DNA from: Candidatus Heimdallarchaeota archaeon
GTDB taxonomy: Archaea; Asgardarchaeota; Heimdallarchaeia; Hodarchaeales; Hodarchaeaceae
Reading direction: 5' to 3'
DNA: 64,000 nt
NCBI GenBank assembly: GCA_020353515.1
Contig: CP070695.1
Location: 2,822,539-2,886,538 of the forward strand
Shown: positions 1 through 64,000 of the stretch, piece after piece
Position numbering within the stretch: the stretch's first letter is position 1
How the letters are laid out: every line of letters begins with the position of its first letter
Made by a program: the position numbers and the translations under genes
The notes under the pieces: generated by a model
What the model was told of the DNA's origin: nothing
Databases searched by the model: none
The model's input: the letters and a program-made list of their open reading frames with translations, nothing else

Positions 1-156
1 CCAGTTAGAGTTAGAGATTATGTTGAATGGGAAAAACGCTTTCTTCCAGCTCGAGACATGGGGATTTTGGTTGTTTCAACCTCAGAAGGAGTAATGTCTC
101 ACCATGAGGCAATAGAAAAAAACCTGGGTGGACGATTACTGGCTTATGTGTATTAG
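1..156 (+). CDS. rps8: 30S ribosomal protein uS8, C-terminal part (5' truncated by window edge)
   Basis: Frame 1 reads [51 protein letters not shown], the typical archaeal uS8 C-terminus; directly precedes uL6. Confidence 0.97.
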
Positions 157-180
157 CTTCAAGTTTGGAGCGTATTTATA

Positions 181-738
181 ATGAAACATTATGCGATCGA
201 AAAGATCATCGAGGTACCTGAAAATACCACAGCTTCTCTTACTCCTGTCCGTGGAGGAAAAACTGTTCAAATTAAAGGACCTAAAGGTGAACTCGTGCGT
301 ACTTTTAAACAACTGAAAGTTCAATTATTTTTCATTGACAATAAATTTGTTATCCAAAGCTTCTTTGGTAATAAAGCGGAAGCATCCATGGTTGGAACCA
401 TAGCAGGCCATTTAACCAACATGATAAAAGGAGTCACAGAGGGATTCACTTATAAGGTACGTGTGATTACGTCTCACTTTCCCGCTACAGTCGAAATCCA
501 AGAGCAGGAGCAATTGATTTACGTTAAGAATCTTTATGGAAGACGAGATCCTATAAGAATTCCATTTGATAAATCAGTCAAGATCACCGTAAAAGGAGAT
601 ATGGTAACCATGACTGGAATTGACATTGAAAAGGTCTCACAGGCCGCAGCAAGGTTAGCAGAAGCTACTCGTTTACGAGGACGGCGAAGTAAGGATCCAA
701 CGGTCTTTCAAGATGGCCTTTACGTAGTATACCCTTAG
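181..738 (+). CDS. rpl6: 50S ribosomal protein uL6
   Basis: KGPKGEL, NMIKGVTEGF, HFP and KDPTVFQDGLYV motifs; follows uS8. Confidence 0.97.
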   Translation: MKHYAIEKIIEVPENTTASLTPVRGGKTVQIKGPKGELVRTFKQLKVQLFFIDNKFVIQSFFGNKAEASMVGTIAGHLTNMIKGVTEGFTYKVRVITSHFPATVEIQEQEQLIYVKNLYGRRDPIRIPFDKSVKITVKGDMVTMTGIDIEKVSQAAARLAEATRLRGRRSKDPTVFQDGLYVVYP

Positions 739-924
739 AATGTAAAAGATTAGGGATATACGAGCCTTTTGTATTTTTTATGAGTTAGAAGAAACCAACT
801 TTCTTAGCTAAGTAGATTTTCAATTAAAAAGATTAAAAAAAAGAGTTCACATCAAGAATTAAAACTTCAAATACTAAATAAATTCTTATATCTACTGAAC
901 CATTTACATCAATAGACATCTTTT

Positions 925-1051
925 GGGCCTGTAGCTCAGTTTAGGGTGTAAAGGGTTTCCCCACCTCTGAAATGGTTAGAGCGTCCGGCTCATATAGCCC
1001 AATTATGCTTGAGAAACCGGATGGTCGTGGGTTCAAATCCCCCCAGGCCCA
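925..1051 (+). tRNA. tRNA with CAU anticodon, probably tRNA-Ile2; two introns (942-972 in D-loop, 995-1015 at 37/38)
   Basis: Acceptor GGGCCTG/CAGGCCC+A, D-stem GCTC/GAGC, anticodon stem TCCGG/CCGGA with CT-CAT-A, T-loop TTCAAAT; both insertions fold as bulge-helix-bulge. GGGCC acceptor resembles archaeal Ile rather than Met tRNAs. One U:C mismatch in T-stem. Confidence 0.9.
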
Positions 1052-1066
1052 TTCCTTGTTCAAAAA

Positions 1067-1171
1067 GGCATCATAGCTCAGTTAGGTAGAGCGTCCGGCT
1101 GTTAATTTGTATCTCTTAAAGATTACGATACAGATACCGGGTGGTCGCAGGTTCAAGTCCTGCTGGTGCCG
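1067..1171 (+). tRNA. tRNA-Asn(GTT) with canonical 37/38 intron (1105-1135)
   Basis: Acceptor GGCATCA/TGGTGCC+G, anticodon CT-GTT-A, T-arm GCAGG-TTCAAGT-CCTGC; CTGT/ACAG central helix of a relaxed BHB motif. Confidence 0.93.
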
Positions 1172-1200
1172 TTTCTCTCTTTTTAACAATGCTTAAAGGA

Positions 1201-3060
1201 TCAATCACTTTCTCTTATTGTGTGGTTTGACACAACAAAGTTCTCCAAAACAGGCTGAATTGACGTAAAAGGGACTCCTGTTGTAGCAATGAGACTACTG
1301 ACAAGAATTATATTCATTTGATCCAGTTCTTCTATCGAAAAATCTTTATCTGAAAGAAGGATGCTTACAAATTGTGAGGTTAGAAGGGGGAACTCTGGAT
1401 CATTGAAAGGAACTTTTTTCAAGACAGTCTTAATATTTTGAATAAATGAAACCCCTAACTCAACAAATTTATTATTTAAAGGTATTTCAAAAAAATCAAA
1501 ATTGTAAAGGAGTTCTTCCACCTCAACAGGAGAAGGTTCAAGATCTGATACGAAAATGGCTTCTTTTGTGATCATTTCTAGGTGAAGGGCTAGTCGTTTT
1601 TGTTTGAAAACATTATCGCTCCGAATTAATCGTTTTACAGTCAATCTAACATCGTGATAGTATTTATCATCACATTGATCACCTAAATAATTAATGGCTT
1701 GAAGAAGCGTTAGAATTGTTCGTCCAAAATTCTTGATGGCCGTTTGGTGGCCTTGGAAGACATCTTGTCTGAAATCTCGGGAAAGAATCATAATGGATAC
1801 ACGAAGTAAATTTTCAAAGAAGTGACCGAAGTGGCTATCCTTCGTTTGTTTTATTTCATCAAGAGTTTCTTCTAGCTCTGATATCTCTTCCTGATCTATT
1901 GCATATCGCTTCATAGATGCTTCTAATTCATCAACATTCCTTTGTTGAATTCCAGCTGGATACTCTCTTTTATGAACATGAGATGCCTTTAAAATCGGAA
2001 CGATTGCGAGATTTTGCCTTTCTGGATCTTTTTGCTCTTGATAAATATCTTCGATTAATTCAATAGCCTTAGATAGGTGATAAAACACAAAATCTTCCCC
2101 TAAAAGATATTCTAATGCTAGGTTAAAGATAGCTCCGAACCATTTTACATGAAAGCTTTTCGAAAATGAAAAGCTGGTCAAAAAAATGTTCTCTATATGC
2201 CACATTTCACGAGTAATTAGCGAAGGATTAATGTAATACTTATTGAAAATATAATGTTTAAGTTTTCGAGATGGTTCATAATCGATAGAATTTTCCTCTA
2301 AGACCATTGCGGGTAGCCAAACAGGAATGAGAGAAATCGTATAATTGAAGGCTTTCGCAAATTCATTAAGATCTTTGATCTTTATCTCTCCCTTTTGGAA
2401 TGGAATTTCAAGAACGGGTGGTGTAATACCCTCTGATTCCTCTATACGAAGTTCAACACTATAGAAATCTACTAGTGGATTGCTTAAACCTCTCTTCATC
2501 ATCTCCACATTGACAAAAATATCCTTGAGAGAAAATAGAGCAATTTGTGAAATTTGTTTAAGAAAAGTTATTAGTTCATCTTGATCGAAACTTTCAGGCG
2601 GCATAATAGAAGCTAAATTAGTGAAAAAATCTAAACTAAAAACTAAGGAGCTCCGTAATCGAACCTCTAAACCACGTTGTCGTTGGATAGAATGGAGAAT
2701 TTCGTGATAAATTAATCCAATGAGTCCATTTCGATGAACAGATTTAAGCAGGGGAGATTCTTTTTCTAATTGAATGAATACAAATTCTGTATCCTTATAA
2801 CCATACGAAAAAGAAGTCTGAAAAGGATCTGCAAAAAATCGTTTAAGATCATCAATCTTTTCTTGTGGTAAATCAGTTTTTGTCATATACGAAAGGACTT
2901 CAGCTTTGTTTTTAATATCCGAGAAAATCAATGTCAATTGTATTATTGGTTCACAGAGGGTCTTCAACATTGGAGAGGCTAGAATTTCCTCTAGATCATC
3001 CTCAATATCCTTAAAAAAATCTAATAAAACAATATTCAGAGAACTACCTGAATTTATCAT
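1201..3060 (-). CDS. Hypothetical protein with HExxH motif (possible zincin-like domain)
   Basis: 619-aa ORF; GLIYHEILHSIQR in the N-terminal third, remainder helical. Confidence 0.6.
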   Translation of the reverse strand: MINSGSSLNIVLLDFFKDIEDDLEEILASPMLKTLCEPIIQLTLIFSDIKNKAEVLSYMTKTDLPQEKIDDLKRFFADPFQTSFSYGYKDTEFVFIQLEKESPLLKSVHRNGLIGLIYHEILHSIQRQRGLEVRLRSSLVFSLDFFTNLASIMPPESFDQDELITFLKQISQIALFSLKDIFVNVEMMKRGLSNPLVDFYSVELRIEESEGITPPVLEIPFQKGEIKIKDLNEFAKAFNYTISLIPVWLPAMVLEENSIDYEPSRKLKHYIFNKYYINPSLITREMWHIENIFLTSFSFSKSFHVKWFGAIFNLALEYLLGEDFVFYHLSKAIELIEDIYQEQKDPERQNLAIVPILKASHVHKREYPAGIQQRNVDELEASMKRYAIDQEEISELEETLDEIKQTKDSHFGHFFENLLRVSIMILSRDFRQDVFQGHQTAIKNFGRTILTLLQAINYLGDQCDDKYYHDVRLTVKRLIRSDNVFKQKRLALHLEMITKEAIFVSDLEPSPVEVEELLYNFDFFEIPLNNKFVELGVSFIQNIKTVLKKVPFNDPEFPLLTSQFVSILLSDKDFSIEELDQMNIILVSSLIATTGVPFTSIQPVLENFVVSNHTIRESD

Positions 3061-3278
3061 AAGTCTTGCTTCCAGAAGATAGATTGTTGATCCAATAAGC
3101 TATAAAATGATCTTTAAAAAAGTCTCTTTCTTTCATCTTCAAACATTTTAATTGATAATAATCTTTATAAAGGGCTTATAAATATTTGAGGATATTTGAT
3201 TGATAACATCTCACGATCTATAAAAAATAGCTTTTGAAACACAGAGGGAACAAATTATCTGGGTTTAGTGAAATTTAA

Positions 3279-4820
3279 ATGGCTTATCAACGCAAAACGT
3301 GGAAAAAGTTTATGAAAACAATATTATCCCAGATTTCTGTCTATATTGAAAATTATTCCCCTTCAGATCAGATCATACTCAATGAATTCATTTCTATTCT
3401 ACAAAATTACGAAGTTGATACCCAAGAAGCCCGTCGTCATCTTTTTCAACTTTTTGAGAGTTTCCAGACCAAATATCGTGACAGTGAGAAGTTATTAACT
3501 CAACCTTTCCTGTGGTTTGTTGAGAGTTATTTCACAAACGCCTCTAAATTACTGAGTGTTGCTAGTTTTCATGCGGATGATTTTTATGAATATTTCGTAA
3601 AGCAGCTCCGTGGTTATCCAGACATAGAGGGAGTCTTTAAACTACTTCAGAAAGGAACACCATTAACAGATCTCAGATGGGAACAGCTTCAATATGCTTG
3701 TAATCGTCTTAGCGTTCCTCTCAAAAGCGAGGAACTTCATGCTCTTGAAACAGTACACAATCTATCTCTGGAAACAGGAATAAATGCTCTAGATCAAAGG
3801 TACATAAAGACTAATATATTTAACAATGTAAAATCACCTACTCTCTTAAAAAAGATAGAAAATCTCTTTCTAAGATTAGATTCTAGATGGCTCCTTCGGT
3901 TTTATACCCCTGCATTTGACTTGGAGCTACTATTTTTTCAGTTTCAATTAAATAAATCGACTTCTTTGAGAGAAATTATTGATTTTCAAAATCCAAATAA
4001 CACCACTCTATGCAATAGTAGTGTCTATTGGATAAGGGGTTTCCGAAATATGTATTGTGGAATTTTAGTTGTACCTACAAGTTCTATTCTTTCCTTACAA
4101 AGATATTTACAAAGATGTCACCGTCAAGGTCAAATAGTTCTCTATGAGTTGACAAAAATCATTACTTCTCGATTAAGTGTTTCATTGCTACTCTATCAGA
4201 CTACTAAAGGGTGGCGTACTCCAACCCAAACAGATTGGAACAGGTTAGTTCCAATGTTAAAAACTCTGTACCCACGTAAAATGCGCATGAAACTTACATC
4301 TTTTTACTTAACACCCCCATTTAATGAGCTTAAGCTTGATCATCATGATTCCTCTCAACTAATTAGTCTTTTTTGCAAAATTCCTAGACAATTTTCATTT
4401 AAAGAATTACCATTAGGCGCAAATGAAGATCAAATACAGTTCGAACTATCTAAAGCTGATATTAAGCTATTAGAGGAAATATGTCTTCGAAAAATTGTGC
4501 AAATCAGTTTTATTTCTACAAGATTAATCTATGAGTTTTCCCTGGACAATTATTGGATAAAACTTCCCAAAATGCCTCTCAATCAACTTTCAAGGTTATT
4601 GGCTTGGATTCCTTTTTGTCGTCTTTATTTTGCAGAAAAAAATATTTTTATTTGGTCTTATTTAACTCAAGAGTTGGCCCAATGGTTAAGTACAGATCTT
4701 GAATGGACTGTTATGCGAATTATAGAAAATCATACCCCCTTAAGTTTTAGTTTTAATTGGTACACTTCCAAATCTCAACAGTGGAAAACACCTCTCATTT
4801 TAACCACCGAGAGGCAATAA
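3279..4820 (+). CDS. Uncharacterised ~510-aa family protein, copy 1 (putative peptide-associated regulator)
   Basis: Full-length similarity to 11688-13220 and 44021-45562 (PFLWF, ASFH..FY.Y, WEQLQ, FYTPAFDL, WKTPLIL). Confidence 0.85.
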   Translation: MAYQRKTWKKFMKTILSQISVYIENYSPSDQIILNEFISILQNYEVDTQEARRHLFQLFESFQTKYRDSEKLLTQPFLWFVESYFTNASKLLSVASFHADDFYEYFVKQLRGYPDIEGVFKLLQKGTPLTDLRWEQLQYACNRLSVPLKSEELHALETVHNLSLETGINALDQRYIKTNIFNNVKSPTLLKKIENLFLRLDSRWLLRFYTPAFDLELLFFQFQLNKSTSLREIIDFQNPNNTTLCNSSVYWIRGFRNMYCGILVVPTSSILSLQRYLQRCHRQGQIVLYELTKIITSRLSVSLLLYQTTKGWRTPTQTDWNRLVPMLKTLYPRKMRMKLTSFYLTPPFNELKLDHHDSSQLISLFCKIPRQFSFKELPLGANEDQIQFELSKADIKLLEEICLRKIVQISFISTRLIYEFSLDNYWIKLPKMPLNQLSRLLAWIPFCRLYFAEKNIFIWSYLTQELAQWLSTDLEWTVMRIIENHTPLSFSFNWYTSKSQQWKTPLILTTERQ

Positions 4821-4840
4821 TTACTCAACTAGTGCAATTT

Positions 4841-4870
4841 AGGAAATGAGAGGAGAAATAAAGGAGAAAG
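4841..4870 (-). terminator. Pyrimidine-rich tract downstream of peptide ORF 1
   Basis: Plus strand aggaaatgagaggagaaataaaggagaaag gives a T/C tract on minus; equivalent tracts at the other two loci. Confidence 0.4.
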
Positions 4871-4912
4871 TTTGATCCAAAAATCATGAAGCTACTTTTT
4901 AGGATCATTTTC

Positions 4913-4951
4913 CTATTGATCTGGGCCAATGCCGCCAGGAGGAGGGGACAC
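4913..4951 (-). CDS. Tiny proline-rich peptide 1, MSPPPGGIGPDQ (12 aa, GTG start)
   Basis: Minus strand GAGGT-taaaatt-GTG TCC CCT CCT CCT GGC GGC ATT GGC CCA GAT CAA TAG; same position relative to the paralog as peptides 2 and 3. Confidence 0.7.
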   Translation of the reverse strand: MSPPPGGIGPDQ

Positions 4952-5054
4952 AATTTTAACCTCATACCTCCACTCCTACAATTTAATATAATCTCCCAAC
5001 TTTTTTTCCTAGATGAATTGCAACAAGTGGAAAAAAATCCAAGATAATCTGTTT

Positions 5055-7235
5055 TTACAGATGAGTTTCAGTTGGATCAAAGACCAGATTTTGATAAGAT
5101 TCACGTAATCGTTTCTGTTGAGGAATATCTTGAAGTGTAGTAATATCCATTGAGGATGATGGATCAACAGGGAAATTGTGGGTCTTCATAAGAGAAATTT
5201 GACCGTTGATTGAGAGTAAACAACGTCGCTCATCAGGGTTTGCTTTTAATAAATCACGAAATTTCTCATAGTCAGTTTTAGATATACCAAGTAAGTTAGA
5301 TATGACATAAGGATCAAATTTGGTAAAGAAAACAGCCAAAACGCCTGTATTTGTTAATATAGGCTGCTCAACAATCGGATCAGTACCAATGAATATCATT
5401 GATATATCATAAGCCCGTAAGGTCCAAGGACCCTTTGCAATCATTGACTCTGGAGTCCTAGATGGGTAACTTCTAGCAGGAATGAGTTTTTGAATCTCAT
5501 CGAGAACAAATATATTCTTTGGAAGGCTACCCTCCTTGAAAGGTGATCGAAAGCTTCGAACAAAATAGTAAATGTATTGCAGGATAACATCTAGAAAGAT
5601 TTGTCTTCCTCTTTGGTCTTCCATTGACTCAAACGCTGAAAGGTCAATGATTCCATTCTGATCTAATAATTGGGATAATTCAAAAGTTGTTTTGTGAACA
5701 GTAAAACATCTGCCTGTATTACCAAAGAAGAGTTTTTCAATACGATTCAGAATACCTGCAGCGGTGTTATCGAGATAGGCGCCTTTCATTCCTAATTCAT
5801 GGGGCATGTTAAGGCAATTAAGAAATGTCTGAAAATCCCCCTGATCTTTCACAGTTTGAATGACCGCCAGATGAAGAAGACGACGCATTTGGGGCGAAAT
5901 CGCATCTGAATCTTCAAATGTATGTTCAAGAAGAGACACAACAAATTGAATATGATCCTCTATTGGTATAATGCTGTCTCCGTGTTCATTCTTGGGAATT
6001 TGGAAGATATTTATCCCCCAAGGAAATGTAGTAGAACCAGGTTTCAAATAAATTAAATCCTTACAAAAAGATTTAATTGGAGCTAAGTATTCACCTTTGG
6101 GATCAAAAATAAGGAATTTTACGCCCTTTAGGAGAAATTCCTTGATTAATCCATATACAAAACGACTTTTTCCCTCACCAGTCATACCAAAAACAGCCAT
6201 ATGTCTACTTAGATTCTTACCATCAATTAGAAGAGGAACATCTGAGGTCTTACCGCTAATAATAGGAATGCCAAGATTAATGGCTTGTAGAGGTGCTGTA
6301 CTATTAATACCAGAAGATAACATATAATCTTCTTTATTTGGGACAAGAGTGTAACCTTCATATGAGAATTGTCGTTGAGGAGGGGAAATTAGACTCATCA
6401 ATGAATAACCATCTAAAATCGTAGGAGAAGTTTGTTTTCGTTTTACACAGAGATTTCTAAGGGAAGAAAATCGATGCCAAAAAGTCGGATAGATACACAC
6501 TTTGAATCCATTAGAGATTAATAGAACTGATAATCTATCAAGTTTTAATTGTAGAGCCTTTAGGCTGTTTTCTACAATTATAACTCGCGGTGAGAATTTG
6601 AAACAACCAGTTTCTTCCATAATATTTTTTCTTTGAGGATGAAAACGACGTTCTACTTTTCCTTGTTGAATATCAAATCGAACTTGAGTCAAATGATTTT
6701 CTTGTCTTTTATTTGTCTGATATTCCTTCGGAAGTTTAACAGGTTCGAAAATCAATTGTACAAACGCAAATTGGGGAGATTCTGTTAAAATTTCAAGAAA
6801 ATCATCTGAAAAACCGTCAGCTGTTGTAATGGGTTGATCAATTTTATTTTCTAATCCTATTATTCCTCCACAATAGTATTTGGGACCACCTGAACCTAAT
6901 TGAAACCTGGGCCGAAGCATTTTTAGTATACTTTGAATAGGAGTTTCTCCTATCTTATGGTAATCAGGATGAAGCCCAAGTTTTGTTGCAAATTGTTGGA
7001 TAGTTGCGATTCCTCTTTCAATTCCTTTTTTACGGAACCACTCTTGTGGAAGAGGAATCATCTTGATCCAGACAGTTTTCGGATCAAAAATCGCATATTC
7101 TAATGAAAAAGCTTGTTTAGCATTTTGAAAAACCTTAATGCTAGATTTATCTGCTTTCAGAGGAACCTGGTCAAAATTAAAGGCAGGGATATTCTCAATC
7201 ATCAGAAACACATCTTCGTAGTATCTCCCCAACAA
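5055..7235 (-). CDS. HerA/VirB4-like P-loop ATPase (DUF87-type)
   Basis: RHMAVFGMTGEGKS Walker A, FLIFDPKGEY, FVLDEIQ Walker B. Confidence 0.85.
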   Translation of the reverse strand: MLGRYYEDVFLMIENIPAFNFDQVPLKADKSSIKVFQNAKQAFSLEYAIFDPKTVWIKMIPLPQEWFRKKGIERGIATIQQFATKLGLHPDYHKIGETPIQSILKMLRPRFQLGSGGPKYYCGGIIGLENKIDQPITTADGFSDDFLEILTESPQFAFVQLIFEPVKLPKEYQTNKRQENHLTQVRFDIQQGKVERRFHPQRKNIMEETGCFKFSPRVIIVENSLKALQLKLDRLSVLLISNGFKVCIYPTFWHRFSSLRNLCVKRKQTSPTILDGYSLMSLISPPQRQFSYEGYTLVPNKEDYMLSSGINSTAPLQAINLGIPIISGKTSDVPLLIDGKNLSRHMAVFGMTGEGKSRFVYGLIKEFLLKGVKFLIFDPKGEYLAPIKSFCKDLIYLKPGSTTFPWGINIFQIPKNEHGDSIIPIEDHIQFVVSLLEHTFEDSDAISPQMRRLLHLAVIQTVKDQGDFQTFLNCLNMPHELGMKGAYLDNTAAGILNRIEKLFFGNTGRCFTVHKTTFELSQLLDQNGIIDLSAFESMEDQRGRQIFLDVILQYIYYFVRSFRSPFKEGSLPKNIFVLDEIQKLIPARSYPSRTPESMIAKGPWTLRAYDISMIFIGTDPIVEQPILTNTGVLAVFFTKFDPYVISNLLGISKTDYEKFRDLLKANPDERRCLLSINGQISLMKTHNFPVDPSSSMDITTLQDIPQQKRLRESYQNLVFDPTETHL

Positions 7236-7671
7236 ATATTGATCTAATGTTTATTTACTCACAAAAATAAAAAAAATCTTGGAATACAGTTTATTCTTCA
7301 CACAAATTAATATAATTCTGACGTATTTTGTGGATATTCTCCCATGATACTTCCTCTTCTACAGGTAGTTTATTTATCAAATCCAAAATCGTCTTTAAAA
7401 GCTGATTAATAGGAATTTTTTTCATATTTTCAATTGATTTGAATTCTATTGGCTTTATTGAATATATTTTCTTGATACTGAGGTTTTTTCGTAGATTCTT
7501 TTGTTTAGGTAACAATAACTGGACTGAATTCAAAATTACCACGTCAATAACTTCAAAAGAAAGAAGAATATAATTACCCAAAAATCACAATTCGAGTTTT
7601 GATTCTACAATTTCCTCTTCTATCTCCTCTTCAGTTTCAATTCATTTTATCTTCCATTTCATCATCCATTT

Positions 7672-8637
7672 CTACTTCATTTTTTGGATAATGAATTTGG
7701 CGAATTTCTCACTTTGTTCATAATCCATTGGATAAGGGAACATAATCTGGAAATAATCAAATCCAAGGTCAATAAGATTTTCAAATCCTTGTTGAACAAC
7801 CTCTGGTGTACCAAAGAACACGTTAAGGTTATTAATGGACTTCATATATTCCGTAAGTGTTAGGCCCCTTAATTTCGCTCTTTCAGCTAAAATGGTGTCT
7901 AATTCATCCTGTGTTTCAGTAACAATAACTGATGCAAAGAATGATTTCCCGAGAGAATCATAATCACGATTTACTTTTTCGCAATGGTACTTCAAAGCAT
8001 CTAACAGCTCAGGAATGGCTTTTGGATCATTAAACCATCCGAAATTACAATAATCGGCATATTTAGCAACCATATTCAGAATTCTCTTCTTTCCCGTTCC
8101 TCCTATAAAAATTGGTGGTAAACGTTGTATAGGTTTAGGAGCTGAAAAAGCTTCTTTAATTTGGTAGTGTTTTCCATGAAAAGTTACCATAGGATCCACC
8201 CACAATTTCTTGATAATCTGGATAGATTCTTCTAATTGATCCATACGATCTTTAACAGAGGGAAATGGTATTCCATAGGCGTTATATTCGATTTCCTTCC
8301 ATCCTGCTCCGATCCCAAATTCTAATCTTCCATTCGAAATCATGTCAACAGTGGCAGCTATTTTTGCTAGGATTGCTGGATAACGATAACTATTACATGT
8401 AACAAGTGTTCCAAGACGTAGAGTGCTAGTCTTTGCAGCTAAAGCTGCTAATAGTGTCCATGCTTCCATACAGTTTTTTTCTTCTGACTTTTGGTCTAGA
8501 AAAAAATGATCACTAGACCAGATAGAGTAAAAACCTATTTTTTCAGCATTTAAAGCAATTTTTTCTACAGTAGCATAATCAAATCCTAGTTGAGGTTCAA
8601 TTTGTATACCAAAACGAATAATCATTAATTCCACCAA
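7672..8637 (-). CDS. LLM-class (F420-dependent) oxidoreductase
   Basis: WSSDHFF, RLGTLVTCNSYRYPAILAK, GRLEFGIGAGW, PPIFIGG. Confidence 0.93.
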   Translation of the reverse strand: MVELMIIRFGIQIEPQLGFDYATVEKIALNAEKIGFYSIWSSDHFFLDQKSEEKNCMEAWTLLAALAAKTSTLRLGTLVTCNSYRYPAILAKIAATVDMISNGRLEFGIGAGWKEIEYNAYGIPFPSVKDRMDQLEESIQIIKKLWVDPMVTFHGKHYQIKEAFSAPKPIQRLPPIFIGGTGKKRILNMVAKYADYCNFGWFNDPKAIPELLDALKYHCEKVNRDYDSLGKSFFASVIVTETQDELDTILAERAKLRGLTLTEYMKSINNLNVFFGTPEVVQQGFENLIDLGFDYFQIMFPYPMDYEQSEKFAKFIIQKMK

Positions 8638-9315
8638 TCCAGAGGAATATAAACAACTTATTTATCATCTTATTCTAGGTCATTCTAGTCATATTTTACA
8701 AATATTCGAATTCAAAGAATTAAAATGAATTTCATTGATCTTACTCATATTTTTGAGGATAGAATGCCAGGACTTAAACTGAAAAATGAAAATGGTTCGG
8801 ATACTGTATATACAGCAAAAATCTATCCATTCTTAACACATAAAGAAATAAAACCAAGACTGCCTTACAAATGCCTTAATTCCACCATTTCATTTGTAAA
8901 TTAAATTCTCTTCTCCTAACAATCCGTCATAAAACATAGAAAAACGGAACAAGATTCTATTTATCACCTAGGATAAGGAATTCTTGGAAATTTTCCCCTC
9001 CCAGGATGAATGTTAAAAACTGGGAGGGACTAGATAAAGTAGAAGTTCCACTAGGACATGTTCACAATTTTGACTATAAAAGCAAAGCTAGATAATCAGG
9101 AGTAGATGTTAAGATTATTACTATAAAAGTGGAAAAAAATGATTAAAATTGAAAATATGGAAGAAGAAAGACTTATTTTCAATATCATCACTCCTGATAC
9201 CCCAAAGCGAATTAAAAAGAAGCTTTATGATGCGATTGAAGACTTTGAAGAAAAACGATCAATTTAGAATTACTAATATTTGAATTAGTGATGTTAAACT
9301 TCTCAAAGGTACCCA

Positions 9316-11427
9316 TCACTGCTTTAGTCCAACTGAGTCCAGAATAAAAGCATAGTAAAACGCTGCTTCTTTCATGGCGTCGTAACGCCCCGATTTTCCA
9401 GAGTGTCCTTCCCCCATATTGGTTTTTAAGAGTAATAAATTTGAATCTGCTTTTAATGCTCGTAATTTTGCCGTCCATTTAGCTGGCTCCCAATACTGGA
9501 CACGTGGATCATTCAAACCAGCTGTTAATAGCATTCTTGGATATTTTTGCTTGCTAACATTGTCATACGGAGAGTATGATTTCATATAATCATAACATTC
9601 CTTATCATTAGGATTTCCCCATTCGTCGTATTCAGTTACTGTCAAAGGGATTGAGGGGTCAAACATTGTATTGATAACGTCAACGAATGGCACTCTAGCC
9701 ACAACTGCTTTGAATAGATCCGGCCTCATGTTAGTGACTGCTCCCACCAACAAACCTCCCGCGCTCACTCCCAATATGCATAACCTATCGGGTGAGGTAT
9801 ATCCCTCATTAATTAAATGGTTAGCACAGGTGATGAAATCTGTGAATGAATTTTTTTTATGCAAAAGCCTCCCGTCTTCATACCACTTTCGACCAAGTTC
9901 GCTTCCACCGCGAATATGTGCTATTGCAAAGATGAACCCTCTATCCAATAAACTTATTCTATATGATAAAAATTCTGGATCAATACTGTAACCGTATGAA
10001 CCATAACCGTAAAGTAGAAGAGGATTTCTTCCGTCTAAATGAATATTTTTCTTATGAACTAACGAAATTTGGACCAATTGGCCATCCATTGCTTGAGCTG
10101 TAATTCGTTCAGTGTGATAATTTGCCTGATCATAACCTCCCAATATCTCATCTTGTTTTACTAAATTTCTTTTTCTTGTGTCCATATTAAAGTCGAAAAC
10201 AGAATTAGGAGTCACCAGTGAGGTATAAGTAAAGCGTAGTAAATTGGATTTGAATTCTGGATGAACAAGAGTATCTAGGGGTTTTTCACAAGTATAAACG
10301 AGGTCAGGAAAATCCACACAATAATCTTCATTCCTTTTTTGATTGATTATTCTAATCCTGGGCAAACCATTCTCCCTTTCATGAAACACATGAAAGTTCT
10401 CAAAGACCTCAAAATCCCTCAAAAAAACTGATTCACGGTGAGATATGAGTTCTGTCCAATTCTCTTTTTTCGGATTTGTTACGGAGGTCTTCATAATTCT
10501 AAAGTTTTTAGCTGCATCATTAGTCCTGATGATAAAATTCTCTTTTTGGTGTTCAATATAGTACTCCATTCCTGGTTGTCGAGGGTGAATTATTGTGAAG
10601 TCTCCATCAGGTTCCTTAACAGGTAAGAAATGTACTTCCGTTGTGACATTACTTTGGAGAGTCATAAGGAAGTATTCTTGATCTCTTGATTTCGTTAAAT
10701 ATAGAAAATAAGCTTTATCTTTTTCATGATAAATTAATCGATCTTCTTTAGGATCAGATCCAATTTCATGACGGAATAATTTATAAGGCCTTTTAGTTTC
10801 GTCTAAGGTCGCATAAAGAAAGGATTTATTATCATTGGTCCATTCTAAACTGGATAAGCCTATCCCAAAGGAGTACCCGTAGGCAGTATTTGTGATTCTG
10901 TCATCTAGGATTTTATTGTTTTTCAAATCTTTAATAAAGACTGTAAATTCTTCAGATCCGTTCACATCAACAGAATAAGCCAGAAATTCGTGATTTGGAC
11001 TCACTTTGAATGATCCAATCTTGAAATAATCATGATCAGTAGCTAGTTCATTCTCATCCAGAAGTAACTCTTCTACAAGATCTTCATCAATATTCTTTCG
11101 AAAATATTTCTTATATTGTTTTCCTTTCTCCATACGGAAATAATACTGATATTCCCTTGCTTTTACTGGAGCTGAAACATCGTCTTCTTTAATACGACTT
11201 TTTAATTCTTCAAAAAGACGATCTTGTAGCTTCTCAGTGTGCTCCATCATCGTTTTGGTGTATTTATTTTCAGCTTTAAGATAGTCAATTACTTCTAGAT
11301 TGTCTTTTTCTCTTAACCAGTAATAGTTATCGATTAGCTCTTCTCCATGGTAAATAAATCTTTTAGGTATTTTTTTGGCGATTGGAGGTTTTAAATCAAT
11401 ATTTGAAGTCATGGTTAGGACATCCAT
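9316..11427 (-). CDS. ptrB: Oligopeptidase B (peptidase S9A)
   Basis: DNYYWLR, GVSAGG nucleophile, EYDEWGNP, DPRV, GH. Confidence 0.93.
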   Translation of the reverse strand: MDVLTMTSNIDLKPPIAKKIPKRFIYHGEELIDNYYWLREKDNLEVIDYLKAENKYTKTMMEHTEKLQDRLFEELKSRIKEDDVSAPVKAREYQYYFRMEKGKQYKKYFRKNIDEDLVEELLLDENELATDHDYFKIGSFKVSPNHEFLAYSVDVNGSEEFTVFIKDLKNNKILDDRITNTAYGYSFGIGLSSLEWTNDNKSFLYATLDETKRPYKLFRHEIGSDPKEDRLIYHEKDKAYFLYLTKSRDQEYFLMTLQSNVTTEVHFLPVKEPDGDFTIIHPRQPGMEYYIEHQKENFIIRTNDAAKNFRIMKTSVTNPKKENWTELISHRESVFLRDFEVFENFHVFHERENGLPRIRIINQKRNEDYCVDFPDLVYTCEKPLDTLVHPEFKSNLLRFTYTSLVTPNSVFDFNMDTRKRNLVKQDEILGGYDQANYHTERITAQAMDGQLVQISLVHKKNIHLDGRNPLLLYGYGSYGYSIDPEFLSYRISLLDRGFIFAIAHIRGGSELGRKWYEDGRLLHKKNSFTDFITCANHLINEGYTSPDRLCILGVSAGGLLVGAVTNMRPDLFKAVVARVPFVDVINTMFDPSIPLTVTEYDEWGNPNDKECYDYMKSYSPYDNVSKQKYPRMLLTAGLNDPRVQYWEPAKWTAKLRALKADSNLLLLKTNMGEGHSGKSGRYDAMKEAAFYYAFILDSVGLKQ

Positions 11428-11687
11428 TAGCGACTCAGAAGAAAATTACCTTTTTATGGACCATTTCAATAATTTTGAGATAGGTTATGAAAGAGTTTTG
11501 GATGAATCACAGTAATTACCTAAAAAAAAAATTCACAATTCAATAGATCTATTGAAGGCTTTATAAAGGATTTTTAAGGATAAAAATATTTATAAAAGAA
11601 ATCATATTGAACACCAATAGATCCATTTGAAAAGCCTAATTTCTAGTCTGAACAATTCGAAATGACAATTTAGGGGTAGTTCTCATC

Positions 11688-13220
11688 ATGATTAATGATG
11701 TACCTCAAGGACGTGACAGTTTGAAACGGATTATTCAGACCGTAATCGACTACCTCCCAGAAATCATAAAAAATTACCCTCCGAAGGATCAACTTCTTCT
11801 TAATGATTTTCTATCTGTTCTTCAACATTATTCAGAAGCAGATAATCAGCGAGAAAGACTTTCAAAGCGTTTTGAATTGTATCGAAGTAAAAATTATTTA
11901 ACTGATCTATATTTTCAACTCCCCTTTCTGTGGTTTGCTCACGATTATTTTGCAAATGCAAATCTCATCCTTAATCTCGCTGAATTCCATGGAACACGAT
12001 TTTATGAATATTTAGCTCGTTCTTTACGTCGTAATCCTGATGTACAAGGAGTTTTCCCACTCCTACGTCAGATGACTCCTCTTTCAGACCCCAAATGGGA
12101 ACAGCTTCAGATAATCCAAGCTCGGATTAAAATTCAATTAACTGATGAGCAATTACAGATAATAAAAGAGAGTTATACTGCTCTTCGCGAACTTGGAATC
12201 CAAGGTTTAAATAGTCGGGTTTTGTACAATTTTGTTAAAAAAAGCGATATTTCACTAAATACTAAATCTCTTTCCAAATTTTTCACATTACTTGATTCTC
12301 AATGGAACATTTGGTTTTATCCACCCGCATTTGGCTTAAAACAACTATATTTTAACTTTAAATTGACTAAAACCTCTTTAAATGAAATTTTCGATTTTAA
12401 AGACAGTTTTAATACTACATTGTGTAATAGTCGGGTGTATCGCAGTAGAAATTTTCCAAACCAATTTTCTGGGTATTTAGAAATTCCACATGAAGGATTA
12501 AATGATTTAGTGGATTACATTCAGAATTATGCTGATCAAGGGAACCTGAAAATTTTCGAATTATCCGAAGTAACTGACCTTCGAGTAAGTGCCTCGTTTA
12601 ATCTTTATCATTCAGGGGTAGGATGGACTGAAATCCTTCCAGGAGGAATAAAAAGATCAATTCTACCATTAAAAAGCAATCACCCACGAAAACTTCTAAA
12701 CGAAAAGCCTTTTTTCCTTTCTCCTGCCTTTAATCATGAATGGAACTTCTTACAGTCTCCTGATCCCAGACGATCCATACGTATTTTTTGTCAATATAAA
12801 CCCCAAATCTACAATTTTAATGCCCTGCAATTCGGTTCTGCCTCAAATCAAAGAGTATTCATGGAGGATTTTGGTTTGATAAAATATTTTCATCGAAAAA
12901 TGGTTTGTACAAATTTGATCTTTATGGCCAACTTGATCTATAATTTCTCACCTGACTTCTATGAAATAGTTATGCCTATCATCCCAATTGAACGTCTAAA
13001 TTTAATATTAGCATGGCTCCCATACTCACGTATTCTCTTTACAACGAAAAAAATCCATTTATGGACCTTTTTGCCAACACAAATATTAGAGTGGATGAAA
13101 AAAGAATTTTCTTCCTGGGAGTTTCGCCTATGTATATCACATCATTATTCTCCAGAACCAGATCCGTCATGGTTCGATTTTGACTCGTTAAAATGGTTAC
13201 TCCCCCGAATTTTATCATAA
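11688..13220 (+). CDS. Uncharacterised ~510-aa family protein, copy 2
   Basis: Paralog of 3279-4820 and 44021-45562 (PFLWF, AEFH, WEQLQ, FYPPAFGL, WLLPRIL). Confidence 0.85.
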   Translation: MINDVPQGRDSLKRIIQTVIDYLPEIIKNYPPKDQLLLNDFLSVLQHYSEADNQRERLSKRFELYRSKNYLTDLYFQLPFLWFAHDYFANANLILNLAEFHGTRFYEYLARSLRRNPDVQGVFPLLRQMTPLSDPKWEQLQIIQARIKIQLTDEQLQIIKESYTALRELGIQGLNSRVLYNFVKKSDISLNTKSLSKFFTLLDSQWNIWFYPPAFGLKQLYFNFKLTKTSLNEIFDFKDSFNTTLCNSRVYRSRNFPNQFSGYLEIPHEGLNDLVDYIQNYADQGNLKIFELSEVTDLRVSASFNLYHSGVGWTEILPGGIKRSILPLKSNHPRKLLNEKPFFLSPAFNHEWNFLQSPDPRRSIRIFCQYKPQIYNFNALQFGSASNQRVFMEDFGLIKYFHRKMVCTNLIFMANLIYNFSPDFYEIVMPIIPIERLNLILAWLPYSRILFTTKKIHLWTFLPTQILEWMKKEFSSWEFRLCISHHYSPEPDPSWFDFDSLKWLLPRILS

Positions 13221-13237
13221 AACCATCTTTCAAATTC

Positions 13238-13256
13238 AAAAAAAGAAAGGAAAGAG
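13238..13256 (-). terminator. T-rich tract downstream of peptide ORF 2
   Basis: Minus strand CTCTTTCCTTTCTTTTTTT. Confidence 0.45.
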
Positions 13257-13305
13257 TAATCCTGATTTTATAATCAAGATTATTGATCTTCATTCAATTC
13301 AACAT

Positions 13306-13335
13306 TTAAGGTTGTAATGGCTCATTTGGGGGCAT
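13306..13335 (-). CDS. Tiny proline-rich peptide 2, MPPNEPLQP (9 aa)
   Basis: Minus strand GGGTGAGGT-catagaag-ATG CCC CCA AAT GAG CCA TTA CAA CCT TAA. Confidence 0.7.
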   Translation of the reverse strand: MPPNEPLQP

Positions 13336-13567
13336 CTTCTATGACCTCACCCTTCTAAGCAACCGATCAACTTTTAATCACATGAAAAAAAACTAGAGAA
13401 AGTCTTTGATATTCATCTCACCCCAATCGGTTATAATATCACCCAGCTTTCTAAAGAGATAATTGAAAATGACGAATCTGGTTATTACATTCTAGATTTA
13501 ACTGCATATAGTACTTCTAATATAAAAAAACCCCAAAATGCATTCATACTATTGGGGAATTTGTAGT

Positions 13568-13960
13568 TCATTCTGGAAGTAGAGGGAGTAGAAGGGAAAG
13601 GTAAATACCTTGAGCCACTAAAGAAATGATTAAAGCGAAAAAGAAGCTTAATAGAGTCCCAATAAGATAATATTCCGCAAATTGGCGTTCTTCTAATTGT
13701 TTAAATCGAGCCATGGATTTCGCGACGAAAACAAAGGAAATAGCACCAAATTCTCCCAGTAAACCCAGTGTCAGGATAATTCCTCTTTCTAACATACCAA
13801 TTATTTTTCCTGCACCAGGTAAACCTTTTTCGGATGAAGTTTCAAGGGAAATCCTAAGAGATTTCAAGAATAACTCTACAAAAAGTCCGCCAACAACAAT
13901 AGCAATGAAATACACACAAATATAATAACCACAGAGAAGTAGTAACGGTACCCAGCTCAT
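13568..13960 (-). CDS. SatD-associated membrane protein (DUF3307-like)
   Basis: GKIIGMLER, AKSMARF, EYYLIGTLLS motifs; coupled to the SatD gene. Confidence 0.75.
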   Translation of the reverse strand: MSWVPLLLLCGYYICVYFIAIVVGGLFVELFLKSLRISLETSSEKGLPGAGKIIGMLERGIILTLGLLGEFGAISFVFVAKSMARFKQLEERQFAEYYLIGTLLSFFFALIISLVAQGIYLSLLLPLLPE

Positions 13961-14583
13961 TAGAGATCATCCTTAAAATATACGAAAAAAGTATTTGTTA
14001 AGTCATTCAGCGTTTCAATGGCTAAGAAAACAGCTTTCGACTGTGTGTATTTAAGAATTTTGGAGACTGCTTGCTTACTTATCCCTTTCTTAATTCCAAT
14101 TTCTTTCAAGGTCATTCCTTCCTGTCTAAGATAAATAATCTCTCGTTGGTGAGCATTCCATCTAGTTTTAGTTGCATATAACAACGTTAAGAGAGTGTTC
14201 ACCATCCTATCGAAATGTGTATTCCCAGATTGAATCCAAGCAGAGTAATGCCCTTTCTTTGCGATGTTGAGCGCTTCTTGGGAGCGATGAAATGCTAAGC
14301 CATCCATTTCCAAGGTATTTGGAGAGAATTCGGTAGAAATTTCCCCAATTCCCACTCCACATCGAAAATCAATGGAAATCAGCTGCTCAAACGTGTCTAA
14401 AATGTTGTAGAATCCATCAAGGGATTTCAATGCCCCCTGAAAGGAATCACCCCATACTGTAGTAAAAGGGCATAAAAGTTCATTTGGGTATTTCTCATTG
14501 ACGACATTCACCGCATTCTTTAATTCTTGTTGAACTTTAAATCTTTCTTGAACTTTTTTAGAATGAATAAGATCACAGGTCAT
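13960..14583 (-). CDS. satD: SatD family protein with C-terminal HTH
   Basis: GDSFQG, RCGVGIGEI, MDGLAFHRS, C-terminal EIG..GISKQAVSK. Confidence 0.85.
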   Translation of the reverse strand: MTCDLIHSKKVQERFKVQQELKNAVNVVNEKYPNELLCPFTTVWGDSFQGALKSLDGFYNILDTFEQLISIDFRCGVGIGEISTEFSPNTLEMDGLAFHRSQEALNIAKKGHYSAWIQSGNTHFDRMVNTLLTLLYATKTRWNAHQREIIYLRQEGMTLKEIGIKKGISKQAVSKILKYTQSKAVFLAIETLNDLTNTFFVYFKDDL

Positions 14584-14666
14584 GATAAAATACGTAGAAA
14601 ATCACATCCAGAGGCTTTAAATCGTGATAGTGTTCTGATAATTCTCACCTAGCAAATCGATTGTTA

Positions 14667-14775
14667 TGTCAACCTTATAATATTACCTTTATAAATATCA
14701 GCCTTATTATATTGACACAATATATGTCAATATTATTTTATTTACTAAAATGATGTCAATCACAATATATTGATA
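14667..14775. promoter_or_regulatory. Four imperfect palindromic boxes (TGTCAA-N10-TTGACA) at 29-bp period
   Basis: Boxes start at 14667, 14696, 14725 and 14754, upstream of satD. Confidence 0.7.
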
Positions 14776-15182
14776 TTTTATTCAACTTAGAAAAAAAAAC
14801 CTTTATAATCAGCTTCCTGGCAATGGATCACTGATTTTAGCAATAACTAACTGATATAGGCAAGGCTAAATTAAAACAACAGTAATTTTATCTATTTTAT
14901 TCGGTTTCTTATAGAAAAATATTCTAAAACTGATATAGACATGATTATATAAATTTAATCTTCATGTTAAACATTAAAAATGTATTGCTATTGTGATTAA
15001 ATCATATAGACATGTCTATCAGAAAACAAAGGTAATAATCTTTGTTGTTATTTTGAAAATTATATGGTAAGAATTTCGCTAAGTTATCTAATAAGATAAC
15101 AGAGGTATTTCTTCCAGAAAAAATGGTAACAGATCCTTAAGGTTAATTACGTAGGAAGAAATTCAAAAAGGTGACAAAGAAT

Positions 15183-15773
15183 CTACCTTTTAGAGAATTC
15201 AAAAAGCTTCAGGCGATCTAAAAAGTAAAAGGTTTGATACACTGGTTGTAGTTGCCTCCCAATGAAGATTTCATTCCAAGAACCGATTTTAATTAAAGAA
15301 AGTCTATAACTGGAGATGCGCTCAAGGTATTCCTCGAACTTCTGGGAAGTGCAGGAAATAACTAATATTGGTAAAACGGTAAAATTTCGACTTAAAAAAT
15401 CGAAAATTCGCTCATAATTACCCTCCCCTGCGTATTTTATTAGCACAACTTCTGGCTGAAAATTAGACACCTCCTCCTTTGAAAACTCTATAGATTGATC
15501 AATAATTCTAAGTCGGTCAGAAGCAAGAGCGTCCTCAAAATAAGGGATTTGATATTTGGGGATTTCTGTTTGATAATCGTTCCAAGATTCGTCGAAAAGC
15601 AACCAATTACCCCCCAATAAATAGGGAGTAAGGACATCTAATCCACAAAATGGATAGATAGCGTTAAAACGTTCACCATAACGCTTCTTTAAGATAATAG
15701 AACATAAGAAACACAACTTTTCTGAATAAAATACTAAATCGGCTCTGGTTTTGATTTTATCACCTAGTTCCAC
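15183..15773 (-). CDS. Hypothetical protein (possible Rossmann/methyltransferase-like)
   Basis: 196-aa ORF; IYPFCGLD motif. Confidence 0.55.
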   Translation of the reverse strand: MELGDKIKTRADLVFYSEKLCFLCSIILKKRYGERFNAIYPFCGLDVLTPYLLGGNWLLFDESWNDYQTEIPKYQIPYFEDALASDRLRIIDQSIEFSKEEVSNFQPEVVLIKYAGEGNYERIFDFLSRNFTVLPILVISCTSQKFEEYLERISSYRLSLIKIGSWNEIFIGRQLQPVYQTFYFLDRLKLFEFSKR

Positions 15774-15977
15774 AATATTAGCAACGATCGTGTCTAATTT
15801 ATTAATTCAAATCCTGGTCACCTTCGACTCCTATAACCTATGAATGATAGACCATGTCAATATTCATTACTCAATTTTGTTAAGTTCCTTTTTTATAATC
15901 GATAAGCATTCTTTGCAAATCGATTTTTTCATAACTCTTAATCCCCGCAATATATAGTCAGGGAATTCGATAAGAGT

Positions 15978-16754
15978 ATGTCTTTTGCCACAAAAGATGC
16001 ATTCACCCATATTCATCAAAAATGGTTAAAGAAGAAAAGCTCAAATAAGTATTGTTTTTATTACTTCTTCACTGTAAATAGTCAAAATAGTAAATACTTG
16101 CAGAAATTCTGTTTTTATAAGAATATCTTAACCTTTAAAATCATAGGTGGTCATGTTTTGAAATTTTATCCTGAAAATGAAATTGTTCCAGAGAAACGTC
16201 AATCGGAAGCATTCCTCATTCGACCTCTCCAGGTATCCGATGTTGAATTGGACTTTCAGGCTGTTATTTCTAGTCGTGAAAAACTATTGAAACGTACAGC
16301 AGGTAGATGGCCTAAACCAGGCTTTACAATAAAAGAAAACCTTGCTGATCTAGAGTACCATGAACAACAGCATAAAAAACGCATTGAATTCACGTTTACA
16401 ATTATGAACGTGATGGAAACAGAATGTCTGGGATGTATTTATATTCATCCATTAGTAAAGGTGCTCAAAAGCTCCATTAGTGAGAATGACATTACTAGCT
16501 TAGATATTTCGGATTATGAAGCCTGGATAACCTTTTGGGTAACCCCTATCGCAGCTGAACAGCAATTGGACAAAAAAGTAATTGAAGAGTTACAGAATTG
16601 GTTTTCGAAAGAGTGGGCGTTTTCCAAAGTAACCTTGTCCTTTGGGCCTAGACCGAGTACACATGAATTAGAGCTGGTTGAAAAAGCAGGATTAAAGGAG
16701 CGGTACTCCTTTCAAACAGATGAAGGATCACTAATAGCCTGGGAGCTTCACTAG
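15978..16754 (+). CDS. GNAT-fold protein (true start probably TTG near 16158)
   Basis: IRPLQVSDVELDFQAV, NLADLEYH, CLGCIYIHP; GGTGG SD before an internal TTG. Confidence 0.75.
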   Translation: MSFATKDAFTHIHQKWLKKKSSNKYCFYYFFTVNSQNSKYLQKFCFYKNILTFKIIGGHVLKFYPENEIVPEKRQSEAFLIRPLQVSDVELDFQAVISSREKLLKRTAGRWPKPGFTIKENLADLEYHEQQHKKRIEFTFTIMNVMETECLGCIYIHPLVKVLKSSISENDITSLDISDYEAWITFWVTPIAAEQQLDKKVIEELQNWFSKEWAFSKVTLSFGPRPSTHELELVEKAGLKERYSFQTDEGSLIAWELH

Positions 16755-16771
16755 GAGGATGAGAAATAGAG

Positions 16772-17239
16772 ATGACACGAAGAAGAACCTTTTTTGCTAC
16801 TCTGGGATTTTCTGAAAGTTTAGTATTGGCAACAATACCCGTTTTTGGGTCAGAAAATCATAATAGACTAATTATTATAACTTCAAAAGATTCCTCCAAA
16901 CAGACAACAAAAACCATTAAAGCCATAGACCGATTGGTAGAGTCTTTTCGATTCACAGGAAAAACAATTGATTTTAAACAGAAATTTGTAGAGGAAACAG
17001 AATTTCAAAAGAACCTTTCCTCACTTTGCAACATGATAAGGACTGAAGCGACAAATAATTGAGAAATTTATATCAATCTGAGTGGAGGAATGCGAATCCT
17101 CGTGATTACCTTATTCATGGCAGCTCTGCTCTCTTATGAAGACATAACAGCCATCATGATTAGTCCTGAGAATCAAAAAGAACTACAAACCCTTGAACTA
17201 CCGAAAATTATAGCTATTCAATTCGAAGAGAAAAAATGA
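16772..17239 (+). pseudogene. Csa3-like CARF domain gene interrupted by in-frame TGA (17060-17062)
   Basis: N-terminal ATLGF motif; read-through gives EIYINLSGGMRIL, the CARF signature. Confidence 0.8.
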
Positions 17240-17339
17240 ATAATCCTATTGATAAGGATGACTATCCACATTAGAACTCGAGGACCTGGGAAATTGCCTC
17301 AATATATTTTTTTTTAATCTGTTCGAAGAGGTTTCTCTC

Positions 17340-17771
17340 ATGGACTATTCACAAAAAGCTGAATCATACTTTTCTACCAAATTAAACTGTGCTCAATCAG
17401 TACTGGCGCCTTTTGGTCCAGACCTTGGGATTGATGAAAAAACCTGTTTTAGAATTGCAGAAGCTTTTGGAGGTGGAATTGCTCATTCTGGCCAAATGTG
17501 CGGTGCCATCATTGGAGCTTTGATGGTTCTTGGACTCAAACACGGAAGAACTGAGACTGATGACTTGGAAAAACGAGATAAGACTAATAAATTAGCGAAA
17601 ATACTAATTCATAAGTTCACATTGTTACATAAGTCCTCAAACTGTATCGAGCTCATTGATTATGATATTAGCACTCCTGCGAAACTCGAGAAGGCAAGAG
17701 AAGAAAAAGTCTTTCAAAATTGTGGTAATCTTGTGAAAGATGCAGTGAACATACTCAAAGACATTATATGA
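17340..17771 (+). CDS. C_GCAxxG_C_C family putative redox protein
   Basis: NCAQSV, FGGG, MCGAIIG, NC, C pattern. Confidence 0.92.
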   Translation: MDYSQKAESYFSTKLNCAQSVLAPFGPDLGIDEKTCFRIAEAFGGGIAHSGQMCGAIIGALMVLGLKHGRTETDDLEKRDKTNKLAKILIHKFTLLHKSSNCIELIDYDISTPAKLEKAREEKVFQNCGNLVKDAVNILKDII

Positions 17772-17948
17772 GGAAATTCGAAGGGCATATGAAAGATTTT
17801 CTCACTTCTACGTAATGTTTGAGAGTAACAGAAATGATGTTATCTCTCTTCTATCAAATTGAATATCTCTTAGGGAGGATGGATTAATCCCTTCCTATAC
17901 CCTTCGAAAAGGGGAAGTCTAATTAAAAACTCGTAATAATGGCATTAA

Positions 17949-18140
17949 ACCTTCTATATTCCTCTATACTTCAAACGTACGGGGATGCTACTCCGTGAGC
18001 TTGCTAATGAGGGGTTGATCAAATTGGAGGAACGTACAAGTAAAAAAACAGGTAGACGATATTATCTCTGGTTCTGGGGAATTTCTACACCTGTACGATC
18101 GGAAAACGACCAAAAATTGGACGGGAAGAAAAACCAATGA
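17949..18140 (+). pseudogene. Winged-helix fragment
   Basis: Reads KRTGMLLRELANEGLIKLEERTSKKTGRRYYLWFW; stop overlaps the next ATG (ATGA); 5' part disrupted. Confidence 0.45.
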
Positions 18141-18501
18141 CCCCTAGTATTTTTGTGGTACAAGAACATCATTCTGAGGGTAGAGCAGGGTTACATTGGG
18201 ATTTTCGCCTACAGATAGAAGACACATTACGAAGTTGGGTATTAAGAAAACCTCCTCCAACAACCGTGGGTGTGAAACACCTGGCAATCCCTGTTGATAA
18301 CACCCCCTTTCGTGGGCTGACTTTCAGGGGCAAATCGTACAAGGTTATGGCCGTGGATTCGTCACGATCTGGGATAAAGGCCCTATGTCGTGGGTGTTCA
18401 TGACTGAAGAGTTGGTTTTCATCTTGTATGGAAAAAAAATGTTTGACAAATACATTTTGATCCCCTTTAAGGAGAACTTCCTCCTATATAAATCGAATTG
18501 A
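18137..18501 (+). pseudogene. LigD 3'-phosphoesterase domain protein, frameshifted near 18300
   Basis: FVVQEH, LHWDFRL, LRSW, LAIPVD, then in another frame HPLSWADFQGQI..GYGRGFVTIWDKG. Confidence 0.88.
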
Positions 18502-18774
18502 AGAAAAATCTGATTGTAATTTGGATTAGAAGTGTGCAAATTCATGTCAAACATTCGATTCAGCCAAGAAGAGCTACTTTATATTTCTCTATTGAAATCT
18601 TCTTCGTATTTTGGCCCTAGTATTGAGATTACAGGGCGAGTCAAAAGTCCAAATCGGAGAAAAAACACAAAGTCAATCTTTCTACCCCAAAGCAGGGATG
18701 CGATAAAGAGTGGTTGAAGAGCTCCGAAAATATTGTGCTGCTAATATAATCCCCCCTCCCACAATCATGAGAAG

Positions 18775-19227
18775 ATGGGTTACACTTTTCGCGCTAACTT
18801 TCCGATCCCTTACATTGACCAACTTGATGATTCAATACCTCATACCCCGTACACTGTAGCTGATTTAGTCAAAGCAATCCAGCATAATCACCCCTTAAGT
18901 AGACCAGTCAGTATTTTCCTCTCGCGTGTAAAGGTGTGTACCTTCTATGGGTTTGGAGGACAGACATTAGGCACTATTGAGTTAGAGAACAGGCTATTTA
19001 AACTGAATATCAGGTTTGATCATCATCAAACAGCCAGTTTGCTTTTAGAAATGGCCCGAGAGCATTTGATCAACATGGACGAGCAATATACACACCATCA
19101 CCGCTTAGTTCGTCTGTGGACATTTCCTAGTATTAGTCGTGAGATCCTCGAGTCTAAGAGCCGCCGTAAAGAACTTAATCAATATAAAATGCACTCACAG
19201 GATAGGTTCCAAAATTTGGTACTGTGA
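18775..19227 (+). CDS. Hypothetical protein
   Basis: 150-aa ORF, no recognised motif. Confidence 0.5.
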   Translation: MGYTFRANFPIPYIDQLDDSIPHTPYTVADLVKAIQHNHPLSRPVSIFLSRVKVCTFYGFGGQTLGTIELENRLFKLNIRFDHHQTASLLLEMAREHLINMDEQYTHHHRLVRLWTFPSISREILESKSRRKELNQYKMHSQDRFQNLVL

Positions 19228-19290
19228 CCCTTACATAGCTAAATACTCTAGTTCAGTTGAGTAAGTCTGATTTCAATTCCATGGAAGTTT

Positions 19291-19785
19291 TTATTCAGGC
19301 ACAATCCTGAAATGTGTCCCTTTTTTGATCCCTAATTTCTCTATCAGGGATTTATTCTCAGGTTTTAATTTAAATTCTCCAGTATCTTTCCGAAGATGTC
19401 CAATATAGGTTTTCTTGGATCCATTACCATTGTTTCCCCACCATAGATGGATAAAGTTGGCAAATTGTGTTTCCTTGGAACGTACAATTTCGAGATTTGT
19501 TTGTTTGCCCTCCTCAGTTAAGATCAGATCGTACTCTGTAACGAGGGGTTTTTTTCCACTATTAGTATTCACGGATTGCCTATCTATGCCTCGTAATCGT
19601 GCCTCCTCCTCATCCAGATATTCATTGGCTAAACGAGTGGCTTCTTGGATTGCTTCTCTAGCAAAAGAGGTGTCTTGGATATCCAACTCATATTCGATCC
19701 AAATTTCCTCTGGTTCAAATTGGCGTACTTGGATCTTTCGACTCCGTGCTATCCTCTTGGGTAGAACCCGATACTTCTCTTTCAT
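19291..19785 (-). CDS. Hypothetical protein
   Basis: 164-aa ORF with GGAGAG SD; RKIQVRQFEP motif. Confidence 0.7.
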   Translation of the reverse strand: MKEKYRVLPKRIARSRKIQVRQFEPEEIWIEYELDIQDTSFAREAIQEATRLANEYLDEEEARLRGIDRQSVNTNSGKKPLVTEYDLILTEEGKQTNLEIVRSKETQFANFIHLWWGNNGNGSKKTYIGHLRKDTGEFKLKPENKSLIEKLGIKKGTHFRIVPE

Positions 19786-20023
19786 TTTATGAATACTCTC
19801 CTTTGATTATCCCTAGTATCGGTAGTTCATTTAAAGCTAGTGTAAGCAGAGGGCTATATCGAAGTAATCTCATCTTCCTCATTCTTTTTCAACCATATCC
19901 TGCCAATATTTAAAGAACAACTAAATATAAACTTAAGAGTAATAGCAGGGGTACGATTAACTGAGTCATTTTCAGTGAATTCCCTCATCCCTTGAAGAAA
20001 CAGAAGAATGGGAATTTAGGTGT

Positions 20024-20401
20024 TTATAAATTCTTGTGCTTCAACGCCAGAAGAAATTCCTTGTTAATAGTGATCTTATTCCGAAGGTACTCTTGCTCAA
20101 TAAGATGTTTCTGGACGGTAGTCTCTAACTCCTCGATCTTTCCTTCTCGTGTCTGATACCCCTCTGATGCTGCCAAGATCTCTCGGATTGCCACATTACG
20201 GATCGTCTCGTTAGAGTATTTCTTTTTGCCCTGTTCATTCATGGCAGCATGAACTTCCCGCGTTACCCGATCAATTACCTCTTGCTGCTTTCGTTTCAAC
20301 CCATTGATGAGACTTATCAGCTCTAGACTTGCCAGCTGTTCTTGTTTCAGATACTCTACATCCTGAAGGATAGCTTGGGTGAACTGCTCAACTTCTTTCA
20401 T
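20024..20401 (-). CDS. Hypothetical coiled-coil protein
   Basis: 125 aa, AGGAG SD, GKKKYSNETIR within helical sequence. Confidence 0.7.
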   Translation of the reverse strand: MKEVEQFTQAILQDVEYLKQEQLASLELISLINGLKRKQQEVIDRVTREVHAAMNEQGKKKYSNETIRNVAIREILAASEGYQTREGKIEELETTVQKHLIEQEYLRNKITINKEFLLALKHKNL

Positions 20402-20581
20402 TGTGACCGATTTCTCCTAAATCTAACCAAGATTAATGCAATATAATTTCTAAATTATCCCTATTTTTTGTTCTTCAAACGTCTCAAGTTATTAATTGTC
20501 ATAGTATATATTATCAAATTTACAGATAATTTAACTTATTCTCCATTCAATTTTAAGACAAGTTGAAAAAACACCTCAAAC

Positions 20582-21583
20582 ATGGATTTTTTTACCCATC
20601 TAATTATTAGTGTGGCGATAGCTAGTATAATAAGTTAAGATGAAGATACTCAACGTGCTTTCATAATAGGGGGATTAGCTCCTGATATAGACGTATTAAT
20701 TTCTTGGCTTCCAGCACTAATATTTCAACTATTTATTCTTCAGCATCGAGGCCTATTTCATACAGTCTTAGTGGCGCCAGTCATAGCAATGGGAATAATT
20801 CTCTCAACACAATACTTTGAAAGATTTAATCCCATTGAACGGTTAAAAGAACCTTTACAGGAGCAAGCTACTGAATTAAATTCTAAAACAATCTTCTGGG
20901 GGAGTATTGGCACCCTTTTACATCTATTTATGGATTACATTACCCAAGGGGGTTTATATTTGTTTTATCCTTTTATCAATGAACGTATAACTAGTGGTAC
21001 GATTTCTGTCTTCGATCCTCTGGTAACAGTGCTCTCTGGTATTGCTGTAATTCGTTTATTTTATAGTAAGGTTACCAGGGCAAACACCTATACATTTTCC
21101 CGATTTCAGAAATCAGCGAAGTCGTTAAGCATTCTTTTTGTTCTTCTTCTTAGTGGCTATACTCTTCTGCAAATTAACACGATGATCACGCATTCTCCCA
21201 GTTCTACGACACCAAATAGCATTCCCCTATTTCGATGGGTAGTATGGGAAGAAAATAATATCATTTCAATTGCCTCAGTAAATCAATTAACTCAACAAAT
21301 CGATAAAATCTACAGTTATTCACCTCTGACATACAATCAAACAGAATGGAACAGAATAACAATTGAATCCGTTGTGAAACAAGCCAAAGGGACTCTACAA
21401 TATCAGAAATTTAAATTTCAAGTAGGATCAGAATCACGTCTTGCAATTAATGCTACATTTAATGAAAAGGAAAATAGATGGGAAATATCATTTCTAGATA
21501 CACTCCAAGACGCCCAAAATCAATTTTATGGGATACCAGAGTGGTTCTCCATTGATACTGAAACGACCATTCTTCTGAATTAA
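20582..21583 (+). pseudogene. YdjM-like membrane metal-dependent hydrolase with premature TAA (20636-20638)
   Basis: MDFFTH...* ...APDID...HRGLFHT in frame with the 20771 ORF (HLFMD). Confidence 0.85.
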
Positions 21584-21648
21584 AAATTATCTTTATGCGA
21601 AGAATTCGAACATAATAACGCATCTGACGTTATTGAATAGAAGAGGGT

Positions 21649-22860
21649 CTATTTGAGATTTAATCCTTCATATGCGAGGGGTAGCAAACCTGACCTATCA
21701 AAAGCTGGATGAGGAAAAGTCACCTGCGTCATAAAAACACCTATTACTTCATTTAAAGGATCTACCCAGTAGTAAGTGTGCGCTGCTCCACCCCAACCAT
21801 GTTCACCTATTACTCCCAGCTCTTTAGAGTCTTTAATTCGCACTCTAATTCCAAGCCCTTGTCCATATTCATTTAAGTTCAGGAAATTTTCAACTATCAA
21901 AGGATTCAATGCTTGCTCAGTTATAGTTCGATTGGCCACAAGATAATTTCTTGTAATTAAATCAATTGTCGCAGGACATAAAAGCCGTTGTTCTTTAAAT
22001 TTTCCTTTATTAAGAAACATCAATGCAAAATTGAAAAAATCTTTCGTAGTGGAGACAAGTCCGCCTCCACCCGATAAAAATTTATAATTCTCAGTATATC
22101 GCTCCAATACATCAGGTAAGTTGATTAATTGTAACTTACTATCTTCGCTGTATGAATAGATCTTAACGAATCTATTTGCTTTTTCTTCAGGAACATAAAA
22201 TGAGGTATCAGTCATCTCTAAAGGCTGGAATATTCTTTTTTTCAAAAATTCATATAAAGAATTACCAGATAGTATCTCAATCAACCTTCCTAAAACATCC
22301 ATTGCATAACTATATCTGAAATAACTACCAGGTTGAAATCGAAGAGGAAGAGTTGAAATAATCTGGATTACTTCAGCCAGCGAAAGAGATTTTACCTTCT
22401 CAAAAGCTAATTCTTTATTATAGAGTTTATCAATAGGATCATCCTCAAATAATCCATAACTCAAACCAGAGGTGTGAGTAAATAAGTCAAGAATGGTGAT
22501 TTCTCTCTCTAATCTTTCAGTAATGATCTTTCCTTTTTCTTCTTTTATGAATACTTTCATCTCTTTGAATTCAGGAATAAATTTTGAGATAGAATCGTTT
22601 AGATCGAATTTACCCGCTTCAAATAGGATCATCAGCGCAACAGTGATAATGGGTTTGGTCATGGAATATATTCTGAAAATACTATCTAATTCTATAGGGA
22701 TATTATTCTCTAGATCTTGCCATCCAAATTTTTGTAAATATCGAATATTTCCTTTCTCATAGAGAAGAAAAATAGCTCCTGGGGCTTTCTTATCTTCTAC
22801 TAATTGATATAAAAAGGTGTCTAGCGCATTAAAATCAGATGATTTTATAGGATGCAACAT
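21649..22860 (-). CDS. Serine hydrolase, beta-lactamase family
   Basis: FRIYSMTK, LFTHTSGL, YS, GWGGA. Confidence 0.93.
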   Translation of the reverse strand: MLHPIKSSDFNALDTFLYQLVEDKKAPGAIFLLYEKGNIRYLQKFGWQDLENNIPIELDSIFRIYSMTKPIITVALMILFEAGKFDLNDSISKFIPEFKEMKVFIKEEKGKIITERLEREITILDLFTHTSGLSYGLFEDDPIDKLYNKELAFEKVKSLSLAEVIQIISTLPLRFQPGSYFRYSYAMDVLGRLIEILSGNSLYEFLKKRIFQPLEMTDTSFYVPEEKANRFVKIYSYSEDSKLQLINLPDVLERYTENYKFLSGGGGLVSTTKDFFNFALMFLNKGKFKEQRLLCPATIDLITRNYLVANRTITEQALNPLIVENFLNLNEYGQGLGIRVRIKDSKELGVIGEHGWGGAAHTYYWVDPLNEVIGVFMTQVTFPHPAFDRSGLLPLAYEGLNLK

Positions 22861-23076
22861 AACTTTTAATAGATTAATACTAATTAAAGAATTATTCTAT
22901 TGTAAGACTTCATCATCGGTAAAGTAACTGACAATAAAAAATCATCAAAAAAGTATAGATCCCAAAAGTTATAATCCCCTAAAATTAAATTTACTTTTAG
23001 TAACAAATAGACCTCTAATACCTGATTTCTACAAAAAGAAACAAAAAATGATTGTAATATTAAAAGAGGTGATTAA

Positions 23077-23451
23077 ATGAAAGACATTTCTGTAGTATTA
23101 GAAGACAAACCTGGTACTCTAGCTGATTTAGGAGAAACTCTAGGTAAGGCTAATATTAATATAGAAGGCCTTTGCGGAGCTACCTGCAAAGGAGAAGACT
23201 TGATACACATTTTGGTAGAAGAATCTGGAAAAGCTTACAATGTACTTGAACGAGCGGGGTTTAAAATAAAAGAAGAACGAGAGGTACTCGTAATTGATAT
23301 CATGGAAATAGTAAGACAGCCTGGTTCAGGGGGTAGATTATTCCGCAAACTAGCTCAAGAAGGCATAAATATTAACTTGATTTATTTAGCTGAAAATAAT
23401 AGAATAGTGATTGGAGTAGATGACCTAGAAAAGGCTAAATCAGTCTTGTAA
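23077..23451 (+). CDS. ACT domain protein
   Basis: LEDKPGTL...NINI duplicated ACT pattern. Confidence 0.88.
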   Translation: MKDISVVLEDKPGTLADLGETLGKANINIEGLCGATCKGEDLIHILVEESGKAYNVLERAGFKIKEEREVLVIDIMEIVRQPGSGGRLFRKLAQEGININLIYLAENNRIVIGVDDLEKAKSVL

Positions 23452-23532
23452 TAGACTTTATCTAAATCCTAGGGAAAAGTTATAGTTTCTTTCCACTTTT
23501 TCTTTATTACCTCAAGAAAAATATCATTATAA

Positions 23533-24030
23533 TTGGTTCATATCGAAATGGAAGTTCGAGAATATCAAAAGAGCGATACAGAAGGCATTTTACTCCTACA
23601 TGAGGAATTTGAAACAGAATTCTTGGAAGAACACAGAATAATCACAGGAAGAGGACGCCAAAAATCAGACCTCGAAAATATCTATCAGTCATATCACCAG
23701 AAGGACAGAAAATTTTGGGTGATTGATCAGGAAGGAGAGATCATAGGGATGGTCGGGGTAATAATTGTTGATGAAAGTACCGCAGAATTGATCAGAATGA
23801 GAGTAAAAAATCACTATAGAAACCAAGGATTGGGAAAAAAACTGTTATCCAAAGTAGAAGAGTATTGCATTAACATTGGAATGAAGAGAATAATATTACA
23901 CACAGCAAAAAGACTTGTCATCGCCCGAAAAATGTATGAAAAGTATGGATTCAATTTATACAACGAACAAGTAATCCAGTGGCCAGTTCAATTTACCATG
24001 CTGTCATACTATAAAGATTTGAATGGATAA
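23533..24030 (+). CDS. GNAT acetyltransferase
   Basis: RMRV...YRNQGLGKKLL, MYEKYGF. Confidence 0.92.
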   Translation: MVHIEMEVREYQKSDTEGILLLHEEFETEFLEEHRIITGRGRQKSDLENIYQSYHQKDRKFWVIDQEGEIIGMVGVIIVDESTAELIRMRVKNHYRNQGLGKKLLSKVEEYCINIGMKRIILHTAKRLVIARKMYEKYGFNLYNEQVIQWPVQFTMLSYYKDLNG

Positions 24031-24154
24031 TTATTTTTCCTTGGTGTTTAATTCCTAAAAGAAAGAAATTTGTCAAGAGCGAAGGTGCGATTCAAACCGA
24101 TAGAGCTTCCACACATTTTTTCACTAGATTTATATTGCTTAATAAGAATTAAAC

Positions 24155-24529
24155 ATGATTGATATCACATGTCAGGATCTTGGGAGTGGTATCAAAAAGA
24201 AGATAGGTGATGAGAAAAAGATGTTATATCTTGTATATTGGGAATTAAATGAAGAAATAAGTTCAGCAGATATAGCTAGAACTGGAATAAAACTCAATGA
24301 ATTAGAGGAGATCGAAGGAGCAGAAGTAGTCTCTTGGATCGTTACTCCAGATAATTGGGGAATTTCACTTCTGAAAGTTGAAAGCGTAGAGGCAGCTTTT
24401 AAAACCGTGGCTAGGTGGAGGATCGCATTACCAGGCCTCTTCAAGTGTTGGAAAGGAGCACTAGCCATGGAAGTAGAACAAGCAATCCCATTGGCGGTGA
24501 GCGAAGCAGAACTAATAGAAAAGTTGTAA
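24155..24529 (+). CDS. Hypothetical protein (start probably internal ATG, MLYLVYWEL)
   Basis: GGTGA SD before the internal ATG; ferredoxin-like alternating pattern. Confidence 0.65.
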   Translation: MIDITCQDLGSGIKKKIGDEKKMLYLVYWELNEEISSADIARTGIKLNELEEIEGAEVVSWIVTPDNWGISLLKVESVEAAFKTVARWRIALPGLFKCWKGALAMEVEQAIPLAVSEAELIEKL

Positions 24530-24706
24530 AATATAGGTGGGGAGATTTTACAATATATACGTAAAAGCTCCCCATAAACTAAGGATTCAGCAAACAATAA
24601 TCGCTGGGATGACTAGAAGTTTGAAGCCACCTTTCTTCGTCCAAGAGAACACAACCAAGAGCGTATAAACAACAATCGTTATTAGAACTAAGTATTTACT
24701 CATAAT

Positions 24707-25456
24707 CTATGATTTCTGAGCAATAATTAAAGCTGTTTCTGCGTATTTTTTTGTCTCTTTATTCACTTTATCATCTATTTTTTGATATTTCCGGAATTGT
24801 GAATCCTTAATGAGCTTCAGAATCAGTGAGGGATATTTGAAAAGCATGAATCTTATAATTCCACGAATTCCAAGTTCTTTTGTCACACTGAAATCTGAAT
24901 CTATTTTCTCAAAAGTCTGTATTATTAATCCACTTTGTCGAAATAATTCTTTAATCGTGGTTTCTGTTAAAATATGTCCAGAAAAAGACGGATGCGTTGC
25001 TAAAAGATCTATTATCTCTTGAGGTAAAGTTTCAGAAAACATTGCCTCATTACAACCAATCTTTCCATCATCTCTTAGAACACGAGTCATTTCCCTCAAA
25101 GCCCTTCCTTCATCTTTTAATGGAGTTAAAACGGACTCAAAAATTATATAATCAAAATTATTCGGATCAAAAGGTAATTCATAAACACTGGCTACTCTGA
25201 AATCGGTAAAACTAGACAAATTTTCTTTATTAGCTCTTTTTATTGCCTCTGTAATCATATTTTCTGAGAGGTCTATTCCAGTAACGTGAACATCATGTCT
25301 TTTTGCAATCAAACAAGCAGTAAATCCAGAACCACAACCAACATCTAAAAGATTGGAATTCTCAGAGATCTTAAGAATTTCAAGTAATTTTTCTGTAGCT
25401 TTAGAGCCTCCAGGATGAAGGACAGGAAAATTTAATTGAGCAACAAAATTATACAT
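24707..25456 (-). CDS. Class I SAM-dependent methyltransferase
   Basis: HPGG, LDVGCGSG, LPF, RVLRDDG. Confidence 0.93.
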   Translation of the reverse strand: MYNFVAQLNFPVLHPGGSKATEKLLEILKISENSNLLDVGCGSGFTACLIAKRHDVHVTGIDLSENMITEAIKRANKENLSSFTDFRVASVYELPFDPNNFDYIIFESVLTPLKDEGRALREMTRVLRDDGKIGCNEAMFSETLPQEIIDLLATHPSFSGHILTETTIKELFRQSGLIIQTFEKIDSDFSVTKELGIRGIIRFMLFKYPSLILKLIKDSQFRKYQKIDDKVNKETKKYAETALIIAQKS

Positions 25457-25624
25457 CTCATCAGTAGGTAAGATCTTTTCTTTTTTAGGAAAAATAATCG
25501 ATCACCTTCAGTAAAGGACTTGTCTCTATGCTGTTTATATGTGAATCTTGTGATAATAAATTTTGAGACAAATCCAAATTTCAGCATAGTCCATTAAGGA
25601 CTTCTGTCTCTCTTATTTTGAAAC

Positions 25625-26554
25625 TTGATTCCAAAATCCATGACTATTTATAGTTGCAGGCACTTGGATACACGAAACTTAACTAATGATAATGAGGAAA
25701 TACATCTGCCTCGCAGATTAAGAAGACCTCCAATACTCCGAAGACCCCATACTCCTAGATCTAGTCAGGGAAACTTAATTCCCTCAACTTCCATTCCTGC
25801 TCCCTCATTGAGATTACAATTGATTGCGTTTATCTGGGATATCTTTCGAGGAGGAATACTCATTGCCTGTGTAGTCGGGATATTCTTTAGTATAATATTT
25901 ACTCCATGGATTCAAGATAATTTGCTACTTCCAGATACACCAGCATACCTGGCGACTGAAAATATCATCTTAGAATATGATCAATTCTGGTGTGAACCAG
26001 AGACAGATTTATCATTCCCTCGGGGGGAAGTAATCGGAATAAATTGGGTGGCAACGGGAAGCTTGGACTTTTATGTGCTAGATACAGAGAATTTTCAAGA
26101 ATTTCAAAACCCTGACAATCGGTTATTAAACAAATTTCACTCTGTATACGAGGTAAGAGGGGAAAAAAACCTAACAACAGAGATTCAAGTGGGAGTAACG
26201 GCTAGATATTACCTTATATGGTATTACTCACTCGCAAACTCAATTGAAAACTCACAAGATGACGTAGATCTCAGCTTTACAATCAAATTTCCTCCCAGTT
26301 CAAAAACCGTCATTTCACCATTAGTGATTTTAGTGACTTTCATCTTAATCACGTATTTTGTGCTAATTCTGGTGGTTTCTTTAAAAAAGTATGCCCTTTC
26401 ACCCGTGTCCAAGGATTTAGAAGAGGAAGAATTGAGGAGGGAGGAGAACAAAATCCAAGAACCCCAACTATGCCCAAATTGCTTTACAATAGTACTTGCG
26501 AATGAAACAAGCTGTCATAAGTGTGGTAGAAATAGATTCATAGATGATTCTTAG
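25625..26554 (+). CDS. Two-TM membrane protein with C-terminal zinc ribbon
   Basis: Two hydrophobic segments; CPNC...CHKC. Confidence 0.7.
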   Translation: MIPKSMTIYSCRHLDTRNLTNDNEEIHLPRRLRRPPILRRPHTPRSSQGNLIPSTSIPAPSLRLQLIAFIWDIFRGGILIACVVGIFFSIIFTPWIQDNLLLPDTPAYLATENIILEYDQFWCEPETDLSFPRGEVIGINWVATGSLDFYVLDTENFQEFQNPDNRLLNKFHSVYEVRGEKNLTTEIQVGVTARYYLIWYYSLANSIENSQDDVDLSFTIKFPPSSKTVISPLVILVTFILITYFVLILVVSLKKYALSPVSKDLEEEELRREENKIQEPQLCPNCFTIVLANETSCHKCGRNRFIDDS

Positions 26555-26672
26555 AATTGGAACCTAGAACTTATAGCTGATAATAGACTCTGTGAAACAG
26601 CTTATGGTTTATTTTAAGGGTATACTCTGATTTATTTCACCATCATTATCAGCTGCTACCAAAAAATCTGAG

Positions 26673-27551
26673 CTAGGATGTGATTAAACCATACACTCGA
26701 GAATGACTCGAATCATCAAGAATCTTGATTGAAAAACCAACAGTCTCAATTACTTCCTGAAGAATAGCTGGTGACACAAAATGAAGAGTGTACCGATAAA
26801 TCTCACGAGAGGCCAGAGTATAATCACGAGTAAACGTGTTGTAACACATATAAGTCACAGATTGGGCACCATATTCCATCTCAGTGGCAGGAAACTCATA
26901 ATATTCCGCAGCAATAATCCCCCTTCCTAACTCTAGGAGTAACTCCCCATCGTGACCCTTCCCTCGATCGATAGCTACTGGTAATTTCCCAGGAATTTTA
27001 AAGGTGGAAAACAGAAACATTCCATCTGGACCCAAATGATTTTGCACCTTCGTGAATAAGTTGTGTAACTCATTAAACGAAAAACTGGGAAAAGTATTCA
27101 TAGGGAGAAGAATAATATCAAAGAAAGTCTCCTTAAAAGCAGAGGTGGTTAGGAAGTCTTCAAAAATAATATCACAATTGTTGAGAGAGGGGTAGGTACT
27201 CTGATAACGATGAAAATACGGTTTAAAATGGGTACAGGTCTCAATTCCTTGAAATTTCATCGAATCGTTGAGCCAATGTTTCCCTTCTATGAGCTTTCGC
27301 AAGATTCTACCATATCCCGCCCCGATTTCCAAAATGGAAGAAGAATTTAGTTGAAAAACAAATGGAAGTTCAGGATCTTCCCTTCTTTCGTGGGTATACC
27401 GTCTTCGCCAAAATACTTCCGCCCAAGTTGTTGTTTTATGAAAGTCAAACTGGATATCATTGATCGTATCATTAGACTGGAGAAATTGGAGTCGCTGGAG
27501 TTTATCAAACTCTTCCTGAAGGGGAATTGGTTGCATTAAATTCAAATCCAC
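26673..27551 (-). CDS. Class I SAM-dependent methyltransferase
   Basis: ILEIGAGYGR, HLGPDGMF. Confidence 0.85.
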   Translation of the reverse strand: MDLNLMQPIPLQEEFDKLQRLQFLQSNDTINDIQFDFHKTTTWAEVFWRRRYTHERREDPELPFVFQLNSSSILEIGAGYGRILRKLIEGKHWLNDSMKFQGIETCTHFKPYFHRYQSTYPSLNNCDIIFEDFLTTSAFKETFFDIILLPMNTFPSFSFNELHNLFTKVQNHLGPDGMFLFSTFKIPGKLPVAIDRGKGHDGELLLELGRGIIAAEYYEFPATEMEYGAQSVTYMCYNTFTRDYTLASREIYRYTLHFVSPAILQEVIETVGFSIKILDDSSHSRVYGLITS

Positions 27552-27749
27552 TAATGGAGAAACAAGAAATAAAACCTCAAAAGGAGAGTTTTATCTCTAA
27601 CTCAAATTTTTTCAATAATCTTTGTTTCTAAATGCTTAATCATTAGTGCCTAGAGTCAAAATTAAGTATACTCAACAGCAATAATACACGCATATGCACT
27701 GATTAAAGACCTGCTATTATTCCTCGATATTTCCTTCTACTGACCTTTC

Positions 27750-28661
27750 TCATGTCAATTCTGAGAGAAAGTTAGAATATTCCAGCATGATGGCTTTTCC
27801 TTGTTTCTTCTTTATATTCGGACTTATGTGTTCGAATCCTGCAAATTCAACAAGTTTAGCATTTGTTAATCTTGGTGCTAGATCTCTGGCAAGTTCAATA
27901 GGGGTGACTCGGTCAAAGGTGCCGTTAAGTAATAATACAGGCTTATTTCCTATGGAATTAATACAGGAAGCATAGAAATCAATTTCTTTTTCAATGTCCT
28001 GAGCATAATATCTAAAGAGCAGTTCAAGCGTTCGTATTGGTGTTCCTTCAAGTAATGAAAATGTCCGTCTTTCCAGGATCCAACTAATGAGTTTTTCTTT
28101 CAAGTTTAATTCCGAATATTTCTTTTGAAAGATTGCAGGGGTGTATATTGTTCTTACGATTCGTTTATGATTAGTTGAGTTGATCTTTTCAGACAATATA
28201 TCATCTAATGTCATTAGATCTTCAAGTCGCTCTGTGAAAAGATTTTTCTCCTCCTCAAGCTTTGGACCAAGAAGATTGACAATGCCATATCCCGCAAGAC
28301 TCACTATTCTGTCAGGAAATAATCCAGTAAAAACTTGTCCCACCATGGATCCCTTGCTAACTCCAAAAAGATGAGCTTTTTTGATTTTCAAAAAATCGAG
28401 CAATCCTAAAAGTTCATCTGCCAAGGCCTTAAGAGTAAATTGCTCTATTTTGGGGGAGGATTTTCCGATGCCTTGATAGTCATATAGCACATAAGGATAA
28501 TCATCTTGAGTCAAATCCCGAAATGCAGGCAAATAGGTTGATAACCATTGTCTATAGTTGAATATTGAACCATTTAAGAAGATAACAGGCGGTGTGTTTG
28601 AATCACGCTTTTCGTAAAAATAATCGATTTCAACATCATCTTGAATTTTGGCTAATGGCAT
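27750..28661 (-). CDS. Alpha/beta hydrolase
   Basis: YDYQGIGKS, GVSKG, GTFD, EH. Confidence 0.9.
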   Translation of the reverse strand: MPLAKIQDDVEIDYFYEKRDSNTPPVIFLNGSIFNYRQWLSTYLPAFRDLTQDDYPYVLYDYQGIGKSSPKIEQFTLKALADELLGLLDFLKIKKAHLFGVSKGSMVGQVFTGLFPDRIVSLAGYGIVNLLGPKLEEEKNLFTERLEDLMTLDDILSEKINSTNHKRIVRTIYTPAIFQKKYSELNLKEKLISWILERRTFSLLEGTPIRTLELLFRYYAQDIEKEIDFYASCINSIGNKPVLLLNGTFDRVTPIELARDLAPRLTNAKLVEFAGFEHISPNIKKKQGKAIMLEYSNFLSELT

Positions 28662-28774
28662 TTAACCACCTTTTCCTAGCTCTTTTTTAGCAACTCATGA
28701 GGAATTTTGGTAATAACAACCTTAATGGAAGGACACTTATTAGATGCTATGATGATAACTATTTTGTGGGAAAG

Positions 28775-29230
28775 ATGAAAAGAGCCCAAATTGCAGTTTA
28801 TAAACAATTATGGGAATATTTTCTACGACAAGGACTGAAAACAATTGAGATTATTGAAGAAGAGGATGCCTGGGAGGTTAGAACCTTTCCTCAGGAATAC
28901 TCAGTGAGGGAAACATTCCATCACACCGTCCAAGCAATTTATGAAGATGCAGGCAGATGATTTATGGACGAGTTCAGAAAATATAAATCAAGTGGGATCC
29001 CTTCAGACGATTTGACCCGAGCTGTAAATCGTATGCTTAAGGCATTTGGAAAATTCAATGATGAAGAGCTGAGTAATGAAATAACATTCCAATGGGGAGA
29101 AAAAACAACAATTGCAGGAGCGATTCAGCAAAACCTGTTCCACGTGGTTGGGCATTTCAGCCAACTGCGAAATTGGGTAGGACAAGCCAAACGAAGGCGA
29201 GGGAGAGGGACACGGGATGATATATTATGA
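28775..29230 (+). pseudogene. DinB-like protein split by in-frame TGA (28958-28960)
   Basis: SVRETFHH in the first ORF, HVVGHFSQL in the second, same frame separated by TGA-TTT. Confidence 0.75.
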
Positions 29231-29253
29231 GGAGAAGAAAAAGGGAGACCTCA

Positions 29254-31974
29254 TTATTTTTTCTTAAGTTTTCGAATCGAAATCACTAGTGTAACTAAGG
29301 CTACGAGAAGTATGAAGCTATCCATACTTGTTGTGATGTCCGAGCTCGTTGAGGTAGTCCCTGATGATGGGTTTATGACACTAAACGCCTCTGAGATAGA
29401 CTCTGCTGTTACCCCTTCCGAACAGGTTGCTACGACTTTAATCCGATAACTGAGGCCGTTCGGTACTGTAGTCGTATCCCACGAGTAACTAGTGGTGGTC
29501 AAGCCGCTCACAAGTGGAGTCCACGTTGCACCATCATCTGCAGAGAAATACATTGTGTAATTGAGGGAGTGTCCGAATGGATCAAAAGATGCACTCCATT
29601 CGATACTGACAGAACCGCTAAGCATGTCTCCGCTCTTGGGAGAGGTGATATGAAAGGTAGATAGCTGATGAGGCGAGTTTACAATGAAAAAAGTCTCAGT
29701 AGAAACCACCTGTGCAATGAAGCCTAAAGAATCCACAGCCTGAACTTTGAGTAGAATGTACGATCCATCTGAAATGGTTGTAGTATCTAAAGTATAATCT
29801 GTAGTGATCATACCTGAAGTGAGAGTTATCCAACTTCCTCCGTCATTTGGAGAGTACAAGACCGAATAGGTGAGAGGATGACCAAAAATATCCATTGAAG
29901 TAGTCCATTGAATAAGTACAAGGCCAGATAGGGTTAAATTTTCAGTGGATGGAGCCAGAATTACGGGTGCTGACAAATGATATGGATTTAGTCGAGGGGA
30001 GGGATCCTGATTCCCGAGGCTACCTTCTATAGTATATATTGCATATACTCCCGTACCAGTCCAATCACTCCAGTAATTCTCATAAAACACATTAGTTGAA
30101 CCCTCATCTGTAGCTTGAGCGAGGTTATTGGACAGGTCATTTTGCGAGATAATACTGTTTAACAAGTCGGGTCCAATTCTTAGTCCCCATTCATTATTAT
30201 AAAACAAATTGAATGAGACCGTAATATTATTACCAGAAAAAAAATCAATACCAGCTTCGTTATTATAGAAAAAATTCCTGAAAATAGTGATATTATTGGT
30301 ATCACCTCCTGAAACGACCCCATTGATATTATCATGTATACTGTTATATGTAATGCCAGAATTGTTTGAACTACCAACATCGATAGCAAATTCAGTGTGA
30401 AAAACAGTATTATCGAAAACATTATTGTCTTCAGAGCCACCAAGACTTATTCCCCATCGATCTCTTGTTAGAACTGGCATATAAATAGTGTTTTCGTTAA
30501 TGGTGGTGAAACGTGACCCGGACCCAATGTGAATTCCTATATTATTGAAATTATGAATTCTATTTCTGATGATATAAGTATTCCCTGAATCATCTGAAGA
30601 AATTCCTTTGTCATTATTGTCGTACAGTGTGTTGTTACACAAAGTATTATTGTCATTCCTACTATAAATTCCTAAACCATCGAATAAACTTAAGATAATC
30701 CCAGTCATCATGTTATTATAGATTGAATTATTGAGAACAGAGTTATTGAGGGAGCCAAAAAGGTGAATTCCATCATTAGCATTATTAAATACTTCATTGT
30801 CAGCAATTGTGGTAAAATTAGCTGCTGCAACGCTGATTCCATGCCTACCGTTACTTCTGATAATATTATTGGAAACAACTGAATTCTTGGAACGAAGTAT
30901 TAGTATTCCATTGTCAAAATTATCAAACACCGTGTTATTGAAAATATTAGCAGAGGAACAATCAACAGTAATACCACTAGTCCAGTAATCAGGGAAACCA
31001 GACCCAAAACGGAGGCTATTATTAAAGCAGGTGTTATTGAAAATGGAATTGAAAATATCTAGATTGATTGGAATTGTATAGATGAGAATCCCACTTGCTC
31101 CACTATTATAGATGGTATTAGAGAAAAGGGTATTATTGGTGGAATCAGCATCCGCTATCTTAATTCCATTTAAATAGCTATTATAGGCTGTATTATGGGA
31201 AATGGTGTTTTCACTGCAAGAGAAGAGAGAAATCCCCGAATAAGGGTGATCGTGAACGTAGTTATCAGAAATGAGATTGTGACTAGAATTACTTAGACTT
31301 ATACCCGCTCCACCTGAATTATAAATAGTGTTGGATCCGATTGTATTGTTTTCTGAAGCTGAAACCATAATCCCGTCCCAACCATTATTATAGATCGTAT
31401 TGTTGTAAAGAGTGTTATTATGAGAGGGAGTCCCTTCACCCAGTCTGATCCCATCCTCACTGTTATCAAAAATGGTATTATTGGCTACAATGTTGAAATC
31501 TGATCTCCTAGCAACATTAACACCAGACCACCCGTTGTTAATAATGGTATTATTGACAATGGTCCCATGAATGACTTCATCAAAATAAACCCCATTTCCA
31601 ATAGTTCCTAAGCCATTGATAAGGCAATTAGCAATACGGAAATAATATGTAGTACTCCGAATGTCTATGAGTCCGACTAACGTATCACTTGGATCTGTAA
31701 TATTATAATTCTCAATCCTGATAGGATCATCAATAGTGCCTCGACCAGGAAAAGTAGCATTTAGCAGTACATCTGAATCAATAAAAATTGGTCCACTTTC
31801 GACGTACATTTGAGTACTGGTAATTTTTGGAGATGGTATTCTCGGTCGTGTGGGTATTTTATTTGAAAATAATTCTTCTGGAGTGGATAGGAGTTCATAG
31901 GACGATAAATAAGGAATCATTCCAAATACAAGAAGAAATCCTATGAATATACAAAAAGATTTATCGAAATTCAC
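29254..31974 (-). CDS. NosD/right-handed beta-helix surface protein with two Ig-like modules and C-terminal TM anchor
   Basis: N-terminal hydrophobic signal, GTIDDP, many NN.I.NN..GI repeats, NYWSDW, S/T linker + TM + basic tail. Confidence 0.9.
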   Translation of the reverse strand: MNFDKSFCIFIGFLLVFGMIPYLSSYELLSTPEELFSNKIPTRPRIPSPKITSTQMYVESGPIFIDSDVLLNATFPGRGTIDDPIRIENYNITDPSDTLVGLIDIRSTTYYFRIANCLINGLGTIGNGVYFDEVIHGTIVNNTIINNGWSGVNVARRSDFNIVANNTIFDNSEDGIRLGEGTPSHNNTLYNNTIYNNGWDGIMVSASENNTIGSNTIYNSGGAGISLSNSSHNLISDNYVHDHPYSGISLFSCSENTISHNTAYNSYLNGIKIADADSTNNTLFSNTIYNSGASGILIYTIPINLDIFNSIFNNTCFNNSLRFGSGFPDYWTSGITVDCSSANIFNNTVFDNFDNGILILRSKNSVVSNNIIRSNGRHGISVAAANFTTIADNEVFNNANDGIHLFGSLNNSVLNNSIYNNMMTGIILSLFDGLGIYSRNDNNTLCNNTLYDNNDKGISSDDSGNTYIIRNRIHNFNNIGIHIGSGSRFTTINENTIYMPVLTRDRWGISLGGSEDNNVFDNTVFHTEFAIDVGSSNNSGITYNSIHDNINGVVSGGDTNNITIFRNFFYNNEAGIDFFSGNNITVSFNLFYNNEWGLRIGPDLLNSIISQNDLSNNLAQATDEGSTNVFYENYWSDWTGTGVYAIYTIEGSLGNQDPSPRLNPYHLSAPVILAPSTENLTLSGLVLIQWTTSMDIFGHPLTYSVLYSPNDGGSWITLTSGMITTDYTLDTTTISDGSYILLKVQAVDSLGFIAQVVSTETFFIVNSPHQLSTFHITSPKSGDMLSGSVSIEWSASFDPFGHSLNYTMYFSADDGATWTPLVSGLTTTSYSWDTTTVPNGLSYRIKVVATCSEGVTAESISEAFSVINPSSGTTSTSSDITTSMDSFILLVALVTLVISIRKLKKK

Positions 31975-32171
31975 TTTTTTTCCTTCCTTAAATCCTCTAC
32001 CATCTATTTAGGAATGCTCATTCAAAAGATAGAAGGATAGGTTCTAATTGGACACTAATTATTTCTTTGAAAACTGACTCGATATTGAACTTAGACTGGA
32101 TAATTGAATCAATAGCCAATTTTCTTCTTCTTAAATCAGGACTATTCAATATTCGTCCATTCTCGTAAAAA

Positions 32172-33995
32172 TCAACCATAAAAAACCTCTTGCTTTTCTT
32201 TCAATCGGGAAATTGCTAGCTTAAAGGCCTCTTTTAAGATGAAGAGAAGCTTAAAACCCTTGGGGGTGATTGCATAATTTCTAAATCGGGCGTCACGTAA
32301 AACTTTGTCGCTAATGAACGATTCGATATAGTGCAAGTCAGTGAGTCGTTTGATTTCTTTGGAGAGAGTAGAGCGAGGGATCTCCATACTTTGCGCTAAT
32401 TGTGCAGGATTGGTATCAGTCGGATCTTGATACGCAATTTCAATCAAAGTTAAGATGGTTCGCCACCTCAGTCCGGAGCGAAGATCCTTTTTTATGTCAG
32501 CGGGGAAGAACTCGACTAGTGTAATGGTTTCTGCGGGTTTTAAGAGAGGCACAGGGGCTGGTTCAGGAAGCGCAGCCGCTTGAATATTTTCCAATCCAAC
32601 AACGATTTTATGATATAGAGGTTTGATACGGTCAATCTGGTCTGCTGAGGTAAAGTCAGTAAATGGTTCTTCAACTACAGGTTCCTTAAAGCGTGAAACA
32701 TAAAGAAAATACCCCCCACCCATACTGGCTGTAATCCCAACTAAAACAACGACAAAAAACAGGAAAATTCCTGAATAGTCAGGCCTGCCTTTATCGATAT
32801 TATTAATCGCTTGAACAGATAACACCACGAGAGGATAGAGATCCGAATTATTGGCCCTCCCATCAATTAAATAGGGAGTATCTATAATCAGATCATCATT
32901 AGCATCGTCCTTAGAGGCCCAATCATCCCAATAGTTACCTAAAAAGGTATTACGCACACCAACATTAAAAGCTTGGATACCTCCTCCATTATTGCCTGTA
33001 AAATTATTATATTGGAGTACATTATCATTGGAGCCAACAGTGAGCTGTACCCCATAAAGTAAATTGTTTAAGAGTGTGTTATGCATAATCATGTTTTTTG
33101 AGGCGTATTCAAGGTGAATCCCCTGCTTTTGATTACCATAGATGGTATTGTTGGTGAGAAGGTTATTCTGAGCCGAATTAAGAAGCTTGATCCCAAAATA
33201 ATTCTCAAAGATGGAATTATTTACAAGCTGATTGGTGGAGGAGTTATCAAGAAGCAGACCACATTGCGAGAACGATCCAAGCTGGTGATTGTAAAGGATG
33301 TTCTGACTAATAGTAGTATTATCAGTATCCTTCATGTGAACACCGTTAATCCCATTATCATGAACACGATTGTTAGATACAGAACAATTAGTAGAGACAT
33401 CAAGAAAAATACCAAAACGTAAATTTGAAGAAATACTGTTGTTATGGAAAAGGGAATCTGAAATTGCAGTAGCATGAATCCCATCCTCAGCATTCAGAAT
33501 GACATTCCCATTAATGAAGGCATGGTGGACATTGGAAAGATATATCCCAGCAGAAGCAGTTGACAGACCATCAAGAGAATTGTTATTAATCCAGAAATAA
33601 ACGGTCGTATCACTAATATGAATCAAAGCACCACTAGAGGCGGTGATATTGAGATGTTCAATTCGATACGGATCATCAAGAGTCCCCGTACCTGGAAAAT
33701 CGTAAATAGCGAAATGGTCATTCATGGTAATTGTAATCGGTGAATGGAGGGTATAAACTTGAGCAATAATTCCTGGTAAACTATCTCTCAGACTAAATGG
33801 GGTATTATTATCGCTCTTATATATGTTCAAGTAATAGGTGAGAACTATAGTTAAAACAAAGAGGAGGAGAATCTTGGGTCGTTTCAAGCGTAGTCCCAAC
33901 CTACTTGAGTACACTGAGATAGTCAAGTCATGAACTAGGGGAAAGCTGATTGTAAGTTTAAAAAAGATTGCTCTAACATGGCAAAAATACCACAT
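32172..33995 (-). CDS. Beta-helix ectodomain + TM + cytoplasmic winged-helix protein
   Basis: NosD repeats, GNYWDDW, TM segment, then LAQSMEIPRSTLSKEIKRL...DARFRNYAITPKG. Confidence 0.85.
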   Translation of the reverse strand: MWYFCHVRAIFFKLTISFPLVHDLTISVYSSRLGLRLKRPKILLLFVLTIVLTYYLNIYKSDNNTPFSLRDSLPGIIAQVYTLHSPITITMNDHFAIYDFPGTGTLDDPYRIEHLNITASSGALIHISDTTVYFWINNNSLDGLSTASAGIYLSNVHHAFINGNVILNAEDGIHATAISDSLFHNNSISSNLRFGIFLDVSTNCSVSNNRVHDNGINGVHMKDTDNTTISQNILYNHQLGSFSQCGLLLDNSSTNQLVNNSIFENYFGIKLLNSAQNNLLTNNTIYGNQKQGIHLEYASKNMIMHNTLLNNLLYGVQLTVGSNDNVLQYNNFTGNNGGGIQAFNVGVRNTFLGNYWDDWASKDDANDDLIIDTPYLIDGRANNSDLYPLVVLSVQAINNIDKGRPDYSGIFLFFVVVLVGITASMGGGYFLYVSRFKEPVVEEPFTDFTSADQIDRIKPLYHKIVVGLENIQAAALPEPAPVPLLKPAETITLVEFFPADIKKDLRSGLRWRTILTLIEIAYQDPTDTNPAQLAQSMEIPRSTLSKEIKRLTDLHYIESFISDKVLRDARFRNYAITPKGFKLLFILKEAFKLAISRLKEKQEVFYG

Positions 33996-34030
33996 TGATA
34001 AATAAATTATTTAATGTCTAATTTAACCGG

Positions 34031-35272
34031 GTGATCTATAGGATATTGAAAAAAATGGTGAAGATTATTGTGCTAGGAGGAGCTGGGGTTGTAGGGCGGG
34101 TAACGGTGAAGACTCTTACTACATTTTCTGAAGTTTCAGAAGTGATCATCGGAGATATTGACATCAAGAAAGCCCATGAAATAGCTGAAGAGATAAATTC
34201 AGACAAAGTTCTCGTATGTGAAGTCGACATCACCGACCCAAAAACTGTTCAGAACACAATAAGGGATATTGATATTGTCATAAATTGTGTGGGCCCCTTC
34301 TATAAATTTGGTCCTCTTATTCTAAAATCAGCAATAGAAACAGGAAGGAACTATGTTGATATTAATGATGATGTAGACGCAACACAAGAAGCCCTCAAAA
34401 TGGATAATGATGCTAAAAAAATGAATATTACTGCTTTGATTGGGATGGGGAGTTCTCCAGGGATCACGAATTTGTTGGCAAAATTCGCGGCTGATCAATT
34501 GCTTGATGAAGTGCATTCGATTGATCTCTATCATGCACATGGGGGGGAACCATTTGAAGGACCCGGAGTAATTTATCATCGAATTCACTCCATGAGTATT
34601 GATATCCCAGTTTTCCTTGAAGGCAAGTTTGTCTCTGTGGGTTTCTTTGACACCAATGGAAGAGCATTAGAAGAGGAAATTGATTTTCTGAAACTTGGAA
34701 AATATCGTGTCCATCCATATCCACATCCAGAAACAATCACTCTCCCTAAATATATCAAAGATGTCAAGCGAGTCACAAACAAAGGCACAGTTATCCCCTC
34801 TGAATATTTCTATCTGATCACTAACCTGGTTAAACTAGGACTTACTGATGAAGAACCTTTGACTGTGAGAGGAAACATAATCTCTCCCCTTGATTTCACA
34901 ATTTCATACATCATTAAACAGAGAGAGAGAATATTGAAGGAACAGAATTTTGGCTCCCAACGGGGTTGCATAAAGATTGTTGTAAAAGGGAAAAAAGATG
35001 AAAAAACTCACACATATATATTTTCATTGGCATCAGAGAACCAAGCGATGGGAGAGGCAACAGGCATCCCTGCTGCTATTGGCGCTGTCCTTCTAAATAG
35101 AAAAAAAATAACAAAGAAAGGAGTTTTACCACCAGAAGCTTGTGTGAATCCTCTAGATTTTTTAAATGTTATGCAAGAACATCTTGGACTTGAAACTGCC
35201 AGTGGAAAAGACTCACCTTTAACAATTGAATCCATTGACGAAGATGGAAATAGTGAAATAATTACTTTATAG
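34031..35272 (+). CDS. Saccharopine dehydrogenase-like oxidoreductase
   Basis: GGAGVVG, NCVGPF, YVDI, GMGSSPG, HPE, GVLPPE. Confidence 0.9.
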   Translation: MIYRILKKMVKIIVLGGAGVVGRVTVKTLTTFSEVSEVIIGDIDIKKAHEIAEEINSDKVLVCEVDITDPKTVQNTIRDIDIVINCVGPFYKFGPLILKSAIETGRNYVDINDDVDATQEALKMDNDAKKMNITALIGMGSSPGITNLLAKFAADQLLDEVHSIDLYHAHGGEPFEGPGVIYHRIHSMSIDIPVFLEGKFVSVGFFDTNGRALEEEIDFLKLGKYRVHPYPHPETITLPKYIKDVKRVTNKGTVIPSEYFYLITNLVKLGLTDEEPLTVRGNIISPLDFTISYIIKQRERILKEQNFGSQRGCIKIVVKGKKDEKTHTYIFSLASENQAMGEATGIPAAIGAVLLNRKKITKKGVLPPEACVNPLDFLNVMQEHLGLETASGKDSPLTIESIDEDGNSEIITL

Positions 35273-35286
35273 TAAAAAGGATAGTT

Positions 35287-36858
35287 ATGTCAAACCAAAA
35301 CAGTAAATATGTATTGGTGTTCGATCATGGAACATCAGGTGTAAAAGCTGCCATTTGTTCGATGTACGGAGAAGTTTTAGATTTTGTTTTTGAAAAGACA
35401 CCAGTATATCTGATAGGAAAGAGTGGTGCTGAACAAGATCCCGATGAATGGTGGAAAGCGATAATTACAACAACACATCAGCTGATTGATAAAGATTTAG
35501 TTCCCATTGATGATATCGTTGCGATATCATGTTCAAGTCAATGGTCGGGGACAATTCCTGTGGACGCTAATGGAAATCATTTAATGAATGCAATTATCTG
35601 GATGGATTCGCGAGGGGCCCCCTACCTGAAAAAAACATTGAAAGGGTTTCCGAAGATTTCAGGGTATCCATTGAAGGACATCATAAGATTTATTTATAAA
35701 ACAGGGGGAGCACCAGGATTATCAGGAAAGGATCCAATTTCCCATATATTGTATATTAAAAATGAACTTCCTGAGATTTATGATAGCACCTACAAATTCC
35801 TCGACTGTGTTGATTTTTTGAATCTAAAATTCTCAGGAAAATTCGCGGCTTCTACTGGTTCTATTACCCTCCATTGGGTCACAAATACCCGTAATATCCG
35901 TAATGTAAGGTATGACAATTCCTTGATAAAACGGTTTAAACTTGATAGAACCAAATTACCTGAATTAAAAGATCCTACAGAGATTTTGGGATCTGTAAAA
36001 ACAACTGTTGCGGACAAATTAGGTATAAATCAGAATACAAAAGTAGCAATGGGTGCTCCAGATCTACTTTGTGCGATAATTGGCTCAGGAGCAGTAAAGG
36101 ATTATCAAGGACATGTATATATTGGAACTAGTTCCTGGGTGATTTGTCACGTCCCCTATAAAAAAACTGATATTTCTCACAATATAGTTTCAATTCCTGC
36201 AGTGATCCCTGAAAAATATTTCGTTGTTAATGAACAGGAAAGTGCTGGAGCTTGTTTGAATTTCTTACGTGACAATATTTTCTATATTGATAATGAAAGC
36301 TACTTTGGAAATCCCGCTGCGTATGTAATCTTTGATAAAATTGTTGAAAATGTCCCAGTTGGGAGTGATGGAGTCATCTTTACTCCTTGGCTTTACGGAG
36401 AACGAACACCTATTGAAGACCATACGGTCCGTGGGGGTTTTTTTAACCTTTCTTTAAACACCAAAAAAGAACATTTAATCAGAGCAGTATTTGAAGGAGT
36501 AGCTTATAATACTCGTTGGGTCTTAAGATATGTTGAAGCCTTTATCAAGAGAAAAATGGATCCCTTGAATATTATTGGTGGTGGTGCTCAATCTGACGTA
36601 TGGTGTCAGATCTATGCTGATGTATTGAACAGAACTATTCAACGCGTCGAGGAACCAATTCAAGCTAACGCAAGGGGAGCCGCTTTTCTTGCTTCTGTTG
36701 CTTTAGGGTACATTACTTTTAATGATATTCCCAATCTCATTCAGTATTCTACAATTTTTCATCCAAAGCCAAAGCATGTGGAAACGTACAACCGTTTTTT
36801 CCCAGAATTTGTAACGATCTACAAGAATAATCGAAAAATATACAAACGATTGAACTGA
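35287..36858 (+). CDS. FGGY-family carbohydrate kinase (xylulokinase-like)
   Basis: DHGTSGVK, EQDP, WMDSR, GERTP, RAVFEGV, GGGAQS. Confidence 0.93.
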   Translation: MSNQNSKYVLVFDHGTSGVKAAICSMYGEVLDFVFEKTPVYLIGKSGAEQDPDEWWKAIITTTHQLIDKDLVPIDDIVAISCSSQWSGTIPVDANGNHLMNAIIWMDSRGAPYLKKTLKGFPKISGYPLKDIIRFIYKTGGAPGLSGKDPISHILYIKNELPEIYDSTYKFLDCVDFLNLKFSGKFAASTGSITLHWVTNTRNIRNVRYDNSLIKRFKLDRTKLPELKDPTEILGSVKTTVADKLGINQNTKVAMGAPDLLCAIIGSGAVKDYQGHVYIGTSSWVICHVPYKKTDISHNIVSIPAVIPEKYFVVNEQESAGACLNFLRDNIFYIDNESYFGNPAAYVIFDKIVENVPVGSDGVIFTPWLYGERTPIEDHTVRGGFFNLSLNTKKEHLIRAVFEGVAYNTRWVLRYVEAFIKRKMDPLNIIGGGAQSDVWCQIYADVLNRTIQRVEEPIQANARGAAFLASVALGYITFNDIPNLIQYSTIFHPKPKHVETYNRFFPEFVTIYKNNRKIYKRLN

Positions 36859-37249
36859 ATATGTTTCCTTCTACTGATTTTTTGGAAAAAGTTTATGCCT
36901 TTCTAAGGAAGCATGGTTTCCAATCGCCTTGGTAACCCTGATAACTCCTTAAGCTACTTAATGAAGAGATTTACTAGCTAATACAAACAGAGTACAAATG
37001 ACGAAGACATGGCCCAGATGTCAAATAGTGAAATGTCAAGCCATGATGATACCATGGTATTATCAATTTTCCCGACATAATTGATTATCAGTTGAATGAA
37101 AGCAGGAATTACTTTCATTAGTAAACATACTATTTTGAGAAAATGAGTCATAGTGCACAAGGGGTGGTAGCTAGCTGCAAAAAAACAGAAGAACTTATAT
37201 ACTTCTATGTATCGAATATCTATGTATATTAATCAAGAAGGAATGTATA

Positions 37250-37612
37250 GTGTCTCTTGAGGAACGGCTTGAGAATGAGGTCACAGCTAATTTAATCACT
37301 TTTCTTCTGCTTAAATGTGTCCAACAGTATGGTAGATCATATGGTTACCAAATGAAGAAATTTATCCAAGAAAAAACTGGTAAATCCATCCCAGAAGGAA
37401 CCCTTTACCCCATTCTAAGCAAACTTAGAGACAAAAAGCCCCCACGATATGGGTACTTACGATCCTTTAGAGAAGAAGTGCAAGGAGGACGAAAGCGTAG
37501 ATACTATGAGCTTACGGAACGTGGAAAGTCACAACTGAAAATCTGGCCTAAAAAATGGCTTGAATTAAATGAGTTCGTCCAAACAATCCTTAATCACCTT
37601 AATACGGAGTAA
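37250..37612 (+). CDS. PadR family transcriptional regulator
   Basis: SYGY, EGTLYPIL, RKRRYYELTERG. Confidence 0.93.
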   Translation: MSLEERLENEVTANLITFLLLKCVQQYGRSYGYQMKKFIQEKTGKSIPEGTLYPILSKLRDKKPPRYGYLRSFREEVQGGRKRRYYELTERGKSQLKIWPKKWLELNEFVQTILNHLNTE

Positions 37613-39425
37613 GAGTGATGATAAAATGGCTAAACTTATTGAAAAATACCTAAATCAAATTGGAGAAAAGTTAAAGGACAAATCGATCCCAGCTGAATAT
37701 ATTGAAGAGTTTATTGATAATTTAGCAGATCAATTGGCGACCATGCTCGATGAAGTCCAAGAAAAAGAGCCAACATTAAGTCTAGAAGATGCTGAAGTTG
37801 GTGTCTTGACCCAGAGTGAGCCAGTCGATCAAGTAGTTGGACAAGTGATCAAAGAATTAAAGACTGATGACCACTGGATACCTGTTGAACATATTACGAA
37901 AGCAAAATTTCTACAGCCATTTGAAACTATCACCCTTTCTCTATTAAATAGGCTTGATCGGGCGCTAATTTACTGTGAGAAACACGTTCGCAGGTTTTCA
38001 AAATGGTACTTTAAACACGAGAATCCTGTATTTACTAGTTTCACTTTTTTCATAACAATCATTCTTCTAACCGCTGCAGTGGGGATTATATTCACGTTTT
38101 TCCCTTCTGTGTATCAGACAACAACGCTTCCTGATAATAAAACCTATTACACACTCAATAGGCCTTTCGAGCCACCTGGCAGCTATGTTGAAATTATTTC
38201 AACAGAGATTTCTTCTATTTTTCAAATGGTAATTATCATAATATTAAGTATTGGAGCCATTGGTTATATTGGCTGGAGACACTCCTATAGGTATACCCTG
38301 ATGAGTGGAGCCCTTCTTAGTCTTCTTATCGGTTTGTTATGGATGTTCATGACACAAGATACAAGATTGTTAACAATTTCAAATCGTATCATCAAGGAAG
38401 GCCATTGGAGTTTCACTTCTGATTGGGTAAGAGCAGCACCACCCACACTTGGAAATTTTAGTATTTTTGTGTTGAATTTCATTTTCTCGTATTGGTTCTA
38501 CTATATCATATTCATAGTCCTTGTAGTCTCAATTGGTTTCCTTATTAAGACAATTATCAGGAAAAATAAGATAATTCACAGTCGACCTCGTCATCTAAAT
38601 ACTTTATTGACAATTGGATTATTACTAGGTTGCTTAGTGATAGTATTTAGTATTCCCACACCACCACGCCCTCCACGGATGTTACTCTACACGGATGCTC
38701 CTATTCCACCCACAAATGAACCAATTATTTTTGAATTTGATATAGATTGGACCGCTGTATACCAAAGTAGGGGCCTATCTGAAGAATATTTTACTCGACT
38801 TAAGGAGTTTGGAGACCTTGGATTTTATTTCTATGAATTTTTTAATTTATCATTATCCGAAGTAAATTTGGAGAACCCCGACCTTAGAAGTGAAGGATCT
38901 TTCACCCCAATTCTCACAGAGGAAGAGGAACCGTCTATTTCTTCTCAACGACCATTTGCATTGTTGGGGCTCCTATATCACCCTAATCATTACAATGGCC
39001 TGTCTTTTCAAGAGATTATCACTACTCATCTGAATGACTCTTACCCTTTCCGTGGATTCACCCCCTCAATTGATAACACAATCAAGACCATTGAATGGCA
39101 TGTCAATGGAACAGAACATAACCTTACTGTAAATACAATCAAGTATAGCTCAACAACAAATGGATCAGAATATATCTTCTCCTTTGATCGTGCAACTGGA
39201 TGGTTGATGAAAGCAGAATTGACAAAAAGCAATGATACATGGGTAACTGGCTTAGAATTGGAAACGTTGACAATTACCAGAAGTTTTACTTATAATCAAA
39301 TTGAGAATCCTGAAGACTATTATAATCTTGACAATCTTTTACTGCTGATGTTTTTCCTGGGAAGTGGATTAGTTTTTCTCTCCTGTGAAGGATTCTACCT
39401 TGTGACCAAGAAAAAAAAGAAATAA
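37569..39425 (+). CDS. PadR-associated multi-pass membrane protein (start probably ATG near 37626)
   Basis: IEKYLNQI helical N-terminus, several TM helices, C-terminal TM + KKKKK. Confidence 0.75.
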   Translation: MSSSKQSLITLIRSKSDDKMAKLIEKYLNQIGEKLKDKSIPAEYIEEFIDNLADQLATMLDEVQEKEPTLSLEDAEVGVLTQSEPVDQVVGQVIKELKTDDHWIPVEHITKAKFLQPFETITLSLLNRLDRALIYCEKHVRRFSKWYFKHENPVFTSFTFFITIILLTAAVGIIFTFFPSVYQTTTLPDNKTYYTLNRPFEPPGSYVEIISTEISSIFQMVIIIILSIGAIGYIGWRHSYRYTLMSGALLSLLIGLLWMFMTQDTRLLTISNRIIKEGHWSFTSDWVRAAPPTLGNFSIFVLNFIFSYWFYYIIFIVLVVSIGFLIKTIIRKNKIIHSRPRHLNTLLTIGLLLGCLVIVFSIPTPPRPPRMLLYTDAPIPPTNEPIIFEFDIDWTAVYQSRGLSEEYFTRLKEFGDLGFYFYEFFNLSLSEVNLENPDLRSEGSFTPILTEEEEPSISSQRPFALLGLLYHPNHYNGLSFQEIITTHLNDSYPFRGFTPSIDNTIKTIEWHVNGTEHNLTVNTIKYSSTTNGSEYIFSFDRATGWLMKAELTKSNDTWVTGLELETLTITRSFTYNQIENPEDYYNLDNLLLLMFFLGSGLVFLSCEGFYLVTKKKKK

Positions 39426-39581
39426 CATAACAGGCATAGAAGTTAAGGACGCGCTCTTAGGAAGAAAAATTCAGTTTGGGATGTCTGAAACAGCATCATA
39501 CTTTCTGAGAAAAAAAAATGAGTCTGATCAATAGAGACTTCTTCTTCTCAATATCAGCTTTTTCTAATAATCATCTAAGCC

Positions 39582-41861
39582 TTAGAACAAAAACCCAAAA
39601 GCACCCCATAGACTGAGGAGCCACGTAATTATAATCGCTATAATAATGAGTAACGTGTACAGGACTCTTTCGCCAATATTTGCTGGGGAGGTTCGATCGA
39701 AACCACCTCGCTTCGTCCAAGCGAAACCCACCAACAGAGCATAGACAATAACTGCTATCAAGTACGCAGCTATTAATCCGAACACAACAGCCATTGTAAA
39801 ATGGTAACTTGCTTGCAGCTCAAACCATGTCGCGGGTTCTCCAGAGGTATTTATTAAGGAGCCCCACAAACGGGAGCCCTCATTCAGCATGAAAAAAGCA
39901 GGAATGAGGAGGGAGAATTGAAGAGTCGACATAAATCTTGTGACGGAACAGAAATTCTCAATTTCCCATTTTCTTAGAAAGCCTGCTATTATACTTAAGG
40001 CAAGAAGGGGAATAAGGAGAACAACAACCAGAAACAAAAGAATTGCTTGAACCTGAAATAAAAGCATGAGAAAAGCAACCACGGCACCAGCTATACTGAG
40101 GAGTCTGAGGCCCTGGACGAGACGTGTTTCCTCCAGCTGATACTTCCAGAGAGAACGAAGGTCTACAAGAATGTACAGAGGGAAAATTATGAGTCCAGAA
40201 AGGGAAATGAATTCTATTAATGTCAGGCTCTCAGCAACCGATACAGGAAAGGATCTACGAACCCAAGCCTCTGGAGGGAACCAGCTGAAGTACATATGCG
40301 TCATCACGCCATTATCATCCTCGAGAAAAGCTACAATGTCATTTGAACTTCCCTCCTTGTCAAGGAAGAGACCAGGTTCGACCTCAACAAAAACATTGTC
40401 GTAGCTGACATAAGAGGAAGGAGAACTAATTCGCTGGACACGAATCGAACCATCCTGATTTGCGGTCACGTGCATGGATTCCGTTGGAAACCCAGAAAGA
40501 AACCTCATTTTCTGAGCTGAGGAAACCAAGGCGTGAGAATTAAGATATTTCCCCACATATTTGTCCACTCTCTCTTCAAATCCTTCAAGAGGAGTGACTA
40601 CTTTGGACGCAGGATAGTACCGATCCATAAAGGCTTCGACAAGCTCAGCCCCAGCGGCTCCTGCGGAATCAGTATTGTAACAGACATAAAGCCCAACATT
40701 CTCCTCAAGGAGCATAACCTCGGTGGCTTGGAACCAGTAAGTGATACCTCCATGTCCGATCATCTCAAGCCCATTCATATCGCGTTCATAGAAGCCATAG
40801 CACACGCCATCCATTCTAGGGCGCGCTTCAAAATGCACTTGGTGCATGAGTTGAACGGTTTCATTTTGTAAGATCCTATTCTTATTATAGGTTCCATTGT
40901 TAAGGTGAGCAATGAGAAACCTTCCATAATCCTCTGCAGTCGTGATCAAACCTGCGGCGGGAGACATCGTAGCATACTCGGATGACCCCAAAACATACCC
41001 CTGGTGAGCGCTATAGTGATACGCACTAGACAGGTGGTCCAGAGCTTCTTCTGGCAGCACCCGCTCAAAGTAAGAATTGTTCATTCCCAAGGGGTTGAAG
41101 ATAGCGGATCGGATGTAGTCGGGAAAGGGCATACCCGAGACAAGCTCGACGATGTAACCAAGAAGAGCATAACCGAAGTTAGAGTACATAGCTGCCTGGC
41201 CGGGAGGAATGATCCTTTTCGGGAGTTCAGCCCGAATGACTTCCTCGAGAGTAGGCAAGTTTTCATCTGTGGTCAAATAAACGGGCGCTAGGGTGTTCTG
41301 AAGGCCCGAGGTGTGGGAAAGTAAATGAGTTACGGTGATAGGTTCAGGGAAAGTGGCAGGAACTTTGAATGTATCGAGATAGTCATTAACATCTACGTTC
41401 AGATCGATCAAATCCTGCTCAACGAGCTGCATGATTGCAGTAGCTGTCACCGCTTTTGAAAGCGACCCAACGCGAAAAAGAGTAGTATTAACCATAACTG
41501 GCACCCGCACACCGTTACTGTTGTCAAAAGACCCATACCCATTCGAATAATAGATCGCACCATCTTTAACTAAGCAGATATGGGCACCCAGAATGTGAGA
41601 GGCAATCTTTTGCTGAGTAATAAAATCATCAAAAAACAGGCGAACATCAGTAAGGTTGGAGAGATCCTGAGCAATGCTATACGGACTTTTATTGGATAGC
41701 GTATGAAATAGAGGATCATTTACCGAGGTTCTGTATGTAGTAAAAGAAGATGAAAATACAATGCCAATGAACATAAAAAAGACAACAAGAACCAGTATAC
41801 GGAGTCTGGACTCTCGAGGGTGTCTCATAAAAATCACTTCGCGAGGAACCGTTTTGTGCAT
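39582..41861 (-). CDS. Membrane-anchored serine hydrolase, beta-lactamase family
   Basis: GSLSK, HTSGL, YSN, GHGG; multi-TM C-terminus. Confidence 0.9.
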   Translation of the reverse strand: MHKTVPREVIFMRHPRESRLRILVLVVFFMFIGIVFSSSFTTYRTSVNDPLFHTLSNKSPYSIAQDLSNLTDVRLFFDDFITQQKIASHILGAHICLVKDGAIYYSNGYGSFDNSNGVRVPVMVNTTLFRVGSLSKAVTATAIMQLVEQDLIDLNVDVNDYLDTFKVPATFPEPITVTHLLSHTSGLQNTLAPVYLTTDENLPTLEEVIRAELPKRIIPPGQAAMYSNFGYALLGYIVELVSGMPFPDYIRSAIFNPLGMNNSYFERVLPEEALDHLSSAYHYSAHQGYVLGSSEYATMSPAAGLITTAEDYGRFLIAHLNNGTYNKNRILQNETVQLMHQVHFEARPRMDGVCYGFYERDMNGLEMIGHGGITYWFQATEVMLLEENVGLYVCYNTDSAGAAGAELVEAFMDRYYPASKVVTPLEGFEERVDKYVGKYLNSHALVSSAQKMRFLSGFPTESMHVTANQDGSIRVQRISSPSSYVSYDNVFVEVEPGLFLDKEGSSNDIVAFLEDDNGVMTHMYFSWFPPEAWVRRSFPVSVAESLTLIEFISLSGLIIFPLYILVDLRSLWKYQLEETRLVQGLRLLSIAGAVVAFLMLLFQVQAILLFLVVVLLIPLLALSIIAGFLRKWEIENFCSVTRFMSTLQFSLLIPAFFMLNEGSRLWGSLINTSGEPATWFELQASYHFTMAVVFGLIAAYLIAVIVYALLVGFAWTKRGGFDRTSPANIGERVLYTLLIIIAIIITWLLSLWGAFGFLF

Positions 41862-42286
41862 GAACTACTTATAAAGGATTTTTTTGTTTTTCCATGAGAA
41901 GGTGCTTCATACTCAACTTTTGACAAAAATTAGTCTTGGTGCGATTAGTAGGAGCTTCACATGTTTATTACAGTAGCCCTTTCTTTTTTTGAACTCCATC
42001 ACACAGTGGATATCACTGACGAGGCAATCACTTAGAGAAGGTTAGACATTTAGGAAAGAAAAGAAACCTTGACTTCAAGATAGTATCTTAGGCTTGGGGA
42101 GCATCAATAGCTATCTCAAAATGATCAGTAAAGAGCTCTTTATCTTCTTTTCTTCAAGGGTAGGATTTTTATATCTAATTAATCATGTGGAGAGAAGGAT
42201 ATCAATGAAAAGAACCTATCAAATATGTGATTTGTACAATAAGTGATACCAAGATTGGATATGAGAGACGAGGAACCCACAAGAAG

Positions 42287-42589
42287 CTAATCCCAGACGT
42301 AATGATCTTGATCATCATCTACCTTTTTGAAAGTATATAGCAATCCCACACCACAACCTAGCATTAAGAGAACACCAAACATCCAATGATGGAAACCTGC
42401 GATATGAAATTGACTCAAATCGGGGAAAAGCCGTTCAGGGAATCCGATATCATCTAAAAATGGAGTAAGACCTTCCAAAAACGGAACAATGCGGATCTCG
42501 TCGAGAAAAAGGATAAAACCAACGACAAACCCAAGACCGAATAAGACATATAACAGAATTTTTTTCGAACCCATTTTTTCATACTCCAT
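42287..42589 (-). CDS. Small membrane protein
   Basis: Two TM segments, FHHWMFG. Confidence 0.65.
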   Translation of the reverse strand: MEYEKMGSKKILLYVLFGLGFVVGFILFLDEIRIVPFLEGLTPFLDDIGFPERLFPDLSQFHIAGFHHWMFGVLLMLGCGVGLLYTFKKVDDDQDHYVWD

Positions 42590-42734
42590 TGCTTTTCCTG
42601 ATACAAGGTTTTTAAAAACGCTTTAGAAGCAATTAGGTAAAGCAGTCTCTCCTTTTTAAGCTTGTTAGGATCAGGTATTACTTGAAATTAGATATCTTTA
42701 AAAAGATAAAGTAATTACTTTAATATGATAAAGT

Positions 42735-43484
42735 ATGCGCAACTTAATTGATCAACTATCTTATGAATTATTAAAAGAATTCCAAAACAATCCCCAAAAT
42801 ACGTTTCAAAACTTAAATGCCATCATAACAAACACTGCAACCTTAACAACCCGATTAAAGCAATTAATAACACTGGAAGTATTAGAAAAAAGGAAAAGAA
42901 TATATAAACTGACAACAAAAGGGAGAAAGCTCATTGGTCTCCTAGATGAAGCCAGCCAACTTCTCAAAATGCCAAGAAAAGCGCCTAATCCATTCGAAAG
43001 GATTCCAAATACTCATATTATCGAATTATTGGAAGACTATGCGTTTTTACTCAAAAAACATTTCAAGGAAGCCCTCCTGTGTGTCTTCTTATTTGGATCA
43101 TGTGCTCGAGGAAACTGGAACGAGGAGAGTGATATTGATCTGTTGATCATTGTGAAAGACTGGGAGATTCCCTCCTGGGAAAAATCTCGGGAACTAATTG
43201 AGGTGAAGAAAAAACTACGAAGACGTGATTCATATAAAAATCTAAGACGAAAAAGGTATTACTTTCCCTTATCACACTATCCGCTGTCAGATACTGAATG
43301 TAAAAGATTTCATCCAGTATTCTATGATATCGTACTCGATGGAATCATTCTCTATGAGCAAAACCAATTCGGAACCCACCTCCTCAAACAGTACCAAAAA
43401 GAACTAGAACAGCAGAAGGCGAAACGGATAACAAAACCAAACAAAACGAGGTATTGGAGAATTGAAAAAGGACAAGGTGCCTGA
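42735..43484 (+). CDS. Winged-helix + minimal nucleotidyltransferase (MNT antitoxin)
   Basis: N-terminal TLTTRLKQL..YKLTTKG; LFGSCARG..SDIDL. Confidence 0.9.
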   Translation: MRNLIDQLSYELLKEFQNNPQNTFQNLNAIITNTATLTTRLKQLITLEVLEKRKRIYKLTTKGRKLIGLLDEASQLLKMPRKAPNPFERIPNTHIIELLEDYAFLLKKHFKEALLCVFLFGSCARGNWNEESDIDLLIIVKDWEIPSWEKSRELIEVKKKLRRRDSYKNLRRKRYYFPLSHYPLSDTECKRFHPVFYDIVLDGIILYEQNQFGTHLLKQYQKELEQQKAKRITKPNKTRYWRIEKGQGA

Positions 43485-43887
43485 AAGATCGCAACTGGCA
43501 TTAAAACGAGCACAAAACTGGCTTCAGAGCGCCCAAAGAGGGAAAGAAGATCAACGCTGGGATGATTGTGTCTATAATGCCCAAATGGCCGCAGAACAAG
43601 CAATAAAAGCGCTATTCTTAAAACTAGGGATCTATTACAAACGAATTCATGACGTCTCAGACACTTTTAGACAAATGACAGAGAAGGAGGATCTCCCAAA
43701 AACCTTTCGGGAGCAAATCCCAAAGATCGCAGATCGAATGGAAGAACTAACAGAACAACGAAATCTGGCAGGGTATGGGTTCGAGGAGGGAATTAATCCA
43801 GATTATTTCCAAGAGTATGCACCAATTGCCTTAGAGTGGGCAACAGACATCGTAAGGACGGTTAGGAAGGTCTTACAAAACCTTTGA
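43462..43887 (+). CDS. HEPN domain protein
   Basis: AQMAAEQAIKA, KRIHD; overlaps the MNT gene. Confidence 0.9.
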   Translation: MKKDKVPERSQLALKRAQNWLQSAQRGKEDQRWDDCVYNAQMAAEQAIKALFLKLGIYYKRIHDVSDTFRQMTEKEDLPKTFREQIPKIADRMEELTEQRNLAGYGFEEGINPDYFQEYAPIALEWATDIVRTVRKVLQNL

Positions 43888-44020
43888 ATCTTCAGATGAA
43901 TAGTAAAAATTCTTAATTTTATAAGAACTATATAAGCTTACAAACCTTTTTAATCCTTGAAAGGCGAATTATCTTTATATTCGATTTCATGGTTGTTCTC
44001 TTCAACTTAGGTGGATAGAG

Positions 44021-45562
44021 GTGGGTACTCTCCATGAAAAATATTTACAATCGATCCAGACGATCTTAAACCGAGTTACCCCGTATATTGCAAAGTATCC
44101 ACCAAGTGAGCAAGCGTTTCTCACAGAATTCTTTTCTGTTCTTGAAACCTGTGAAGTGAGCACCTCAGAAAAACGAAAAATGTTTTCTCAACTCGTAGAT
44201 GATTTTATTAAAAGAAATTATGCTAAAAATACCTATATTAGTCTCCCCTTCATGTGGTTTGCCGTTGATTATCTAAGTACCGCAAACCGAATATTAAGTG
44301 TGGCTGAATTCCATCCAAACGAATTCTATCTATATCTTGTTCAACATTTAAGAAAGAATTTGGATACCCAAGGAATTTTCAGGTTGATACAAGCAAAGAC
44401 ACCCCTAACAAGCCTCACTTGGGAGACCCTCCAGTATGCATGCAATAAATTCACAGTCCCACTAACATCAGATGAGGTTCAAACAATAAGAATCATATCT
44501 TCTCATGTCGCTACTGCAGGGATACGGGCATTAAGTCAGCACAGCTTGAAAAAAAGCATTACTCGTCATGTGAAAACACCTAGATTCTCTCAAAAGCTAT
44601 CCAACTTCTTGAAATTTTTAAACGCACAATGGACCGTAATATTTTATCCTCCTACAATTGGTTTAGAGCGCTTATACTTCTATTTCAAGCTCAGGAAAAC
44701 ACTTTCAATATCCCAAATTCTAGGATATCGGGATTCAAAGAATATGAGTTTGAGAGGGTCAAATATTTATCGAATAGGTAATTCTCAGACCTATTGGGGA
44801 TTTCTCCTCATTCCTAGCAGGGATTTAGAAGCCATGAAAAACTATCTAAAGCACAGCGAGGAAGAAGGACGAATGATTCTTCTTGATCTTGCTAGAGTTG
44901 TTGAAATCCAAATATCACAATCAATGACATTATATCAAGAGGAAAAAGGCTGGCGCGATTTGACATTACGTGAGCAACGCAGGATAAATCGTCAATTAAG
45001 GGATGGAATACCTCCCGAAAATCATGATGAGACCCCAACTTTTCTTATTTCACCACCATTTGATAGAGATTGGCATTTTAACCGAAATTATAAACAAATA
45101 GCCAAGATTATCGATCTCTATTGTAAAGCCGTCCCATCGTTTTCTTTCTCAGAGCTGGCTTCAAGATTATACGCAAAACAAAGTAATTTTAGATTTTCCA
45201 AAGAAGAATTACAGTTGATCGCTTATTTATATCACAAAAAAGTTCTCCAATGCGATTTTAATCCAATTCGGTTAATAAGCGACTTTTCACTAGATAGGTT
45301 TTCTGTTCAAATCCCAAAAACCATGAAACTCAAGCATTTAGAAATACTACTAAGTTACTTACCTAGAGCCCGTGTTTTTACAACTGAAACTGGTATTCAA
45401 ATGTGGACAGTACTGACTCCTGATCTCGTACATTTGCTGGTTCAGGATTTAGAATGGACAGTGCAACCTATAAATACTCAATATTACGGAATCTCCCCTG
45501 AAAAGAGCTGGTTCGATTTTCAGGCCTGTGAATGGAAAACACCACAAATACTATCTAAATGA
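44021..45562 (+). CDS. Uncharacterised ~510-aa family protein, copy 3
   Basis: Paralog of copies 1 and 2 (PFMWF, AEFH, WETLQYACN, FYPPTIGL, WKTPQIL); GGTGGA SD. Confidence 0.85.
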   Translation: MGTLHEKYLQSIQTILNRVTPYIAKYPPSEQAFLTEFFSVLETCEVSTSEKRKMFSQLVDDFIKRNYAKNTYISLPFMWFAVDYLSTANRILSVAEFHPNEFYLYLVQHLRKNLDTQGIFRLIQAKTPLTSLTWETLQYACNKFTVPLTSDEVQTIRIISSHVATAGIRALSQHSLKKSITRHVKTPRFSQKLSNFLKFLNAQWTVIFYPPTIGLERLYFYFKLRKTLSISQILGYRDSKNMSLRGSNIYRIGNSQTYWGFLLIPSRDLEAMKNYLKHSEEEGRMILLDLARVVEIQISQSMTLYQEEKGWRDLTLREQRRINRQLRDGIPPENHDETPTFLISPPFDRDWHFNRNYKQIAKIIDLYCKAVPSFSFSELASRLYAKQSNFRFSKEELQLIAYLYHKKVLQCDFNPIRLISDFSLDRFSVQIPKTMKLKHLEILLSYLPRARVFTTETGIQMWTVLTPDLVHLLVQDLEWTVQPINTQYYGISPEKSWFDFQACEWKTPQILSK

Positions 45563-45566
45563 TGAT

Positions 45567-45593
45567 AAAAAAAGAAGAGGAGTGAAAAAGAAA
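45567..45593 (-). terminator. T-rich tract downstream of peptide ORF 3
   Basis: Minus strand TTTCTTTTTCACTCCTCTTCTTTTTTT. Confidence 0.5.
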
Positions 45594-45614
45594 CGCTTTA
45601 AACGATTCTTAGAA

Positions 45615-45650
45615 TTACCAACCAGGGCCAGGTTCTTGAGGGGGCATCAT
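45615..45650 (-). CDS. Tiny proline-rich peptide 3, MMPPQEPGPGW (11 aa)
   Basis: Minus strand GAGGT-cgaaagaa-ATG ATG CCC CCT CAA GAA CCT GGC CCT GGT TGG TAA; an upstream in-frame ATG (45665) would add MRSKE. Confidence 0.72.
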   Translation of the reverse strand: MMPPQEPGPGW

Positions 45651-45684
45651 TTCTTTCGACCTCATCCCCCTATTTCGTACCCTG

Positions 45685-45692
45685 TTTATAAA
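45685..45692 (-). promoter_or_regulatory. TATA box for peptide 3
   Basis: TTTATAAA about 20 nt upstream of the SD. Confidence 0.55.
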
Positions 45693-46221
45693 CACCCTAA
45701 GCCATTTTAAATCTTTTAAAAACACCCAAGAATCCTTAATAGATAGCATATAAGCTATACCCAAGCCTGTATGAACAACAAGCTATAAAAGCTCCTAACT
45801 TTTCGGAATAAGTTCACTTTCATCGATCTCTCTCTCCAGGAGAAACAGAAGAACCTTCTGACATCAACAATTACCACTAAGCCTTTTATAGGTGATAGAT
45901 CCTAAACTGATCAAGGGACATATCAGTTTGATAAAGTGAGTCACAAAGGGAGAATAGACAACCTTTATTTAAAGCATTACCCTTAAATCTGACCCCTGAA
46001 GTTGCTTATCAACTCGCGTCAGAAAGAAAACAGACAGTAAAGGGGAAGAGTAAATTATTAAAATTTTTAATGGATTTTATGATATTTATTTACGTGTCTG
46101 AGAAGATAGTGCCATCAGAAGTGCTTGATTGTCTGGGAAATTTTAAGTCAATAAAGAAGAGATTTTTTAGAGGGAATATTCATGAAATAAATTTCTGTTC
46201 AAACAGATTCTGAACCATGTT

Positions 46222-47271
46222 ATGAAATGTGTCCCTCTGATGAGAGGTAGTACATTCATTAGGATAGGTAATGACAGAGAAATTAGAAATATTCACCTAT
46301 TCTTCATGGTAATTAGTATGATCATACATGCACCTCTAGATACAGAAATCTTAAGCCCGTTAGAAAAAAAGGGGTGTCAAGGCCGGATTGTCTCAATAAG
46401 GCATTTGAAAGAATTACGACACGAGATTAATGGGCTACATAGACAAAAGCTGTTAAATGAAAACTTGTATAGGGAAAGAGAATTCTCATCGTTTGATTAC
46501 GAACATACAGTGTTTCCTGAAGCAACTTCAATAATTATAGTCGCTTATCCAGATCCACCATACAATGTTACATTCAATTGGTATGATAAAGACATTTCAG
46601 TAAGAGTCCCTCCAACTTATCTCTTAGGCCAATCGAATGATAAAAGAATAAAAACATTCTTGCTTCAAAGCTTAAAACCACTTGGATACAGGGTAGCCAA
46701 AGCAAACATTCCACTCAAATTATTAGCAGTTAGAAGTGGATTAGCCCGATACGGGAAAAATAATATTGGTTATATACGAGGTATGGGAAGTTTTTGTAGG
46801 TTAGTTGCCTTTTTTTCTGATTATGTGTGCGAGAGAGACGAGTGGTTTGAACCACGCAAGCTGGAGAGGTGCGAAAATTGCACTATCTGCTTCCAAAAAT
46901 GCCCTACAAATGCGATTACTGAGAAACGATTTCTTATTCATGCTGAACGATGTCTAACATATTTGAATGAACAACCTGGGCATGTACAATTTCCAAATTG
47001 GGTGTCTCACGCGGCCCATAATTGTCTAGTGGGATGCCTTCGGTGTCAGATGAAGTGTCCAGAGAATAGAAAAATAAAAAATTGGATAAAACAAGGCCCA
47101 AAATTTTCGTTTAAAGAAACAGGATTGTTATTAGCAAGGACACCCATTGAACATCTTCCTGTAAGCACAGTAGACAAGCTGAAGAATTTCGGGATCGATT
47201 ATCTCATAGATCTGATACCTCGAAATCTACAGACTTTGATTAAACGGATAGACAATCACAAATTAGATTGA
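46222..47271 (+). CDS. Epoxyqueuosine reductase-like 4Fe-4S protein
   Basis: KLLAVRSGLARYGKNN, CENCTICFQKCPT, RC, GCLRCQMKCP. Confidence 0.85.
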   Translation: MKCVPLMRGSTFIRIGNDREIRNIHLFFMVISMIIHAPLDTEILSPLEKKGCQGRIVSIRHLKELRHEINGLHRQKLLNENLYREREFSSFDYEHTVFPEATSIIIVAYPDPPYNVTFNWYDKDISVRVPPTYLLGQSNDKRIKTFLLQSLKPLGYRVAKANIPLKLLAVRSGLARYGKNNIGYIRGMGSFCRLVAFFSDYVCERDEWFEPRKLERCENCTICFQKCPTNAITEKRFLIHAERCLTYLNEQPGHVQFPNWVSHAAHNCLVGCLRCQMKCPENRKIKNWIKQGPKFSFKETGLLLARTPIEHLPVSTVDKLKNFGIDYLIDLIPRNLQTLIKRIDNHKLD

Positions 47272-47364
47272 TAACTGTGTTACCATATTAGACGATGGCT
47301 CAAAACCTGCTAACGAATGTGAAAACACTACTCTTCATGGATGGTAAATAGTCATCCAGAGAAG

Positions 47365-47648
47365 GAATCCTTCCGACAGGGAGCACGGGGGTCATCCATT
47401 GACGCGCTACTCCAGTACCGTGTCTGGAAATTCAATCCGAGGAAATAATGATACCCATTCATTTTTACTATGGAACGGAGGATAAGTTCGTACCCCACCT
47501 GTTTTCAGAGACCTTGCAAGAAATCATTCCCCTAGCCACGCTAAAATCTTTTCTTGGAGAAGGACATTTTTCGATGATCAACATGGGAAATGAAGTCCTT
47601 AGGGGCATGAGATCCAAGCTGGAAAAACCGAAGGATTTAGTAGAATAG
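47365..47648 (+). pseudogene. C-terminal fragment of an alpha/beta hydrolase, frameshifted
   Basis: ESFRQGARG..D...WKF, then shifted frame PIHFYYGTEDKFVP...GEGHFS. Confidence 0.7.
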
Positions 47649-47667
47649 ATATGATAATATCGACATA

Positions 47668-47785
47668 ATTTTCTGAAAATATTCAAAAAACGCACAAACA
47701 TCAAACCACTGCTCGTGTAATTGAAGATAATAACTCTTTAAGCCAACTGACGACAAATTTTTGGAAAATACTTAATTTCCAAACG
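47668..47785 (+). repeat. Dispersed intergenic repeat, near full-length copy
   Basis: ACATCAAACCACTGCTCGTGTAATTGAAG..ACTCTTTAAGCCAACTGACGA..GGAAAATACTTAATTTCC. Confidence 0.85.
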
Positions 47786-48262
47786 TTACAATCGAGTAAG
47801 AAATTTTTCTTTGAAGTCAGGATCATTTGGATTCAAAATTGGTACAATTCCTAAATTACCACGAAAATCGCTATCAAAAGTTATAAATAATGTAACCTGG
47901 GAAGCTAGAGCAATAGCTGCATGTAACGCGTCAGCTGCGTAAAGATTGTGGTCAAAAATTTGTTTTCGGGACACCATGATAGCAGATCGTGTTACAGGGA
48001 TAATTTTTAGTACTTCTTCTTCAGCCATTTCTCCAAGTTCAGACAGGAAGAAATCCAGAGCTATCTTTGCAGCTTTTTCTTCAATCTTTTCAAGATTGAC
48101 TTGTTTTTTTAAAGCAAGAAACATTTCAAGGATTGTCCATTCACAAGTAACCCCCTGAAACTTAGGAGTCAATTGATTGAGTATCCAGTCTGCAAGAGCG
48201 TTATTTTCAACAGGACAGTATGCGTTATAAAAAATATTTGTATCTAAGTACACCCCCATCAT
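47786..48262 (-). CDS. vapC: PIN-domain toxin (VapC-like)
   Basis: YLDTN, TILE, DALHAAIA, TFD. Confidence 0.9.
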   Translation of the reverse strand: MMGVYLDTNIFYNAYCPVENNALADWILNQLTPKFQGVTCEWTILEMFLALKKQVNLEKIEEKAAKIALDFFLSELGEMAEEEVLKIIPVTRSAIMVSRKQIFDHNLYAADALHAAIALASQVTLFITFDSDFRGNLGIVPILNPNDPDFKEKFLTRL

Positions 48263-48495
48263 TCTTCTCCCCGTACTGATCGAATAACTTCAACTCCATC
48301 TTGAAACGGGCCCTTCTGTTGACTCTGTAGATACTGTTTCAATTCCTTACGGTTCTTAATGCCTAATTTATCTTTAATATAAGCATATATGCCACCACGT
48401 ACCGCTTCACTTCTAGAATTGATGATTCCGTCTTTTATCAGTTGATCAATCCACTCTAAAAGCTCTTTGTCAATAGAAATGGAAATACTCGTCAT
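48259..48495 (-). CDS. Ribbon-helix-helix antitoxin
   Basis: ISISIDKELLEWID..SRSEAVR; overlaps the PIN gene. Confidence 0.9.
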   Translation of the reverse strand: MTSISISIDKELLEWIDQLIKDGIINSRSEAVRGGIYAYIKDKLGIKNRKELKQYLQSQQKGPFQDGVEVIRSVRGEE

Positions 48496-48655
48496 ATTTT
48501 CGCCCTAGAATTCGTACTATCAGAAATGTTATTATACTTGTAATAGCAAATCAGTATTATAAAAATGTTACTACTTATTTACAATACTAGTGTAAATTAA
48601 ATTGCTTCTTTTTAGATCTGATGATAACATTTGTGAAAAAGCTTAATTTCCATTC

Positions 48656-49054
48656 TCATTCATCAAGAAGAACTCGGAGTTTTTCTGTTAAAGCACGACT
48701 TAATGAATCGTCTTCCTTATCAACTCTGGCAAGGAGTTGTTCGAGAGAGGGTTTCCATCTGGGAATGAAAATAAACCGATCCATAATGTCATCAAGGGGG
48801 GAGATTGTATCGCTCAAAATATTCAAAGAAAGAGAATCCCTTTTTTCTCGTAAAACTTTGAGGAAAGGCTGGTAATCATTTAGTTCTTCCCATTGCTTCA
48901 GGATAAATGTTGATGTCTCATAAACACCTTCCCAATAGCTTTTGGTCGATTTTACATCTTTGAGAGGATCTGAAGATGATATCACAAAGTTGAGAGTATC
49001 AGCCTTGAGGCTTAAATCATCTTGAAATACCAAAAATAGCTGATACACTAACAA
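48656..49054 (-). CDS. Hypothetical protein (possibly a fragment)
   Basis: 132-aa ORF, no motif. Confidence 0.4.
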   Translation of the reverse strand: MLVYQLFLVFQDDLSLKADTLNFVISSSDPLKDVKSTKSYWEGVYETSTFILKQWEELNDYQPFLKVLREKRDSLSLNILSDTISPLDDIMDRFIFIPRWKPSLEQLLARVDKEDDSLSRALTEKLRVLLDE

Positions 49055-49166
49055 CTAAAATTGTCAAAGCAAACAGAGAAGGAATAACAATATTTGGGTT
49101 AGAAAAACCCAATTTCTAAGAATAGAGAGGTGAAAAAATCCTATAAAGGAAGAAAAGCTTATTTCA

Positions 49167-51353
49167 TTGTTGAAAACGAGGCGCTCCTTTGTGAAACAGA
49201 TCAAAAATCTAATCCTTCTCCTCCTCATAATGCTACAGGTTGTCTTGATCCCCCACACCGGCTTGATGGAGCAACCTCAAAGACAATTTACCGATAGAGA
49301 AACATCGCACTCATCCAACCATTCCAGATTACAAAAGAAAGATACAACTAACGCAGCGTATGAACCTCACTCACCCATAAGCATTATAGGTAATAGTGAT
49401 TTCATCGCTCAAGCTACCGTTGAAAACTGGTCTGGGAATGGAAGCACAAAAAACCCGTACATTATTGAGAGACTAGGGATAGGATCCGAAAATAGAATCT
49501 TAATTCTAATTCTATATACTGATGTCCATTTTCGAATACAGAACTGCTACCTAAACCAGGGGCGAATGGGAATATATTTATTCAGCGTAAAGAATGCACA
49601 GCTATCCAACAACATTGTCATTAACAACAATAAGTACGGAATTCATCTGGAAGACTCGGAAAATAATATTCTGTCAAATAACATTGTCATTAACAACAAT
49701 GAGGAGGGGATTTACCTGCGTGATTCAGCGAAGAATATCCTGGTAAACAATACCATCACCAGGAATTATTATCGTGGAATTGAAGTGAGATACTCAGAGA
49801 ACAATATCGTGACAAATAACACAGTCGTCAACAATCGATTATCGGGATTATGGTTTATCCATTCTCCCAATAACGCCCTCATTGGCAATACATTCACCAA
49901 TAATTTGAACGGGATAATGGTATGGTACTCAAATAACAGCTTTGTGGCGAAAAATACAGTCACCAATAACACTGAGGATGGTATTTATGTTTACGACTCT
50001 TCGAATTGCAAGGTGATTCGGAATCATGTCGCTAACAATAGTAGGAGGGGATTGTGGCTGTTAAGTCTGAGTGAGAATAACACAATCCAATTCAATAACT
50101 TTCAGGCAAATAATGATAGTGTGGTAGACAGTGGGTGGAAAAATATCTTCGAGCAGAACTATTGGAGTGACTGGACGAGTCCTGATGACAATGGAGACGG
50201 GATAGTTGACCAACCCTATCCAATCCATGAAGAGAATGTTGACCCCTATCCATTGGTTGAACCAAACTCAATTCCACCAGGACTAGACCCTCATTTAATA
50301 GCTCTCTATATCACTCCAAATGGGGGTGAAATTCTCCAAGGCACCATTGATATCCAATGGGGAATATTTGATTTAGGGAACCATGAAATGACCTATACAG
50401 TTTCATATTCAGAGAATGGAGGAGGAACATGGACTCAACTGACAACAGGATTAAAAGTCCCGGGTTATAGCTGGGATGTCACAGACATGAATGGCTCCCA
50501 ATATCTTGTTCAGGTCAATGCCAGCTGTACAGAAGGAGCAAGGGTCGAAATCACATCAAGAGCGCCTTTTACCATATACGACAACCACTTCGAGATAAAG
50601 GCATTCACCATCTTGGTGCCTAAGGGAGGAAAAATATACTATGGATCTGTCACGATTCAGTGGACGTCTGCAGTAGACCGTTTTAGCCATGAGGTGAGTT
50701 ATACAGTATCATATTCAGCAGATGATGGTTTTTCCTGGAATACCTTAACAACAAACCTAGTTCATACAACCTATGAGTGGGACACCACCACAGTCATGAA
50801 TGGCTCCCAGTATCTGATCCGTATCAAGGCTCGCTGTTCGGAAGGGAAATCACGGGAAAGCACATCGGCACCCTTTACAATTAAGAATCCACACGCTATT
50901 CAACCACTCACCCTCCTGACGCCTGAGGGAGGAAAAACATACTTTAACCCTATCATAATTCACTGGACTCCAGCAGTAAGCCTCTTCAACCATGAGGTGA
51001 CATATGTGATCTCATATTCAGCAGATAATGGCAACACCTGGAAGACCTTAACATCCAACCTAAATACAACAACCTTTGTCTGGGACAGTAAAACAGAAAA
51101 AGATAGCTCCCAGTATCTTATACAAGTCAATGCCAGCTGTGAGGAGGGGGCATGGTACATAGCCACCTCTAATGCCTTTACGATCGATAATATACCCCGA
51201 ACAACCAATTTTCCGATAGTACAGACTTCAACACATCCCATGCGGACGGATACCCCCCTAAACCTGCTACCTCTACTCCAGCTCCTCAGTCCAGTTGTTA
51301 TCTTAACCTTCCTGGTGACCCTGGTAACCATTATTCGCCGTCAACAGATATGA
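49167..51353 (+). CDS. NosD/beta-helix surface protein with three Ig-like repeats and C-terminal TM
   Basis: WSGNGSTKNPY, NN-rich repeats, NYWSDW, 3x (P.GG...W...Y...YS.D.G.TW...WD...Y.I.V.A.C.EG). Confidence 0.9.
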   Translation: MLKTRRSFVKQIKNLILLLLIMLQVVLIPHTGLMEQPQRQFTDRETSHSSNHSRLQKKDTTNAAYEPHSPISIIGNSDFIAQATVENWSGNGSTKNPYIIERLGIGSENRILILILYTDVHFRIQNCYLNQGRMGIYLFSVKNAQLSNNIVINNNKYGIHLEDSENNILSNNIVINNNEEGIYLRDSAKNILVNNTITRNYYRGIEVRYSENNIVTNNTVVNNRLSGLWFIHSPNNALIGNTFTNNLNGIMVWYSNNSFVAKNTVTNNTEDGIYVYDSSNCKVIRNHVANNSRRGLWLLSLSENNTIQFNNFQANNDSVVDSGWKNIFEQNYWSDWTSPDDNGDGIVDQPYPIHEENVDPYPLVEPNSIPPGLDPHLIALYITPNGGEILQGTIDIQWGIFDLGNHEMTYTVSYSENGGGTWTQLTTGLKVPGYSWDVTDMNGSQYLVQVNASCTEGARVEITSRAPFTIYDNHFEIKAFTILVPKGGKIYYGSVTIQWTSAVDRFSHEVSYTVSYSADDGFSWNTLTTNLVHTTYEWDTTTVMNGSQYLIRIKARCSEGKSRESTSAPFTIKNPHAIQPLTLLTPEGGKTYFNPIIIHWTPAVSLFNHEVTYVISYSADNGNTWKTLTSNLNTTTFVWDSKTEKDSSQYLIQVNASCEEGAWYIATSNAFTIDNIPRTTNFPIVQTSTHPMRTDTPLNLLPLLQLLSPVVILTFLVTLVTIIRRQQI

Positions 51354-51387
51354 TATGTCAGAGATGATGAACAATCCATTCGAGAAA

Positions 51388-51464
51388 ATTCCCCGAAAAT
51401 AAACACAAAACGTACAGAGATTAGACCAACACCACTCTAGGAGAAGCTCCTGACTCCTAAAAGC
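51388..51464 (+). repeat. Dispersed intergenic repeat, degenerate copy
   Basis: CCCCGAAAATAAACACAAAACGTACAGA...GAAGCTCCTGACTCCTAAAAGC. Confidence 0.7.
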
Positions 51465-51530
51465 TATTAATTTGTGTAAATGGTAACACTTATAATACTT
51501 GGTGTGAAAGTACTACCAGGTGTAGTCTAA

Positions 51531-51809
51531 ATGTCAACAGTGAAATTTGCAGAGACAGAAAAATTAAAGCAACTTCAAGCACGATTATACCTCTTAACCA
51601 ATCAGCATTTAACTCAACAGGAAATCTTAGAGTATGCAGTAAATATCCTTACGGAGAATATTGATTTACTTGTTGAAAGGTTACAAGCAGGATCAAAAAC
51701 TTTCACATCAGAGGAAATAAAAAAAATTCAAGCAAAAGCATCCCATTGGGGAGAAGATACCAAAGATCTCTCAAGTACAATCGATGAGACACTCTATGGA
51801 AAGGAATGA
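51531..51809 (+). CDS. Putative antitoxin
   Basis: Small gene overlapping a PIN gene; C-terminal DLSSTIDETLYG. Confidence 0.8.
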   Translation: MSTVKFAETEKLKQLQARLYLLTNQHLTQQEILEYAVNILTENIDLLVERLQAGSKTFTSEEIKKIQAKASHWGEDTKDLSSTIDETLYGKE

Positions 51810-52228
51810 CAATGTCTATCTTAATAGATACAGGCTTTTTCGTAGCGTTGGTTAATAAGGACGACAATAATCATGAAAGAGCGGATAGTTTGCTAGAGGA
51901 GTTATTGACAGGAAAATGGGGAGCACGAATCACAACAGATTATATCCTAGACGAAGCAATAACTGTTACTTGGGCTCGGACAAAGAAAAAAACATTAGTT
52001 AAGGATGTTTACGACCTCTTTCTTGGATCGGAAGCGATCTGCTTATTGCAACCGATCCCTCATGAGTTACTACGTGAGATCTGGAAATATTTTCAACGAT
52101 ACAGCACTCTAAAAAGACCATTGAGTTTTACAGACTGTTCACTCCTCGCGTACGCAAAGGAAAAGGGGATCGATCATCTCCTAAGCTTTGATGAGGAATT
52201 CAATGGACTAATGAGTAGAATCCAGTAA
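51806..52228 (+). CDS. vapC: PIN-domain toxin (VapC-like)
   Basis: IDTGFFVAL, ILDE, LSFTDC, SFDEEF. Confidence 0.92.
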   Translation: MTMSILIDTGFFVALVNKDDNNHERADSLLEELLTGKWGARITTDYILDEAITVTWARTKKKTLVKDVYDLFLGSEAICLLQPIPHELLREIWKYFQRYSTLKRPLSFTDCSLLAYAKEKGIDHLLSFDEEFNGLMSRIQ

Positions 52229-52321
52229 ACAATTCAGAACCAATTATTGGGACTCTACTTGAAATTCATTCCTCCGTAAGCTATCTAATGATAGATTTTA
52301 TGAAATGATCGCATGCCCTGA

Positions 52322-52399
52322 AACTGAAGCTCGTGACTCCTTAAGCCAACTGACGAAAGATTTTTGGGAAAAAACTCAATTTCCACTAAGTCGCCCTTG
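52322..52399 (+). repeat. Dispersed intergenic repeat, right half
   Basis: GAAGCTCGTGACTCCTTAAGCCAACTGACGA...CTCAATTTCCACTAAGTCGCCCTTG. Confidence 0.85.
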
Positions 52400-52669
52400 A
52401 GCGCAGCTCCTCTCGTAATAAGAGTGTCTTCCTCTCATAGATCCAACACGTCTTTGGTTTCTTGTTTATAAACATAAGAGGTTACAATACTAATTGTTAC
52501 GAGTGCTAAAATAACTCCTTTTCGCAAAGTCACTCCTTTCTTCACCATTTGCATCCACCTATTAAAATCAAACTCACATTTTTCACAATGAAATCGCAAT
52601 TACATTCCTGAAAACCCTTTTGAAGTCTAAGATCTTGTTAGGAATGAGTAATCTAGTTCGAGATGAATA

Positions 52670-53689
52670 ATGATGTGGGGAAAGTATACTGCAATTGTCA
52701 CAATCTTATTCCTTATTTTCGGAATGATGATTACCAAGTGCTCAGCTAATGTTCTCCCTGCTTCTGATGATGCTGCAGATGGGGGGTTATTGCCTGACCG
52801 TCTCTCCTTCTCTCAGTGGTTACAGTCGAATCGATCAATCTTTTTGAAAGCGGAAACAATCAATGTTACTTTGGATCAAGAGAAAGCCCATGTAAATGCT
52901 TTATATATACTTAAAAATGAAGCAGTAAACGAAACTTCTCTGGATATTGCATTACCTTTCTCAAGAACTCCCTCAAATGTTCAACTGATGATTGATGGAA
53001 AAGAAAAGACCTATTCTTGGAACGAAATTAAAGAAATTATAGTTCCTCATACTTACCCCGCTACTGATTCCGTTCACTCCATTAATGATCCTAAGGAGTC
53101 TATTGGATTTTCTTTATCTTTCAATGGATCTGAAGAAAAACGAGTTCATGTCATGTATCAGCGTGAGTATACGATAACAGACGGTCTTTACGATCATAAA
53201 ATTGTTTCTGAGTTTCGATACATCATCGGGACTTCTCGCTGGTGGAAATATCCTCTTGAATCAGCTCATTTTGAGTTTTGGGTGTTGAAAAGAACATTCG
53301 ACAAAGGAACTGTAGTAGTTTTAGGTAACCAAATGATATCCCCTAGTGATATCCCCTTTTTCATCAACTCCACAACAAAGGATTATGTGGGTTTGTCAGT
53401 GGATTATAGGAATTGGATGCCTGTTGATCAGGATTTTTTGGTTCTTTATTGGGAGAGAGCGAAACCATTTTTTGATACTCGTTTGGGGACATTAGTACAA
53501 TTGGGGGGTGTTTTTATATCTTGTACTATAGGCTTAATAGGTAGTATTTGGGTAACAAAACGATTTAAGGATCACACCCGAGTCAAATACGTATCTATTC
53601 CTGCGATTATACTCTTCCTACTGCTGACACTCTGGTTTCTCCTGTTAACAGCAATATACGTTTTTTTCATTGGCATTTTCCATTCCTAG
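52670..53689 (+). CDS. Membrane-anchored exported protein (DUF4424-like)
   Basis: Signal peptide, LKAETINV, YIIGTSRWW, two C-terminal TMs. Confidence 0.65.
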   Translation: MMWGKYTAIVTILFLIFGMMITKCSANVLPASDDAADGGLLPDRLSFSQWLQSNRSIFLKAETINVTLDQEKAHVNALYILKNEAVNETSLDIALPFSRTPSNVQLMIDGKEKTYSWNEIKEIIVPHTYPATDSVHSINDPKESIGFSLSFNGSEEKRVHVMYQREYTITDGLYDHKIVSEFRYIIGTSRWWKYPLESAHFEFWVLKRTFDKGTVVVLGNQMISPSDIPFFINSTTKDYVGLSVDYRNWMPVDQDFLVLYWERAKPFFDTRLGTLVQLGGVFISCTIGLIGSIWVTKRFKDHTRVKYVSIPAIILFLLLTLWFLLLTAIYVFFIGIFHS

Positions 53690-53731
53690 AGTGCTAGATG
53701 TCCTAGGTGACAACGAAATTCCGAAAGGTAA

Positions 53732-54148
53732 TTAGCCAACCTCCTGTAAGAGAGTAGGTCGTTCAGACGAAAATTTCGCCTGAAGGGCGTTCTTGTCTGC
53801 GCGATCAAAGGCAGCATGAATATACCCCGATTCCTGAATACCAATTTCGAGAAAATTATAGGTTAATTGGCCATAACAGCTTTGAGAGAACTTAAAGGCA
53901 GTATGGATGTTATCAATAGCAATATGAAATAACCATTCAATAACTACCTTATCTCCCCAACCAGAACCTTTTTTCCTGTTCCAATATCTGCGAATTGTAT
54001 TGGCATCGTTTCTAGTATAGGCGTGGCATTCGATTCGATGATCAGCTCCTAAGACTTCTGCCGGGGAATCAATCCATTGATGCAATTCTTCAAACGCAAA
54101 TCCCGTACACTGCTTGCTAATCGCACAATGTGCTCCTAAATTTGGCAT
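53732..54148 (-). CDS. Hypothetical His-rich protein (DUF6915-like)
   Basis: HCAIS..LHQWID..DHRIECH..HIAID. Confidence 0.6.
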   Translation of the reverse strand: MPNLGAHCAISKQCTGFAFEELHQWIDSPAEVLGADHRIECHAYTRNDANTIRRYWNRKKGSGWGDKVVIEWLFHIAIDNIHTAFKFSQSCYGQLTYNFLEIGIQESGYIHAAFDRADKNALQAKFSSERPTLLQEVG

Positions 54149-54282
54149 GATTAAGACCTACCATTTCTTATTGCACTCTAACTAGCTTTCCTTGGCAATA
54201 TGGACACAAAGATACACCTGATTTGCTACTACTATCATAACAATCCCCACACTCACACCCCAGTGGTTCAATTATTCTGTGG

Positions 54283-55740
54283 TCACAGATAGTTTTTATG
54301 GGTTCTAATAAAATCGATTATTTTGGCTTGCTCAACTTCAGATAATATTTTATTGACATGATTCCAGAGAATTTCTTCCGAATGACTCATGGGAACAACA
54401 ACTTCTTTCAAGCGTGCTTGAACATGGGCGGGGAGCTTTAGTAGATCATAATTGTGCAATGCTTTCTTGTGAAAATCGTCCCCAGAAATTTGAACATTAC
54501 TTACACTCATTGTGAAATTATCTAGAATATCAATGTATATTTCTCGAGTTCCCCACCATGGACGATTGATATTTTGCATTTGACTCCAAAGCCATGTCGC
54601 ATTAAATACGAAGACGTGCTCTAGACGCGTTCTAGCAATTAATGCCTCAATGTCATCTAATAATTTCTCCAGCTCTATTAGGAGACTCTCTATCTCCTCA
54701 GGTTGGTCTTCTTTTATACTTTTAATTAGTTCTCTAAGATTTGTTTTATCGTTCCGTCCCCCAAGTAAGATTATCTTTCCATTGACTTTATGAATTTTTC
54801 TTAGATTTGGGTCGTCTAGCCCCCGAACTCTATACTTCAATGTTCCAATTGAGTGACTTAATGATATATTACAATATTGAATATAGCACGGTATTGAATT
54901 GATTTTAACCAGTGCCCAGTTTGTAGGTGTTGAAGGCCAATGGGCCCAGTTTGTTGGTTTCTCGTAATCCCTAACCTCAATCCCCATTTCATTTAGGATG
55001 TTGTAAAATTCATGCCATAAATTTGGTTCTTTCGTCTTACTAAAAGTCAGTTTGCCTTCTTCATTTACCCTGTTCATTCCATCACTCCTCAGATCGATTT
55101 TCTCAGTAATGGGATGGGATATTTTCAGTGGGGGAATTGGTGGTGGAGGTAGTTCAGTAATTACTTTCTTTATCACCTCTGGGAAATCAACTGATACAAC
55201 AGGTATTGATTGTGTAATTTTTGGTAATGGTTTTACTGTTGGGAGTTTTATTGTGGGTTCAATGGGTTTTTGTGGAACAATTTCTGTGATCATTTTTGGT
55301 TTTATTCTGGGAAGAGGTTTCTGAATGGGTGGTTCTTTGATCGCATTCCATAGGTCTTTAATCTTTAAAACCAATTCAGATTCGTGACTAAGACCAAGTT
55401 CAGCACGCCAAAAGTTCTCAATAAAGCCTTCGAGACAAGGATCTCCAAAGGCAGAAAACTCGATAAAAAATGAGTAATCAGTTCCAGTTTCATATTTGCT
55501 ATAAATTAATCTGGATTTATTAACTCCTTCCAACAAATCAGCTACTGGGAGTTGAGGAAATTGTTTCCTGAAGTCACGGTTAAACTGTTCTATATGCTCC
55601 TTCATGACGAGTGATCTTCTCGGTGGGGTAGGTACTGTTGACTGTGGTTTCTTGCGATACCGCCTAGATAAATACCAATGTAAGACAATCGATGAGAGGA
55701 CTGCCCCTAGGATTTTAAGGAAAAGATCTTCTAGACTCAC
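54283..55740 (-). CDS. Hypothetical protein with N-terminal TM and Pro/Lys-rich linker
   Basis: 485-aa ORF. Confidence 0.7.
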   Translation of the reverse strand: MSLEDLFLKILGAVLSSIVLHWYLSRRYRKKPQSTVPTPPRRSLVMKEHIEQFNRDFRKQFPQLPVADLLEGVNKSRLIYSKYETGTDYSFFIEFSAFGDPCLEGFIENFWRAELGLSHESELVLKIKDLWNAIKEPPIQKPLPRIKPKMITEIVPQKPIEPTIKLPTVKPLPKITQSIPVVSVDFPEVIKKVITELPPPPIPPLKISHPITEKIDLRSDGMNRVNEEGKLTFSKTKEPNLWHEFYNILNEMGIEVRDYEKPTNWAHWPSTPTNWALVKINSIPCYIQYCNISLSHSIGTLKYRVRGLDDPNLRKIHKVNGKIILLGGRNDKTNLRELIKSIKEDQPEEIESLLIELEKLLDDIEALIARTRLEHVFVFNATWLWSQMQNINRPWWGTREIYIDILDNFTMSVSNVQISGDDFHKKALHNYDLLKLPAHVQARLKEVVVPMSHSEEILWNHVNKILSEVEQAKIIDFIRTHKNYL

Positions 55741-55829
55741 TCAGCACTCATCCCAAATGGGTAATCAGTTTGGATTTTACACACAAAGGAATTATTATAG
55801 TTATTCATTATACATTCACTATCGACCAA

Positions 55830-55893
55830 AATTGAAGTTGCTGTCTCCTAAAGCCATTTGACGATAGATTTTGGGAAAAATCTTAATTTCCAC
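55830..55893 (+). repeat. Dispersed intergenic repeat, right half
   Basis: AATTGAAGTTGCTGTCTCCTAAAGCCATTTGACGATAGATTTTGGGAAAAATCTTAATTTCCAC. Confidence 0.8.
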
Positions 55894-55990
55894 AATTTTT
55901 CAGAAAAATTAGCATTTGGGCGATTAGTGGCAGTATCCAATATAAATTTACAAAGAGTTTCTAGCTTAGAGGGAACTTGTAACCGATTTA

Positions 55991-56061
55991 ATTTTCCCGA
56001 AAATAAACAAAAAGCGTACAGACATCAGATCACTGCTCGTGTAATTGAAGTTCCTGACTCC
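55991..56061 (+). repeat. Dispersed intergenic repeat, left half
   Basis: TTTCCCGAAAATAAACAAAAAGCGTACAGACATCAGATCACTGCTCGTGTAATTGAAGTTCCTGACTCC. Confidence 0.85.
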
Positions 56062-56190
56062 GAATGCCCTGAAATTACTGGCAGCACATATCGCTTGGCG
56101 GTACCCTTCCGGATAACCCGTAGACTAGAGGCGCTTACACCCCGTTTTTCTCACAGATCCAACACGAAAAGAAGACTAATTAAAAAAATT

Positions 56191-57879
56191 TCAACTATCT
56201 AATTTTTCATTTAATCGTCTGAGGAACACGAGAAAAGTGCAAAAAAAAGGAAAAAGAAGGAGAAGCCATCCTGGTGATGATGCAGATGATATCGAATGAC
56301 TGGTAGTCATTGAGGTAGTTGTTGAATTAGCAAATAGTTCAATGGAATAACTATCTTTAACCCGCGCCTTATTCTGGAATTCTGACGAATCAATTGTGAG
56401 AATGGTATAACAAATTTCAGAACCAGTCGGAAATGGTCCGATAATACCTTGGTATCGATTATCAGAAGTAAGATTCATTTCAAGAGTCTCTTCATTAGAT
56501 AACAGTATTTCTTCGTTAATAACTTGGTAATGTAAGAACACATTGGATATACCTGATTCATCAGTGATTGTGGCACTAATAATACATTTATCCTCAGCGG
56601 CAGGTGAAAATGGATTTCGTGTGACGTTTATAATATTAGGGGCCACCAGGTCTGTCTCGATAGGAATAGAAGATCCAGAAACAGCAAATTGCAATAATGG
56701 ATGGGGATCAAAAGCGACTGCAGTACCTGGGATGGAGTAAATTCCAATCCCATCATAATCAGACCAGTAGTTCCATCCATAACGACTATTGAACCCTTTG
56801 TCATACGCCTGAGGGGAAGAAGCCGAAGCTCCATTCTCAATAAAGGTATTATGGTGAACAAGGTTGTTTTGGCACAAATCACCATGTTTTTCTAATCCAG
56901 CAATTTGAATTCCATAAAGGTAATTTTTTTGGATCAAGTTCCAACAAATTGTGTTACTAGAGGAACCCGAAAGATGGATGCCGTCCTCATCATTTTGAGA
57001 TAGCGTATTATTAGCAACAAGACACTTGGTTGCGTGTTCAAGGAAGATGCCATGTCTAGTCGTTTGGTTGTTGAAAGTGCTATTAGCGACAACGATAAAA
57101 GCGCAATAATAAACATAGAGGCCTATTCCATTTCGATTACTTGTGTTATTGACTACAATGGAGAATCCTGAAAAACTAGTAGTAATACCATACAGAGGAT
57201 TTGAATTGCAGACATTATGTGATATATGGCAGGAACGTGAATTAGTAATGACAATACCAATCCCATTTTGATTACAGGTGTTATTAGATATAATTGAAGA
57301 GGGAGAATACCCCACATTGATACCATAATGGTTGTTGAAGCACGAATTATTAGTAACAAACGTAGATACGGCTTCCCAAATGATTATCCCAAATCCAATC
57401 CCTTGTGTTTGACAAGAATTGTTCTGAACAGTAGTGGTTCCATTAGTAGTGTTTTTAATTTGAATTCCATAATAAACAGGAGGATATTCCTCTCCATAAG
57501 GTGTCGAAGCTTCAGGGAGAGAAGTAATTTGTTTATAGATCACCAAGATCCAACAGTTCTGAATGACGAAATGTTTGGAGGTCCTACTGATGGCAATACC
57601 ATGCGTCTCAACGGTTGTAATATTCCATCCCTCTAAAATAAATGGATCCTTCTCTGTTCCCAGCCCTCTGGCCGCCACTGCAGCTAGTTCAGTATCAGAA
57701 GTGATACTTATAGGTTCGTGAGGAGTAAGATCATTAGAATATGCTGACTTTTGCGGATGAGACCACTTTGGAGGACGGAGGACATAACCACTCACGAAAA
57801 AAGAGGCCAAAAAAAGGGAACCCAACAATAAAAAGACTCCCATGACCATAATTCGCTTCAACGAAGCCATATCTCCCAC
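56191..57879 (-). CDS. NosD/beta-helix surface protein with SPGW-TM C-terminus
   Basis: GLGTEKDPF, NN repeats, NYWSDY, S/T linker-SSPGW-TM-RR. Confidence 0.88.
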   Translation of the reverse strand: MGDMASLKRIMVMGVFLLLGSLFLASFFVSGYVLRPPKWSHPQKSAYSNDLTPHEPISITSDTELAAVAARGLGTEKDPFILEGWNITTVETHGIAISRTSKHFVIQNCWILVIYKQITSLPEASTPYGEEYPPVYYGIQIKNTTNGTTTVQNNSCQTQGIGFGIIIWEAVSTFVTNNSCFNNHYGINVGYSPSSIISNNTCNQNGIGIVITNSRSCHISHNVCNSNPLYGITTSFSGFSIVVNNTSNRNGIGLYVYYCAFIVVANSTFNNQTTRHGIFLEHATKCLVANNTLSQNDEDGIHLSGSSSNTICWNLIQKNYLYGIQIAGLEKHGDLCQNNLVHHNTFIENGASASSPQAYDKGFNSRYGWNYWSDYDGIGIYSIPGTAVAFDPHPLLQFAVSGSSIPIETDLVAPNIINVTRNPFSPAAEDKCIISATITDESGISNVFLHYQVINEEILLSNEETLEMNLTSDNRYQGIIGPFPTGSEICYTILTIDSSEFQNKARVKDSYSIELFANSTTTSMTTSHSISSASSPGWLLLLFPFFCTFLVFLRRLNEKLDS

Positions 57880-58000
57880 AGATGAATTATTTTGGTTATG
57901 TTATAGAATCATTTCACTTCTTAAATAACTAGCTATCCTATCAGAGTTAATATCAAATTTTCCTCAAAGGGTATATCATGCGATAATAGGGGTCTAAAAA

Positions 58001-58134
58001 CCGAAAATAGAACAACAGCTGACAGAACTCAGCCCGATGCTCGTGTAATTGAAATTAATTGAGATTAATGACTCCTTAAGCCAATTGACGATAGAATTTT
58101 CTAAAAATACTCAATTTCCAATAAGTTGCCCTTG
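58001..58134 (+). repeat. Dispersed intergenic repeat, full-length copy with small internal duplication
   Basis: CCGAAAATAG...TGCTCGTGTAATTGAAATTAATTGAGA...ACTCCTTAAGCCAATTGACGATAG...CTCAATTTCCAATAAGTTGCCCTTG. Confidence 0.85.
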
Positions 58135-58294
58135 TGGCAGCAAGATTCCACATCGATGAATAAGTTTGCACGATGATAGGCCATAGTTTATGGGGAAAAA
58201 AAGAATCAAGAATAATTTCAACACGGGTAACCTCTATTGTGATAAGGGGTATTTTTAAAACATAACATAACGTTTCATTAATTAGGGGAGCAAA

Positions 58295-59329
58295 ATGTGC
58301 TTGAAAAAAGCGACTCAGAAATTAAAAACAAAAGGGAGTTCTCCTCTCCTTGTGGTTCTAGGATTAAATTTAATAGTAATATTAAGTGGGTGTATTCAAA
58401 GTTCACCTGTATTTGACCCAGAACAAGCTGAATTGTACAATCCAATAAGTAACCAAACAGAAAGACTTCGGATTGTGAACCATAATGATTCTGGAAAGAG
58501 TTTTTACCATCAAAACGAGATAGAAATTCTGGTGGGTCTACGGGACACCAAAGGAAATCCAGGCGTGAACTATTCACTACTATTAAAGGTTGTTTATACT
58601 TTTTATGGCGAAACAGAGTCTGAGAATATATCAGATAAATTGGGCATCCTTCTTGTGACGAATGATTCGGGGATTGCCCAATCTACATTCGCTTATGATC
58701 AATACACATGGCCTCATGGCGTGAATACCGAGGGATATTTTGAAATTTCGAGTAACAAGATACCCAATTCAATCGCAATATCATCAATATTTACCTTTAC
58801 TTACTATCATAGCCAGATTTCCCGTAATTCAACTTCTGAAGGAGGAGTAGAAGTCATTTACAATTTTGAAAACAGGAGTCTATATGAGGAAGCAATCTCA
58901 CTAGGAAATGACAGTAATGATTTTGTAGATTGGACAAAGACTTATGGAGAATATTATCCTCCAATTATCAATGCAGCAAGAATTAACACCCACTCCCGAC
59001 TTGTAGGTGCTCCCTATATTGAGTTTATGTACAAAGCCTGGGCTTTCTATTTCGATCCTCTGAACCTATCCTATCAGCAAATTAGAGCGACATGGAAAGA
59101 ATATATCAAGGTAGGATTAAATGATTTTTCTGAGGATGACTGGTTATCAACAGGATCTCTCTCAAGGGTTAACGTATCAAGTGGATGGTTAATCCTTCAG
59201 TATATGTACGAAAGTTATTTTGTAAATGGACTTGAGGGAGGAATTGACTGGTGGTATCAAATCGCAATCTTAGATGATGATTTTCACCTCAAATGGCTTC
59301 TATTTCGATTTGATTATGTAGAATCCTAA
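58295..59329 (+). CDS. Putative lipoprotein
   Basis: Hydrophobic signal ending in LSGC lipobox. Confidence 0.65.
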   Translation: MCLKKATQKLKTKGSSPLLVVLGLNLIVILSGCIQSSPVFDPEQAELYNPISNQTERLRIVNHNDSGKSFYHQNEIEILVGLRDTKGNPGVNYSLLLKVVYTFYGETESENISDKLGILLVTNDSGIAQSTFAYDQYTWPHGVNTEGYFEISSNKIPNSIAISSIFTFTYYHSQISRNSTSEGGVEVIYNFENRSLYEEAISLGNDSNDFVDWTKTYGEYYPPIINAARINTHSRLVGAPYIEFMYKAWAFYFDPLNLSYQQIRATWKEYIKVGLNDFSEDDWLSTGSLSRVNVSSGWLILQYMYESYFVNGLEGGIDWWYQIAILDDDFHLKWLLFRFDYVES

Positions 59330-59352
59330 TGTCAAGAAATTCAGTCAGTCAA

Positions 59353-59427
59353 ATTTCCCTCCGAAAATAGCAATGAAGCGTACAAACATCAGACCGAATG
59401 CTCGTTAATTGAAGCTAACGACTCCTT
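59353..59427 (+). repeat. Dispersed intergenic repeat, left half
   Basis: TCCGAAAATAGCAATGAAGCGTACAAACATCAGACCGAATGCTCGTTAATTGAAGCTAACGACTCCTT. Confidence 0.85.
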
Positions 59428-59566
59428 TTAGGGTGTGCAAGTTTTCGGAAAAAATGAGCATAGAACTAAGTCGAATGCTCAGAATTGTGGAAAATTAAAA
59501 AGAAGTGAGAACAAAAATAAGATATTATCCGCTTTTTGTATAAAAAATTATATGTGAGAAATAAAA

Positions 59567-60226
59567 TCAAAGATCCATCTCTTCAATCAAATCGATCTTT
59601 CCAATTCCGCCCCTAATTCTTTTCCCTGTTATCGGATCTTTCATAGCCATCAAATGAAACATAAAACTATCATTAAAACGAGTTGAAACATTACTTCGTG
59701 CAAACTCTTTCTCTACGGAAATATGTATTACTCTCCCACATACGGTGATATTGGTGCTTCCTGGTATCAATTCCTTTTCCCATTCAAACTGACATTCAAG
59801 TTTTAAGAAGCTTTCTTTAATTCTTGGGATCATCATAGTTTCTGCTTTCTCTAGAGTAAATCCCGAATTTCTGATTTCATCAGTCTCAATTTCATTCTCC
59901 GAAATTGTTTTTTTGATTTGGTCTATATATTTGGAGGACAAAAAGTTTACACAAAAAATTCTATCTCTTTTAATATTCTGATAGGTATGACTGCTTTTTA
60001 ATAATCCTGATATTATTACGAAATAATTATCTCCTTCTCCCGTAAAACTAGACCAACCTTCCAACGCAGCGTTCGGAGTCCCATCTTCTTTAAAAGTAGT
60101 AACTAGGTAAATTACATGAGGGATAGATGCTATATAAGCCATCCACGGTATAATCTGATATTGACCGTCCCAATCTTCAGTAAAATTATCAGGTTTTTTT
60201 TCATTGTATTCAAAATACATTTTCAA
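59567..60226 (-). CDS. Flavin reductase-like protein
   Basis: LVTT..DGTPNAA, HTYQNI, FCVN, PRIKES..LEC. Confidence 0.9.
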   Translation of the reverse strand: MKMYFEYNEKKPDNFTEDWDGQYQIIPWMAYIASIPHVIYLVTTFKEDGTPNAALEGWSSFTGEGDNYFVIISGLLKSSHTYQNIKRDRIFCVNFLSSKYIDQIKKTISENEIETDEIRNSGFTLEKAETMMIPRIKESFLKLECQFEWEKELIPGSTNITVCGRVIHISVEKEFARSNVSTRFNDSFMFHLMAMKDPITGKRIRGGIGKIDLIEEMDL

Positions 60227-60452
60227 TTTCCCTTTTTACTTTCTGTAATTAATAAAGATTATATGATTTAACAATTTATAGGATTTGAATAGATATCCAT
60301 TTTTTTCTTATGCCTTTTTTCTACTATATAGTCTTTTCCAATTGTAATCCTCCAATCAACTGTGAATATCATCAAGAGAACAATAATTCTGAGGCTGAAT
60401 TCATCCTCTCTGCCTCGATTCTGAAAATCCCATCCGAAATCAAATTTTCAAT

Positions 60453-60486
60453 CTCCGAAAATTAAAAACCAGACATCAGACCGAAT
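60453..60486 (+). repeat. Dispersed intergenic repeat, short remnant
   Basis: CTCCGAAAATT..CAGACATCAGACCGAAT. Confidence 0.6.
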
Positions 60487-61067
60487 AATTTCATCCAGAA
60501 ATTCTTTCTGAAAAACATCAGAAAATTCAAGATTTTCATTCACTAGAATTTCACCCCCAATTCAAAAACCGTGTGTAACTTCTGCTGGAATATAATAAAT
60601 TCTTAAGAGCGTACCAACGAGAAAAGCGACAAAAACAAGCGGGACAAGAATTTCTATCAATCGATAGTCGATCAGCGGATCTATTACCAACCAGAAAAAA
60701 TACTCCAAACAGGAAAACAATGCTTCTGGATCTTAGCAGGGGATCCGACAGATGACAGACGACATCTGAGTCTGGTGTTGGATAGAATCTTTGAGTTAGT
60801 GTTACATCCTAAGATAACACTGATGCCCGTACCGAATAATGAGGCCGCGATTGCCTACGCGATTCATACGATTATAGGTGGAGTGGTCTTTTTCTGCCAA
60901 TTCAATCACTTTCATTAGTTCTACTCATGAAAATCTTATTTGAAAAATGACTTTTACAACTGTAGGATTAGGAAATATTTGATATTCTTGATTTTCCATT
61001 TACAACCCACAATATACCCAAATAATTCTTTTTTTTATAATCCAAAAAAATATTTTTCTTCTGCTAT

Positions 61068-61364
61068 TTGTGTCTCCACAATCCACTTCCTTTAAATTCC
61101 TCGAAGAAAGAAACCGAGGTTTATTCACCTACTTTCCTCAAGATTCTCAAAAGATTGGAGGGGACTGGAAATTGGATCGATTACGCTATTAGTGAAGCAC
61201 CTCCTATTAAAAAAGAATTTTACGAAGAGATTACTCCAGAAGAAGGACAATCATTAGCAGAGGAGTTAGGACTTTCCTATTACGAGACCAGACCAACTGA
61301 TAAAAAAATTAGTGGGCAAATCTTTCACGATTGGAGTCTTAGAGTGTTACAAAAGGAGGTTTAA
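61068..61364 (+). pseudogene. C-terminal fragment of a small GTPase-like gene
   Basis: ITPEEGQSLAEELGLSYYET resembles VTLQEGQSIAQELGADYFEM of 63407-63949. Confidence 0.55.
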
Positions 61365-61507
61365 AGCAACGAAATTGACCCCATACATTCTCGCTCGACT
61401 TGGTGAGAAAGCTAACACATTAATACTAGAAAAAGTTAAAAAGAGAAAGTGGGATGTAAATTCTTACAATTTCAACGTTTTTTCCTAAACAAAGGATCGT
61501 TTACGTC

Positions 61508-63328
61508 ATGTCAAAGCCTAAGAAAGTCCAATTTTCTGTATTTCTGAGTTTAACCTTATTAATGTTGGTTCTATCATCGCTAGTCATTTTTTCAGACAAT
61601 TTCACTTTAGATAATACACTTGGGATAACGGATCGTGTCCATACAATTCGAGAACCATTTTGGGATTTAACGGGTACACCTATTATTATAGATGACGCCT
61701 TCCCAGATTATAGTTGGGATACAACTGCTACACTAAATCAATGGTGTAGTGGATCGGGAACATGGGATGATCCCTTTATTTTGGAAAATATACTTATGAA
61801 TGGATCCGAGGCGAGTAGGTGTATAACCATCCGAAATTCTAATGTTTACTTTTGTATTCGGAATTGTAAAATTGAGAACTCCATATGGAATAGCTTTGGA
61901 ATTTATTTGGAAGATGTTGCGAATGGAACGATACAGAATAATTCATTCCGTAATAACAATCGTGTGATAGTTCTTGGGGGTTGTAATAATAACACTATCG
62001 GGAATAATTCTTTTTACAATGATGAAACAGGGATCAGTATTTGGTACTCGGTCAATACTACCATTGAATACAACACGATTTATGATAGTGGCTATGCAGC
62101 AATAAGTCTGTCTCAAAACACAAATACAACTCTTTATGGAAATAAAATGTATGAATGTGGAATTGATCTTCTTCCGATGAATGATTTTGACACGATAACA
62201 ATAGATACTTCAAATATTATTAATGAAAAACCAGTCTATTATTATGTGAATGAAGCTAGATTGACTACCACCAATTTCACTAATGCAGGTCAGATTCTAC
62301 TAATCAATTGCTCAAAGTGTCTTATTTTCAACACTGCCCTCTCCCATTCATCGGAAGGTATTAAGTTAATATCCTCAGATAATAATATAATATCAAATAA
62401 TGTATTTTCCCAAAATAGACGCATGGGGATAAATCTTTTTGGTAGTAATAATAATACTATTTCAGAAAATTCATTTTACAATGAGGAGGATGGAGAGGGC
62501 ATATTTGTTTGGATGTCCGATAAGAATGTAATAGATAGGAATAACATTTCAATAGGGATCTATGGTTCGGGGATTTCTATTGATAGTGGTAATGATACTC
62601 AAATTTCTAACAATAGAATTATCAATATAGACCCATACGATGAGATCAGAAATAATTGGACCCAAGGAGTTGCTATATATGGGTGTACAAATACATCAAT
62701 CACAAATAACTATGTATACAAACAGGGTTTTGGATACAGTGTCGAGGGTTCTCAAAATACCTCGATATCAGAAAATGTTGGGGAATTCTGTAATCACGGA
62801 ATGTATCTGCAAAATGCAAATATTGCACGCATCAGTGGAAATAAGCTCTTAAACTGCCAGGACAAGTGTTTATCTGAAGAAAATAGCACAGAAACGATTT
62901 ATCAAAGAAATTATTGTAATACTGCCATCAAAATTCTAACTCCATCACCAAAAGAAATATTCGGTCAAGAATCACCCAGCTTTAATCTGCAGGTGAATCT
63001 CCCCAACACCCCGGAGATTCTGTGGTACACAATGAATAACGGAGAAACAAATATTACATGTGGGCTTAGTGATATAATAGATCAAATAATGTGGACAACA
63101 CTACCAGATGGACCGGTTGTCATTCAATTTTATGCAATGGATGCTGCAAAGAATATTGGATCAGGATTTATTGAAGTCTCGAAACAAACACATTCACCAA
63201 CGACCACTTTTGGATCATATAATTCTACTTACACAACATCAAAGAGCTCTGGATTTTCACTAGGTTACATGGTTATGGTTTTATTTCTGCTCTTTGTTCT
63301 TGGGACAAAAAAGAAGAATCACATTTGA
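61508..63328 (+). CDS. NosD/beta-helix surface protein with SGF-TM C-terminus
   Basis: WCSGSGTWDDPF, NN repeats, KPVYYY, GQILL, S/T linker-SSGF-TM-KKK. Confidence 0.9.
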   Translation: MSKPKKVQFSVFLSLTLLMLVLSSLVIFSDNFTLDNTLGITDRVHTIREPFWDLTGTPIIIDDAFPDYSWDTTATLNQWCSGSGTWDDPFILENILMNGSEASRCITIRNSNVYFCIRNCKIENSIWNSFGIYLEDVANGTIQNNSFRNNNRVIVLGGCNNNTIGNNSFYNDETGISIWYSVNTTIEYNTIYDSGYAAISLSQNTNTTLYGNKMYECGIDLLPMNDFDTITIDTSNIINEKPVYYYVNEARLTTTNFTNAGQILLINCSKCLIFNTALSHSSEGIKLISSDNNIISNNVFSQNRRMGINLFGSNNNTISENSFYNEEDGEGIFVWMSDKNVIDRNNISIGIYGSGISIDSGNDTQISNNRIINIDPYDEIRNNWTQGVAIYGCTNTSITNNYVYKQGFGYSVEGSQNTSISENVGEFCNHGMYLQNANIARISGNKLLNCQDKCLSEENSTETIYQRNYCNTAIKILTPSPKEIFGQESPSFNLQVNLPNTPEILWYTMNNGETNITCGLSDIIDQIMWTTLPDGPVVIQFYAMDAAKNIGSGFIEVSKQTHSPTTTFGSYNSTYTTSKSSGFSLGYMVMVLFLLFVLGTKKKNHI

Positions 63329-63339
63329 GATTTTGAAAA

Positions 63340-63406
63340 CTCGTTTAATTGAAGCTGCTGACTCCTTAAAAATATCTGACGATAGTTCCGCTTAATTTCC
63401 ACACGG
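63340..63406 (+). repeat. Dispersed intergenic repeat, right half
   Basis: CTCGTTTAATTGAAGCTGCTGACTCCTTAA...CTGACGATAG...CTTAATTTCCAC. Confidence 0.8.
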
Positions 63407-63949
63407 TTAGCTTGTTTTTAGAGCTATTACTCTTTTCACAAGTAATCTTAAGATTCTATCTAAAGCCTGAAGATCAGTAGCAGCCATCTCAAAATAGTCT
63501 GCACCAAGCTCCTGAGCGATCGATTGACCTTCCTGCAGAGTAACTGTCTCAGGATCATCATCATGAAGACCGATAAACGCAACAGGAACAGTGGGATCAG
63601 GGATGTGTTTTCTAAATTCGTGATAGTACTCAATTGTTGACTCAACAAAACTATTATTACTTTTTGAAAAAGCAAAAACAGCTGCAGAAGCTCCACGAAT
63701 ATAGTTGGGAAATCTTGGATTCTTTACCCCCTCGAAAACAGGATCTGTTGAGATATCGACCAAAATGAGTTTTATGTTATTGTTATCCATATTAATCTGT
63801 TTAGTAGGAATTTGAACACCTAAAGACTTAGTAAAGGGATCAGGTATTCTACCAGCATAGGAATGTAAAGATTGGGTTAGTAGGTTATCAGGAAGACTGA
63901 GAAAACAAATTTTAAGTAGATATTCGTCCCCTACCATTTGTACCTCCAC
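63407..63949 (-). CDS. Rab/Ras-like small GTPase homolog with degenerate G motifs
   Basis: YLLKICFL, KSLGV, IKLILVD, YIRGASAAVFAFS, PVAFIG, EGQSIAQELGADYFE. Confidence 0.8.
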   Translation of the reverse strand: MEVQMVGDEYLLKICFLSLPDNLLTQSLHSYAGRIPDPFTKSLGVQIPTKQINMDNNNIKLILVDISTDPVFEGVKNPRFPNYIRGASAAVFAFSKSNNSFVESTIEYYHEFRKHIPDPTVPVAFIGLHDDDPETVTLQEGQSIAQELGADYFEMAATDLQALDRILRLLVKRVIALKTS

Positions 63950-63965
63950 ATTATACTTCCATTTT

Positions 63966-64000
63966 TTTCCTCCGAAAAGCCAAAAAAGCGTACAGACATC
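63966..64000 (+). repeat. Dispersed intergenic repeat, left end (runs off window)
   Basis: TCCTCCGAAAAGCCAAAAAAGCGTACAGACATC. Confidence 0.8.

Follow-up and report, generated by a model that had tools for sequence, protein, structure and literature searches.

A proline-rich micro-gene linked to a predicted tandem Lrp/AsnC-like protein family in Hodarchaeales: a candidate peptide ligand system

A reading frame of nine codons, encoding MPPNEPLQP, lies tail to tail with a 510-aa gene in a Hodarchaeales (Asgard) genome assembled as a single 4.94-Mb contig. Is it a gene, and if so, what might its product do? The window, meaning the whole 64,000-nucleotide stretch analysed here, had been given a sequence-only reading, which held that this peptide and a second one 32 kb away share MPP(N/Q)EP through different codons, that the synonymous changes are direct evidence of coding constraint, and that the differing C-termini are specificity determinants. 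When the window was translated in six frames both ORFs were recovered, both on the minus strand and 32.3 kb apart, and the codon differences (CCA/CCT, GAG/GAA and CCA/CCT) were all correct. Six residues common to two paralogs are weak evidence on their own, and pairwise alignment of the DNA of the two loci revealed no similarity beyond SD-ATG-CCCCC.

The focal ORF (micro-ORF 2) occupies positions 13335 to 13306 of the minus strand and reads ATG CCC CCA AAT GAG CCA TTA CAA CCT TAA. It is preceded by a Shine–Dalgarno (SD) element, GGGTGAGGTC (13343–13352, minus strand), whose core GAGGT (13348–13344) stands 8 nt 5′ of the ATG, and by a TATA-like box, TTAAAAG (13377–13371, minus strand), a putative archaeal promoter 36–42 nt upstream of the ATG. 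A T7 run on the same strand (13244–13238), 61 nt past the stop, would be the archaeal terminator; the convergent gene, paralog 2 (510 aa; 11688–13220, plus strand), has its stop codon 17 nt away. The span 13238–13380 thus covers a full expression unit, since the T7 run, the ORF, the SD and the TATA-like box all fall inside it. From these signals we infer that promoter, SD and T-run terminator make the focal stretch a complete stand-alone micro-gene.

The window holds two further paralogs of the 510-aa gene, and the three proteins are 32–36% identical to one another. Paralog 1 (513 aa; 3279–4820, plus strand) faces micro-ORF 1 tail to tail. This ORF (4951–4913, minus strand) has a GTG start and reads GTG TCC CCT CCT CCT GGC GGC ATT GGC CCA GAT CAA TAG, giving MSPPPGGIGPDQ*; its orthologues are MSPPLRGAGPDQ, MSPPPGGTGPYQ and MSPPPGGPGPKE. 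Paralog 3 (513 aa; 44021–45562, plus strand), ~32% identical to paralog 2, is paired with micro-ORF 3 (45650/45647–45615, minus strand), ATG(ATG) CCC CCT CAA GAA CCT GGC CCT GGT TGG TAA, that is (M)MPPQEPGPGW*, with its own SD GAGGT (45663–45659, minus strand) and a TATA-like TTTATAAA (45692–45685, minus strand). Elsewhere in the source genome a fourth paralog (C1:325977-327515) is followed by the micro-ORF MPPKDPGGIN*. The nearest orthologues of the focal peptide are MPPNEPTGQ (locus L058), MPPEEPTSQ (L055) and MMPPHDPIGPN (L002).

Linkage to the protein family was scored over 77 family loci (22 genomes plus several metagenome contigs), with a convergent M-x(0-2)-PP micro-ORF of 7–16 aa within 260 nt of the gene stop as the criterion. 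Such a micro-ORF was present at 59 of the 77 loci, 3–208 nt past the gene stop. The same criterion picked out 21 of the 1827 long ORFs of the source genome (1.15%), four of them being the family's own, giving a binomial P of ~5e-98 for an enrichment among loci that come from one genus and are not independent. All four paralogs of the source genome carry a micro-ORF, and the only SD-preceded, Pro/Gly-rich micro-ORFs of the M-x(0-2)-PP type in that genome are those adjoining the paralogs. A metagenome pattern scan for close MPPNEP variants returned a single match, on a GC-richer unrelated contig and inside longer frames, which we dismissed as chance. Furthermore, peptide similarity follows the tree of the partner proteins, and paralogs within one genome differ in the tail. 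The micro-ORF is hence confirmed as a real, self-contained mini-gene linked to the family.

The family profile matched 188 representatives, at 50% clustering, among 1.8 billion proteins. Among 83 genomes of the class, full-length matches were confined to the genus of the window, where all 21 other species have them in 1–10 copies each; none of the 61 genomes outside the genus had a full-length match at E<=1e-10. The copies tend to cluster: there are three in 45 kb here, and a single contig of another genome (G066) has five in 42 kb. No micro-ORF was found within ~800 nt at 12 loci with an intact protein gene, namely two basal clades (4 + 6 loci), L026 and L047; the available flank was too short for a judgement at L025 and L038. 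In L006 a C7 run extends the micro-ORF frame to 27 aa.

Three further loci carry the micro-ORF in another position or orientation. In L058 (MPPNEPTGQ*) and L055 (MPPEEPTSQ*), a clade sister to the focal gene, it lies on the same strand as the partner, ~420 nt downstream, and encodes nine residues, as the focal ORF does; L020 has it 271 nt upstream of the partner, again on the same strand. All three keep the SD and a T-run of their own, and L055 and L058 also keep the TATA-like box. Because relocated copies retain their own T-run, the product is likely to act in trans, and mechanisms that depend purely on cis action, antisense or a leader are disfavoured. The layout of a leader peptide or arrest uORF was not seen in these loci, as 59 are convergent and the same-strand copies end in their own T-run. 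We regard as improbable a cis-acting device in which the level of one or both genes is set by overlap between their transcripts, whether the micro-gene transcript (or read-through from it, tuned by micro-ORF translation) reaches the 3′ end of the 510-aa gene or the transcript of that gene runs across the micro-ORF. Gaps of only 3–208 nt in 59 tail-to-tail loci would suit it, as would the focal locus, which has no strong plus-strand T-run between the stop of the 510-aa gene and the micro-ORF. However, the T-run of the micro-gene precedes the partner's stop codon, the unit is equally intact ~420 nt downstream on the same strand (L055 and L058) or upstream (L020), and selection on the amino-acid sequence, described next, would be left unexplained.

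The family comprises 60 distinct micro-ORF sequences, with 12 codons in 26 cases, 11 in 15, 10 in nine, 13 in five, nine in three and 16 in two. In frame 0 the length thus stays within 9–16 codons, whereas the +1 frame from the same sites runs for 4–62 residues. In all 60 the Pro-Pro pair sits at residues 2–3, 3–4 or 4–5, by construction of the search. The peptides consist of 34% Pro, 20% Gly and 6% Asp, followed by D/N/S/T/K, and hydrophobic residues are rare; Pro, Gly and Asp, which recur in the tail, are the residues hardest for the ribosome to join. Substitutions were analysed on ungapped peptide alignments anchored on Pro-Pro, pooled over 20 sister pairs picked as phylogenetically separate cherries. 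Over the whole ORF pN/pS was 0.49 (bootstrap CI 0.37–0.61), and in the tail after Pro-Pro it was 0.58 (CI 0.45–0.73) in frame, whereas reading the two other frames gave 1.02 and 1.04. With pS at ~0.5–0.6, synonymous sites are close to saturated, which makes these ratios upper bounds. Pro/Gly positions were strongly conserved (pN/pS 0.15), and positions where at least one partner was neither Pro nor Gly gave 0.70 (CI 0.54–0.94). Single comparisons showed the same behaviour. L028 and L069 (MMPPGDRGNG(G)K) differ by six synonymous and no non-synonymous changes, although identity in their 60-nt flanks is only about one third; the ORFs of L013 and L015 are the same while the sequences around them have diverged; and Ser2 is retained across TCC, TCT and AGT codons. 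The frame-specific pN/pS, the fixed length of frame 0 and the synonymous cases together indicate that frame 0 is translated, and from these substitution patterns we conclude that the peptide sequence is under protein-level selection.

The claim of coding constraint thus stood on this larger sample, with one reservation: part of the shared MPP is conserved at the codon or nucleotide level. CCC encodes the first Pro in 41 of the 60 micro-ORFs (68%), compared with 15% of the Pro codons in the genome's long ORFs, and its share falls to 5/60 at the second Pro and 11/97 at the remaining Pro residues of these peptides. The distinction between codon-level and nucleotide-level conservation, offered in the sequence-only reading as what would decide its case, therefore came out on both sides. 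The CCC bias, standing beside selection on the peptide, suggests that selection also acts on decoding of the first codons or on the C-run as RNA. In bacteria CCC-C beside the start codon is a classic +1-slippery context. We considered programmed +1 frameshifting at this site and rejected it; the +1 products of 4–62 aa are not conserved. As for the C-termini, the tails, which track the tree of the partner proteins and are mildly constrained outside Pro and Gly, may be the specificity determinants proposed.

Putative expression signals recur across the family. When 57 loci were aligned on the Pro-Pro codons, they shared an A/T-rich box following a G-rich, BRE-like stretch 45–50 nt upstream, often with another G-rich element close to where the transcript would begin. 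An (AT)GAGGT element stands 6–9 nt 5′ of the start codon in the aligned micro-ORFs and is often doubled, and 46 of 58 family micro-ORFs have an SD-like 5-mer before them, compared with 13% of the long ORFs of the source genome. Most micro-ORFs, relocated copies included, are followed by a pyrimidine tract ending in a T-run. No operator could be defined as conserved between the promoters of the micro-gene and the partner. Two candidates were discarded: a 14-nt palindrome, which occurs twice in the partner's promoter and is absent at the micro-gene, and the promoter word GGGWGHTTAWA, whose 24 occurrences genome-wide are about the chance level.

As RNA, the micro-gene belongs to no known family, since an Rfam scan of the whole window found one tRNA and nothing else. 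The folding energy of the 57 loci was ordinary (mean MFE z −0.37) and no common stem emerged. Pairing of the C-run with the upstream G-rich element was rejected as a conserved feature, being possible in 25 of the 57 loci only. The notion that the ORF is a chance product, or a non-coding feature such as a GC-rich motif in DNA or RNA with a frame left open by accident, appears extremely improbable. It could draw on the CCCCC string, partly conserved at the nucleotide level, and on the pairing available to it in those 25 loci; it is opposed by the enrichment over the genome control, by pN/pS that is frame-specific and length that is fixed in frame 0 only, and by the want of an Rfam family or a significant folding energy.

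The AlphaFold2 model of paralog 2, built on a 68-sequence alignment, had a pLDDT of 93.4 and a pTM of 0.90. An exhaustive structural search returned the siroheme decarboxylase subunit fusion NirDL (4czc_A) as the best solved match, with Z 12.2 over 269 residues (model residues 153–510); the next match had Z 7.9. The Lrp/AsnC regulator NMB0573 (2p5v) matched one module, with Z 5.4 over 140 residues, and residues 8–134 form a generic helical bundle. ESM-Atlas neighbours with TM 0.65–0.74 over residues 21–510 came from clusters of 400–700-aa archaeal proteins, mostly of Thor-, Bathy- and Heimdallarchaeota, and HTH_24/HTH_AsnC-type domains are present in the members of these clusters. The model thus confidently predicts an N-terminal helical bundle followed by tandem Lrp/AsnC-like modules, each HTH plus RAM-like. 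Membership of Lrp/AsnC holds at the fold level only: the HTH_24, HTH_AsnC-type and AsnC_trans_reg Pfam models were unmatched, and the family had no Pfam or NCBIfam match at E<=0.001, the best being AsnC_trans_reg2 at E 0.064 in one of nine members. Domain searches found no catalytic domain or cofactor motif in the partner, and no PADLOC defence-system model matched it.

When 400 Asgard genomes were searched with a more sensitive profile, the first HTH-RAM module proved to have weak homologues outside the genus, with E values of 1e-7 to 1e-10. In one such genus (g24), the distant homologues have micro-ORFs, MHYPPTRPNPF and MWPPSRPEPF, ~280 nt upstream of the gene. These xPP micro-ORFs suggest that the pairing of micro-genes with double-Lrp proteins is probably older than the genus.

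We also compared the neighbourhoods of the partner genes. The micro-gene is their sole conserved neighbour, and no conserved transporter lies near them. Paralog 2 adjoins an S9 prolyl oligopeptidase, paralog 1 a 619-aa protein without assignment and a HerA-like ATPase, paralog 3 an MNT/HEPN pair and a PIN protein, and paralog 4 an ERCC4-domain protein; the orthologous contig L004 has S9 and M14 peptidases. A peptidase as a conserved part of the system was rejected: the 619-aa protein beside paralog 1 shows no relationship to the S9 prolyl oligopeptidase, and the genes adjoining paralogs 3 and 4 are of other kinds. The window contains no CRISPR-like array, and no cas domains were found among the neighbours examined.

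These results bear on the idea that the peptide is a RiPP-like substrate or scaffold, modified or cleaved by the 510-aa protein or by an enzyme encoded close by, for example the S9 prolyl oligopeptidase, which we hold to be quite improbable. In its favour, the solved fold nearest to that of the partner belongs to an enzyme, NirDL, peptidases adjoin paralog 2 and occur on L004, and winged-helix domains bind peptides in RiPP recognition elements. Such a role sits poorly with a partner in which the searches found no catalytic domain or cofactor motif and with peptidase neighbours that are not conserved; moreover, RiPP precursors are normally longer and have a leader.

A stronger competitor takes the peptide to be a by-product of a translation-level element, a heavily loaded mini-ORF that would stall ribosomes at Pro-Pro and serve either as a toxin silenced by a DNA-binding partner, in the manner of an addiction or defence module, or as a sensor of aIF5A, tRNA-Pro or polyamines. 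We judge it possible, although on balance unlikely. It would account for the SD elements, unusually frequent and often doubled, for a Pro-Pro that follows the start throughout (as the search demands) with its CCC-biased first codon, and for a tail rich in Pro, Gly and Asp, the residues most dependent on EF-P/eIF5A. The number of copies (1–10 per genome), their confinement to one genus at full length, their clustering and the proximity of MNT/HEPN, PIN and HerA-like genes point in the same direction. A precedent exists in CreT of the Pseudomonas aeruginosa type I-F system, which consists of an SD, ATG AAA CCT CCG, a stop and a hairpin, and whose toxicity depends on the presence of both Pro codons (bioRxiv 10.64898/2026.06.02.729485). 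Like CreT and the rare-codon CreT/bar-minigene RNA toxins, the micro-gene would yield a small transcript of its own, bearing a strong SD and critical codons close to the start. Like CreT in particular, it has two consecutive Pro codons by the start and is paired with an adjacent candidate repressor, here the 510-aa protein.

There are differences, too. CreT has four codons and stops right after Pro-Pro, whereas here 6–13 more codons follow, under amino-acid-level selection that extends to positions other than Pro and Gly, in ORFs whose length is held at 9–16 codons. CreT needs a 3′ hairpin, of which the 57 loci, with their ordinary folding energy and no common stem, give no clear sign; and it is silenced by CreA-guided Cascade, whereas the window has no CRISPR array and the partner is a 510-aa protein matched by no PADLOC model. 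Assignment to CreT fails on ORF minimalism and on CRISPR control. In addition, intact partners persist in clades without the micro-ORF, which would be unusual for an antitoxin. Type I toxin–antitoxin toxins are a poor match too, being small, hydrophobic and membrane-active, unlike these Pro- and Gly-rich peptides. The sensor version has its own models in eukaryotic eIF5A/polyamine-sensing uORFs, such as AZIN1 uCC (Pro-Pro-Trp) and AdoMetDC MAGDIS, and in bacterial arrest peptides. Like the micro-gene, these are very short ORFs; in them Pro-Pro or another nascent sequence pauses the ribosome and reports metabolic state. They act in cis on a downstream cistron, however, whereas the micro-gene ends in a T-run of its own and precedes no cistron in the three arrangements observed.

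The explanation that we favour, while rating it slightly below an even chance, is that the peptide is a trans-acting cognate ligand or effector of the adjacent Lrp-type regulator, with tails specific to each paralog. It would be the simplest account of a strongly translated micro-gene whose product acts in trans, whose amino-acid sequence matters and which co-diversifies with a protein of a ligand-binding regulator fold. RAM domains of Lrp/AsnC proteins are ligand-binding modules. According to this scheme the micro-gene would be translated into the proline-rich MPPNEPLQP, which would act in trans. The invariant Met-(x)-Pro-Pro head would serve all the peptides as a shared handle and shield them from aminopeptidases, and the variable tail would direct each to its own paralog, so that several parallel peptide/regulator channels could operate in one genome. 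Binding of the peptide to the protein and of the partner to DNA would both be expected, and the peptide might stay in the cell or be exchanged between cells. Cell-to-cell signalling is unsupported by the loci themselves, as the peptides have no signal sequence and no conserved transporter is nearby.

Several further observations count against the ligand explanation: no operator common to the promoters of micro-gene and partner was found, 12 loci (the two basal clades, L026 and L047) have an intact protein without a micro-ORF, a tail of Pro, Gly and Asp with the CCC bias would suit a translation-level role equally well, and the closest solved fold, NirDL, is an enzyme and not a regulator. Residues ~150–510 of the partner superpose on a NirD–NirL fusion (NirDL/AhbAB, 4czc), with two HTH plus RAM-like modules per chain, whereas the ~135-residue N-terminal helical bundle and the lack of a Pfam HTH_24/AsnC_trans_reg match set the partner apart from Lrp/AsnC (FFRP) proteins. 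The ligands differ as well, since neither the amino acids bound by Lrp/AsnC proteins nor the siroheme of NirDL is a ribosomal peptide; to our knowledge, the known Lrp/AsnC ligands are amino acids, not peptides.

By analogy, the nearest functional counterparts are the RRNPP, Rgg-SHP and arbitrium (AimR-AimP) cassettes of Bacillota and phages. In both, the gene for a very short peptide is genetically coupled to that of a cytoplasmic regulator-type protein, there are many paralogous pairs per genome with divergent peptides, and the peptide gene adjoins the receptor-type gene (here 59 of 77 loci convergent plus the three relocated, against 1.15% in the control). The active RRNPP-type peptides of 5–10 aa are also near in size to the primary products found here. 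The pairs described here nevertheless fall outside these cassettes, both in receptor fold and in the making of the peptide. RRNPP receptors are TPR proteins, whereas the partner is modelled with an Lrp/AsnC-like fold, and their peptides are exported as pro-peptides, whereas those described here are 9–16 aa, hydrophilic, of final size and without signal sequence or pro-region. The mostly convergent arrangement and the Asgard host are further differences.

We found no description in the literature of proline-rich micro-genes beside Lrp-type proteins in archaea. Genes of 9–13 codons escape annotation pipelines, and here a whole family passes comparative tests for translation and protein selection. 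If the micro-genes proved to be Pro-Pro stalling elements, the very recent principle of a 'proline-codon toxin' would extend to archaea, where a protein would take the place of CRISPR as its keeper. If the peptides are ligands, they would constitute a new ligand class for one of the most widespread archaeal regulator folds, and the closest prokaryotic relatives of eukaryotes would have a peptide-based system of regulation or signalling that evolved independently of bacterial RRNPP. More tentatively, on sequence grounds, we suggest that Asgard archaea may have a peptide code of their own, in which unprocessed proline-rich peptides of 9–16 residues, each from a micro-gene of its own, serve as tandem-Lrp ligands, their paralog-specific tails providing several orthogonal channels per cell, possibly used between cells. 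If true, the Lrp/AsnC fold would gain its first ribosomal-peptide ligand, and archaea their first peptide/receptor signalling family.

The micro-ORFs were examined for codon choice at the first proline. CCC was used as the first proline codon in 41 of the 60 micro-ORFs (at window 13333-13328, at 45645-45640 and at the family loci), compared with a CCC share of 15% of proline codons genome-wide and 8-11% at the remaining proline positions within the same peptides. This preference places a CCC-C slippery context beside the start codon, and no +1 products from that context were found to be conserved. A variant was found in L006, a family locus on JGI contig Ga0366829_1208958, where the micro-ORF (L006:2405-2470) carries a run of seven C, as a result of which its frame stays open for 27 aa and extends into the end of the partner gene. 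A run shorter by one C would encode a typical 10-aa peptide. The variant may reflect an error of assembly, or the copy may be decaying or depend on a frameshift.

In two clades at the base of the 510-aa family (L061, L063-L068, L071 and L072, from genomes G049 and G052-G055), the partner genes were intact and no Pro-Pro micro-ORF was present within about 800 nt, its place being taken by an abutting convergent protein-coding gene. In these clades the peptide gene has either been lost or is located elsewhere.

In the divergent promoter region between an S9 prolyl oligopeptidase gene and paralog 2, a perfect 14-nt palindrome, CAATAGATCTATTG (window 11541-11554), and a second copy with two mismatches (11615-11628) flank TATA-like boxes. 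The pair is a candidate operator; the palindrome was not found at the micro-gene promoters.

An MNT/HEPN pair (window 42735-43887) lies directly upstream of paralog 3, and a PIN-domain gene (47786-48262) and a HerA-like ATPase gene (5055-7235), the latter with weak PADLOC HerA/mad8 matches, lie near the cassettes. The cassette region looks like a variable island rich in toxin-antitoxin or defence genes. The focal micro-gene is immediately preceded, on its own (-) strand, by genes for a 130-aa protein without Pfam matches (13568-13960) and a member of the SatD family whose C-terminal HTH resembles sigma-70 region 4 (13960-14583); evidence that either belongs to the cassette was not found. A 105-nt tRNA at window 1067-1171 (+), scored by Rfam at 56.9 bits and not reported by ARAGORN, is probably an archaeal tRNA containing an intron.

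Two genomes from another Asgard family (G100 and G101) contain Shine-Dalgarno-preceded micro-ORFs, MHYPPTRPNPF (L092:639) and MWPPSRPEPF (L096:616), located about 280 nt upstream of, and on the same strand as, genes encoding proteins of 575-579 aa with weak homology to the first HTH-RAM module of the partner. This arrangement suggests a wider Asgard superfamily in which micro-genes with Pro-Pro soon after the start codon would adjoin double-Lrp proteins.

Follow-up and report, generated by a model that had tools for sequence, protein, structure and literature searches.

The window, a stretch of 64,000 nucleotides from a Hodarchaeales archaeon, carries from position 47666 to its end a series of repeats that, read on the minus strand, are copies of the last ~10-25 nt of the 23S rRNA gene together with its ~110-nt 3′ trailer. 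These orphan 23S tails probably form a cassette platform, in which they split the accessory genes of an island behind the 23S gene into modules of one to three genes.

The origin of the repeat can be read from a relative, on contig G005:C44, where a real 23S gene runs directly into it. There, the last base of the gene is 2089, corresponding to model position 2987 of 2987, and the repeat occupies 2083-2233 in reverse orientation; one tail stands behind the gene, and the contig then ends. Five copies from the window, taken as reverse complements, line up with this gene end and trailer and with orphan tails that bear 23S fragments. Some tails in G008, G003 and G010 retain ~300 nt of 23S, and fragments from model positions 2721-2973 abut array tails at G008:C8 27759-28068 and 46367-46669, at G003:C184 257-566 and on G010:C12. 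The 23S remnants within the window are ~20 nt or shorter, and an Rfam search of the window at gathering score matched only a tRNA (1067-1171). The direct repeats are copies of an RNA-gene 3′ end, and this makes tandem accretion at a stable-RNA 3′ end, rather than an integron, the nearest parallel. No paper describing cassette arrays built on 23S tails was found.

Between 47666 and 64000, a scan with the full repeat model (R1), the source of all bit scores and E values given for the window, detects ten significant copies or half copies of the ~120-nt unit in the same orientation, accompanied by two recognizable fragments; the eight stronger copies have E values of 1e-14 to 3e-27. Every copy is intergenic and all lie on one strand, given here as minus, the sense of 23S. 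An earlier note on this DNA, whose consensus matches on the plus strand, had made the same two observations, and a copy is present at each of the ten positions it named.

The series starts with a near-full tail at 47666-47787 (90.7 bits, E 3e-27), made up of the trailer and the terminal few nt of 23S and aligned to the real G005 gene end and trailer. The right part of a weak partial tail follows at 48582-48654 (22.3 bits, E 6e-6). The partial tail at 51386-51470 (left part and core, E 8e-15) is attached to a toxin-antitoxin cassette and is of the G011/G019 sequence type; it bears the variant ACAGAGATTAGACC...GAGAAG, and all four of its nearest neighbours are G011 tails. Two partial tails abut within 52229-52391, a weak one at 52229-52305 (E 1e-6) and a core with right part at 52308-52391 (E 2e-19), with a degenerate 23S-end remnant behind them. 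The tail at 55828-55934 combines core and right part (55828-55899, E 3e-17) with ~20 nt of residual 23S 3′ end at ~55912-55934, recognized by its 23S-end motif, and a left part with core lies at 55990-56070 (E 5e-17). A second near-full tail (57999-58127; 84.7 bits, E 2e-25), continued to 58150 by a degenerate 23S-end remnant, contains a 10-bp internal duplication that recurs in G008:C8 46232-46350. Farther right are a left part with core at 59354-59453 (E 2e-15), a degenerate left-part fragment below significance at 60453-60538 (7.4 bits, E 0.28) with the conserved CAGACATCAGACC block present, and a core with right part at 63321-63408 (E 1e-14), whose last bases are used in the stop codon of a Ras-like gene. 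The left end of another tail is cut by the contig end at 63966-64000, next to a 100-N spacer. In positions 1-47000 the scan finds no significant copy, in agreement with the earlier impression of the first 47 kb; the sole trace is a relic tail core, also on the minus strand, at 36936-36971 between FGGY kinase and PadR genes (E 0.058).

The genes set between these tails are as heterogeneous as the earlier note had described them, with Ras-like GTPases, beta-helix surface proteins and PIN toxin pairs. By Pfam assignment, the minus-strand genes of 47786-49054 comprise a PIN toxin (47786-48262), a ribbon-helix-helix antitoxin (48259-48495) and a 132-aa ORF without assignment (48656-49054). On the plus strand, a beta-helix/NosD surface protein with fn3-like repeats (49167-51353) precedes an antitoxin-like ORF and a PIN toxin (51479-52237), likewise assigned by Pfam. 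Three ORFs without family match span 52670-55740 (339 aa on the plus strand, 138 and 485 aa on the minus strand), followed by a NosD/beta-helix protein (56191-57879, minus), a 344-aa ORF without assignment (plus) and a flavin-reductase-like protein (minus) within 58295-60226, and a further beta-helix/NosD protein (61508-63328, plus). A Ras-family small GTPase-like protein (63407-63949, minus) has tails tight on both sides. The ORFs at 47786-48262 and 63407-63949 are indeed the two minus-strand genes that end at a repeat edge. Across the arrays, 106 ORFs match Pfam and fall into 84 families (10 of the 106 are Ras-family GTPases), while 30 single-gene cassettes represent 21 protein families.

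Tails are organized in same-strand arrays in 18 of 21 genomes of the genus, with a median spacing of 1.1 kb and a maximum of 27 copies in 49 kb. On G008:C8, 26 of 27 copies share one strand; G011:C3 and G017:C126 hold 15 and 13 copies. The genome-wide mapping proposed in the earlier note finds co-oriented copies confined to variable islands, rather than copies scattered in both orientations amid a stable gene order, and the ordinary intergenic regions of the genome are free of tails. Most arrays, including that of the window, reach a contig end on the side expected for the 23S gene. The window's genome (G000), 114 contigs joined by 100-N spacers, has no 23S gene in its assembly; judging from relatives, the gene is expected past the window's right end, where it would anchor the array. 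The two further repeat loci of this genome are contigs of 5-6 kb, and because the assembly consists of joined contigs, a count of three loci in the genome carries no meaning. Tail direction is independent of that of the flanking genes (the four configurations occur 17, 15, 14 and 8 times); of the single-gene cassettes, 23 run in the 23S sense and 7 against it, but the ratio for all array genes is 62:64. Genes join tails at the 23S-end remnant, the right end, the core or the left block, and no single crossover point is visible.

Cassette cargo is almost wholly different from species to species, so that gene content between repeats does vary among related species, and some cassettes are found again across species in other neighbourhoods and at other array positions. 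The toxin-antitoxin cassette at 51479-52237 recurs in G011:C3 among other neighbours, with 83% nucleotide identity and 90% and 80% amino acid identity. Cassettes common to G008 and G011 are 92% identical in nucleotides and those common to G008 and G017 are 91% identical, compared with 79% for xerA, the single core gene compared. Tail sequence types are lineage-specific, and the only G011-type tail of G000 adjoins the cassette that is common to G011. The FGGY kinase/PadR joint, occupied in G000 by a single relic core, contains ~9 kb of cassettes and no fewer than three tails in G017.

The earlier note had read the repeats as sites of an integron-like gene-capture array. The cassette-array part of that reading stands, with cassette joints, co-oriented copies, differing content and recurring cassettes, but the repeats are not attC-like and no IntI accompanies them in the assembled DNA. 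A true integron, or a CALIN (a cluster of attC sites without an integrase), would fit the array layout and the toxin-antitoxin cassettes, and Ghaly et al. (2022; PMC9668308) reported attC clusters in Asgard genomes, including a Hodarchaeum genome with 3 attC sites and one integrase that has no attC beside it. However, the consensus fold of 47 copies reaches only -1.6 kcal/mol on the plus strand, and folding of 40 copies with DNA parameters gives mean z values of 0.03 and -0.1, the repeat ends pairing in 0 of 40 copies on the plus strand and 5 of 40 on the minus strand. Neither analysis contains the imperfect hairpin of attC (R″-L″ with L′-R′). The complementarity once proposed between the left and right ends is not conserved, its right partner lying in an optional segment that about half of the 45 aligned copies listed do not have. 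The ends of 80 aligned copies bear no RYYYAAC or GTTRRRY boxes, and no IntI was found, in line with the earlier note, to which neither canonical GTTRRRY boxes nor an integrase were evident; against the integron integrase model TIGR02249, the recombinases of G000 score 162.6 and 69.5 bits, with a cut-off of 265. With no hairpin, no R″/R′ boxes and no IntI, attC identity is ruled out, and a true integron or CALIN, refuted as well by genes running in both directions and by the rRNA origin of the unit, has almost no probability left. The second suggestion of the earlier note, relics of a MITE or a structured RNA, also falls away. The repeats are not a MITE, as terminal inverted repeats are not conserved, copies occur only within arrays and nearly all those of a contig share one strand; nor do they constitute an independent structured RNA family.

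Tandem accretion driven by an integrase is a possible but rather doubtful alternative. A tyrosine integrase would have placed integrative elements, whose attP copied the 23S tail, at the 3′ end of the gene and so duplicated the tail, and these elements would later have lost the integrase and shrunk; or small cassettes would still be moved in trans by an Xer-like integrase encoded elsewhere. Duplication of a stable-RNA 3′ end is the hallmark of attB/attP identity segments, as established for tRNA and tmRNA islands. On G003:C83, a partial tail is followed, 7 nt on, by a 37-codon C-terminal remnant of an Xer-like tyrosine recombinase. The remnant is 95% identical in nucleotides (xerA, 79%) to an intact gene of G000 (C1:737657-738529), which lies 190 bp from its contig start; whole or fragmentary genes of this class are present in 11 of the 22 genus genomes. 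This remnant is, however, the only trace of an integrase, present or former, met beside the tails. The ~250 kb of assembled arrays, their end toward 23S being unassembled, contain no intact recombinase. XerA and the gene named above are the only tyrosine recombinases of G000, both off the array's contig, and this genome has no serine recombinase, Y1 transposase, IS110 transposase or Cas1. Intact genes of the Xer-like class have no tails nearby, the sequence of the recombinase gene at the break point does not resemble the tail, and G017 and G014 possess arrays but lack any intact member of the class. No Xer/dif-type inverted core site (~28 nt, two arms) is present in the tail, whose sole palindrome is an AT-rich 18-mer, and a dif-like motif noted close to the recombinase gene of a relative occurs in the window no more often than expected (10 occurrences, 10.6 expected). 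Finally, it is difficult to see 27 units of ~1 kb in a single array as decayed autonomous elements.

It is improbable that there is no capture platform and that local duplications around the rRNA gene, through unequal crossing-over or replication slippage, left the tails behind as by-products, kept as oligo-T terminators while differential loss and island turnover produced the species differences. The T5 runs on both strands of the tail and the AT-rich palindrome in its optional segment agree with this view, as do the heterogeneous junction positions and the closeness of gene 3′ ends to tails (median 26-41 bp, versus the 105-154 bp kept by 5′ ends). Yet by-products would hardly account for unrelated genes in the same slot (21 families in the 30 single-gene cassettes), for cassettes that reappear elsewhere in other species at an identity well above that of the core gene, for a foreign-type tail moving with its cassette, or for ordinary intergenic regions devoid of tails.

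The preferred reading is a docking platform behind the 23S gene, with the tail as a docking site common to the genus; the part it plays where the rRNA transcript ends presumably keeps its master copy constant. Two tails would recombine to release a circle made of one module plus one tail, and this circle could insert at any tail, whether in its own cell or in that of a related species. Arrays would in this way grow, shrink and swap modules with tail direction preserved throughout, and imprecise events would generate half copies. General homologous recombination acting across the 120-400-nt tails seems a likelier source of the crossover than a dedicated integrase. We infer the circles, the enzyme and the 23S gene beside the window's array, the last from relatives, as this anchor is not assembled there. 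Other points weigh against the docking platform. Tails inside one genome are on average 69% alike and make a poor substrate for homologous recombination; joints occur at several positions, common cassettes do not always end at a tail, and one population variant breaks ~350 bp from the nearest tail. The first arrival of unrelated genes between tails is left unexplained.

Tandem genomic islands at tRNA and tmRNA 3′ ends are known, for example the ssrA-specific islands of Dehalococcoides. There too, same-direction repeats are spare RNA-gene 3′ ends that split heterogeneous accessory blocks beside the gene, with content varying between close relatives. In contrast, the target here is the 23S tail, the duplicated piece measures 120-400 nt and is mostly trailer, and the units are tiny (median ~1 kb, 1-3 genes), integrase-free and stacked by the dozens in an array. 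R1 and R2 elements, retrotransposons that insert inside eukaryotic 28S genes, also use a large-subunit rRNA gene as a safe, conserved landing site, whereas the 23S-tail cargo consists of cellular accessory genes behind the gene, with no reverse transcriptase. Composite SCC islands of staphylococci are similarly stacked in tandem at one gene end (the rlmH 3′ end) with same-direction attachment copies, and many of their units lack a recombinase of their own and rely on one in trans. Their sites, however, are ~18-nt repeats, their units are much larger, and they have dedicated Ccr serine recombinases, a type missing from G000. Sedentary chromosomal integrons and CALIN, such as the Vibrio super-integron with its ~120-bp VCR and archaeal integrons (PMC9668308), resemble the arrays in their ~1-kb cassettes, similar co-oriented sites of ~120 nt, and heterogeneous, largely uncharacterized, species-specific cargo that includes toxin-antitoxin pairs. 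The 23S-tail arrays differ from them in having no attC hairpin, core boxes or IntI, in an rRNA-derived site, and in cassettes that run in both directions with upstream regions of their own.

If correct, this would be a new design of cassette array, in which the tail of an rRNA gene serves as a common landing site without integron hairpins or an integrase. Such arrays would explain why metagenome assemblies in the genus break at 23S genes and at islands, and the orphan tail would provide a simple marker for the variable gene pool. The host belongs to the archaeal group closest to eukaryotes, and the Ras-rich cargo would offer a concrete mechanism by which ‘eukaryotic signature’ genes could expand and be exchanged. 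More tentatively, Hodarchaeales may practise integrase-independent gene capture, with the 23S tail as a genus-wide dock and small self-expressed cassettes traded between species through the cells' own recombination machinery, and this may be a main route by which these archaea expand and exchange Ras-like GTPases and surface proteins.

The repeat near the right end of the window is a copy of the 3′ end of 23S rRNA together with its trailer; read on the minus strand, the unit comprises the last ~10-25 nt of 23S followed by ~110 nt of trailer. No 23S gene is assembled in G000, the genome carrying the window. In G005, of the same genus, the 23S gene on contig C44 ends at base 2089, the last model position, and bases 2083-2233 are occupied by the repeat in reverse orientation. 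The reverse complements of five window copies align block for block with this 23S end and trailer. Many copies are followed directly on their right by a motif that, once reverse-complemented, matches the last ~20 nt of 23S; the copy at 55828 retains it at ~55912-55934. The motif was also considered as a tRNA 5′ fragment, and none of the 36 tRNAs found matches it. Within arrays of three other genomes of the genus (G008:C8, G003:C184 and G010:C12), orphan 23S fragments (model positions 2721-2973) adjoin copies of the unit, hereafter tails. Overall, tails retain 0, ~20 or ~300 nt of 23S. The G005 alignment and the fragments beside tails together show a unit made of 23S end plus trailer. Such orphan fragments were not seen in 36 genomes of the class outside the genus, with only three candidates scored per genome. 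The 23S gene itself is expected beyond the window's right end, with its transcription heading in the window's direction.

Each position proposed in the earlier note (47668, 51388, 52322, 55830, 55991, 58001, 59353, 60453, 63340 and 63966) yielded a copy when the window was searched by repeat finding, with a profile and with a full covariance model. Eight copies reach E-values of 1e-14 to 3e-27 in the covariance-model scan; two further copies, at 48582-48654 and 52229-52305, are weak yet significant. The copy at 60453 is a degenerate fragment, and the window end truncates the one at 63966. As had been described, the copies are intergenic and on one strand throughout the window, and the minus-strand genes at 47786 and 63407 terminate within the final bases of the repeat. 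The first 47 kb, reported to hold no convincing copy, is indeed empty apart from one relic core at 36936-36971. The window occupies the right-hand end of a contig of 308 kb, and this contig terminates within a repeat copy. Because the G000 file is a concatenation of 114 contigs with 100-N spacers between them, its GC skew is uninformative; the 20 kb that follow the window in this file belong to a different contig and contain no copies. Elsewhere in G000, copies occur only on a 5-kb and a 6-kb contig.

The identities suggested earlier for the repeat, namely attC site, MITE or structured RNA, all gave way. It has no Rfam match, no consensus fold and no covariation, a folding signal is absent on both strands (mean z ~0 for 40 copies, DNA parameters), and pairing between the ends is rare. 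The complementarity noted between left and right ends involves an optional AT-rich palindrome, a segment missing from many copies. It is thus not general, and the repeat does not qualify as attC. Nor does it qualify as a MITE, because no terminal inverted repeats are conserved, copies occur only in arrays, and those of any one contig keep to one strand. As a small protein-coding unit it fails as well, all frames being closed in many copies and the sole frame open in the consensus being interrupted at the core by TGA or TAA variants; the repeat reads as non-coding. A promoter element is disfavored by gaps between left end and gene start that span -9 to 125 nt, and by the independence of tail and flanking-gene direction, whose four configurations number 17, 15, 14 and 8.

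The tails delimit small blocks of accessory genes, or cassettes, at a median tail-to-tail spacing of 1.1 kb. Genes sit close against tails at their 3′ ends and keep 105-154 bp clear at their 5′ ends, so each cassette seems to come with an upstream region of its own. Single-gene cassettes in the 23S sense outnumber those in the opposite sense by 23 to 7, and the 30 represent 21 protein families. A tandem array of GTPase paralogues does not account for this pattern, since GTPases make up only 5 of the 23 cassettes in the 23S sense. Across arrays, 106 ORFs fall into 84 Pfam families, the commonest being Ras-family GTPases (10), beta-helix/NosD proteins (4) and PIN toxins (3). The window itself carries two PIN toxin pairs, three beta-helix proteins, a flavin reductase, a Ras-like protein and several genes without assignment. 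No base-composition anomaly was found, and none of ten array-region proteins matched anti-phage defence models. In G008:C8 (L045), two tandem Ras-like genes (40839-41381 and 41431-41967) both run into the conserved left block of a tail, which supplies their last codons and stop.

A 513-aa family, frequent in the islands, matches no Pfam entry, its only look-alikes being HTH-like, and has multiple copies in G000 (window 3279-4820, 11688-13220 and 44021-45562; also C1:325976-327514). It is found in 22 of 22 genus genomes, with as many as 10 copies per genome, and its members often share a contig with a tail array. It was considered as a tail-linked factor and set aside, being present also in genomes without this tail and thus not tracking it phyletically. 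A nucleotidyltransferase and HEPN gene pair at 42735-43887, resembling a toxin-antitoxin module, is conserved with G011:C3; there the tail array follows directly, and in G000 two more genes come first. Beta-lactamase-fold proteins lie at island edges both in the window (39582-41861) and in G011:C3 (L109 1583-3790), the G011 genome having one of them fused to WD40 repeats.

The view of the region as a cassette-like array held up in comparisons between species. Genes flanking the island share 71-92% amino acid identity between G000 and G017, which have almost no cassettes in common, and the site of one relic core in G000 is occupied in G017 by 9 kb containing three or more tails. Cassettes also recur in other neighborhoods: a toxin-antitoxin cassette of the window is found again in G011 among other neighbors, a 160-aa cassette is 92% identical in nucleotides between G008 and G011, and a 152-aa cassette 91% between G008 and G017. 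The core gene xerA is 79% identical between cassette-sharing species. Scattering in both orientations with stable gene order was not seen; arrays are same-strand and their cassettes differ between species. Tail types follow lineage, one occurring in G011 and G019 and another in G000, G003, G008 and G017. The sole G011-type tail in G000 (51386-51470), whose four nearest neighbors are all G011 tails, is joined to the shared toxin-antitoxin cassette. A foreign-type tail attached to a shared cassette points to cassette and tail traveling together between lineages.

Genes and tails are joined at several positions, which, together with the variable length of 23S retained, favors homology-dependent crossover within the long tails as the way cassettes would move. 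The main rival is a Xer-like integrase acting in trans. The earlier note saw no evident integrase; G000 encodes two tyrosine recombinases on other contigs, XerA and a divergent Xer-like protein, neither of which reaches the integron-integrase cut-off. Across ~250 kb of arrays, whose 23S-side ends (the place of the integrase in an integron) are unassembled in G000, G008:C8 and G017:C126, the only trace of a recombinase is a 37-codon C-terminal Xer-like remnant (G003:C83 951-1062, L014). It starts 7 nt past a partial tail, and its 111 nt are 95% identical to the end of the G000 Xer-like gene, against 79% for xerA. A split, SSV-type integrase with an internal attachment site was rejected, as the Xer-like gene and the tail share no similarity at the break. 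No tails lie close to intact copies of this gene, and its flanks carry neither attachment repeats nor a tRNA gene. G000 has no serine recombinase, Y1 transposase, IS110 transposase or Cas1, and its one TnpB is far away.

In G000 the Xer-like gene is part of a two-gene unit (C1:737253-738529; a 135-aa ORF and the 290-aa recombinase) 190 bp from a contig start, and N- and C-terminal fragments of the family occur in several genus genomes. A dif-like palindrome with CCAACG lies upstream of the Xer-like recombinase operon in G021:C94 (L084 ~2830-2860); the motif is not enriched in the window (10 found, 10.6 expected).

Among known systems, tandem accretion at the 3′ end of a stable-RNA gene is the closest kind, and the architecture resembles that of a sedentary integron. 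The tail arrays differ from both in their 23S-tail target, in what kind of repeat they use and how long it is, and in their tiny units without integrase and with mixed gene directions. The classical attC integrons that Ghaly et al. 2022 (PMC9668308) describe from Asgard genomes are a different feature; a Hodarchaeum is among those genomes, with only three attC sites. A literature search found no paper describing rRNA-tail cassettes.

With a sequence-only model, the tail was detected in 18 of 21 other genus genomes, in long same-strand arrays. In G008:C8 a 49-kb stretch contains 27 copies, 26 of which share a strand; the counts for G011:C3 and G017:C126 are 15 and 13. The only inverted copy seen in the G008:C8 array, at 7575-7663 (L043), sets the left part of a tail head-to-head with an inverted left part, possibly an inversion scar. 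When 185,579 species genomes were scanned for the pattern, several matches per contig occurred only in MAGs labelled Hodarchaeota or Promethearchaeota, the remaining matches being single and at about the chance rate estimated beforehand. Metagenome matches came from few samples, and no copies were found in viral contigs. In G001, one of the genus members without this tail type, a different trailer follows the real 23S gene (C57, L112 3230-3420), and a ~35-nt segment of that trailer occurs twice within 200 nt. Two further G001 contigs carry orphan 23S 3′ fragments, suggesting that a parallel tail system exists there. G002 and G013 likewise lack this tail type and have orphan 23S 3′ fragments. 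Orphan fragments in these three genomes indicate that the phenomenon is probably genus-wide, with trailers that have diverged.
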